Shown here: positions 1 through 20,345 of the stretch, in pieces | How the letters are laid out: each line of letters starts with the position of its first letter | Position numbering within the stretch: position 1 is the first letter of the stretch | Position numbers and translations under genes: made by a program | Notes under the pieces: generated by a model | Database searches by the model: none | Seen by the model: only the letters and a program-made list of their open reading frames with translations | What the model was told of the DNA's origin: nothing | Source: Escherichia phage vB_EcoS-611R4 | Strand: one strand, 5' to 3' | DNA: 20,345 nt | Sequence record: ON470587

Positions 1-15
1 TTTGTGGGGTCAGCA

Positions 16-480
16 ATGAACAGAGTAACCGCGATTATCTCCGCTCTGGTTATCTGCATCGTCGTCTGCCTGTCATGGGCTGTTAATCATTACCGTGATA
101 ACGCCATCGCCTACAAAGAACAGCGCGACAAAAATGCCAGAGAACTGAAGCTGGCGAACGCGGCAATTACTGACATGCAGATGCGTCAGCGTGATGTTGC
201 TGCGCTCGATGCAAAATACACGAAGGAGTTAGCTGATGCGAAAGCTGAAAATGATGCTCTGCGTGATGATGTTGCCGCTGGTCGTCGTCGGTTGCACATC
301 AAAGCAGTCTGTCAGTCAGTGCGTGAAGCCACCACCGCCTCCGGCGTGGATAATGCAGCCTCCCCCCGACTGGCAGACACCGCTGAACGGGATTATTTCA
401 CCCTCCGGGAACGACTGGTAATGATGCAGGCCCAACTTGAAGGTGCTCAGCAATACATAACCGAGCAGTGTTTAAAGTAA
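16..480 (+). CDS. Rz: Rz i-spanin (inner-membrane spanin subunit, lysis)
   Basis: ORF track 4..480; first ATG at 16 gives [23 protein letters not shown]... (N-terminal TM helix, then coiled-coil periplasmic domain). Near-identical to phage lambda Rz as I recall it. Contains the embedded +1-frame Rz1 ORF, the diagnostic spanin arrangement. The upstream endolysin gene lies outside the window. Confidence 0.9.
236..421 (+). CDS. Rz1: Rz1 o-spanin (outer-membrane lipoprotein), embedded in Rz in the +1 frame
   Basis: ORF 236..421 (61 aa) [24 protein letters not shown]...: signal peptide with lipobox VVGC, proline-rich mature part ([15 protein letters not shown]). Entirely nested in Rz, as in lambda. 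Confidence 0.85.
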
Positions 481-617
481 AATCTTAACTACAATATGAT
501 TCATTTTGATGATTGTTTCATAAGGAACAGTGAAGTAAGATCTAAGAGGAGTTAAATTTTATACAGTATAATCATAATATTGCAGCAAGGTGGTTATAAT
601 TGAAAGAATATTTAGAT

Positions 618-2075
618 ATGAATACATCTCATGTAAGAGTTGTTACTCATATGTGTGGGTTCCTGGTTTGGCTCTATAGTCTTTCAATGTTGCCACCAAT
701 GGTTGTAGCATTGTTTTATAAAGAAAAAAGCCTGTTCGTTTTCTTTATAACTTTCGTTATATTTTTTTGCATTGGTGGCGGAGCGTGGTATACAACTAAG
801 AAATCTGGCATTCAATTACGTACCCGTGATGGGTTTATTATAATTGTAATGTTTTGGATTTTGTTTTCTGTTATTAGTGCATTCCCTTTATGGATTGACT
901 CAGAACTTAATTTAACGTTCATTGATGCTCTGTTTGAAGGGGTTTCTGGAATAACAACAACAGGAGCAACTGTAATTGATGATGTTAGTTCATTACCTCG
1001 GGCATATTTGTACTATCGGTCACAGTTAAATTTTATAGGTGGTTTAGGAGTTATTGTTCTGGCGGTTGCTGTATTGCCATTATTGGGTATTGGTGGTGCA
1101 AAGCTTTATCAGTCAGAAATGCCGGGGCCATTTAAGGATGACAAACTCACTCCCCGCCTGGCCGATACGTCACGGACACTGTGGATAACTTATTCTTTAT
1201 TAGGTATTGCTTGTATTGTCTGTTATAGACTTGCAGGAATGCCTTTGTTTGATGCTATTTGTCACGGGATTTCCACAGTTTCGCTTGGTGGTTTCTCAAC
1301 TCATAGCGAGAGTATCGGATATTTTAATAACTATTTGGTTGAGCTGGTGGCTGGTTCTTTTTCCCTGCTATCGGCTTTCAACTTCACTCTTTGGTATATT
1401 GTTATTAGCAGGAAAACGATAAAACCTTTAATCAGAGATATTGAACTTCGTTTCTTTCTGTTAATAGCCTTAGGGGTGATCATTGTTACCTCTTTCCAGG
1501 TCTGGCATATAGGTATGTATGACTTGCATGGAAGTTTTATTCATTCGTTTTTTCTTGCCAGCTCCATGCTCACTGATAATGGTTTAGCTACGCAGGATTA
1601 TGCAAGTTGGCCCACGCACACGATAGTGTTTTTGCTGTTGTCAAGTTTCTTTGGGGGATGTATAGGTTCAACTTGTGGTGGAATTAAGTCACTTCGATTT
1701 CTTATACTTTTCAAACAAAGCAAACACGAGATAAATCAGCTTTCTCATCCCAGAGCGTTGTTGAGTGTAAATGTAGGAGGGAAGATAGTTACAGATCGTG
1801 TAATGAGGTCTGTATGGAGTTTCTTTTTTCTTTATACTCTCTTCACGGTGTTTTTTATACTGGTGTTAAATGGTATGGGATATGATTTTCTTACATCATT
1901 TGCAACAGTGGCTGCATGTATTAATAATATGGGATTAGGTTTTGGGGCTACTGCATCGTCATTCGGAGTGCTTAATGACATTGCAAAATGTTTAATGTGC
2001 ATAGCTATGATTCTTGGTCGCCTTGAAATTTATCCTGTTATTATATTGTTTTCAGGTTTTTTTTGGCGCTCCTAA
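618..2075 (+). CDS. trkG: TrkG/TrkH-family potassium uptake membrane protein (phage moron)
   Basis: ORF 600..2075; polytopic membrane protein with repeated pore-loop glycine motifs (SGITTTGATV, LGGFSTHSES, TCGGIKS, NMGLGFGA) typical of the TrkH/KtrB superfamily. From MNTSHVRVV... it matches my recollection of E. coli Rac-prophage TrkG (485 aa), which also sits directly after an Rz/Rz1 pair. Start uncertain: ATG 618 (homology) versus TTG 600, which has a better SD (AAGGTGG at 587..593). Gene is visibly AT-rich relative to its flanks. Confidence 0.85.
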   Translation: MNTSHVRVVTHMCGFLVWLYSLSMLPPMVVALFYKEKSLFVFFITFVIFFCIGGGAWYTTKKSGIQLRTRDGFIIIVMFWILFSVISAFPLWIDSELNLTFIDALFEGVSGITTTGATVIDDVSSLPRAYLYYRSQLNFIGGLGVIVLAVAVLPLLGIGGAKLYQSEMPGPFKDDKLTPRLADTSRTLWITYSLLGIACIVCYRLAGMPLFDAICHGISTVSLGGFSTHSESIGYFNNYLVELVAGSFSLLSAFNFTLWYIVISRKTIKPLIRDIELRFFLLIALGVIIVTSFQVWHIGMYDLHGSFIHSFFLASSMLTDNGLATQDYASWPTHTIVFLLLSSFFGGCIGSTCGGIKSLRFLILFKQSKHEINQLSHPRALLSVNVGGKIVTDRVMRSVWSFFFLYTLFTVFFILVLNGMGYDFLTSFATVAACINNMGLGFGATASSFGVLNDIAKCLMCIAMILGRLEIYPVIILFSGFFWRS

Positions 2076-2161
2076 TATATGGCTGATTTATAATTGTGAG
2101 TTTAATATTATGTTGACTCACTCATTGATCCAATACCTAACTTTACCAGCAACCCCTCCGT

Positions 2162-2195
2162 CCCCAGTAGCACTGGCTGCTGGGGTGCGTTTTAT
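2162..2195 (+). terminator. putative rho-independent terminator downstream of trkG
   Basis: Inverted repeat CCCCAGTAGC / GCTGCTGGGG (10-bp stem with one G.U, loop ACTG) at 2162..2185, followed by TGCG then TTTTATT. Fits moron architecture (own terminator). Confidence 0.4.
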
Positions 2196-2212
2196 TCATA
2201 AAGCAAGGCTGT

Positions 2213-3004
2213 ATGAGCGAGAAATTAAAGATAGTCTATCGCCCATTACAAGAATTGTCACCGTATGCGCACAACGCCAGGACGCACAGCCCTGAGCAGG
2301 TGGCACAACTGGTAGAAAGTATTAAGCAATTCGGCTGGACTAATCCGGTGCTGATTGACGAAAAGGGCGAAATTATTGCGGGTCACGGTCGTGTTATGGC
2401 GGCTGAAATGCTCAAAATGGATTCTGTTCCGGTCATTGTTCTGTCTGGCCTGACGGATGAGCAGAAAAAGGCGTACCGCCTGGCAGATAATCGCCTGCCG
2501 ATGAATGCTGGCTGGGATGAAGATCTGTTGCGGATGGAGCTGTCGGACCTAATCAATGCTGATTTTGATGTCTCCCTGACAGGCTTCATCCCGACAGAAA
2601 TTGATGAACTGTTGACGGATGTTTTGCCCGGTACAGGAAATGAGGAGGAGCCGTATACGACGAAAATTGATACGCCTGTTTATGAGCCGTCGGGCGGTAA
2701 ACCGGATATCAGTGAACTGTACGACGATACGAAAACTCAGGAGCTGATCAGCCGGATACGTTCGGCGTCCCTTGAGCCTGATATTGAGAAATTCCTCCTG
2801 TGTGCGGCAGAACGTCACACGGTGTTTAATTTCAGCAGAATTGCGGACTATTACGCTCACGCCCCCTCTGAAATTCAGTGTTTTTTCGAGGAGTCGGCGC
2901 TGGTGATCATTGATTATCAGCAGGCTATTGAAAATGGATTTGTCCGGATGACGCAGCGCATGGTGGAGATCATGCATGGTGGTGAGGAGGAGGAATATGC
3001 GTGA
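2213..3004 (+). CDS. ParB-like nuclease-domain (ParB/Srx fold) protein with uncharacterised C-terminal domain
   Basis: ORF 2213..3004 (263 aa). The N-terminal ~100 aa carry ParB N-domain hallmarks: YRPLQELSPYAHNARTH (box I-like) and GHGRVMAA (counterpart of the ParB GERRxRAA arginine-finger box), then DEQKKAYRLADN. The acidic C-terminal half has no recognisable motif. Same position as ynaK next to trkG in K-12 Rac, as far as I recall. Confidence 0.75.
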   Translation: MSEKLKIVYRPLQELSPYAHNARTHSPEQVAQLVESIKQFGWTNPVLIDEKGEIIAGHGRVMAAEMLKMDSVPVIVLSGLTDEQKKAYRLADNRLPMNAGWDEDLLRMELSDLINADFDVSLTGFIPTEIDELLTDVLPGTGNEEEPYTTKIDTPVYEPSGGKPDISELYDDTKTQELISRIRSASLEPDIEKFLLCAAERHTVFNFSRIADYYAHAPSEIQCFFEESALVIIDYQQAIENGFVRMTQRMVEIMHGGEEEEYA

Positions 3005-3929
3005 TGATTTTTGCGCCTTTATTCTGACTCACGGGCGACCGGACAAAGTTCTGACTTACCGGACGTTGCGTCGTGCTGGCTATACCGGGAAAATTTTTAT
3101 CGTTGTTGATGATGAAGATAAGACACGGAATCAGTACATGGCTGAATTTGGTGAACAGGTGCTGGTGTTTTCCAAAGCCGATATCGCCAGTCGTTTTGAC
3201 GAAGCCGATAATTTCTGTGACCGCCGCTCAATTTTTTACGCCCGTAATGCCTGTTTCGACCTGGCAAAACTGGTCGGGTGTAAATACTTCATTCAGCTCG
3301 ATGATGATTATCACGAGTTCCAGTTTCGGGTGGATCGCAACTATGACCAGGCCTATTTTCCGATAAGGAAACTGGATGCGATCCTTTCTGAAATGCTGGC
3401 GTACTACGAATCAATACCTGCTCTTTCCATCGCTATGTCGCAGGGCGGGGATTTTCTTGGTGACAATGGCGGCCATGCTTCGTGGGTGAAACGCAAGGCA
3501 ATGAACAGCTTTATCTGTTCGGTTGATCGACCGTTCTCATTCATGGGGCGCATTAACGAGGATGTGAATACGTACACGAATCTCGGTCGCTGTGGTGAAT
3601 TGTTTATGACGATCGGTGCTGTCCAGTTAGGGCAGAAACAGACGCAGAAAAACAGCGGCGGAATGACCGAGCTGTATCTGGATTCCGGAACCTACGTTAA
3701 AAGTTTTTACTCCGTCATGTATGCGCCGTCGTGCGTAAAAATCTCACTGATGGGTGCCAGCCATAAACGCATTCACCATCAGGTCACCTGGAACAACGCT
3801 GCAGTAAAAATCCTTCACGAAAAATACAGGAAGAAGACACCCTGCATATCAATGGGGGTGACAAATGATTCCGTATTCGAAAGTCGAGTCTCTGGCAGCG
3901 TGCCGGATGACTGCACAACAAATCGCTGA
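2997..3929 (+). CDS. putative GT-A-fold nucleotide-sugar glycosyltransferase-like protein (uncharacterised)
   Basis: ORF track 2976..3929; preferred start ATG 2997, preceded by AGGAGGAGG and overlapping the ParB-like stop. N-terminal secondary-structure pattern matches GT-A enzymes: beta1 FCAFILTHGR, helix, beta2 KIFIVVDDED, then a DxD-like motif YFIQLDDDY and a later acidic motif INEDVN. No TM segments, no SAM or P-loop motif. Function assigned by inference only. Confidence 0.55.
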   Translation: MRDDFCAFILTHGRPDKVLTYRTLRRAGYTGKIFIVVDDEDKTRNQYMAEFGEQVLVFSKADIASRFDEADNFCDRRSIFYARNACFDLAKLVGCKYFIQLDDDYHEFQFRVDRNYDQAYFPIRKLDAILSEMLAYYESIPALSIAMSQGGDFLGDNGGHASWVKRKAMNSFICSVDRPFSFMGRINEDVNTYTNLGRCGELFMTIGAVQLGQKQTQKNSGGMTELYLDSGTYVKSFYSVMYAPSCVKISLMGASHKRIHHQVTWNNAAVKILHEKYRKKTPCISMGVTNDSVFESRVSGSVPDDCTTNR

Positions 3930-4116
3930 CGTTCTGGATGTTGATCTGAACCGACTGAAAGAAAATCGGGAAGCAATGACAGATTTTTATGCGGCCATCC
4001 GTAAGGGCAGAGCGAAAGGTGAAGCCGAGTTACGAGCGGCATTGTTTAAGCTTGCCAGAAAAGGGGATGCCTTTGCTCTGCGCGAACTACTCAGGGTGGA
4101 TAAAAATCAGGACTAA
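3865..4116 (+). CDS. hypothetical small protein (83 aa), possibly DNA-binding, immediately upstream of the small terminase
   Basis: ORF 3865..4116; ATG preceded by GGGGGTGA; overlaps the 3' end of the GT-A-like gene by 65 nt in another frame; stop lies 3 nt before the small terminase ATG. Helical, basic C-terminal half (AAIRKGRAKGEAELRAALFKLARKGD). No family recognised. Confidence 0.5.
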   Translation: MIPYSKVESLAACRMTAQQIADVLDVDLNRLKENREAMTDFYAAIRKGRAKGEAELRAALFKLARKGDAFALRELLRVDKNQD

Positions 4117-4119
4117 CTG

Positions 4120-5214
4120 ATGAGCAGACCGGACTGGGGGGCGTTGCAGCAGGAGTATATTGCTGAATACACCCGCTCCGGTATATCTCCGGTGGCATGG
4201 TGTGAAGCAAGGGGACTGAATTACGCAACAGCCCGTCGTTACATCAAAAAAACTCCGAAAAATGCGCAGACAGAAATGTGCAAAACTGCGCAAAAAAGTG
4301 CGCAGAAAAAATCTGCGCAGACTGCACAAAAGCGGAACGAAAAATCTCAGGAAAAAAAGCCAGTATTCGATGCGGGCCTGAATGAGGGCGACGCGGAGGA
4401 ATTTTCGTTCTGTCCCGATGAATTCGGCATTTCTGACCAGCAGGCTAAGTTTGCGATGCTTGTTGCTCAGGGTAAAAAGCCGACAGAGGCGTACCGACTA
4501 GCCGGTTATGAGGGGCAAGGTGCGACAGCTAACAGCAACGCCAGTCGTATGCTTAGAAATGCCAGGGTTTTTCGCGCTATCAGCTACTTCCGCAATCAGT
4601 ACCAGAAACGCTATACCGCAGACCTGGATTTACTAGTGAGTCAGTTGATGGCTATTGTCCTGGCCGACCCCAATCAGCTTGCACAATTTCGCCGTGTTAA
4701 CTGCCGTTATTGCTGGGGCGAGAATCATCTCTACCAGTGGCGCGATATAGCAGAATTCGACAAGGCAGCGGCGCAGGCTTCCAGAGATGGCAAACCCGAA
4801 CCGGAATATGGAGGCCTCGGCTTTGTTGATAACGCCATACCCAATCCGGACTGCCCGAAGTGCTGCGGTGAGGGAACGGGACAGCTTTATATGGCTGATA
4901 CCACTCTGCTTGATGGGGATGCGCGGCAATTATATGCAGGGGCAAAATTCGGAAAATTCGGCGTTGAGATCCTGCTGGAGGATAAGGCTGCCGCCCGGCG
5001 TGAATTGTTGCGTTTGCTTTCTGCTGGCGGGGATTTATGTGCAGATAAGCGGCTACAGGAACTGGAAATTGAACGGCGCAGAATGGAAAACCAGAAGCTG
5101 CGCAAAGAGATCGAAACGGTGGAAGATAATGAACATCCCCAGCCTGTGGCGATCAATATTAATGTGGTTGATGCCAGAGTAAGGAGTGATGAAGATGATC
5201 TCTCCGACGCTTAA
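4120..5214 (+). CDS. terminase small subunit (HTH N-terminus, low-complexity linker, C-terminal oligomerisation region)
   Basis: ORF 4120..5214 (364 aa), directly upstream of and overlapping the large terminase. N-terminal HTH-like segment (GISPVAWCEARGLNYATARRYIKK), then an AQK-rich linker encoded by TGCGCA repeats, then a coiled-coil C-terminus. Assignment by position and architecture. Confidence 0.7.
   Translation: MSRPDWGALQQEYIAEYTRSGISPVAWCEARGLNYATARRYIKKTPKNAQTEMCKTAQKSAQKKSAQTAQKRNEKSQEKKPVFDAGLNEGDAEEFSFCPDEFGISDQQAKFAMLVAQGKKPTEAYRLAGYEGQGATANSNASRMLRNARVFRAISYFRNQYQKRYTADLDLLVSQLMAIVLADPNQLAQFRRVNCRYCWGENHLYQWRDIAEFDKAAAQASRDGKPEPEYGGLGFVDNAIPNPDCPKCCGEGTGQLYMADTTLLDGDARQLYAGAKFGKFGVEILLEDKAAARRELLRLLSAGGDLCADKRLQELEIERRRMENQKLRKEIETVEDNEHPQPVAININVVDARVRSDEDDLSDA
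4262..4335 (+). repeat. degenerate tandem repeats TG(C/T)(G/A)CA(G/A)A(A), about six copies at ~12-bp spacing, inside the small terminase gene; candidate pac / TerS recognition site
   Basis: Copies start at 4263, 4277, 4287, 4299, 4314 and 4323 (TGCGCAGA, TGTGCAAAA, TGCGCAAAA, TGCGCAGAAA, TGCGCAGA, TGCACAAAA). Alternatively just the DNA image of the AQK peptide repeats. Confidence 0.3.
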
Positions 5215-6496
5215 TGTGCCTCAGGCGCGATTTCTTTCAATGCCCCATAAATTTAAAGCCTATATTGCTGGTTTTGGCTCGGGCAAAACATGGGTTGGGT
5301 GTGGCGGCATATGCAAGGGGATTTGGGAGCATCCAGGTATAAATCAGGGATATTTTGCGCCAACGTATCCCCAAATTCGCGATATTTTTTACCCTACAGT
5401 GGAAGAAGTTGCTGCTGACTGGGGATTGAACGTAAAAATTAATGAGGGAAATAAAGAGGTTCACTTTTATTACGGACGCCAGTATCGGGGAACCACTATC
5501 TGCAGATCGATGGAGAAGCCACAAACGATCGTCGGTTTCAAAATTGGTAATGCGTTGGTGGATGAACTGGACATTTTGCCGAAGGAAAAAGCCAGAACGG
5601 CGTGGCGCAAGATAATTGCGCGTATGCGTTATAAGATTGATGGACTTCGCAACGGTATTGACGTTACAACCACGCCGGAAGGATTCAAATTTGTCTACGA
5701 GCAGTTTGTTAAAGCCGTGCGTGAAAAAACAGAGCTGGCCTCACTGTATGGTCTGGTGCAGGCATCTACTTTCGATAATGAAAAGAACCTGCCAGCAGAT
5801 TACATTCCTTCGCTTCTTGAATCATACCCTCCAGAGCTGATTAAAGCCTATCTGCGAGGACAGTTTACTAACCTGACAAGTGGTACTGTTTACCATCAGT
5901 TTGACCGGAAACTGAATAATTGCGAAGAAGTGGAGCAGCCAGGGGAGCCGATTTATATTGGGATGGATTTTAACGTTGGAAAGATGGCGGGAATCGTCCA
6001 TGTGCTGCGTTTGGGGCTTCCATGTGCGGTAACTGAAATCATCAATGCCTACGATACGCCGGATATGATCCGCATCATTAAAGAACGCTTCTGGCTGTAT
6101 GATGGGAATGATTACCGGAAAGTGAGGGAAATTTATATTTATCCAGATGCTTCCGGGGATTCCAGAAAATCAAGTAACGCAAGTACGACGGATATAGCCC
6201 AGCTTAAGCAGGCTGGTTTTAACGTTGTGGTGAACAGCTCGAACCCGCCAGTAAAAGATCGCGTTAACTCAATGAATGCAATGTTCTGCAATGCCAATGG
6301 TGAGCGTCGCTATAAAGTTAATGTGAAGCGTTGCCCGTTATATGCCGAATCTCTGGAGCAACAGGTCTGGGATGAGAAGGGGGAGCCTGATAAAAAATCT
6401 GGCAATGATCACCCGAATGATGCCGGAGGTTATTTCATCGTTAAGCAATTCCCTATTGTCAAACCGACCGGAAGAGTCACATCACTTCGGATTTAA
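5186..6496 (+). CDS. terminase large subunit (ATPase/nuclease)
   Basis: ORF 5186..6496 (436 aa). Walker A P-loop AGFGSGKTW near the N-terminus, Walker B-like hydrophobic stretch plus acidic pair (NALVDELD), acidic C-terminal nuclease-like region (YIYPDASGDS). Overlaps the end of the small terminase gene. Confidence 0.85.
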   Translation: MMKMISPTLNVPQARFLSMPHKFKAYIAGFGSGKTWVGCGGICKGIWEHPGINQGYFAPTYPQIRDIFYPTVEEVAADWGLNVKINEGNKEVHFYYGRQYRGTTICRSMEKPQTIVGFKIGNALVDELDILPKEKARTAWRKIIARMRYKIDGLRNGIDVTTTPEGFKFVYEQFVKAVREKTELASLYGLVQASTFDNEKNLPADYIPSLLESYPPELIKAYLRGQFTNLTSGTVYHQFDRKLNNCEEVEQPGEPIYIGMDFNVGKMAGIVHVLRLGLPCAVTEIINAYDTPDMIRIIKERFWLYDGNDYRKVREIYIYPDASGDSRKSSNASTTDIAQLKQAGFNVVVNSSNPPVKDRVNSMNAMFCNANGERRYKVNVKRCPLYAESLEQQVWDEKGEPDKKSGNDHPNDAGGYFIVKQFPIVKPTGRVTSLRI

Positions 6497-6498
6497 TT

Positions 6499-7905
6499 AT
6501 GGCTGATATATCAACACCCAACCTCGACTATAACGATATGCTGGAGGCGTGGGATATTAACGACGCACTGATGGGCGGTACGCTTGAAATGCGCAGGCAG
6601 GGGGAAAATTATCTCCCAAAATGGCCTAACGAAGATGAAGACGCTTATAAAAAACGCCTGTCTGTGGCTACGCTACTTCCTGTGTATGAAGAAAGCATCA
6701 AGCAAAATATTGGGCGCATATTTGCAGAGCCGACAGTATTGAGTGAGGAAACGCCGGCAAAAATCAGGGAATATGCAGAAAATATCGACATGGAGGGAAG
6801 CCGACTGGATGTGTGGGCGCAGCAATTTTTCAGCCTCGCATTTCAGTATGGTGTGGCACATGCGCTGGTGGACTATCCACGAACGGATATGAAAGAGATT
6901 CGGACAAAAGCCGATGAAAACGCGGCCGGTAGTCGTCCGTACGTTACGATGCTGAATCCACGCCAGGTTATTGGATGGAAATCGAAAGTTGAAAAAGGGA
7001 AAGTTGTTCTCACTGATTTGCGTATAAAAGAGGTCATCATTATTGATGGTGATGATTTCGGGCAGAAGAAGGTGGAGCAGATCCGCCATATTATGCCCCG
7101 TCGAGTTGAAATTTATCGACGTAGCGAAGGCACTAATGGCGAATCTGTCTGGACGCTTCATGAGTCATGGAATACCAGCCGTGATGATATTCCTCTGGTA
7201 ACACTGTACACGAAGAAAACAGGATTTATGCGTGGTACACCGCCATTGCTTAATCTTGGCTTGCTGAATATCAAGCACTGGCAAAGCCAGAGCGAGCAGG
7301 ACAATATTCTTCATGTTGCCCGCGTTCCATTGCTGGTGGCCTACGGGCTGGACAGGAATGAAGAACTGACGGTTGGTGCATCCACCGCTACGATTTTTGA
7401 GGACAGAACAAAAAATGGCCTCGAATATGTTGAACATAGTGGCGCAGCGATAGAATCTGGCGAAACATCACTTGAGAAGCTGGAAAATCAGATGCGTCAT
7501 GCCGGCGCTAAACTTCTGCGTGCTGAAAATACATCCACCAAATCTGTTGATCAGACTAATGAAGAGCGAATGCAGGAAAACTCGCCGCTTTATACAATGG
7601 CGAACTCCCTCGAAGATGCCCTCGATAATATTCTCCAGATAATGGCGGAATGGATCGGAGAGAGTTGCGGTGGCAATGTGGATGTGCGCACTGAACTGGA
7701 TGTATCTGCCCAGGTGTTTGACTCATCCTCCGCGCTGGCTGTTCAGTCATTGCGTCAGGGCGGTGATATACGTCAGATTGATGCGATTCGGGTGTTGCAG
7801 GCGTTGAAATTTATCGATCAGGATTCCCGTCCAGAGGAAGTGATCGATGAATTAAAAAATCAGAGTGTAATGCTGATGGAAATCAATGATGCAAACCGTG
7901 AATGA
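6499..7905 (+). CDS. portal protein
   Basis: ORF 6499..7905 (468 aa) immediately after the large terminase (ATG 2 nt after its stop), followed by a MuF-like gene: the canonical terminase-portal-MuF order of headful-packaging phages. Size and acidic C-terminus are consistent. Assignment mainly by position. Confidence 0.7.
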   Translation: MADISTPNLDYNDMLEAWDINDALMGGTLEMRRQGENYLPKWPNEDEDAYKKRLSVATLLPVYEESIKQNIGRIFAEPTVLSEETPAKIREYAENIDMEGSRLDVWAQQFFSLAFQYGVAHALVDYPRTDMKEIRTKADENAAGSRPYVTMLNPRQVIGWKSKVEKGKVVLTDLRIKEVIIIDGDDFGQKKVEQIRHIMPRRVEIYRRSEGTNGESVWTLHESWNTSRDDIPLVTLYTKKTGFMRGTPPLLNLGLLNIKHWQSQSEQDNILHVARVPLLVAYGLDRNEELTVGASTATIFEDRTKNGLEYVEHSGAAIESGETSLEKLENQMRHAGAKLLRAENTSTKSVDQTNEERMQENSPLYTMANSLEDALDNILQIMAEWIGESCGGNVDVRTELDVSAQVFDSSSALAVQSLRQGGDIRQIDAIRVLQALKFIDQDSRPEEVIDELKNQSVMLMEINDANRE

Positions 7906-9001
7906 ACGGCTGCGTGATGAATCAATTGCTCATGCAGTCTGGATATCCCGCTATAGCACTGGCGTGGCTGCCAGAATGGTGAAAATACTGAATGACAGCG
8001 ATGCGGAACTTACTGCTCGCCTGCTGATAGCACTGGACAGCCTCGATCCAGGTAGTTTTACCGTTAAGCGCCTGGAGTCACTTCTGGCGAGCGTCAGAGA
8101 GGTTAACCGCACTGCTATTAACAGCATGTTTACCAGTCTCTCCGGAGAGCTGAACGAGCTGGCAATTTATGAGGCTGGTTATCAGTTAAGTCTGTTTGAT
8201 TCTATGCTACCTGATTTTGTTGCTGATGTTCACCCTCTGGTTGGTATCTCTCCTGATGCACTTTATGCCGCTGCAATGGCGCGACCATTTCAGGGACGAC
8301 TGCTCAGTGAGTGGGCCTCAGATCTTGAGGCGGATCGGCTCAGACGCATAACAAATACAGTGCGTCAGGGTTTTTTGCTGGGGGATACCAATGAGCAGAT
8401 CGCAAGAAAAATTCGGGGACATGTCAGTAAGGGATTTCAGGATGGTGCATTGCAGATGAGCCGGGCTAATGCGGCCAGCATTGCAAAAACAGCGGTTGGA
8501 CATCTTGCTGCTACTGCCCGTGAGAGTTTTGCCAGCGCGAATAATGATTTGATTAAGGGTAAGCAATGGTTATCAACGCTTGATAATCGTACTACGCCAC
8601 AATGTCGAATCAGGGATCGCCTCAAATATACGCTGAATAATAAACCTGTAGGTCACAGCGTGCCTTATTTGCAGGGGCCGGGAAAAATTCATTTCTGCTG
8701 CCGCTCAACGGAAACGTTCATTCTGAAATCAGCGAAGGAACTGGGTATTGATGTTCGCGATATTTCCCCGGCTGAGCGGGCCAGCATGGATGGCGTGGTG
8801 GCCGGAGATACAACCTACAGGGAATGGTTTTTGCGTCAGCCTTACACCAGACAAAAACAGATTGTGGGGGAAACCCGAGCAAAGCTGATTCGGGATGGTG
8901 GTATGTCGCCAGATGAATTTTACACCGATAAAGGCGAATGGCTGACGCTGAAGCAGCTCCGTGAGCGTGATGCACAGGTATTCAGAAAAGCAGGGATTTA
9001 A
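7886..9001 (+). CDS. head morphogenesis protein (phage Mu F-like / SPP1 gp7-like minor head protein)
   Basis: ORF 7886..9001 (371 aa), overlapping the portal stop. Position after the portal and composition are typical of the MuF-like family. Not verified by search. Confidence 0.6.
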   Translation: MMQTVNERLRDESIAHAVWISRYSTGVAARMVKILNDSDAELTARLLIALDSLDPGSFTVKRLESLLASVREVNRTAINSMFTSLSGELNELAIYEAGYQLSLFDSMLPDFVADVHPLVGISPDALYAAAMARPFQGRLLSEWASDLEADRLRRITNTVRQGFLLGDTNEQIARKIRGHVSKGFQDGALQMSRANAASIAKTAVGHLAATARESFASANNDLIKGKQWLSTLDNRTTPQCRIRDRLKYTLNNKPVGHSVPYLQGPGKIHFCCRSTETFILKSAKELGIDVRDISPAERASMDGVVAGDTTYREWFLRQPYTRQKQIVGETRAKLIRDGGMSPDEFYTDKGEWLTLKQLRERDAQVFRKAGI

Positions 9002-9020
9002 ATAAATCATTTATTACAAC

Positions 9021-9047
9021 AGGCTACCTTCGGGTGGCCTTTTTTAT
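9021..9047 (+). terminator. intrinsic terminator-like hairpin (UUCG tetraloop) between head morphogenesis and scaffold genes
   Basis: AGGCTACC-TTCG-GGTGGCCT (8-bp stem with one G.U) followed by TTTTTTATT. Also an AATAAAT/ATTTATT inverted repeat at 9001..9015. Confidence 0.45.
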
Positions 9048-9105
9048 TGCTGCGATCCGGATGGTGAGCAGCGTAACTGTCGGAAGACTTAAACCAGGTA
9101 CTAAT

Positions 9106-9870
9106 ATGAAACTGAAAACGGTCGAGATTAACGGAAAACAATACGCAGAAATTGATACTGCTGGCCTGCCAGTTTATGTGCACGACGATGGTAAAGAAAT
9201 TGGCTTCGATGCACCGCTGGCGACAAAAAAAATTACAGAGCTTAATAGCGAGGCAAAAAATCATCGCCTGGCTAAAGAAGCTGCAGAGGAAAAACTGGCT
9301 AAGTTTGCCGCTATCGAAGACCCGAAGAAGGCGATCGAGGCACTGGAAATGCTGTCAAAAATCGACCAGAAAAAGCTGCTCGATGCGGGACAGGTTGACC
9401 AGGTTAAGGCAGAAATTACGAAAAATTTTCAGCAGCAATTAGATGAAGAAAAGCAACGCTCTCAGATGCTGGAGAAGCAGCTTTACGATTCTATGATTGG
9501 CGGTAGTTTTGCGGGTTCAAAATATATTGCCGATAAAATTGCGATCCCGGCAGATTTATTACAATCACGCTTCGGGCAGGCATTCAAAGTGGAAGAAGGG
9601 AGGATCGTTGCTTATGACGCTTCCGGCAACAAAATTTATTCCCGCGCGAAGCCTGGCGAACTGGCGCAGTTTGATGAGGCGCTGGAGTTCCTTGTCGAAA
9701 ATTACCCTCAGAAAGACTACATCCTGAAAGCCAGTGGCAACAATGGCGGCGGCTCCCGTCCGACACAGCATGATATTGGTCAGAAAACGATGAAACGCTC
9801 TGCTTTTGATGCACTGGATGTTGCAGGTAAGCAAAACGCATTGAAAGACGGTATCACAATCGTTGATTAA
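9106..9870 (+). CDS. scaffolding protein (putative)
   Basis: ORF track 9034..9870; the 9034 start lies inside the terminator hairpin, so ATG 9106 (MKLKTVEINGK..., AGGT 7 nt upstream) is preferred. Charged, helical coiled-coil-like protein located between MuF and the major capsid gene. Confidence 0.55.
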   Translation: MKLKTVEINGKQYAEIDTAGLPVYVHDDGKEIGFDAPLATKKITELNSEAKNHRLAKEAAEEKLAKFAAIEDPKKAIEALEMLSKIDQKKLLDAGQVDQVKAEITKNFQQQLDEEKQRSQMLEKQLYDSMIGGSFAGSKYIADKIAIPADLLQSRFGQAFKVEEGRIVAYDASGNKIYSRAKPGELAQFDEALEFLVENYPQKDYILKASGNNGGGSRPTQHDIGQKTMKRSAFDALDVAGKQNALKDGITIVD

Positions 9871-9968
9871 CACATTTGTCAGCTTCCGGATGGGAGCTGG
9901 TGTCAGGGCTGGATAGCTCATTACTCCATCTATTCACAATTACGCAAATTTTTAAGGAATATTTAATT

Positions 9969-11108
9969 ATGGCTGGAAATACCCTGACCGGGTTGATCCC
10001 GACTATTTATACCGCCCTGGATGTTGTATCCCGTGAGCAGGTAGGTTTTATCCCTGCGGTAGCAAAAAACGCAAAAGCTGACGCCGCAGCAAAAGATCAG
10101 ACGGTAACCGCGCCAGTTGCGCCTGAGGCGAAAACCGAAGATATCGTACCGGGGCCGTCAGCTCCGAATACCGGTGATCAAAATATTGGCACTGTTGATG
10201 TAAAAATTACTAAATCCAAAATGGCACCGGTTAAATGGAATGGTGAAGAACAACTGGCTCTTGGTCCTTCAGGGACTTACAACACCATTCTGGCTGATCA
10301 GTTCAAGCAGGCTTTTCGCGCCCTTGCAAACGAGGTTGAGGCTGATCTTGGTGCGTTGTATTTCGGTGCTTCCCGCGCCGTGGGAACCGCAGGGACAACG
10401 CCGTTTGGTGTTAAAGATGATCTTTCTGATGCTGCTCTGGCTCGTCAGGTTCTGGAGGATAACGGCGCACCGACAACCGATCTGCAGATGGTGCTTGGCT
10501 CCACTGCCATTGCTAATTTGCGCGGAAAACAGTCTGTATTGTTTAAAGTGAATGAATCCGGCACTGAACAGCTACTGCGTGAGGGCGTGTTGGGGCGTCT
10601 GGAGGGATTCAATATTCACAGTTCGGCAGGTGTGAAACGAGCGCCAAAGGTTGCTGCAACTGGTTATCTCGTGAATGGAGAGAAAAAAGAAGGCGATGTT
10701 CTTATTTCCATTGATACTGGTTCGGGGAGTATTTCTGCAGGTCAGATTGTTACGTTCGCTGGTGATCCGAATCAGTATGTTGTGGCAGCAGCGACCAGCA
10801 ATCTGATTACTCTTGCAGCGCCCGGACTGCGTCAGGATCTGGCCGATGATACTGCCATCACAGTTGTTGGGGCCTTTACTGCAAATATGGCGTTTGATCG
10901 CAACGCGTTTCTGCTGGCATCCCGTACTCCGGCAATGCCGGAAGGTGGCGATAATGCTGATGATGTAATGAATGTTACGGACCCGATTTCAGGGATTACG
11001 TTCCAGATTGCACTGTATCGTCAGTATCGCCAGGTGCGCTATGAAGTTGGACTGGCATGGGGTGTTTCATCAGTGAAGCCGGCACATGGTTGTCTGATTC
11101 TTGGTTAA
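9969..11108 (+). CDS. major capsid (coat) protein
   Basis: ORF track 9876..11108; preferred start ATG 9969 (MAGNTLTGLIPTIY..., AAGGA about 10 nt upstream). ~379 aa, follows the scaffold gene and is followed by a strong hairpin plus T-tract, the usual arrangement for a highly expressed coat gene. Confidence 0.7.
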   Translation: MAGNTLTGLIPTIYTALDVVSREQVGFIPAVAKNAKADAAAKDQTVTAPVAPEAKTEDIVPGPSAPNTGDQNIGTVDVKITKSKMAPVKWNGEEQLALGPSGTYNTILADQFKQAFRALANEVEADLGALYFGASRAVGTAGTTPFGVKDDLSDAALARQVLEDNGAPTTDLQMVLGSTAIANLRGKQSVLFKVNESGTEQLLREGVLGRLEGFNIHSSAGVKRAPKVAATGYLVNGEKKEGDVLISIDTGSGSISAGQIVTFAGDPNQYVVAAATSNLITLAAPGLRQDLADDTAITVVGAFTANMAFDRNAFLLASRTPAMPEGGDNADDVMNVTDPISGITFQIALYRQYRQVRYEVGLAWGVSSVKPAHGCLILG

Positions 11109-11117
11109 ACATTCAAA

Positions 11118-11140
11118 CGGGGCTTCGGCCCCATTTTTAA
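11118..11140 (+). terminator. intrinsic terminator / attenuator hairpin after the major capsid gene
   Basis: GGGGC-TTCG-GCCCC perfect stem with UUCG tetraloop at 11120..11133, followed by ATTTTTA. Confidence 0.5.
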
Positions 11141-11150
11141 TGGGGGGCAT

Positions 11151-11327
11151 ATGGCCGGATTAACTAAAGAGCAAAGAGCACAGCGTGAAGCCGCACAAAA
11201 AACGCAAATTGAGTTAGTGGTTATGGTGACCGATTATCAGATGTTTCCCGGCGCACCAACTATCGCTAATGTTCATCCTGATGAAGTTGACAACTGGAAG
11301 GCTATGGGCTGGAAAACTCAGGAGTAA
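11151..11327 (+). CDS. hypothetical small protein (58 aa), not in the supplied ORF track
   Basis: ATG 11151 preceded by GGGGGG (SD-like) about 5 nt upstream; open to TAA 11325..11327; translation MAGLTKEQRAQREAAQKTQIELVVMVTDYQMFPGAPTIANVHPDEVDNWKAMGWKTQE. Fills the gap between capsid and connector genes and its stop abuts the RBS of the next gene. Confidence 0.35.
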   Translation: MAGLTKEQRAQREAAQKTQIELVVMVTDYQMFPGAPTIANVHPDEVDNWKAMGWKTQE

Positions 11328-11330
11328 CAC

Positions 11331-11726
11331 ATGATCACTTACGTGACCTGTGATGACGTTGATAATGCGTTTGGGAACGCCTGGACGAGTGAGAACGCTA
11401 AAAATAAAGCTGTTTTAATGGCTAATGCCTGGCTTAATGGCTTCAACCTGAAAATTAACCCATCCCGTATTCCGGAAGAGGTAAAACTTGCGGGAGCATA
11501 TGCAGCCAGAATTGCCTCATTTGGTAAGTTGTTTCAGCAGAAAAATGATTCTGGCGTTGTTATCAGTAAAGCCGTGTCGGCTGACGGGGTCAGTGTATCG
11601 AAATCATTTTCTGAGTTGCCAGCAAACAGCACTGCATTGCTTGAACCCGATTTACAGCTTGCGATAGCACTGCTGAAACCGTACGGACTTAGTCGCTCAC
11701 AAGTCAGGGTTGTGAGGGGGGGATAA
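11331..11726 (+). CDS. head-tail connector / head completion protein (putative)
   Basis: ORF 11331..11726 (131 aa); AGGAG RBS; first of four tightly coupled ~130-aa genes between the capsid and major tail genes (ATGA/TAATG overlaps). Assignment by position. Confidence 0.5.
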   Translation: MITYVTCDDVDNAFGNAWTSENAKNKAVLMANAWLNGFNLKINPSRIPEEVKLAGAYAARIASFGKLFQQKNDSGVVISKAVSADGVSVSKSFSELPANSTALLEPDLQLAIALLKPYGLSRSQVRVVRGG

Positions 11727-12109
11727 TGGGGCTTCGTGAAGAGATTCAGTCAGAGGTTGCCGCTGCTTTTGATGAGGATTTAGCGGACGCCGTGAGTGAT
11801 TTTTCTGGTTATTACGTTACGCACCGGCACTGGGATCCTGTGACGGAAACTGGCGGCGAATCCACCGCAATCTATACCGGGCGAGGCGTGTTGACACGTT
11901 ATAAGCTGGGCAGAATTGATGGGATTAATATTTTGCATGGTGACCTTAAATTAACCGCTCTGGTATGCGAGGTTACGGATAAACCAGCTGTCGACCATAT
12001 TATTGAGATTTATGATCCTGTATCAAGGCAGTTACAACGATACGAGGTAATTACAGCAAGTTTAGATCCTTCCGCATCAGTTTACTCTATCCAGTTAAGG
12101 AGAGCGTAA
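11726..12109 (+). CDS. head-tail adaptor / head closure protein (putative)
   Basis: ORF 11726..12109 (127 aa); start overlaps the previous stop (TAATG). Assignment by position in the neck module. Confidence 0.45.
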   Translation: MGLREEIQSEVAAAFDEDLADAVSDFSGYYVTHRHWDPVTETGGESTAIYTGRGVLTRYKLGRIDGINILHGDLKLTALVCEVTDKPAVDHIIEIYDPVSRQLQRYEVITASLDPSASVYSIQLRRA

Positions 12110-12490
12110 ATGGCAAAGGCATGGGATATAGAACCGTCAATATTTGCCGGGATGATTGAGGAAGATGTAGGGCTGAAGATTCGCTACATCGCTATGCAGA
12201 TTCTTACTGCTATTGATATTGCTGCTCCGGTTGATACCGGACGTTTCAGAAATAACAACCTGGTGTCGTTACAGCATCCCGATTTTGGTATATCTGATAA
12301 CGTGGATCCGAACGGTACGATTGCTGTTCAGCGTGGGATCGGGGTTATTTCGAAAGCTGCAAATTACGGGGTTATTTATATCCAGAATAACCTTCCTTAT
12401 GCAGAGGCTCTTGAAAACGGTCATTCACAACAAGCGCCAACTGGCGTGTATGCCAACGCTTTTTATGGTGTTTTACAGGCTTACAAATGA
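12110..12490 (+). CDS. tail completion protein, HK97 gp10-like (putative)
   Basis: ORF 12110..12490 (126 aa). Contains APVDTGRFRNN, resembling the conserved DTG-R motif I associate with the HK97 gp10 family. Position in the neck module. Confidence 0.5.
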   Translation: MAKAWDIEPSIFAGMIEEDVGLKIRYIAMQILTAIDIAAPVDTGRFRNNNLVSLQHPDFGISDNVDPNGTIAVQRGIGVISKAANYGVIYIQNNLPYAEALENGHSQQAPTGVYANAFYGVLQAYK

Positions 12491-12879
12491 AGTTTACTGA
12501 AATCAGAAATACGGTTATTTCCAGAATGACGGCACAGACGATTATTGATGGAAAAGACGTATTGTATCCGAACGGGCCAACGTTCGATCCTTCCGGTAAG
12601 TTAATCTGGGCGCGGTTAAGTAATATTCCCGGGCAGGCTGGGGTTAATGAAATTGGCGCGGGGCCGGTTGTTTATCGCACGGGGATAATCATTATTCAGT
12701 TATTTGTCCCCGCAGGTTCTGGTTCAAAACTCATTACTGAGACAGCCGATAAATTGCGGGAACTGTTTGAGTTTCAGGATGACGATCGTCTCAGTTACCA
12801 GGCTGTTTCCTCAATAGCCGTCGGCGAAAAGAATGGCTGGTTCCAGCTTAATCTTCAAATTCCATATCGCGCGCTCTAG
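12487..12879 (+). CDS. tail terminator / tail tube joining protein (putative)
   Basis: ORF 12487..12879 (130 aa); start overlaps the previous stop (ATGA); immediately precedes the major tail protein gene. Confidence 0.45.
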   Translation: MKFTEIRNTVISRMTAQTIIDGKDVLYPNGPTFDPSGKLIWARLSNIPGQAGVNEIGAGPVVYRTGIIIIQLFVPAGSGSKLITETADKLRELFEFQDDDRLSYQAVSSIAVGEKNGWFQLNLQIPYRAL

Positions 12880-12905
12880 CGCAATTAATGACATAGGAGG
12901 CTTCT

Positions 12906-13868
12906 GTGAGTTCAGGTGCAAAGGTTATCTCGGCATTTATCCGGGAGACAGTTGCAGGCACTACGCCAGCAAGTGGTGACTGGAGTTTATTAAAACGCAC
13001 AAGCTGGGGAGTAAAACCCACCCAGAATAAAGGCGAAAATAATGAGATTGGTGGCTCCCGGATGGCTCAGGGGGCGACGCCTGGCACTGTGGATGTCGGC
13101 GGTGATGTTGGTACCAAATTTCGCTGGGGTCAACATGATGATTTTCTTGCATCCTGTTTCGGCGCGGAATGGTCAGGCGATTCTCTGACAATGGGGAATG
13201 AGCGAATAACATTTTCTCTGGCGACCTATGCGTCCGATGTCGGAATTGCCTCTGTCGTCAGAGGAGCGCAGGTTGGCTCATGGAAAATGCAGATCCCTAA
13301 CGACGGCGATATTACAGCGACCGTAACCTTTGCCGGGCTGGGCTGGGAAACAAAGGCCGATGATACGAATTTTATCAAAGGCAAACCTGTGGATAGTGCA
13401 GGAAAGTTACGCTATTCGTTTAAGGAGGTTTCAGCAGTAAGCCTGAATGGTGTTGCCGGAGGTAACGGTTTTTGTATCGACAGTTTTGATATTCAGTTCG
13501 ATAACAAACTCCAGACACAGCGTTGTATCGGGACTGGCTCGCCTTATGCAGGAGCAAATATTCCGACTACTTTTACACCGTCCGGTACGGTGACGCTTTC
13601 ATGGTCTAAAGCCGCGTGGGAAATCTGGAGTAAAACACTGACTGGAGAAACAGTTCCGTTCAGCTTCACGCTTTCGAATGGAGAGGGGGCATACACTTTC
13701 AGTTTCCCGAAGGTTCAGGTGTCAGGTGAATGGCCTGATGGGGGTAATACTGACATTATCCAGGTTCAATTGAGCATTACCGCAGCAGATGAAGCACCTA
13801 CGATAACCAGAAAAAAATGCTCCCCGACTGCCGTGATCGCAAAAGCCAGTGCTGATGCGATTAGTTGA
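12906..13868 (+). CDS. major tail (tube) protein
   Basis: ORF 12906..13868 (320 aa); GTG start with AGGAGG 6 nt upstream; Gly/Thr/Ser-rich beta-type composition; directly upstream of the chaperone pair and tape measure gene. Confidence 0.7.
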   Translation: MSSGAKVISAFIRETVAGTTPASGDWSLLKRTSWGVKPTQNKGENNEIGGSRMAQGATPGTVDVGGDVGTKFRWGQHDDFLASCFGAEWSGDSLTMGNERITFSLATYASDVGIASVVRGAQVGSWKMQIPNDGDITATVTFAGLGWETKADDTNFIKGKPVDSAGKLRYSFKEVSAVSLNGVAGGNGFCIDSFDIQFDNKLQTQRCIGTGSPYAGANIPTTFTPSGTVTLSWSKAAWEIWSKTLTGETVPFSFTLSNGEGAYTFSFPKVQVSGEWPDGGNTDIIQVQLSITAADEAPTITRKKCSPTAVIAKASADAIS

Positions 13869-13880
13869 TTTTCCGTTATT

Positions 13881-13907
13881 CCCCCTGTGGTACTGCACTA
13901 CAGGGGG
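13881..13907 (+). promoter_or_regulatory. stable stem-loop after the major tail gene (possible attenuator / RNA stability element)
   Basis: CCCCCTGT ... ACAGGGGG perfect 8-bp inverted repeat with 11-nt loop; no T-tract follows. Confidence 0.3.
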
Positions 13908-13916
13908 ACGCATTGA

Positions 13917-14378
13917 ATGAGGTTATGGATGTTTATTCTTAATCAGAAAATTATCATCGGTGGAGAACGCTGGTTTACGCCAATGAAGGACTTAAAACCT
14001 GTAGACGGGTTAAAACTGTTGGTGGCAAGCAGCGATAACGATCAGTATCGCTCCCGTAATGCATTAATCCGTCGTCACATTGAGAAAATGGATGCCAGTT
14101 TGCACGTCGGAACGAAGGAGTTTGATATTTCAAAGGTTTCCGAGGTAGATTCTGTTGATGATTTACTCATTGATAATGCTGCTCGTTATCTGCTGAAAGA
14201 CTGGAAAGGGGTTGGTGAACTGGTTAATGGTGCTGAGGTTGCACTGGAATATACGCCAGAACGAGGGATCGCGCTGCTTAAGCAGAATCCAGAGTTGTAC
14301 TGGCAGATCCTTGCAGAAGCAGCCAGCATCGCCCAGGGTAAAGAGCAGCAGAAGCAGGATACGATAAAAAAGCCATAG
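13917..14378 (+). CDS. tail assembly chaperone (lambda gpG analogue)
   Basis: ORF 13917..14378 (153 aa), acidic, located between the major tail and tape measure genes. Its last codons contain the slippery heptamer A_AAA_AAG, and a downstream -1-frame ORF is open from 14342. Alternative start ATG 13929. Confidence 0.7.
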   Translation: MRLWMFILNQKIIIGGERWFTPMKDLKPVDGLKLLVASSDNDQYRSRNALIRRHIEKMDASLHVGTKEFDISKVSEVDSVDDLLIDNAARYLLKDWKGVGELVNGAEVALEYTPERGIALLKQNPELYWQILAEAASIAQGKEQQKQDTIKKP

Positions 14379-14686
14379 CCGCCCAGCGGTGGTTATCGGA
14401 GTTCGGGGGAGAAAGGGGGGAAAAGGCAAGATGGAAGCGAGAAAAACTCAGGTTGCCACCGATACCGGAACCAGAAATAGACCCGGTGCTTAAGGAATTG
14501 TTGTACGCCTATTCGGTAATATCCCGTGCCCGACGTTATGCTGGAATGACCGGGGTGCCTTTGCCTTTATCTCTGACAGAGATAAATGAATATTTAGCCA
14601 CTCATCCGGTATTGATTGAGCGCGATGAGTTTGAAGCAGTGATCTTTGCACTGGATGACCAGTATTTTCAGGATCAGTGTGTGTAG
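13917..14686 (+). CDS. tail assembly chaperone frameshift fusion product (lambda gpGT analogue; -1 shift at 14366..14372)
   Basis: The -1 frame relative to the G-like ORF is open from 14342 to the stop at 14684..14686 (ORF track shows its distal part, 14453..14686). The overlap with the G-like frame (14342..14378) contains A_AAA_AAG. Predicted junction ...DTIKK / AIAAQRWLSEFGGERGEKARWKREKLRLPPIPEPEID... Confidence 0.6.
14366..14372 (+). other. programmed -1 ribosomal frameshift slippery heptamer A_AAA_AAG
   Basis: In the G-like zero frame the codons are AAA(14367..14369) AAG(14370..14372), preceded by A at 14366; the same heptamer as the E. coli dnaX frameshift site. A G-rich tract (GGGGGAGAAAGGGGGG, 14404..14420) lies 32 nt downstream. 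Confidence 0.6.
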
Positions 14687-14809
14687 TTGTTAATTACGTA
14701 CACTCTGTTACAGAGATGTGATGGTGTCTTTAATTAAATCGATGATGCTCCTGGAGAAAAGCATTGCGTGGCCTCGTAATCGCTATATCTACTATTATGT
14801 CGCCTGAAA

Positions 14810-14830
14810 CCCACTTCGGTGGGCTTTTTG
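14810..14830 (+). terminator. small intrinsic terminator-like hairpin upstream of the tape measure gene
   Basis: CCCAC-TTCG-GTGGG (5-bp GC-rich stem, UUCG tetraloop) followed by CTTTTTGTTG; sits in a ~160-nt non-coding spacer (14687..14849). Confidence 0.35.
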
Positions 14831-14849
14831 TTGTCTGGAGTTTTAATAA

Positions 14850-20345: not shown

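Follow-up and report, generated by a model that had tools for sequence, protein, structure and literature searches.

Morons of the lambdoid phages, known from HK97/HK022 comparisons and from bor and lom of lambda, are single genes of foreign composition placed between modules of the late operon, with a promoter and a terminator of their own. They are expressed from the repressed prophage and the host benefits; their edges are set by sister phages without the insert. In the Trk system, the partners of TrkG are the host-encoded TrkA and SapD.

In Escherichia coli K-12, the Rac prophage gene trkG (b1363) encodes a protein for Na+-dependent K+ uptake in which D327 is implicated, and TrkG can replace TrkH. 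TrkA is a partner common to both proteins. Na+ is needed for K+ uptake by TrkG, which also carries Na+, whereas TrkH does neither. The published GC content is 38% for trkG and 53% for trkH and, unlike TrkG, TrkH is encoded in the core genome and lies outside H-NS control. The trkG transcript is increased in hns and in hns stpA mutants of K-12, which reflects partial silencing by H-NS/StpA, and over-expression of SlyA raises it 3.8-fold. An earlier survey placed trkG among the best conserved genes of Rac.

Here, a stretch of 20,345 nucleotides from Escherichia phage vB_EcoS-611R4 (ON470587; the window) was analysed. The best overall explanation of positions 481..2197, held with high confidence, is the trkG cassette of a Rac-type lambdoid E. 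coli prophage. The description of this segment as the trkG of Rac, with low GC, a promoter and a terminator, is correct but was already known.

Identity of the gene and its neighbours

The following genes are present in this part of the window:

4..480, + strand: Rz, inner-membrane spanin and last gene of the lysis cassette (Pfam Phage_lysis, 6e-53; 52.4% GC)
236..421, + strand: Rz1, outer-membrane lipoprotein spanin in the +1 frame of Rz, with the lipobox LVVVGC and a proline-rich body (RefSeq rzoD in matching genomes)
600..2075, + strand: coding region of trkG, with 491 codons if read from TTG 600 and 485 if read from ATG 618, the RefSeq start; Na+-dependent K+ transporter subunit of the Trk system
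2213..3004, + strand: full-length ynaK-type gene with a ParB/Srx domain (Pfam ParB_N, PHROG 620), the first backbone gene after the insert

The original prediction had proposed a gene of the TrkG/TrkH family and a comparison of its protein with both E. coli proteins. The comparison confirmed the family: the protein is identical to K-12 TrkG at 485/485 residues, including D327, and matches Pfam PF02386 (TrkH; 5e-145; 484 bits with a cut-off of 27; coverage of positions 3-500 in the 502-position profile) and TIGR00933 (415 bits, above the cut-off of 331). The 491-position profile of PHROG 1916 is matched end to end. Residues 7-485 align full-length with the TrkH structures 3PJZ and 4J9U (E = 1.2e-120), in keeping with a family and architecture shared with TrkH of E. 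coli and Vibrio parahaemolyticus. The selectivity-filter glycines of the four pore-forming repeats would be present by implication, given the identity with the functional K-12 protein. An assignment as the TrkH orthologue was rejected, as the NCBIfam equivalog NF008020 gave 450 bits against a cut-off of 866, and TrkG is a paralogue. No PADLOC model was matched by TrkG when a defence role was sought, and an Rfam scan of window 1..3000 at E ≤ 1 returned no match.

The cassette has the lysis genes (S-R-Rz/Rz1) on one side and the packaging genes on the other. The gene order Rz/Rz1-trkG-ynaK is that of K-12 Rac, making the suspected resemblance to the Rac trkG arrangement a textbook case rather than a mere likeness. 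The K-12 gene has the same neighbours in the same prophage family, and the 3' spacers differ by a single base. Over window 36..2466, the identity to K-12 Rac is 99.7%, with no gaps and seven nucleotide differences, none of them in 481..617, and over window 14027..15784 it is 98.5%. The two prophages differ in what has been lost: K-12 Rac carries an 11.6-kb deletion corresponding to window 2467..14026 and also lacks the window sequence past 15784, both of which are kept here, and only the first 254 nt of ynaK are left in K-12, against the full-length gene here. K-12 Rac is also without the Q/holin/lysozyme region, and its Rz is a pseudogene. Because the protein and the 5' spacer are identical, the K-12 results on the promoter, H-NS, Na+ dependence, start codon and termination transfer to this locus.

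A sister record, 100% identical over window 1..3000, reads ttcA-intR-ydaQ-ralR-recT-recE-racC-kil-racR...Q-S-R-Rz-trkG. Gene order, near-identity and integration at ttcA all place the locus in Rac, the ttcA site being seen in the sister record and lying outside the window here. In lambda-type phages, the similarity in Rz extends to about window 470 and is then lost, and the ynaK module is missing from them. The matching vB_EcoS records were considered as isolated phages and rejected as such; they are PHASTER-predicted prophage regions from clinical genomes, not isolated virions. The surrounding prophage had been described as apparently intact. No late gene is indeed missing, but a rare amber codon (TAG, 17346..17348) lies in frame in the tape-measure gene, so the prophage is gene-complete but not intact.

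Base composition

The AT-richness of trkG against GC-richer flanks, previously judged by eye, was borne out by the proposed windowed GC and codon-usage analysis, in which trkG differed from the flanks and the other phage genes in both respects. The 1732-nt trkG island has a GC content of 37.4%, compared with a mean of 47.8% (sd 2.4, minimum 42.3) for equal-sized windows in 2213..20345. The gene itself (618..2075) has 38.1% GC and a GC3 of 32.3%, and the 5' spacer (481..617) has 25.5% GC. Rz (4..480) and the ParB-like gene (2213..3004) have 52.4% and 49.7% GC, respectively, and the remaining late genes span 44-59% GC with a GC3 of 35-67%. The codon frequencies of trkG and the phage genes are 0.37 vs 0.14 for ATA, 0.17 vs 0.41 for CTG and 0.08 vs 0.42 for CCG. 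The low-GC segment begins at the Rz stop codon, where the change occurs within about 40 nt; at the 3' edge, the GC content is back up by about 2120-2160. The island has a distinct composition with sharp edges.

Instead of a foreign origin, low GC could also reflect biased amino-acid usage in a polytopic membrane protein, or a drift towards AT once the gene had been captured. Phe, Ile and Leu, which have AT-rich codons, are abundant in membrane proteins, and the other genes of the TrkG clade are just mildly below their flanks (42-46% GC). Against this, the GC3 of 32% compares with 35-67% in the other late genes, and the synonymous codon choice is strongly different; the non-coding spacer too has 25% GC; E. 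coli trkH, which encodes the same fold, has 53% GC; and the composition shifts at the Rz stop codon over a stretch of about 40 nt. The alternative is largely refuted by the GC3 and synonymous-codon data, and we consider it extremely improbable.

Distribution and origin

The trkG island is present in 1551 of 5426 complete E. coli genomes, with at least 99% identity in 1516 records. Rz and trkG are contiguous in 80/80 IMG/VR loci, and the downstream deletion end-points vary. What surrounds the E. albertii copy is a decayed remnant, which retains a holin fragment and the final ~36 nt of Rz. Decay of the surrounding prophage spares the gene.

An artificial Rz|ynaK junction, representing the empty site, was not found at a coverage of at least 80% in the 5426 E. 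coli genomes (megablast) or in 50,697 phage records (blastn). The absence from related phages at the same junction that marks a moron was thus not seen for trkG and, as no empty-site relative was found, we infer the insertion event from the composition alone. Using tblastn with the ParB-like protein, just distant relatives were found outside this prophage, with at most 44% identity over the full length, and these are too distant for the backbone junction to be defined from them.

A genome-collection scan and a large protein search yielded no donor; all relatives outside E. coli, E. ruysiae and E. albertii had at most 79% identity. These relatives are chromosomal, and none of those examined lies in a phage. 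They form a TrkG clade in the Enterobacterales, of the same subfamily and nearer to TrkG than to TrkH, with identities of 79% in E. fergusonii, 77% in Citrobacter, 75% in Pectobacterium, 68% in Buttiauxella and about 62-66% in Serratia and Xenorhabdus. Unlike trkG here, none of three contexts examined was a prophage, and the GC content is higher (42-51%); none is close enough to be the donor.

The locus is like the lambdoid morons in that a gene of foreign composition lies between two late modules with its own promoter and a terminator. It is unlike the classic cases in that no empty site was found and the terminator may belong to the backbone.

Promoter activity

The 5' region contains the following elements:

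481..599, + strand: trkG promoter and leader (about 25% GC), with no difference from K-12 and inside the promoter-active lux fragment
567..572, + strand: TATAAT, an exact and conserved hexamer with no good -35, the best -10 candidate
587..593, + strand: putative Shine-Dalgarno site AAGGTGG, strong, 6 nt upstream of TTG 600, read from the sequence
595..600, + strand: second TATAAT, between the Shine-Dalgarno site and the start codon, overlapping the T of TTG 600

In K-12, a fragment equivalent to window 106..617 drives luciferase in a lux fusion and so has promoter activity. Genomic SELEX in K-12 showed RNA polymerase holoenzyme bound at trkG, a constitutive σ70 promoter that is among very few in Rac, and its authors concluded that trkG entered together with its promoter. 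The Cappable-seq and SMRT-Cappable-seq supplementary data contained no entry for the trkG locus.

These experiments bear on whether trkG might be a passenger of the late operon with no meaningful promoter of its own, made just in lytic growth by Q-antiterminated transcription from pR'. The gene shares the strand of the late genes and lies downstream of Q, in the interval from Rz to the terminase, and neither TATAAT has a good -35, all of which would fit such a passenger. However, K-12 Rac lacks Q, pR', holin and lysozyme, and the identical trkG is still transcribed there at about the level of trkH, so its expression is not explained by read-through from the late promoter. The K-12 gene also supports K+ uptake and shows promoter activity in the reporter. 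Late read-through probably occurs as well, but cannot be the sole route, and the passenger reading is highly improbable. Transcription independent of the late operon, as originally proposed, is documented for the identical K-12 sequence by the lux fusion, genomic SELEX and expression without Q. Thus, on published K-12 experiments mapped to the identical sequence, trkG has its own promoter active in the repressed prophage.

The original prediction of two TATAAT hexamers was exact as to position (567..572 and 595..600), but the second is unlikely to act as a -10, because it overlaps the TTG 600 at which initiation was found by ribosome profiling; it is probably the spacer between the Shine-Dalgarno site and the start codon. 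At least two TATAAT in the 5' spacer occurred in 4.5% of mononucleotide shuffles and are therefore just mildly unexpected. A consensus promoter scan called neither hexamer, neither having a good -35; it preferred TTTAAA-18-TATGAT at 471..500 (9/12 matches), the sole -35/-10 pair accepted in the region. Window 1..3000 contained five promoter-like sites, compared with 6.6 ± 2.2 in shuffles, and four terminator-like sites, compared with 2.8 ± 1.5. As neither number is in excess, what carries the case is how good the individual sites are, together with published experiments, rather than site counts.

The GTATAAT that includes the hexamer at 567..572 is kept in E. albertii and E. fergusonii despite divergence of the surrounding DNA. 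With this hexamer as the -10, transcription would start at about 578-581. The working promoter might instead be 595..600, giving a nearly leaderless mRNA starting at ATG 618, or 471..500, giving a leader of ~100 nt and overlapping the Rz stop codon. The hexamer at 595..600 is perfect, E. albertii and E. fergusonii retain it too, ATG 618 is the RefSeq start, and 471..500 alone passed the scan. However, with initiation at TTG 600, this codon would precede a transcript from 595..600, and the conservation of that hexamer is equally explained by its place between a conserved Shine-Dalgarno site and a conserved TTG. Of the -35 and -10 at 471..500, E. albertii has altered forms and E. fergusonii has neither. 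We regard a promoter other than 567..572 as rather unlikely, and the hexamer at 567..572 as the preferred -10.

Translation start

Tetracycline ribosome profiling in K-12 placed initiation at a TTG at -18 from the annotated ATG, equivalent to window 600. Homologues, many of the chromosomal TrkG-clade genes among them, start six codons upstream of the E. coli ATG position, and the gene of E. fergusonii keeps the upstream GTATAAT, Shine-Dalgarno site and TTG. A G-rich Shine-Dalgarno site followed after 5-6 nt by TTG is conserved in four taxa, in which the TTG is invariant. The coding start is thus probably TTG 600 (491 aa), in place of the ATG 618 used by RefSeq, with translation possibly also from ATG 618. 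The AT-rich spacer described earlier as 137 bp is AT-rich, but with this probable start its length becomes 119 nt.

The 3' region and terminator

Two elements lie downstream of the trkG stop codon:

2076..2158, + strand: 3' untranslated region, AT-rich in the first ~50 nt, with a weak AT-rich hairpin at 2096..2121
2159..2197, + strand: intrinsic-terminator-like hairpin (2159..2189) and U-tract (2190..2197), identified by folding energy, the scan and the K-12 coverage drop

The hairpin has 13 pairs and a 4-nt loop, with a folding energy of -22.5 kcal/mol (z = -5.3 vs shuffles), was also found by the scan, and is followed directly by GUUUUAUUC. A terminator lies directly downstream of trkG. The predicted hairpin and T-tract (originally 2162..2195) are therefore real and strong, with limits of 2159..2197; their import with the gene is doubtful, given the backbone-like GC and the absence of the hairpin from E. 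albertii.

In K-12, DirectRNA-seq coverage at 1425351(+), equivalent to window 2187, falls from 137 to 34 reads (four-fold) without bicyclomycin; in the presence of the drug, the fall is from 301 to 176. The published list classes this drop among regions of Rho termination, with a modest score (2.36), rather than as a mapped intrinsic 3' end. The hairpin could accordingly be a pre-existing backbone element and not the cassette's own, with Rho, acting on the 3' untranslated region, as the main cause of termination of trkG transcripts. The hairpin region has 52-53% GC, like the backbone, and lies outside the AT-rich segment; in the E. albertii copy the hairpin is absent and homology fades about 5-35 nt past the trkG stop codon; and inhibition of Rho raises read-through at the K-12 site. 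On the other hand, the energy, the 4-nt loop and the immediate U-tract are those of a canonical intrinsic terminator, and the drop is still 1.7-fold with Rho inhibited. In 79/80 IMG/VR loci, the 3' spacer continues unbroken from trkG to window 2232 or beyond, so that the hairpin stays with the gene whatever lies downstream. Origin and function are also separate matters, as a backbone-derived hairpin can still terminate trkG. The combined proposal of a backbone element with mainly Rho-dependent termination is, to us, a tentative possibility. As to origin, the terminator probably did not arrive with the imported DNA and resembles phage backbone, whereas the promoter and Shine-Dalgarno site appear to have moved with trkG. 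As to function, termination at the hairpin is the reading that we prefer.

Model and implications

In the lysogen, host σ70 RNA polymerase would initiate in the AT-rich spacer, with H-NS and StpA damping but not abolishing transcription, and TrkG would give Na+-dependent K+ uptake and could stand in for TrkH, as shown for the identical K-12 sequence in each case. From the sequence, the -10 would be the TATAAT at 567..572, followed by a short leader with the Shine-Dalgarno site at 587..593, and translation would begin at TTG 600, with ATG 618 as a possible second start. The hairpin and U-tract at 2159..2197 would end most trkG transcripts, with some help from Rho, and may thereby prevent constitutive transcription from running on into ynaK, the terminase and the structural genes. 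From established knowledge of the Trk system, the protein would work with host TrkA and SapD.

During lytic growth, Q-modified polymerase from the late promoter would have to pass trkG and its terminator to reach the terminase, so TrkG would also be made late in infection. That TrkG serves the phage in lytic growth, and not just the lysogen, is quite unlikely. If it did, a Na+-coupled K+ transporter made in a late burst could make good the loss of K+ at infection, could alter the membrane potential and so the timing of holin triggering, or could disadvantage superinfecting phages.

As a discovery, the locus carries little weight: the trkG of Rac is a standard case of a prophage-borne, low-GC, H-NS-damped and host-adopted gene, and the sequence is that of K-12. 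For annotation, the start of trkG is likely TTG 600 (491 aa), backed by ribosome profiling and homologue N-termini, and the promoter and Shine-Dalgarno site appear to belong to the mobile unit, with a terminator that looks backbone-derived. Gene-complete Rac relatives with trkG are common, and are suited to testing the role of TrkG for the phage itself.

Composition and Gene Layout of the Window

The layout of the window was derived from an ORF listing combined with profile searches (Pfam, PHROG).

Features of the window, with GC content and GC at third codon positions (GC3) where computed
4..480, Rz (Pfam Phage_lysis, 6e-53); GC 52.4%
236..421, Rz1 lipoprotein, embedded in Rz (lipobox LVVVGC)
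481..617, 5' spacer; GC 25.5%
618..2075, or 600..2075 counted from TTG, trkG, TrkH family (PF02386, 5e-145); GC 38.1%, GC3 32.3%
2213..3004, ParB/Srx-domain gene of the ynaK type, 263 aa; GC 49.7%
2976..3929, TAGT-type glycosyltransferase (Pfam TAGT, 8e-35)
3' of the TAGT gene, small and large terminase, portal, head, tail and tail-tip genes
4120..5214, small-terminase gene
Other late genes, GC 44-59%, GC3 35-67%

Every feature named in the original prediction was found in place. The gene had been described as AT-rich relative to its flanks, and the windowed GC and codon-usage analyses confirmed a difference from the flanks in both measures. The 1732-nt stretch 481..2212 has a GC content of 37.4%, compared with a mean of 47.8% (sd 2.4, minimum 42.3) for equal-sized windows from the rest of the window, and synonymous codon choice in this island is clearly unlike that elsewhere. 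At 60-nt resolution, the GC drop begins at the Rz stop codon and GC is back up by ~2120-2160; the hairpin that follows trkG is therefore itself GC-normal.

The ParB/Srx and TAGT genes overlap and lie immediately 5' of the terminase (2213..3929). The latter is a TET-associated-type glycosyltransferase with the PHROG label 'beta-glucosyl-HMC-alpha-glucosyltransferase'. The pair is also present in Lactobacillus phages and may represent a DNA-modification or anti-restriction module. An 83-aa ORF (3865..4116) just 5' of the small-terminase gene aligns with central positions (145-218 of 319) of a small-terminase PHROG profile; it may be a small gene in its own right or a split-off N-terminal part of the terminase.

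Identity with the Rac trkG Locus

The likeness to the Rac-prophage trkG arrangement was borne out. Positions 1..3000 match many E. coli chromosomes at 100% identity, with rrrD, rzpD/rzoD, trkG and ynaK as the annotated genes there, and match equally well GenBank 'phage' records, which according to their source paper are PHASTER-predicted prophage regions of clinical isolates. In a sister record, the complete element, a gene-complete Rac, adjoins ttcA and carries intR, ydaQ, ralR, recT, recE, racC, kil and racR, genes for replication, Q, a pair of tRNAs, S, R, Rz and trkG, and the late genes.

The Rac prophage of E. coli K-12 MG1655 has the same order, rzpR/rzoR-trkG-ynaK. It is 99.7% identical to 36..2466 with zero gaps, lacks 2467..14026, and resumes at 14027..15784, so that ynaK (at 2466) is fused to ydaY (at 14027); homology stops after 15784, within the tape-measure gene. 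The K-12 ynaK is just the first 254 nt of the full-length ParB/Srx gene. All 485 of the 485 TrkG residues are shared, D327 among them. The 5' spacer shows no differences and the 3' spacer one, at 2154.

This sequence has been studied before. The trkG of Rac was described as being of foreign origin (38% GC vs. 53% for trkH); it mediates Na+-dependent K+ uptake and also Na+ uptake, and is partly repressed by H-NS and StpA (Tanudjaja et al., PMC9898762). A published survey of 154 genomes ranked it with the best conserved Rac genes.

Promoter and Start Codon

A lux fusion of the trkG upstream region has promoter activity (PMC9898762); its primers, mapped here, bound 106..617. Genomic SELEX placed a constitutive sigma-70 promoter at trkG, among very few in Rac, and concluded that the gene and its promoter entered the prophage together (PMC5811629). 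Expression was reported to rise 3.8-fold on SlyA over-expression. As Q, holin and lysozyme are all missing from the K-12 Rac, the late promoter cannot be the source of trkG expression there.

Two TATAAT hexamers (567..572 and 595..600) had been proposed ahead of the gene, and both are present; the first is the better -10 candidate. Neither has a usable -35 or was called by the consensus scan, which instead returned TTTAAA-18-TATGAT at 471..500. The spacer is so AT-rich that 4.5% of its shuffles hold two such hexamers. Comparison with the trkG copies of E. albertii (84% nt), E. fergusonii (72% nt) and Citrobacter showed conservation of GTATAAT (566..572), a G-rich SD and TTG (600..602).

The main start is probably TTG 600, behind AAGGTGG (587..593), and the second TATAAT would therefore be the SD-to-start spacer, leaving 567..572 as the best putative -10. 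In addition to its strong SD, TTG 600 coincides with a new trkG start at -18 (N-terminus MKEYLDMNTSH) that tetracycline ribosome profiling revealed in K-12, and agrees with the N-termini of 491-aa homologues. Many proteins of the TrkG clade start six codons 5' of the E. coli ATG position, where they have no Met, and the Citrobacter codon corresponding to ATG 618 is CTG. The RefSeq start (ATG 618, 485 aa) probably lies six codons too far 3'.

Terminator

The hairpin and T-tract had been assigned to trkG as its own terminator. The hairpin (2159..2189) is strong, with 13 pairs, a 4-nt loop, -22.5 kcal/mol and z = -5.3, and GUUUUAUUC lies directly 3' of it. K-12 DirectRNA-seq lists 1425351(+), equivalent to 2187, as a Rho-termination region, with coverage falling from 137 to 34 reads without bicyclomycin and from 301 to 176 with it (PMC7815308). 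Transcripts of trkG thus mostly stop at the hairpin, with Rho contributing. The origin of the hairpin looks to be other than that of the gene. Its GC resembles the phage backbone, and in E. albertii the homology is gone just after the trkG stop codon, before the hairpin.

Distribution and Relatives

Of the 5426 complete E. coli genomes, 1551 carried the island, with an identity of ≥99% in 1516 records; 15 of the 1558 matching places were in records labelled plasmid. Rz and trkG adjoin in all 80 IMG/VR loci, and the 3' spacer runs on to at least 2232 in 79 of them. Further 3', the point where homology breaks off varies widely between loci, indicating that the deletions were independent. No trkG-less locus with Rz adjoining ynaK was found in the 5426 genomes or the phage collection.

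In E. albertii NBRC 107761 (locus L005, 5600..9100), a TrkG of 93% identity is encoded between yebY and pphA, with no recognisable prophage around it. Its neighbours, all of low GC, are a fragment of a holin gene, the final ~36 nt of Rz and a gene for an NleF-like effector; the locus looks like a decayed prophage remnant of which the cargo alone survives. In Shigella flexneri SFBU0723 (locus L021, 6001..7423), trkG is frameshifted and degraded within a Rac-type prophage that keeps full ynaK, TAGT and terminase genes, a pattern of decay opposite to that of K-12. The next relatives, in E. fergusonii (79%), Citrobacter (77%), Pectobacterium (75%) and then many Enterobacterales (60-75%), are chromosomal, with 42-51% GC, and no donor was found among the relatives outside E. 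coli.

Prophage Completeness

The surrounding prophage had been judged intact. All late genes are there, but the tape-measure gene (14850..18083) contains an in-frame amber TAG at 17346..17348, which divides it into two same-frame pieces of 832 and 189 aa. The codon is CAG in another Rac copy and in 33 IMG/VR contigs, with TAG in one; this would make the present copy probably tail-defective. Truly uninterrupted trkG-bearing Rac relatives exist.

Overall, the interpretation of the trkG element in the original prediction is supported. The element is the already known Rac trkG cassette, and the analysis refines its start codon, the hexamer that matters, the origin of its terminator and, through the amber codon, the state of the tape-measure gene.

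Follow-up and report, generated by a model that had tools for sequence, protein, structure and literature searches.

A predicted TAGT-family glycosyltransferase of Rac-type prophages and its constant partner, the C-terminal module of YnaK

Why would a temperate phage keep a ParB-like protein and a putative glycosyltransferase side by side, just ahead of its packaging genes? The two genes in question lie in a 20,345-nucleotide stretch of DNA from Escherichia phage vB_EcoS-611R4 (record ON470587; hereafter the window), whose source element is an intact Rac-type E. coli prophage. A sequence-only reading of the window had suggested that they form a DNA hypermodification or anti-restriction module, or else a packaging-associated nuclease with a sugar-transferase partner. 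Our literature searches, on ynaK and on ParB together with glycosyltransferase, found no experimental work on the pair.

Two overlapping late genes in a Rac-type prophage

Both reading frames were found where the sequence-only reading had put them, and homologues of each are plentiful. The first, ORF-A, takes its name, ynaK, from RefSeq and encodes 263 residues. The second, ORF-B, encodes the glycosyltransferase (GT); with 310 residues from the ATG at 2997, which is also the RefSeq start, it is slightly shorter than the 311 residues first counted. These late genes overlap by 8 nt, the ynaK stop being the TGA at 3002-3004, and the suspected translational coupling fits this overlap and the Shine-Dalgarno-like GAGGAGGAGG, which ends 3 nt short of the ATG of GT (Table 1). 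They occupy the expected slot between lysis and packaging functions, in the order Rz/Rz1 lysis genes, trkG insertion, ynaK, GT, TerS, TerL, and portal.

Both genes are under purifying selection, with dN/dS values of 0.06-0.18 for GT and 0.16 for ynaK. Given these low ratios and the numbers of homologues, they are real genes rather than chance reading frames. No 19-residue window in either protein exceeds a hydrophobicity of 1.6, compared with 74 such windows in the TrkG control, so both look soluble, as had been supposed for the second. A Gtr-type seroconversion or envelope glycosyltransferase was considered and set aside: neither protein has a hydrophobic segment, and the pair has no Gtr-like neighbours in SE11.

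A small RefSeq coding sequence that overlaps the 3' end of GT (Table 1) stays with the two genes in loci as divergent as about 60% identity. The longer 83-aa reading frame that contains it (3865-4116) matches phrog_309 (8.3e-23).

Of 5426 complete E. coli genomes, 889 (~16%) contain an intact Rac prophage with the pair. In the Rac prophage of K-12, an 11.6-kb deletion fuses window position 2466 to window position 14027, and because of it ynaK is an 87-aa stump and GT is gone entirely. The earlier suggestion that K-12 retains the pair as degraded ynaK and ydaY loci is therefore right for ynaK; ydaY is instead the remnant of a tail-region reading frame (13917-14378).

Table 1. Features of the ynaK/GT locus, in window coordinates
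Feature	Position	Strand	Evidence
GC-rich hairpin with a T-run behind it, resembling a terminator, in the trkG-ynaK gap	2162..2185	+	Sequence
Full-length ynaK (263 aa + stop), encoding a ParB/Srx N-domain, then an acidic linker and the conserved C-module	2213..3004	+	Pfam ParB_N, phrog_620, RefSeq
Predicted ParB/Srx (ParB-CTPase-type) N-domain, about residues 1-136	2213..2620	+	AF2 fold, Foldseek, homology
Short linear motif Y-T-T-K-I-D-T-P-V-Y-E-P, residues 148-159, in the disordered acidic linker	2654..2689	+	Conservation
YnaK helical C-domain (residues ~160-245), which accompanies GT as its constant partner	2690..2947	+	pLDDT, clusters, synteny
Shine-Dalgarno-like GAGGAGGAGG, within the ynaK 3' end, 3 nt 5' of the GT ATG	2984..2993	+	Sequence
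TAGT-family GT-A glycosyltransferase (predicted), 310 aa + stop	2997..3929	+	Pfam PF20691, phrog_842, AF2, Foldseek
DxD motif D102-D103-D104 (GATGATGAT), predicted metal/NDP-sugar site	3300..3308	+	Invariance, published signature
Basic conserved GT C-terminal region, about residues 216-265	3642..3791	+	Invariant columns, pI
Small ORF (69 aa, RefSeq CDS in SE11) overlapping the GT 3' end; partial small-terminase-subunit similarity	3907..4116	+	
Small terminase subunit, where the packaging genes begin	4120..5214	+	Pfam Terminase_2, phrog_51

The glycosyltransferase and its constant partner

Judged by profile and model, GT clearly belongs to the TAGT family, with a predicted GT-A fold and an intact DxD motif. 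Pfam TAGT (PF20691) matches it at 121.1 bits against a cut-off of 27.5 (E = 7.6e-35), in an alignment that covers GT residues 8-222 and positions 4-205 of the 205 in the profile; phrog_842 matches at 1.1e-103. There are more than 8000 homologues, and every homologue listed carries PF20691. The AF2 model reaches a pLDDT of about 90 over residues 1-150. A sequence search of the PDB gave no match to GT at E ≤ 1. Foldseek matched the model mainly to GT-A enzymes in the PDB (SpsA, glycogenin, SunS, and LARGE1), along with a few nucleotidyltransferases, and its best matches in BFVD were TAGT proteins (2e-21, TM 0.68). Profile and structure searches thus agree on the GT-A fold that had been proposed from the order of secondary-structure elements.

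The four motifs first picked out by eye are all present, at residues 8-14 (FILTHGR), 33-41 (IFIVVDDED), 99-105 (IQLDDDY), and 186-191 (INEDVN). They correspond to R...DDD...ED(Y/F), described in the literature as the catalytic signature that phage GT-A DNA glycosyltransferases share with JGT. GT fits the R...DDD...ED part and has V in place of the Y/F that follows ED. Among 22 homologues of 60-82% identity, R14, D102-D103-D104, and E188-D189 are invariant. A further, strongly conserved stretch, TQ..GGMTELY..GTYVKSFY...P...RIHH..W, lies toward the C terminus, outside the Pfam TAGT model. This end of the protein is basic (pI 9.27 for residues 216-310) and has a pLDDT below 50 in the AF2 model, which was built from a shallow alignment. 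PADLOC returned no match to GT, which is therefore not a catalogued defence gene.

The ParB/Srx domain proposed for the N-terminal half of YnaK is found by Pfam ParB_N (28.9 bits against a cut-off of 26.3) and by phrog_620, 'ParB-like partition protein' (8.5e-91), and the GHGRVMAA box falls at residues 57-64. YnaK contains N21-A-R23, G57-H-G-R60, and A91-D-N93, of which N21-x-R23, the GxxR box, and D92-N93 are consensus among 147 homologues. Foldseek matches of the AF2 model include Noc (1.5e-5), ParB-CDP (4e-5), PadC, KorB, and sulfiredoxin, so that the modelled fold most resembles those of CTP-binding proteins (ParB, Noc, and KorB); with full-length YnaK, the matches are mostly to the ParB domain. 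Two further profiles, phrog_498 'DNA methyltransferase' (YnaK residues 3-141, 1.2e-50) and PADLOC MTase_II (residues 10-144, 2.2e-38), indicate that the domain is, by homology, of the type attached to DNA-modifying enzymes. The earlier remark that ParB domains in phages accompany such enzymes applies here, residues 3-141 being homologous to ParB-methyltransferase fusions. Beyond residue ~144, the Pfam, PHROG, and PADLOC profiles found no methyltransferase domain.

YnaK was also considered as a canonical ParABS ParB and rejected, as no HTH domain, parS, or ParA was found. TIGR00180 scores it at 38.5 bits, below the cut-off of 58.45, and no NCBIfam model matches YnaK or GT above its cut-off. In Pfam, the YnaK family members have no DNA-binding domain, nor any domain besides ParB. 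A search for parS-like palindromes or repeats around the two genes found nothing relevant, and the region of the SE11 Rac prophage that was fetched (recE to gpJ) contains no parA.

The new observation is that the constant partner of GT is the C-terminal module of YnaK, not the ParB domain. The region first described as acidic, C-terminal, and unassigned proves to be this core partner, and it is conserved. This C-module consists of the motif YTxKIxxPxYEP and a small helical domain; no Pfam family covers it in any of 147 members, and it occurs in 1189 representative clusters at 50% identity. The AF2 model lays YnaK out as a ParB domain (~1-135), a disordered linker (137-154, pLDDT <50), and a C-domain (160-245, with a pLDDT of ~90-97 over residues 160-230). 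Across 42 homologues, the motif never varies at Y148, Y157, or E158, and conservation reaches 90% or more at K151, I152, P155, and P159. The charges of the two partners are complementary, with a median pI of 8.8 for GT and 4.5 for the C-module.

The C-module comes in two architectures, fused to a ParB domain or as a stand-alone protein of ~131 aa, and the YTxKIxxPxYEP motif occurs in both. ParB-fused partners usually sit immediately 5' of the terminase genes. Stand-alone partners are found among replication genes (DnaB, primase, helicase, and clamp), and 66 of the 120 matches listed begin with MKQxxLFG. This peptide resembles a sliding-clamp-binding motif and, by that resemblance, may bind the clamp. 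The pattern suggests that the ParB domain and the putative clamp-binding peptide are interchangeable means of holding an enzyme on DNA. In the IMG/VR loci, the C-module is often better conserved than the ParB domain.

The two genes also travel together outside this element, a point on which the earlier proposal depended. The C-module gene lies directly upstream of GT in 79 of 80 IMG/VR viral loci (56-100% GT identity) and in 51 of 55 GTDB species loci. One of the GTDB exceptions has the C-module 1.7 kb upstream, and, of the three others, one is a contig that was cut and another a GT that is truncated. The same arrangement is seen in cultured phages that infect Lactobacillus, Nocardia, Porphyromonas, and Vibrio and in the haloarchaeal virus HHTV-2, and conservation of the pair reaches from E. 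coli to viruses of archaea. In the T4-like Aeromonas phage 65, no C-module lies beside the TAGT gene. The linkage of C-module and GT is near-obligate, and the surroundings, in the divergent loci compared, are wholly variable except for this two-gene cassette. A position right upstream of TerS/TerL recurs in five phyla; in many phages, the partner has no ParB domain and the cassette lies amid replication genes, far from the terminase. Among long homologues, four candidates for natural fusions of GT and YnaK were rejected: they are chimeras from decayed prophages, in which in-frame deletions have joined the protein to portal, TerS, or head or tail proteins. The overlap of the genes and their nearly absolute linkage favour a single function for the pair.

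Acceptor and possible function of the pair

We give about an even chance to the proposal that the two proteins together form a glycosyltransferase of two subunits, tethered to DNA, which acts on the DNA of progeny phage ahead of packaging. The temperate phage would make both subunits late in infection. GT would be the catalytic subunit, a GT-A enzyme, soluble and basic, that depends on a metal and an NDP-sugar, and YnaK would serve as its obligate adaptor and activator. The acidic C-module, with its YTxKIxxPxYEP peptide and helical domain, would bind GT, and the ParB-type nucleotide-binding N-domain would keep the complex on double-stranded DNA, much as a ParB protein serves a phage thymine dioxygenase; in related phages, a clamp-binding-like N-terminal peptide would replace the ParB domain. 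Co-expression with the terminase genes would allow replicated phage DNA to be sugar-coated before packaging, and the nucleases of the next host might then be unable to cut it.

The characterized TAGT members transfer sugars onto DNA bases. Canonical DNA bases carry no hydroxyl, and we found no enzyme that could supply one. The SE11 Rac prophage (recE-to-gpJ region) contains no Tet_JBP protein, thymidylate-synthase-like hydroxymethylase, or C5-methyltransferase; the contexts of stand-alone partners contain no TET/5mYOX or hydroxymethylase; and no hydroxylating enzyme recurs among 150 large neighbouring reading frames from 15 divergent loci (top 25 of 65 families). With no enzyme at these loci that would produce the hydroxymethyl group, GT probably does not act on 5hmC or 5hmU, and its acceptor may be a canonical base, although to our knowledge no glycosyltransferase has been demonstrated to use an unmodified base. 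Our more specific and quite tentative suggestion is that the sugar is placed directly on a canonical, non-hydroxymethylated base or another DNA atom, with no prior oxidation, by a TAGT that a sliding clamp carries along DNA, either its own ParB-type clamp or the host beta clamp (recruited through MKQxxLFG).

The main rival to a DNA acceptor is a protein acceptor, which we consider unlikely. The sugar would go to YnaK itself, on the invariant Tyr/Thr of YTxKIxxPxYEP, or to a DNA-associated phage or host protein such as the terminase, portal, sliding clamp, or a defence protein. Glycogenin, which glucosylates its own tyrosine, is among the structural neighbours of GT, together with other protein- or peptide-modifying GT-As (SunS/ThuS and ColGalT1). 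Matches of the glycogenin/SunS type are, however, generic to GT-A enzymes, at ~1e-4, and the nearest relatives of GT in both sequence and fold are phage TAGTs. A hydroxylated base is not available at these loci, GREB1 reportedly O-GlcNAcylates ER-alpha through its TAGT domain (PMC7968844), and the partner does offer an invariant, disordered, Tyr/Thr-rich peptide. Yet YnaK has the ParB subtype that occurs in fusions with DNA methyltransferases, GT as a whole and its conserved C-terminal lobe are basic, and a substrate always encoded beside its enzyme would be unusual outside self-priming systems.

It is improbable that GT is an ordinary 5hmC, 5hmU, or glucosyl-hmC glycosyltransferase, whether its base comes from a divergent, unrecognized dioxygenase or it acts on the DNA of other hmC phages. 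TAGT membership and the PHROG annotation would fit such an enzyme. Thousands of 5mYOX-like proteins are missed by the Pfam Tet_JBP model, so a hidden 5mYOX is possible in the metagenomic loci, and one locus has a C5 methyltransferase two genes upstream of the cassette. Set against this are the lack of any candidate modifying enzyme in the SE11 region and the constancy of the two-gene cassette alone within an otherwise variable neighbourhood. A T4-like phage TAGT, ~23% identical, also does without the partner. Published TET-linked phage GT-As are active in E. coli when expressed with MT and TET alone, whereas the clade described here always retains its partner.

Least probable is a role for YnaK, as a nuclease or site-binding protein of ParB type, in helping the terminase to recognize or cut pac/cos or in maintaining the prophage, with an unrelated role for GT: nicking activity has been reported for ParB-domain proteins and the spot ahead of TerS/TerL is a recurrent one, but many partners lie amid replication genes and have no ParB domain, it is the C-module and not the ParB domain that tracks GT, and there is no parA neighbour or parS-like repeat. 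The dispensability of the ParB domain in many phages and the placing of their cassettes among replication genes likewise disfavour the packaging nuclease with a sugar transferase that had been offered as an alternative.

Should the pair prove to glycosylate DNA with no hydroxymethyl precursor, it would be a new route to hypermodified DNA and a new anti-restriction strategy in common temperate phages, and the repurposing of ParB as an activator of DNA-modifying enzymes would extend from dioxygenases to glycosyltransferases. Direct transfer to a canonical base would constitute a chemically new class of DNA modification, spread over phages of many bacterial phyla and of archaea and latent in about one-sixth of sequenced E. 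coli. If the acceptor is instead a protein, the cassette would still represent an uncharacterized and very widespread phage function. The YnaK C-module itself is an unnamed domain family of more than 1000 clusters that is now defined.

Relation to known systems

The TET/5mYOX-linked phage TAGTs (PMC8256090; bioRxiv 10.1101/2023.12.21.572611) and JGT share with GT the Pfam family, the GT-A fold, and the R...DDD...ED signature. Like the ynaK/GT pair, the TET-linked TAGTs are phage-encoded and often found near ParB and terminase genes; the ynaK/GT loci differ in having no 5mYOX, C5-methyltransferase, or hydroxymethylase. Such ParB/TAGT contexts were probably first noted by Iyer et al. in 2013.

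The beta-glucosyl-HMC alpha-glucosyltransferase of T2 and T6 falls in the same broad family as GT (PHROG 842, PMC13390438), and in T6-like phages a TAGT member is the inferred source of the second glucose on glucosyl-hmC (PMC13390438). By tblastn, GT has homologues of ~23% identity in T4-like Aeromonas phages and no match in T2 or T6 at E ≤ 1e-3. The T6 enzyme needs glucosyl-hmC from the hmC pathway, whose genes were not found in the SE11 prophage region. The RefSeq name of the homologues, 'beta-glucosyl-HMC-alpha-glucosyltransferase', is thus a transferred annotation and not a finding, and we flag it as mis-transferred in RefSeq phage records. GT also has an obligate small partner, in contrast to the one TAGT of T-even type that was checked (Aeromonas phage 65).

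The animal protein GREB1 has a TAGT glycosyltransferase domain in common with GT (PMC7968844), and the UniRef name of the E. coli protein is 'GREB1-related'. GREB1 is a large eukaryotic protein with no ParB partner and a reported O-GlcNAcylation of ER-alpha (PMC7968844), and by analogy it may bear on GT only as evidence that the TAGT fold can have protein acceptors.

On the YnaK side are the ParB-DNA methyltransferase fusions of prophages (phrog_498, MTase_II; PMC12704722, PMC5512222), whose N-terminal ~140 residues are homologous to it. In those proteins, ParB is fused to the catalytic domain, whereas in YnaK its fusion partner is a putative adaptor module, and the catalytic subunit, GT, is made from a gene of its own under translational coupling. 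An earlier proposal has ParB directing the modification machinery during packaging.

A parallel in layout is ParB176, a phage ParB-like protein that the thymine dioxygenase 5mYOX176 requires specifically on dsDNA (O'Toole 2026, PMC13229309). ParB176 consists of an NBD, a linker, and a CTD, has no DNA-binding domain, and is encoded beside a post-replicative DNA-modifying enzyme (PMC13229309). Compared by layout, YnaK is the same, with an NBD, a disordered linker, a CTD, and no DNA-binding domain. The two systems differ in that the client here is a glycosyltransferase, not a dioxygenase, and that the YnaK-type C-module also exists without any ParB domain.

Gene order and spread of the pair

The window spans the late region of an intact lambdoid prophage of Rac type in E. 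coli. Genome searches found the region of ynaK and the adjoining glycosyltransferase (GT) gene to be 100% identical in E. coli SE11, many other strains and induced-phage records. Head and tail genes come after the portal. Both reading frames, the GHGRVMAA box and the four acidic motifs lie where the sequence-only reading had placed them, but its second protein has 310 residues, not 311. That reading also considered the genes coupled and the second protein soluble. In agreement, the GT ATG stands 3 nt past GAGGAGGAGG, giving an 8-nt overlap with the ynaK stop, and hydrophobic segments are absent from this protein, as they are from YnaK.

Features of the window around ynaK and the glycosyltransferase gene
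Feature	Position	Remark
Rz/Rz1	4-480	
trkG	618-2075	TrkH-family potassium transporter (Pfam, 5e-145)
Terminator-like GC-rich hairpin and T-run	2162-2185	between trkG and ynaK, just before ynaK
ynaK	2213-3004	
GT (ORF-B)	2997-3929	310 aa
Small ORF	3907-4116	overlaps GT 3' end
TerS	4120-5214	
TerL	5186-6496	
Portal	6499-7905	

Of 5426 complete E. coli genomes, 889 carry both genes in full and 1580 carry at least a portion of the pair. Values of dN/dS (GT, 0.06-0.18; ynaK, 0.16) mark both as functional genes. Sixteen of the 1596 matching places in the E. coli genome search are on plasmids rather than chromosomes; therefore, the element of Rac type, whole or in fragments, also resides on plasmids or phage-plasmids. 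Between the lysis genes and ynaK, trkG sits as an insertion, and it looks like a separately acquired moron because many related prophages hold the pair without trkG or an Rz homologue. The small ORF (scanned as 3865-4116) precedes the main TerS and resembles the middle of a longer small-terminase family (phrog_309, profile positions 145-218 of 319). Even at about 60% identity it still accompanies the pair, perhaps as a split or auxiliary component of the small terminase.

Domains of YnaK and the glycosyltransferase

In the AlphaFold2 (AF2) model of YnaK (263 aa), residues 1-135 adopt a ParB fold, residues 137-154 are acidic and disordered, and residues 160-245 are predicted with confidence to fold as a small helical domain. 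Foldseek returned Noc, CDP-bound ParB, PadC, KorB and sulfiredoxin as the nearest solved structures to the ParB part, bearing out the earlier claim of a clear ParB/Srx N-domain. This part also matches the N-terminus of ParB-DNA-methyltransferase fusions (phrog_498, 1.2e-50; PADLOC MTase_II, 2.2e-38). YnaK scored below the threshold of the canonical partition-ParB model in profile searches, and we found neither a parA neighbour in the SE11 Rac region from recE to gpJ nor a parS-like repeat near the genes. YnaK is a ParB/Srx superfamily member outside the partition ParBs.

The C-terminal part of YnaK, here called the C-module, is marked by the peptide Y-T-x-K-I-x-x-P-x-Y-E-P, in which Y148, Y157 and E158 are invariant; its helical domain then carries R201-H202, Y214 and L230-V-I-I-D234. 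The module comprises 1189 clusters at 50% identity, and a Pfam scan of this family found no Pfam entry for it.

ORF-B matches the Pfam TET-associated glycosyltransferase (TAGT) family PF20691 (7.6e-35; 121 bits, cut-off 27.5) and PHROG 842 (about 1e-103). Its AF2 model, from a 22-row alignment, is confident over residues 1-150 and poor beyond residue 217. Foldseek comparison with the PDB yielded mainly GT-A glycosyltransferases and a few nucleotidyltransferases, the neighbours including SpsA (8e-5), glycogenin, SunS/ThuS, ColGalT1 and LARGE1; in BFVD, TAGT-domain phage proteins were matched (2e-21, TMq 0.68). Relatives at 60-82% identity all keep R14, D102-D103-D104 and E188-D189. These residues correspond to R...DDD...ED(Y/F), the catalytic signature of phage GT-A DNA glycosyltransferases and the trypanosome JGT (Pyle 2023, bioRxiv 10.1101/2023.12.21.572611). 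Residues 216-265, beyond the extent of the Pfam model, are strongly conserved and basic (pI 9.3). Profile, predicted fold and motifs together place the protein, earlier described as GT-A-like, in the TAGT family. It is 'hypothetical' in RefSeq E. coli records and 'GREB1-related' in UniRef, and RefSeq phage records name homologues 'beta-glucosyl-HMC-alpha-glucosyltransferase', a name carried over from T-even phages.

Linkage, architectures and decay of the cassette

ParB and GT neighbours are already listed in surveys (including Pyle 2023, bioRxiv 10.1101/2023.12.21.572611). Our literature search, whose reach excluded Iyer et al. 2013, found no paper describing or testing the cassette (C-module gene plus GT gene), the C-module or its clamp-motif variant.

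We counted the genes as linked when the C-module gene lay within about 50 nt upstream of the GT gene or overlapped it. This was so in 79 of 80 IMG/VR loci with a GT 56-100% identical (the exception being 3.2 kb away) and in 51 of 55 loci from GTDB species genomes, so the genes also co-occur outside this element. In the remaining GTDB loci, one C-module gene is 1.7 kb away; the other three include one cut by a contig end and one with a truncated GT. The GTDB loci range over Enterobacterales, Bacteroidales, Clostridia, Veillonella, Desulfovibrionaceae, Chlorobi, Acidobacteriota, Actinomycetota, Saccharibacteria and one archaeon. In IMG/VR, the two genes stay linked even after terminase, portal and trkG can no longer be recognised, and the C-module frequently shows higher conservation than the ParB part. 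A C-module HMM matched the gene preceding the TAGT in L. gasseri phage phi jlb1, L. delbrueckii phage c5, Nocardia phage NTR1, a Porphyromonas phage, haloarchaeal virus HHTV-2 and Vibrio phage pv27, and found no match near the TAGT of T4-like Aeromonas phage 65. Thus the GT is tracked by the C-module, not by the ParB domain. With median pI values of 8.8 and 4.5, respectively, the GT is basic and the C-module acidic.

In one IMG/VR phage (L077:10001-11716), the TAGT C-terminus is fused to a class-I SAM-dependent methyltransferase domain (Methyltransf_12/23/25/11, residues ~421-509), with the ParB/C-module gene 3.2 kb upstream rather than adjacent. The fusion could methylate the transferred sugar or the acceptor.

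Searching with the C-module only, we identified numerous stand-alone partners about 131 aa long; in every context read, a TAGT gene follows directly. Replication genes surround them (DnaB, primase-helicase, ResIII helicase, RusA); the Vibrio pv27 cassette adjoins a phage clamp and SSB. A Q-x-x-[LMI]-F start, typically MKQxxLFG about 16 residues ahead of the YTxKI peptide, is present in 66 of the 120 matches listed, among which several further partners keep NLFG; three genome loci (L122, L133, L134) show the same pattern. We take this start to resemble the bacterial beta-clamp-binding motif QL[SD]LF, making it a putative clamp ligand. The ParB-fused form usually lies immediately upstream of terminase genes, as in E. 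coli, Lactobacillus, Nocardia and Porphyromonas phages and most divergent metagenomic loci. Across these two architectures the C-module and GT are constant, and what varies is the N-terminal element: a ParB-type domain in one, a clamp-binding-like peptide in the other.

In K-12 Rac, an 11.56-kb deletion joins window position 2466, inside ynaK, to 14027, inside ORF 13917-14378 (4631/4630 in K-12 locus L093). It removed the GT, terminase, head and tail-tube genes and created the annotated 87-aa ynaK stump and ydaY. The sequence-only reading took both for degraded equivalents of the pair; this holds for ynaK, but ydaY is not a glycosyltransferase remnant, since it corresponds to ORF 13917-14378, after the tail tube gene in SE11. 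In a set of database proteins (P0004, P0008, P0021, P0029, P0141), the GT is joined in frame to the portal C-terminus, TerS, or head or tail proteins; one member, a Yersinia 'lysis protein', instead joins Rz to the C-module. They show that deletions repeatedly end inside the cassette in decaying prophages.

A possible two-subunit DNA glycosyltransferase

We give about even weight to the proposal that ynaK and the GT encode a two-subunit DNA glycosyltransferase. The GT would be the catalyst, docked by the C-module, whose acidic helical domain and disordered YTxKIxxPxYEP peptide would probably do the docking. The ParB domain would keep the complex on double-stranded DNA, as the host clamp would in the other architecture. 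Late expression with the terminase genes would allow concatemeric DNA to be modified just ahead of packaging, perhaps protectively. That YnaK is instead a packaging nuclease or has a partition role, the GT being unrelated, is very improbable given the near-absolute C-module-GT linkage and the ParB-less cassettes in replication modules.

The acceptors of characterised TAGT enzymes are 5-hydroxymethyl pyrimidines or a sugar that these already bear (PMC13390438; bioRxiv 10.1101/2023.12.21.572611). From recE to gpJ, the SE11 Rac region lacks a dioxygenase, a hydroxymethylase and a C5-methyltransferase. The stand-alone contexts read contain no hydroxymethyl-base source, the exceptions being a C5-methyltransferase in L082 and an N6/N4-methyltransferase in L086. 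Among 150 large ORFs from 15 divergent loci, the recurrent families (best 25 of 65) are terminases, portal, replication proteins and N6/N4 methyltransferases. TET/JBP linkage, the contextual hallmark of TAGTs, was found in none of these three surveys. About 65% of GT-containing contigs have no 5mYOX (TET-like dioxygenase) or ThyS neighbour (Pyle 2023, bioRxiv 10.1101/2023.12.21.572611).

Within the two-subunit proposal, a canonical base is a tentative candidate for the acceptor and would mean new chemistry. The main rival to that proposal, of fairly low probability, is a protein acceptor, self-glycosylation of the invariant Tyr/Thr peptide included; it draws on the missing hydroxylated base and on GREB1, which has a TAGT domain and reportedly O-GlcNAcylates ER-alpha (PMC7968844). 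Some phage 5mYOXs escape the Pfam model, according to the literature; a conventional hmC/hmU glycosyltransferase with a hidden precursor enzyme is nevertheless unlikely because of the Rac gene content and the variable neighbourhoods.

The early region of SE11 Rac, outside the window (L001 7843-9525), encodes a DUF262 (GmrSD N-terminal, ParB-like) protein and a TPR protein beside an IS3 element. DUF262 domains are found in type IV restriction enzymes targeting glycosylated DNA, and a link to the cassette is conceivable.

A two-subunit glycosyltransferase held on DNA by ParB would fit an older suggestion in which ParB proteins guide the modification machinery while DNA is packaged. The phage thymine dioxygenase 5mYOX176 requires ParB176 only on double-stranded DNA (O'Toole 2026, PMC13229309). 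ParB176 and YnaK share a nucleotide-binding domain, linker and C-terminal domain without a DNA-binding domain; YnaK thus behaves like the 5mYOX-activating ParBs, a likeness of layout that does not imply kinship of the C-domains.

Follow-up and report, generated by a model that had tools for sequence, protein, structure and literature searches.

A hexamer array within the small terminase gene of a Rac-like Escherichia coli prophage is a candidate TerS recognition site

Introduction

A cluster of short repeats lies within the small terminase gene (terS) of a Rac-like E. coli prophage, Escherichia phage vB_EcoS-611R4 (ON470587). Is this cluster a signal by which viral DNA is chosen for packaging, or does it simply reflect the low-complexity peptide that it encodes? 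Both possibilities were raised by an initial annotation of the 20,345-nucleotide stretch of DNA analysed here (hereafter the window). To our knowledge, the selection of viral DNA by the small terminase protein (TerS) is still poorly understood, and only a small number of pac sites are mapped. For ring-shaped TerS, structural studies have mostly suggested weak or sequence-independent contacts. Rac-like prophages are widespread: a survey of 5426 complete E. coli genomes found them in 914. Our search of the open-access literature found neither a description of the motif, or of this element in Stx/Rac-type phages or Rac-SA53, nor a binding or packaging-start result for this phage or its relatives.

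Results

Six clustered repeats in the terS coding sequence

The motif TGYRCARA occurs six times on the plus strand within 68 bp (4263-4330), with copies starting at 4263, 4277, 4287, 4299, 4314 and 4323 and spacings of 14, 10, 12, 15 and 9 bp, in agreement with the roughly six degenerate repeats at about 9-15-bp spacing first noted at this locus. The remaining 20 kb of the window contains only three further plus-strand matches. It is the clustering that is unusual, since the total across the window is ordinary (10 versus 8.1 expected). While the locus has six copies per 70 bp, 500 dinucleotide-preserving shuffles of the window gave a maximum of two, as did 5000 shuffles of the local A-rich 111 bp.

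Four copies contain a perfect TGCGCA core: repeat 1 (TGCGCAGA, 4263-4270; AAT GCG CAG ACA, N-A-Q-T), repeat 3 (TGCGCAAA, 4287-4294; ACT GCG CAA AAA, T-A-Q-K), repeat 4 (TGCGCAGA, 4299-4306; AGT GCG CAG AAA, S-A-Q-K) and repeat 5 (TGCGCAGA, 4314-4321; TCT GCG CAG ACT, S-A-Q-T). The other two differ from the core by one base: repeat 2 carries TGTGCA (TGTGCAAA, 4277-4284) and repeat 6 carries TGCACA (TGCACAAA, 4323-4330; ACT GCA CAA AAG, T-A-Q-K). The position of repeat 2 is TGCGCA in most relatives and that of repeat 6 in many; the array of the window therefore includes two degraded copies, and many of the elements that carry an array are prophages that may not be viable. All copies except the one at 4277 share the frame xxT GCR CAR Axx and encode [N/S/T]-A-Q-[K/T]. 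Repeat 2, in contrast to what was first described, is read in another frame as M-C-K (ATG TGC AAA).

Organisation of terS and its neighbourhood

The terS gene (4120-5214, plus strand) encodes 364 amino acids and was assigned from Pfam PF03592, PHROG 51 and the annotation in ON470614 and RefSeq. Residues 122-321 match Terminase_2 (PF03592) with a score of 35.1 bits, above the gathering threshold of 26.1 (E=2.4e-8), and residues 1-364 match the small terminase family PHROG 51 (E=2e-76). The 200 residues of the Terminase_2 match cover 111 profile positions, which implies that TerS has an insertion; this bears the CxxC...CxxC motif, whose cysteines C195, C198, C245 and C248 are invariant. The layout predicted by AlphaFold2 (AF2) consists of an N-terminal helix-turn-helix (HTH), a disordered linker, a Terminase_2-type second HTH and an oligomerisation body with the CxxC...CxxC insertion.

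The N-terminal three-helix HTH-like domain (residues 1-44; 4120-4251, plus strand), supported by AF2, Foldseek and PHROGs, is proposed to read the repeats. Its predicted helices span residues 6-20, 24-30 and 35-41, with pLDDT values of 71-80 in the full-length model and 83.9 when residues 1-46 were folded alone. The best Foldseek matches in the PDB were the DNA-binding HTH domains of IstA, DeoR, Aca1, sigma region 4 and Fis, each non-significant (E about 1), which is unsurprising for a query of 46 residues. PHROGs 51, 370, 32222, 30708 and 1711 all begin with this domain. No Pfam model matched this part of TerS, a PDB sequence search with it returned nothing meaningful, and a 48-residue query against a set of 5.8 billion proteins matched only short fragments. 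A search with full-length TerS recovered only relatives of at least 81% identity, so that the alignment had little depth and the model was poor except in the two HTHs. The putative recognition helix is helix 3 (Y35-A-T-A-R39-R40-Y41), encoded at 4222-4242 on the plus strand, with the codon for R39 at 4234-4236.

The second HTH (residues about 99-160; 4414-4599, plus strand) corresponds to the classical Terminase_2 N-terminal DNA-binding domain and was delimited by AF2 (pLDDT 77-89), by the start of the Pfam match and by a weak match of residues 108-158 to the Pam5 small terminase (chain 21di_E), the sole PDB sequence hit for TerS. Between the two HTHs lies a predicted-disordered linker (residues 45-95; 4252-4404, plus strand), identified from low AF2 confidence (pLDDT 25-45 for residues 44-94) and from codon-level constraint.

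Downstream of terS, the gene for the large terminase, a nuclease/ATPase, is terL (5186-6496, plus strand; GTG start at 5186, annotated start 5195), recognised by Terminase_6N (E=3.7e-33), Terminase_6C (E=3.4e-10) and PHROGs 2 and 10250. A PDB sequence search with TerL yielded no meaningful match and no relative of known packaging type. The gene order continues with a DUF4055 portal, a MuF-like protein, a DUF6651 protein and a P22-like coat, bearing out the head module that had been described for this DNA. Upstream of terS lie genes for a ParB-like protein (2213-3004) and a TAGT-like glycosyltransferase (2976-3929).

The array is conserved as DNA

Relatives of the locus were collected with a five-sequence alignment as query, and reading frames and codons were compared among 65 intact, non-identical terS genes, with one genome per species. 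Arrays in relatives contain 5-8 hexamers. The 336 hexamers in the 65 genes occupy all three reading frames (249 in frame 2, 69 in frame 1 and 18 in frame 0); at least two frames are used in 62 of the genes and all three in 14. In Klebsiella phage ST11-VIM1phi8.2, for example, the six copies are encoded as AQ, LR and CA. Where the linker does encode Ala-Gln, the spelling T|GCG|CAx is used in 225 of 248 instances (91%); outside the linker, these genes use it in 62 of 192 (Fisher p=3e-39). GCG accounts for 92% of alanine codons in linker Ala-Gln pairs versus 19% in the adjacent HTH, and the wobble base preceding the pair is T in about 95%. At four-fold sites of conserved HTH residues, the mean major-allele frequency is only 0.64. 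The density of TGCGCA is 4.95 per 180 nt after the helix versus 0.73 per kb in 203 kb of flanking sequence.

The hexamer is kept in two or three frames, and its wobble bases are nearly fixed while neighbouring four-fold sites have diverged; the array is therefore conserved as DNA beyond the needs of the encoded protein. This comparison of synonymous sites among relatives, the test proposed for the locus at the outset, thus favours a DNA-level element. Selection for a low-complexity AQK linker, or neutral tandem duplication and slippage, would account for a predicted-disordered linker rich in Lys, Ala and Gln, and for the 36-bp unit that Tandem Repeats Finder reports 2.1 times at 4258-4331. Neither process predicts the frame usage or the fixed wobbles described above. 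Moreover, copy-number polymorphism is absent from 88 close relatives, the Rac-like loci, which all have six sites at fixed positions (80 viral-contig loci with a 100% identical N-terminal domain were used for this polymorphism check only). Linker peptides are also wholly different between classes (AQK, ANS/CEN, IDHE and KVST), each lying on a repeated DNA word, and the pPE4 array contains inverted copies, which are impossible for a peptide repeat. We regard this explanation as exceedingly improbable, and the suggestion that the repeats reflect only an AQK peptide is rejected on frames, codon usage and lack of polymorphism. Instead, comparison of the genes indicates that the DNA repeats determine most of the linker sequence, with the AQK-rich peptide mostly a by-product.

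A constraint on nucleotides could also act on RNA or single-stranded DNA, with self-complementary hexamers pairing to regulate translation or to signal replication or recombination. The segment 4245-4345 folds at -29.8 kcal/mol (z=-5.1 versus shuffles), and TGCGCA arrays from Klebsiella and Aeromonas gave z=-3.6 and -3.3. Such folding is, however, an automatic consequence of a palindromic hexamer. For the TGCGAA arrays of Pasteurellaceae relatives, whose repeats are all direct, folding is not stronger than in shuffles (z=+0.7 and +1.0). The hexamers are invariant and so provide no covariation to back any pairing, and an Rfam search of the region gave no match. A structural role is highly improbable on these grounds. 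The TGCGAA arrays are also not palindromic, so that the palindromic core, remarked on when the repeats were first described, is not supported as a general feature of the element.

The array co-varies with helix 3 of the N-terminal HTH

Among the relatives, the hexamer changes with the putative recognition helix. The A-R-R-Y helix (73 loci) accompanies TGCGCA and the A-K-R-Y helix (13 loci, including a Yersinia phage and Pasteurellaceae phages) accompanies TGCGAA, with no exceptions. The only ARRY loci with fewer than two copies are the truncated genes L148, L174 and L175. Alone among the positions of the domain, residue 39 distinguishes the two classes: it is R in the 54 TGCGCA sequences and K in the 13 TGCGAA sequences. 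Outside this residue, K-class domains reach 98% identity to R-class domains, and the pair L105 (K39, TGCGAA) and L110 (R39, TGCGCA) has just one other difference in 42 positions.

The R and K classes are both found on Terminase_2/Zn-ribbon, Stx-phage-type and VE-T10 bodies. On the Stx-type backbone, ARRY sisters have TGCGCA arrays and ARTR (933W-like) sisters have four to five (C/T)GATCAT repeats. An Actinobacillus phage record combines the same TerS body with a different N-terminal HTH and a different array (GTTTCCAC/GTGGAAAC) in the same place, and the array persists in Aeromonas phiARM81mr-like and Vibrio phages at about 40% HTH identity. In these sequence comparisons, the array is co-inherited with the HTH, and not with the TerS body, across at least three unrelated bodies. 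Since the HTH and the array physically adjoin, the co-variation of helix and motif could be partly simple linkage of two adjacent ancestral segments. The interleaved identities of the classes, together with one sister-group contrast, suggest two or more independent switches of the helix. In the Rac-SA53/STEC719 lineage, the HTH has been lost by deletion-fusion from a terS that otherwise looks intact; normal packaging by that phage would mean that the HTH is not essential.

The same co-variation bears on which protein would bind the hexamers. A factor other than TerS might do so, such as the ParB-like protein, a nucleoid protein or a TAGT-linked modification enzyme, given that the ParB-like and TAGT-like genes lie directly upstream, that clustered short repeats are ParB targets and that GCGC, within TGCGCA, is a common cytosine-methylation target. 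However, in L092-L095 terS directly follows the lysis genes, and arrays are present with no ParB or TAGT gene nearby. The motif moreover tracks a single residue of the TerS HTH, and exchange of the HTH brings unrelated motifs (GATCAT, GTTTCCAC), which a host factor would leave unexplained. Binding by another factor is therefore very unlikely.

A candidate role in packaging

Taken together, the multi-frame hexamer, the near-fixed wobbles and the change of motif with the putative recognition helix support the proposal that terS contains a TerS recognition or pac site. We consider it likely, from sequence comparison, that the six repeats at 4263-4330 are the DNA recognition site of TerS, of pac type or, if the phage has defined ends, functionally equivalent to lambda cosB.

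We infer the following sequence of events. TerS would form a ring in which every subunit bears the extra N-terminal three-helix HTH (residues 1-43) on a flexible linker. Helix 3 (Y35-ATARRY-41) would read one hexamer, with residue 39 touching the fifth base pair. Several HTHs of one ring would engage the 5-8 closely spaced sites and so mark concatemeric phage DNA, a geometry that is speculative: site spacings among relatives peak at 7, 9, 12, 14 and 16 bp and have no helical phasing. TerS would then recruit TerL (5186-6496), which would cut nearby, and packaging would start.

The genes for a Terminase_6N/6C TerL, a MuF-like protein and a P22-like coat are present. The experimental support is indirect and comes from phage 933W, which performs generalized transduction, is probably terminally redundant (PMC3752737) and has a TerS with a homologous N-terminal domain. 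By analogy with 933W, to which it is related through the HTH domain only, this phage family may be headful. The public records are prophage predictions or have been re-oriented to start at terL; PV189402 ends inside terS simply through such re-orientation and so carries no information on physical ends.

Recognition of the hexamers by the HTH might alternatively serve autoregulation, with TerS acting at an operator to control terS/terL expression (by roadblock or translational coupling) and not at a packaging start. All of the support for recognition of the hexamers by the HTH fits this explanation equally well, the sites are intragenic and just upstream of terL, and the second HTH of the TerS body could itself handle packaging recognition. 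We know of no precedent, however, for TerS repressing through intragenic sites. An array of 5-8 sites that suits a multimeric ring is characteristic of packaging recognition, as at P1 pac, lambda cosB and SPP1 pacL/pacR. Furthermore, inspection of Stx-phage-type TerS N-terminal sequences did not reveal a Terminase_2-type second HTH motif; if these proteins lack it, the N-terminal HTH would be their sole candidate DNA reader. An operator is accordingly an unlikely explanation, and recognition of the array by TerS for packaging is the reading that we carry forward.

Discussion

Because the sites occupy the codons directly after the HTH, the proposed reader and its site are passed on together in a cassette of about 250 bp, which has been grafted onto several unrelated TerS bodies. 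This leads to a broader model, to which we would give even chances: a 43-residue HTH and its own site array in the linker codons form a portable specificity cassette that is swapped between unrelated TerS bodies, with helix 3 reprogramming packaging specificity. Under the same model, the carriers are many gamma-proteobacterial temperate phages, among them Rac-like, Stx/933W-like, Klebsiella, Yersinia, Aeromonas, Vibrio and Pasteurellaceae phages.

If the model is correct, one or two residues of helix 3 and the array set specificity, and pac sites would have a readable recognition code in which R39 pairs with TGCGCA, K39 with TGCGAA and R-T-R with GATCAT. It predicts that the pac site of 933W-type Shiga-toxin phages is a Dam-methylatable GATC array, as in P1, and it would make the linker an unusually clear case of a protein segment dictated by a DNA signal. 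The terS repeat region also offers a clean example of overlapping codes, with a DNA signal setting the sequence of the linker.

In this TerS family the hexamer is sharply defined, the HTH is small and independent, and near-isogenic specificity swaps occur naturally (L105/L110). The near-isogenic pairs and the defined hexamer thus make TerS-DNA recognition directly testable by gel shift and point mutant. With a defined pac signal, it would become easier to predict the host or plasmid sequences that generalized or lateral transduction mobilises, and packaging-specific vectors could be built.

Several characterised packaging sites share features with the array. The pac site of P1 consists of TGATCA/G hexamers arrayed within pacA, in two clusters that flank the cleavage region, and is known to depend on IHF or HU; GATC within the hexamers of P1-type pac sites lets Dam methylation control cleavage. 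The likeness lies in a short hexamer cluster within a small-terminase-type gene (six in 68 bp here), and the GATC-containing (C/T)GATCAT repeats of the 933W-like relatives resemble the P1 elements. However, TGCGCA and the variants in the window contain no GATC/Dam site, there is a single cluster here versus two in P1, and PacA has no homology to the N-terminal HTH as far as compared.

In SPP1, pac is made up of pacL, pacC and pacR, with pacR in the 5′ part of gene 1 (terS). The TerS body described here belongs to the same Pfam family, Terminase_2, as the SPP1/SF6 proteins. One study describes recognition by SF6-type TerS as multiple sequence-independent contacts, and several HTHs of the SPP1/SF6 G1P ring are believed to contact DNA that is repeated or bent (PMC4737164). 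In contrast, the element to which recognition is assigned here is not the Terminase_2 HTH but an extra HTH at the N-terminus, tethered by a long disordered linker, and the hexamers are sharply defined, with a pattern of sequence change that points to apparent base-specific readout.

Sf6 is another phage with a pac site in terS, and in the headful phage P22 one asymmetric sequence of about 22 bp, midway through gene 3, serves as pac. As in P22, the candidate site described here is embedded in the terS coding region, and the window also encodes a P22-type coat. While P22 has a single sequence, the present locus has a repeat array, and gp3 has no comparable N-terminal HTH and linker.

The lambda cosB site belongs to a cos system, in which an adjacent cosN nicking site gives defined cohesive ends, and consists of R sites of about 16 bp upstream of Nu1, which act with IHF. 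Both loci place several short TerS-binding elements (predicted ones, in the present case) beside the terminase genes, to be read by the N-terminal HTH of the small subunit, which in lambda is the winged HTH of gpNu1. The two differ in position: while the R sites lie upstream of Nu1, the hexamers described here lie within terS itself.

Results

The small terminase gene terS (4120-5214, + strand; Pfam Terminase_2, PHROG 51) carries six + strand matches to TGYRCARA, at 4263, 4277, 4287, 4299, 4314 and 4323, four with a perfect TGCGCA core and two with one-base variants. The initial annotation had noticed a repeat cluster here, and it is real: six copies occupy 70 bp, and neither 500 shuffles of the whole window nor 5000 of the local A-rich segment gave more than two in such a span. 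Five copies read xxT-GCR-CAR and encode Ala-Gln; that at 4277, in another frame, encodes Met-Cys-Lys.

Escherichia phage vB_EcoS-606R9 (ON470581) is identical to the window, many Rac-like lambdoid prophages are close to it, and a 351-bp query matched 914 of 5426 complete E. coli genomes. The layout of the array was constant in 88 Rac-like loci (26 distinct sequences): six sites in every case, identically placed, and no variation in copy number. TGCGCA was the commonest state at every site, and the TGTGCA and TGCACA of the window are point variants of it. In the LT-II toxin prophages Rac-SA53 (L002:2912-3940) and STEC719 (L010:1412-2440), the N-terminal 40-odd codons of terS were lost through a deletion-fusion (annotated "gpOterS; fusion of two genes by deletion"), removing the N-terminal helix-turn-helix (HTH) and the first repeats. 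Three of the remaining copies are mutated (TTCGCA, TGCGCT, TGCCCA), a pattern in this single lineage that fits decay following loss of the reader.

AlphaFold predicted three helices within TerS residues 1-43 (6-20, 24-30 and 35-41), with a pLDDT of 71-80 in the full model and 83.9 for residues 1-46 alone, followed by a disordered linker (residues 44-94, pLDDT 25-45) and a second HTH at about residues 99-160. The top Foldseek PDB matches of the small N-terminal domain were DNA-binding HTHs (IstA, DeoR, Aca1, sigma region 4 and Fis), none individually significant, as expected at 46 residues. Further downstream, an insertion of ~90 residues interrupts the Terminase_2 fold and holds the invariant cysteine pairs C195-x2-C198 and C245-x2-C248 (window 4702-4863, residues 195-248). 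The element resembles a zinc ribbon, here within a small terminase, in a region that AF2 models poorly (pLDDT <50).

The entry point to a wider family was a weak DNA match in E. coli VE-T10. Its TerS is a different protein (235 aa, adjoining a PBSX-type TerL) whose first 44 residues are homologous to the window TerS (64% identity) and are directly followed by four CTGCGCAAA copies, one of them out of frame and read Val-Arg-Lys. Searching phage records with tblastn found the 44-residue domain in 251 genomes, and a short-repeat array was present at the equivalent place in all seven diverged examples fetched. Six TGCGCA in all three frames were observed in Klebsiella phage ST11-VIM1phi8.2, three in E. 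coli phage PHB10 and five in Vibrio phage douglas 12A4; Yersinia phage vB_YenM_21.09 has four TGCGAAT, and Pasteurella phage Pmp11 about nine TGCGAA in two frames. The 933W/VT2-Sakai-like Stx phages (L096:1630-1690, L240-L278) encode four (C/T)GATCATRA with a 12-bp period after a homologous HTH, read as IDHE IDHK TDHE IDHD; the 933W-like records L096 and L097 contain two TGCGCA in addition to their four (C/T)GATCAT at this period, and L272 has five copies of the GATCAT repeat.

With each species represented by a single genome, a dereplicated scan recovered 80 loci (L099-L178; Enterobacterales and one Vibrio). Helices reading A-R-R-Y-I-K (73 loci) were followed by a mean of 4.95 TGCGCA in the 180 nt 3′ of the helix, a density of 27 per kb compared to 0.73 per kb across 203 kb of flanking DNA, with TGCGAA essentially absent; the only three such loci with fewer than two TGCGCA are truncated genes. 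Helices reading A-K-R-Y-I-K (13 loci) were followed by a mean of 3.8 TGCGAA versus 0.23 TGCGCA, the former frequently part of TGCGAATTCGCA. Aeromonas phiARM81mr-like phages (SARRYLK; HTH ~40% identical to that of the window) have 5-7 TGCGCA, and Pasteurellaceae relatives (AKRY) have 7-8 TGCGAA. In enterobacterial AKRY arrays (L105, L107, L113, L120 and others) the half-site often sits within TGCGAATTCGCA, a 12-bp palindrome that includes an EcoRI site, whereas Pasteurellaceae AKRY arrays have it as direct repeats only; the arrangement of the HTH on DNA may therefore differ between these lineages.

Among 68 aligned domains, residue 39 of helix 3 (arginine or lysine) was the sole position separating the TGCGCA and TGCGAA classes. 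Elsewhere, K-class domains resemble R-class domains as much as each other, and loci L105 and L110 differ at just one further position. Each class is found with three or more unrelated TerS bodies; in every case the motif follows the helix rather than the body. Sister phages sharing a Stx-type backbone (70-74% identity) combine either TARRYIK with 5-6 TGCGCA or the 933W-like TARTRIK with 4-5 GATCAT. Because HTH and array are adjacent, linkage contributes to this co-variation. Actinobacillus phage vB_Apl-pPE4 (PP818812; L298:1207-2298) has the window TerS body (93% DNA identity) with a different N-terminal HTH (MKESDWKIIRHRLETGD...RARKEGWKK) and a different linker array, two GTTTCCAC and inverted GTGGAAA(C). 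Its near-identity to an E. coli prophage is odd given its label, and could reflect recent transfer or mis-assignment.

The initial annotation had allowed that the repeats merely encode an AQK-rich linker. Comparing synonymous sites among relatives revealed constraint at the DNA level. The 336 hexamers in 65 intact, non-identical ARRY genes fall in frame 2 (249), frame 1 (69) and frame 0 (18), occupying at least two frames in 62 genes and all three in 14. Spacing between sites peaked at 7, 9, 12, 14 and 16 bp, and helical phasing was not seen. T|GCG|CAx spells 225 of 248 linker Ala-Gln pairs, compared to 62 of 192 in the remainder of these genes (p=3e-39). Across 64 ARRY genes, GCG accounts for 92% of alanine codons in linker Ala-Gln versus 19% in the HTH, and the wobble base preceding linker GCG is T in ~95% (ACT 80/90, Ser-xxT 62/62); at four-fold sites of conserved HTH residues, the mean major-allele frequency is only 0.64. 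Multi-frame hexamers and near-fixed T|GCG|CA codon choice thus rule out a peptide-only origin. An RNA or ssDNA structure is very improbable: the strong folding of TGCGCA arrays (z -3.3 to -5.1) is a consequence of their palindromic hexamer, TGCGAA arrays, which are not palindromic, show no such folding (z=+0.7 and +1.0), and an Rfam search gave no match.

Two ORFs directly 5′ of the terminase genes encode a ParB-like protein (2213-3004; PHROG 620, E=8.5e-91) and a homologue of TET-associated glycosyltransferase (2976-3929; Pfam PF20691 TAGT, E=8e-35; RefSeq 'GREB1-related protein'). The pair is suggestive of a DNA-modification module; the window showed no TET/JBP oxygenase. The array could serve one of these or a host factor, which is unlikely since arrays occur in loci lacking ParB-like and TAGT genes and their motif switches with the TerS helix.

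Immediately 5′ of terS, an 83-aa ORF (3865-4116, + strand; annotated as 69 aa) gave no Pfam match and resembles the C-terminal part of PHROG 309, another small-terminase family (profile positions 145-218 of 319, E=8e-23). It could derive from a different TerS, either as a remnant or as an accessory; the other HTH-bearing loci examined lack a counterpart. Database entries (among proteins P0050, P0054 and P0027) with TerS fused to a TAGT-like upstream protein (565 aa, PF20691 and PF03592) or a tail fibre (616 aa) probably arose artefactually, through frameshifts, misassembly or faulty gene calling. Between the lysis and packaging genes lies TrkG (Trk potassium uptake protein, 491 aa; 600-2075, + strand; annotated in related records, PHROG 1916 over its full length), the known Rac cargo gene. 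Downstream of terS come TerL (Terminase_6N/6C), a DUF4055 portal, a MuF-like head morphogenesis protein (7886-9001, + strand; Phage_Mu_F, PHROG 241), a DUF6651 protein and a P22-type coat. Record ON470614 names the MuF-like protein 'NAD+--asparagine ADP-ribosyltransferase'; the protein could be a fusion of MuF with a toxin, as described for MuF polymorphic toxins.

Discussion

The simplest account is that the hexamers would be binding sites of the TerS N-terminal HTH, their bases being read by helix 3 and by residue 39 in particular. Since viral DNA is selected by TerS, the most likely role of the array is that of a packaging recognition (pac) site; this proposal of the initial annotation is supported by the comparative evidence, and is not proven. 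The largest residual doubt is that the same HTH binds the array as an autoregulatory operator. No description of the array, of TerS binding to it or of end mapping was found in the open-access literature. Generalized transduction by phage 933W, which shares the N-terminal domain, and its probable terminal redundancy (PMC3752737) are the only experimental hint that the prophage of the window may package by the headful mechanism.

The pairing of HTH and array amounts to a recognition code for small terminases that can be tested directly and would extend to Shiga-toxin phages. The arrangement resembles SPP1 pacR, lambda cosB and P1 pac, the last also a hexamer array inside a terminase gene, pacA. 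Each P1 hexamer contains a Dam site, as does each Stx-phage GATCAT repeat, predicting a Dam-sensitive pac site for Shiga-toxin phages. Unlike in these systems, an extra tethered HTH and its own array here form one contiguous, exchangeable cassette, and the linker peptide is therefore dictated by the DNA signal.

Follow-up and report, generated by a model that had tools for sequence, protein, structure and literature searches.

A predicted lambda-style −1 frameshift joins the tail assembly chaperone YdaY to a T-like extension at a conserved position in Rac-type phages

The window analysed here is the whole stretch of 20,345 nucleotides from Escherichia phage vB_EcoS-611R4 (ON470587). Along its length follow trkG, a ParB-like gene, terminase, portal, a P22-like coat gene, head-tail genes, the tail tube gene, the ORF pair G and T, the tape-measure gene and lambda-like M/L/K/I/J tail tip genes, in this order. 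The source element is a Rac-type lambdoid siphovirus or prophage. Escherichia phage vB_EcoS-606R9 (ON470581, a partial genome) matches the window at 100% identity, and several sister records are close. The G and T ORFs have the tail tube gene upstream and the tape-measure gene downstream. The features of this region are as follows.

12906–13868, + strand: tail tube (major tail) protein gene, the upstream neighbour (Pfam Phage_tube_2, 1.4e-31; RefSeq 'phage tail tube protein').
13929–14378, + strand: G-like tail assembly chaperone gene ('YdaY'), zero frame, 149 aa (PHROG 313, E = 1e-46).
14342–14378, + strand: overlap window of the zero and −1 frames, 37 nt, with both frames open; any −1 shift is confined to it.
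14356–14359, + strand: AGGA, a Shine-Dalgarno-like sequence whose end lies 6 nt before the heptamer; present in most, not all, lineages.
14366–14372, + strand: slippery heptamer A_AAA_AAG, in phase with G (codons AAA AAG; pattern X_XXY_YYZ).
14372–14686, + strand: T-like extension in the −1 frame, 104 codons plus stop (PHROG 1189).
14373–14399, + strand: lineage-specific hairpin of 11 bp and one bulge, directly next to the heptamer; a possible, unproven stimulator.
14850–18083, + strand: tape-measure protein gene, the downstream neighbour (Pfam TMP_2, 6.9e-82; also TMP_4 and Tape_meas_lam_C).

The likely start of G is ATG 13929, which has GAGG 6 nt upstream (13919–13922) and is the methionine at which all the homologues start; an alternative upstream start is ATG 13917. 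The zero frame reads GAT ACG ATA AAA AAG CCA TAG at the site, and the G stop TAG (14376–14378) lies one codon past the heptamer. A preliminary description of this DNA had placed A_AAA_AAG at 14366–14372 in the zero frame of the chaperone ORF and had called the −1 frame open from 14342 to 14686, and both statements were confirmed from the sequence. The −1 frame stays open until TAG 14684–14686, and its first ATG, GTG or TTG codon is TTG 14453, followed by GTG 14486, which leaves the first 27 codons of T without a start. The downstream ORF thus overlaps the end of G in another frame and has no initiation signal of its own. Within the 37-nt overlap A_AAA_AAG is the only canonical slippery site. 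A slip at this site would give a product of 252 aa from ATG 13929, or 256 aa from ATG 13917, which agrees well with the fusion of about 255 aa proposed earlier. At the junction of the conceptual fusion ...QDTIKK is followed by AIAAQRWLSEFGG..., and the Asp-N/Glu-C junction peptide predicted for the G-T fusion is DTIKKAIAAQRWLSE.

In phage and RefSeq records the G ORF is annotated as 'putative protein YdaY', and a separate 'hypothetical protein' is annotated at 14486–14686. The 800 bases around the site are present in 1,073 of 5,426 complete E. coli genomes, in which the RefSeq names are 'protein YdaY' for the upstream ORF and 'hypothetical protein' for the piece after it. The copy in E. coli K-12 is a 5'-truncated ydaY remnant that keeps the shift site. 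No slippage annotation and no joined ORFs were found in the public records of the YdaY lineage (GenBank, RefSeq), and a literature search on ydaY with frameshifting or the Rac prophage found no paper making the link.

The separate annotation of the downstream piece fits the explanation that G and T are two independent genes, T being translated from its own TTG 14453 or GTG 14486 and the heptamer being incidental. The frequency of the bare heptamer also fits, because AAAAAAG occurs in the window at about the chance rate (8 copies observed versus 6.56 ± 2.6 in shuffles) and is by itself not unusual. The + strand genes of the window contain 24 in-phase X_XXY_YYZ sites. Only the site at 14366 opens a long −1 ORF, of 104 codons (the runner-up has 33), and only this site runs far past the end of its gene, by 308 nt; one other in-phase site passes its gene end, by 11 nt. 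Independent translation of T is opposed by the lack of a convincing Shine-Dalgarno sequence ahead of 14453 or 14486. The same holds for the T-part proteins called in databases, whose lengths are inconsistent (60–138 aa), as is typical of arbitrary internal starts.

The relatives were compared at 203 loci, 102 of them from phage records, IMG/VR and one genome per species, and 101 seeded from the Klebsiella and Pseudomonas branches. They cover the lineages of Escherichia, Shigella, Salmonella, Citrobacter, Klebsiella, Raoultella, Siccibacter, Pantoea, Mixta, Scandinavium, Erwinia phages and Pseudomonas phages. When phage records were searched with the fusion by tblastn, two-piece, two-frame matches were observed in Klebsiella, Erwinia and Pseudomonas phages, and Acinetobacter phages matched in T only. 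A scan of viral contigs seeded with the Pantoea homologue found nothing. In all of the 203 loci the tblastn match to G ends and the match to T begins on the same base, with the −1 relation at the position of the heptamer. The frameshift arrangement is kept among the relatives despite sequence divergence, and these comparative data place the site far beyond chance expectation.

The heptamer itself changes among the loci. AAAAAAG is present in 175 of the 203, including those of Escherichia, Shigella, Salmonella, Citrobacter, Klebsiella, Siccibacter, Scandinavium and others. GGAAAAG is found in 24, which are all 24 Pseudomonas-phage loci, and in this branch the non-canonical heptamer is accompanied by a 60-nt block conserved at the nucleotide level. 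GGGAAAG, the heptamer of lambda, is found in three (Raoultella, Pantoea and Mixta), and CGCAAAG directly followed by TAA is found in one (Erwinia phage Gungnir39). In an alignment of 23 sequences the AAAG columns have zero entropy and the first three bases change as a block, so that GTA AAA AAG (V-K-K) alternates with GTG GGA AAG (V-G-K). The swap from AAA to GGG changes the residue from K to G and the canonical slippery site stays, which argues for selection on slippage and not on the protein. The zero-frame stop drifts from 0 to 35 codons past the site. The −1 ORF is 104–119 codons long in all but three loci, with L058 (39 codons), L130 (31) and L063–L067 (111) given as the exceptions.

A switch of coding phase was observed at the same place. 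In the 23-sequence alignment, column variability upstream of the heptamer peaks at position 3 of frame 0 (0.60/0.27/1.08), and downstream, from 14373, it peaks at position 3 of frame −1 (0.71/0.57/1.30). The switch falls at the heptamer, about 80 nt ahead of any start codon. The peptide after the junction is also kept, though it lies upstream of any start, and reads AIAAQRWLSEFGG here, VIEAQEWLNEFGG in the Erwinia phage and AIARFQWESEWAG in the Pseudomonas phages. K148, the lysine encoded by AAG of the heptamer, is invariant in an alignment of 16 protein sequences, where it is one of only seven invariant columns. Both protein conservation and −1 codon periodicity therefore begin at the heptamer, 27–38 codons upstream of the possible starts, and coding constraint on T upstream of any start codon contradicts its independent initiation. 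Since the heptamer or a functional substitute is moreover present in 203 of 203 loci, two independently translated genes seem a highly improbable account of this locus.

The series of heptamers also bears on transcriptional slippage, in which RNA polymerase would stutter on the A6 run and add one A, or drop two, and the fusion would be made from edited transcripts. Homopolymeric A runs can cause transcriptional realignment, which has been described for runs of about 8–9 or more (review PMC5009743; PMC3711429), but the run here has only 6 A. In addition, GGGAAAG, GGAAAAG and CGCAAAG of the relatives contain no long homopolymer, yet they fit tRNA re-pairing. Transcriptional slippage is thus an extremely improbable source of the fusion, and these variants are incompatible with it.

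The state of the window's own element raises another explanation. An in-frame TAG at 17346–17348 interrupts the tape-measure gene, which RefSeq flags as a pseudogene with 'internal stop'. With this TAG, the element may have a defective tail pathway, and its frameshift may persist as a conserved relic. The ORF pair would then be either a once-single gene with a frozen frameshift mutation or, in a defective prophage that has lost tail building, a signal that is itself intact, with nothing functional at this locus. The 5'-truncated remnant in E. coli K-12 points in the same direction, and so does the decay of single loci, such as L058 with its short −1 ORF past the site. However, the split layout with the slippery site is the ancestral state conserved across genera, and it also occurs in complete phage genomes whose tape-measure gene is unbroken, Salmonella phage SPF_0923 among them. 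A frameshift mutation arising at random would not hit a slippery heptamer in every lineage, nor would it swap to another canonical heptamer, and coding constraint persists in both frames. A relic or pseudogene is therefore considered very unlikely. Some E. coli (P0001) carry a natural allele in which G and T are joined in frame by a 35-nt deletion between direct repeats, and this allele shows that the fusion is a tolerated polypeptide.

RNA elements that might assist a −1 shift at the heptamer were looked for on both sides of it. Folding of the downstream RNA had been proposed as a way to find a stimulator, and it did reveal one local structure. The hairpin at 14373–14399 has a dG of −13.1 kcal/mol (z = −3.76; 0 of 200 shuffles were as stable), and its apical 6-bp GC-rich stem (14378–14393) begins 5 nt past the heptamer. 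The region 14373–14460 as a whole folds no better than expected (z = 0.08), and only the local hairpin stands out in it. This hairpin is weaker (−10.2 kcal/mol) in the commonest E. coli variant and absent from the Klebsiella, Raoultella and Pantoea lineages. The consensus fold (alifold) of 23 diverse site contexts gave 4 weak pairs and −1.6 kcal/mol without covariation, and an Rfam scan of 13800–14900 at E ≤ 10 returned chance-level matches only, none of them at the site. A conserved stimulatory RNA was rejected on these grounds, the consensus fold of the 23 contexts being empty and the hairpin not conserved. Upstream of the heptamer, AGGA at 14356–14359 is probably just CAG-GAx codons.

The G-rich tract noted downstream in the preliminary description is present as G5 (14405–14409) and G6 (14415–14420). 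It does not stand as a conserved signal and was rejected as one, because it is ordinary Gly/Glu coding sequence: the −1 frame encodes F-G-G-E-R-G-E-K here, which belongs to the conserved GGE.GEK motif of T and varies synonymously. A small +1-frame ORF (14431–14493) behind this G-rich, Shine-Dalgarno-like tract was also rejected, its ATG not being conserved. The heptamer is concluded to be the essential element, with the hairpin as no more than a modifier specific to this lineage.

Homology to known chaperones was observed for both parts. G matches the PHROG 313 profile 'tail assembly chaperone' with 161 bits over positions 15–149 of 258. The conceptual fusion matches the same profile in a single stretch across the junction, over positions 20–245 of 258 (1.8e-51, 176 bits), and the match to PHROG 8233, also 'tail assembly chaperone', improves from 9e-3 for G alone to 1e-7 for the fusion. 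Since the fusion matches these profiles across the junction, the curated phage families already include joined proteins of such architecture. The T part matches PHROG 1189, a family without known function, with E = 5.6e-36. Against PF23812 (Phage_TAC_18) T scores 6e-4 and 20.3 bits, below the cut-off of 27, and 5 of 12 T homologues match this family weakly. G had no match in the Pfam-A copy used or in NCBIfam, and PDB profile searches with G and with T returned no match. In the Pfam scan, similarity to lambda gpG/gpT at the sequence level was likewise absent for G and limited for T to the sub-threshold PF23812 match. A precomputed label, PF27119.1, is attached to the homologues; it was not returned by the Pfam search here.

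The fusion was also modelled with AlphaFold2 from an 81-row alignment. The G half has pLDDT below 50 over most of residues 1–108, and residues of about 141–250, with the T domain, are confident (pLDDT 82–87). A predicted helix, residues 121–159, runs through the junction. When the model was searched against BFVD with Foldseek, the best matches were full-length annotated tail or tape-measure chaperone fusions of 230–270 aa: CcrColossus (3e-6), Loki (1e-4), K1H (2.5e-3) and Seurat (9e-3). The TM-scores of these matches are low (0.3–0.4), in part owing to the poorly modelled G half, and sequence identity is 15–22%.

The sequence anatomy, homology, positional conservation and coding-phase switch observed here argue for −1 recoding of a G/GT tail assembly chaperone by tRNA-Lys slippage, which would yield G (149 aa) and G-T (252 aa); we give this reading a probability of about 0.88. 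The earlier interpretation of the locus as a G/GT tail chaperone is thus supported, by its position, PHROG 313, the layout, the conservation over 203 loci and the precedent of Acinetobacter phage TRS1. What we infer is that ribosomes slip, how efficiently they do so and how G and T share the work, in the following steps. Most ribosomes would read 13929–14378 and stop at TAG 14376, giving the 149-aa G-like chaperone YdaY. A minority would slip back one base with tRNA-Lys on AAA in the P site and on AAG in the A site. The tRNAs would re-pair with AAA AAA, and translation would resume in the −1 frame at GCC 14372 and run to 14686, with the 252-aa G-T fusion as the outcome. If the proteins act like lambda gpG/gpGT, the tape-measure protein would be coated by the abundant G together with the G part of GT, and the T domain, which is rare, would bring in the tail tube protein. 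The ratio of G to GT would be fixed and determined by the efficiency of the slip.

The single tRNA-Lys of E. coli pairs poorly with AAG, and the slipperiness would for this reason come mainly from the heptamer; the lineage-specific hairpin at 14373–14399 may add to it. A_AAA_AAG is the most slippery heptamer in E. coli, and shifting in lambda is about 3–4%. It is conceivable, though rather unlikely, that A_AAA_AAG, the −13 kcal/mol hairpin and the stop one codon on could jointly lift shifting in E. coli Rac-like elements well above that of lambda, that the heptamer series represents natural tuning, and that the K-12 ydaY remnant could still give a shifted product. If this were true, these phages would run a very different G:GT stoichiometry, and the series AAAAAAG, GGGAAAG, GGAAAAG and CGCAAAG with TAA would tune the ratio.

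Overall, the site is best regarded as a genuine but ordinary lambda-style G/GT frameshift, of a known kind and unannotated so far, with a predicted product. Its main value lies in annotation and as an example, and the known mechanism is unchanged by the finding. YdaY, a named but functionally blank protein of E. coli, can now be called a gpG-like tail assembly chaperone, and the small 'hypothetical protein' after it would be the T extension of a frameshift fusion. The YdaY family is also a clean case in which the recoding site is fixed at one position while the heptamer turns over, and frameshift predictors could be trained on it and the efficiencies of heptamers compared. The mechanism itself is textbook knowledge (Levin 1993; Xu 2004), and what is new is only the membership of the YdaY family and the fact that the records leave its ORFs unjoined.

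Among known systems, dnaX of E. coli (tau/gamma) shares the identical A_AAA_AAG and the same E. coli tRNA-Lys. In dnaX, the Shine-Dalgarno-like element lies about 10 nt upstream of the heptamer and the stem-loop about 6 nt downstream. AGGA here lies 6 nt upstream, unlike in dnaX, and the weaker, lineage-specific hairpin begins directly at the heptamer (0 nt), with its apical stem 5 nt away. The upstream Shine-Dalgarno-like element and the strong downstream stem-loop of dnaX lead to about 50% shifting (PMC3711429). The shifted product is shorter in dnaX and longer here. The locus thus has the heptamer of a dnaX-type cassette and does not have conserved stimulators at the stimulatory spacing. 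The earlier label 'dnaX-type heptamer' is correct for the identity of the heptamer and fails for the dnaX stimulators, given that neither an Rfam match nor a conserved structure was found.

Phages of the class of Xu, Hendrix and Duda (2004) reportedly make G and G-T at a fixed low ratio and need both for tail assembly, and both proteins are said to be absent from virions. The closest model is the −1 frameshift of lambda gpG/gpGT (Levin, Hendrix & Casjens 1993; Xu, Hendrix & Duda 2004, 2013, 2014; summarised in PMC5009743). The locus shares with lambda the order of the genes (major tail gene, G, then T in the −1 frame, then tape measure), a T ORF that lacks its own start and, close to the end of G, a canonical X_XXY_YYZ heptamer whose last bases are A_AAG. 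In this comparison no dedicated conserved RNA stimulator was found here. Unlike in lambda, the heptamer is A_AAA_AAG, the T part is shorter (104 aa), and G and T have no detectable sequence similarity to the lambda G/T families in Pfam. The exact G_GGA_AAG of lambda is nevertheless present at the same position in the Raoultella, Pantoea and Mixta relatives.

A-rich heptamers in this gene pair are not new, because gp12/gp13 of Acinetobacter phage Loki has AAAAAAC next to the G stop (PMC5313236). The chaperone fusions of Loki, K1H, Seurat and CcrColossus are also those that match the 252-aa model over nearly its full length. Acinetobacter phage vB_AbaS_TRS1 (TRS1_18/TRS1_19) is a true but remote homologue, with an overall identity of about 20–30%. 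Unlike the site here, TRS1 uses G_GGA_AAG and has its zero-frame stop about 26 codons past the site. This G_GGA_AAG is the only in-phase slippery heptamer in the G/T overlap of TRS1, it lies at the aligned position, and its lysine aligns with K148. The T part of TRS1 is 37.5% identical to T here over 80 residues, and the TRS1 record already annotates the fusion as a joined CDS.

The gpG-like tail assembly chaperone gene (G, 'YdaY') and its -1-frame extension (T) are naturally joined in one E. coli allele. A direct repeat, GCAGAAGCAG, has two copies close to the end of G (window 14313-14322 and 14348-14357). In P0001, a homologous database protein of 240 aa, the 35 nt between the repeat copies are deleted. 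G and T are therefore joined in frame, and the fusion would be the sole product predicted for that strain.

Other variants affect T or the 5' part of ydaY. In L058, an IMG/VR prophage, the G6 run equivalent to window 14415-14420 is one G short and the -1 ORF is shortened to 39 codons, a difference due either to a homopolymer sequencing error or to T-part decay confined to one prophage. In K-12-type Rac remnants (L105, E. coli K-12-type chromosome, 2249-2852; P0016 and P0038), ydaY has lost its 5' end and lies next to, or is fused with, either the ParB-like gene ynaK or a terminase-small-subunit-like fragment. Downstream, the slippery heptamer and the complete T frame remain intact.

Further elements were observed around G and T, with all the genes on the + strand:

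13811-13817: in-phase A_AAA_AAA, 16 codons ahead of the tail tube gene stop
13881-13907: 8-bp inverted repeat CCCCCTGT...ACAGGGGG, in the 60-nt gap from the tail tube stop (13868) to the G start
14810-14833: terminator-like hairpin, CCCACTTCGGTGGG then CTTTTTGTTG, in the 163-nt gap from the T stop (14686) to the tape-measure start (14850)
17346-17348: in-frame amber TAG, splitting one continuous tape-measure reading frame (14850-18083)

The A_AAA_AAA heptamer in the tail tube gene is probably incidental, because the -1 frame there is open for 12 codons only and closes short of the gene end. No T-run follows the inverted repeat. As a hairpin located 3' of the highly expressed tube gene, it may stabilise the mRNA or act in attenuation. 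Two terminator-like hairpins were found in the region versus 1.4 expected, which is no excess over shuffles.

The codons around the amber codon in the window sequence read ...GAG AAA ATG TAG GCT CTG.... Past the TAG, the tape-measure frame stays open for 55 codons up to ATG 17514, the codon from which the records annotate a second 'tape-measure protein H'. The identical tape-measure gene in RefSeq is marked as a pseudogene with an 'internal stop', and the tape-measure gene of Salmonella phage SPF_0923 is uninterrupted. The element in the window could be a defective prophage, or one that depends on a suppressor or read-through.

The heptamer itself varies among the homologous loci. All 24 loci from Pseudomonas syringae phages and prophages (L005-L007, L106-L126) carry the non-canonical G_GAA_AAG. 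In these loci, the nucleotide-level conservation is highest in the 60 nt beginning with the heptamer (27-30 identities per 30 nt, versus 10-22 upstream and 21-25 further downstream), and this block keeps high identity even where G identity falls to 57%. The conservation could come from dual coding, since frame 0 extends 20 codons more, or from an RNA stimulator that offsets the weak heptamer; a possible hairpin in the block has a folding energy of -17 kcal/mol (z = -1.45). In Erwinia phage Gungnir39 (L004, 1984-1995), the homologous position reads GTC GCA AAG TAA, without a tandem-slippery heptamer, and an alternative A_AAA_G site is found 5 codons upstream, inside the open -1 window. GTC GCA AAG TAA is a slip site of the 'shifty stop' type, at which a single tRNA would shift on A_AAG while the stop codon itself occupies the A site.
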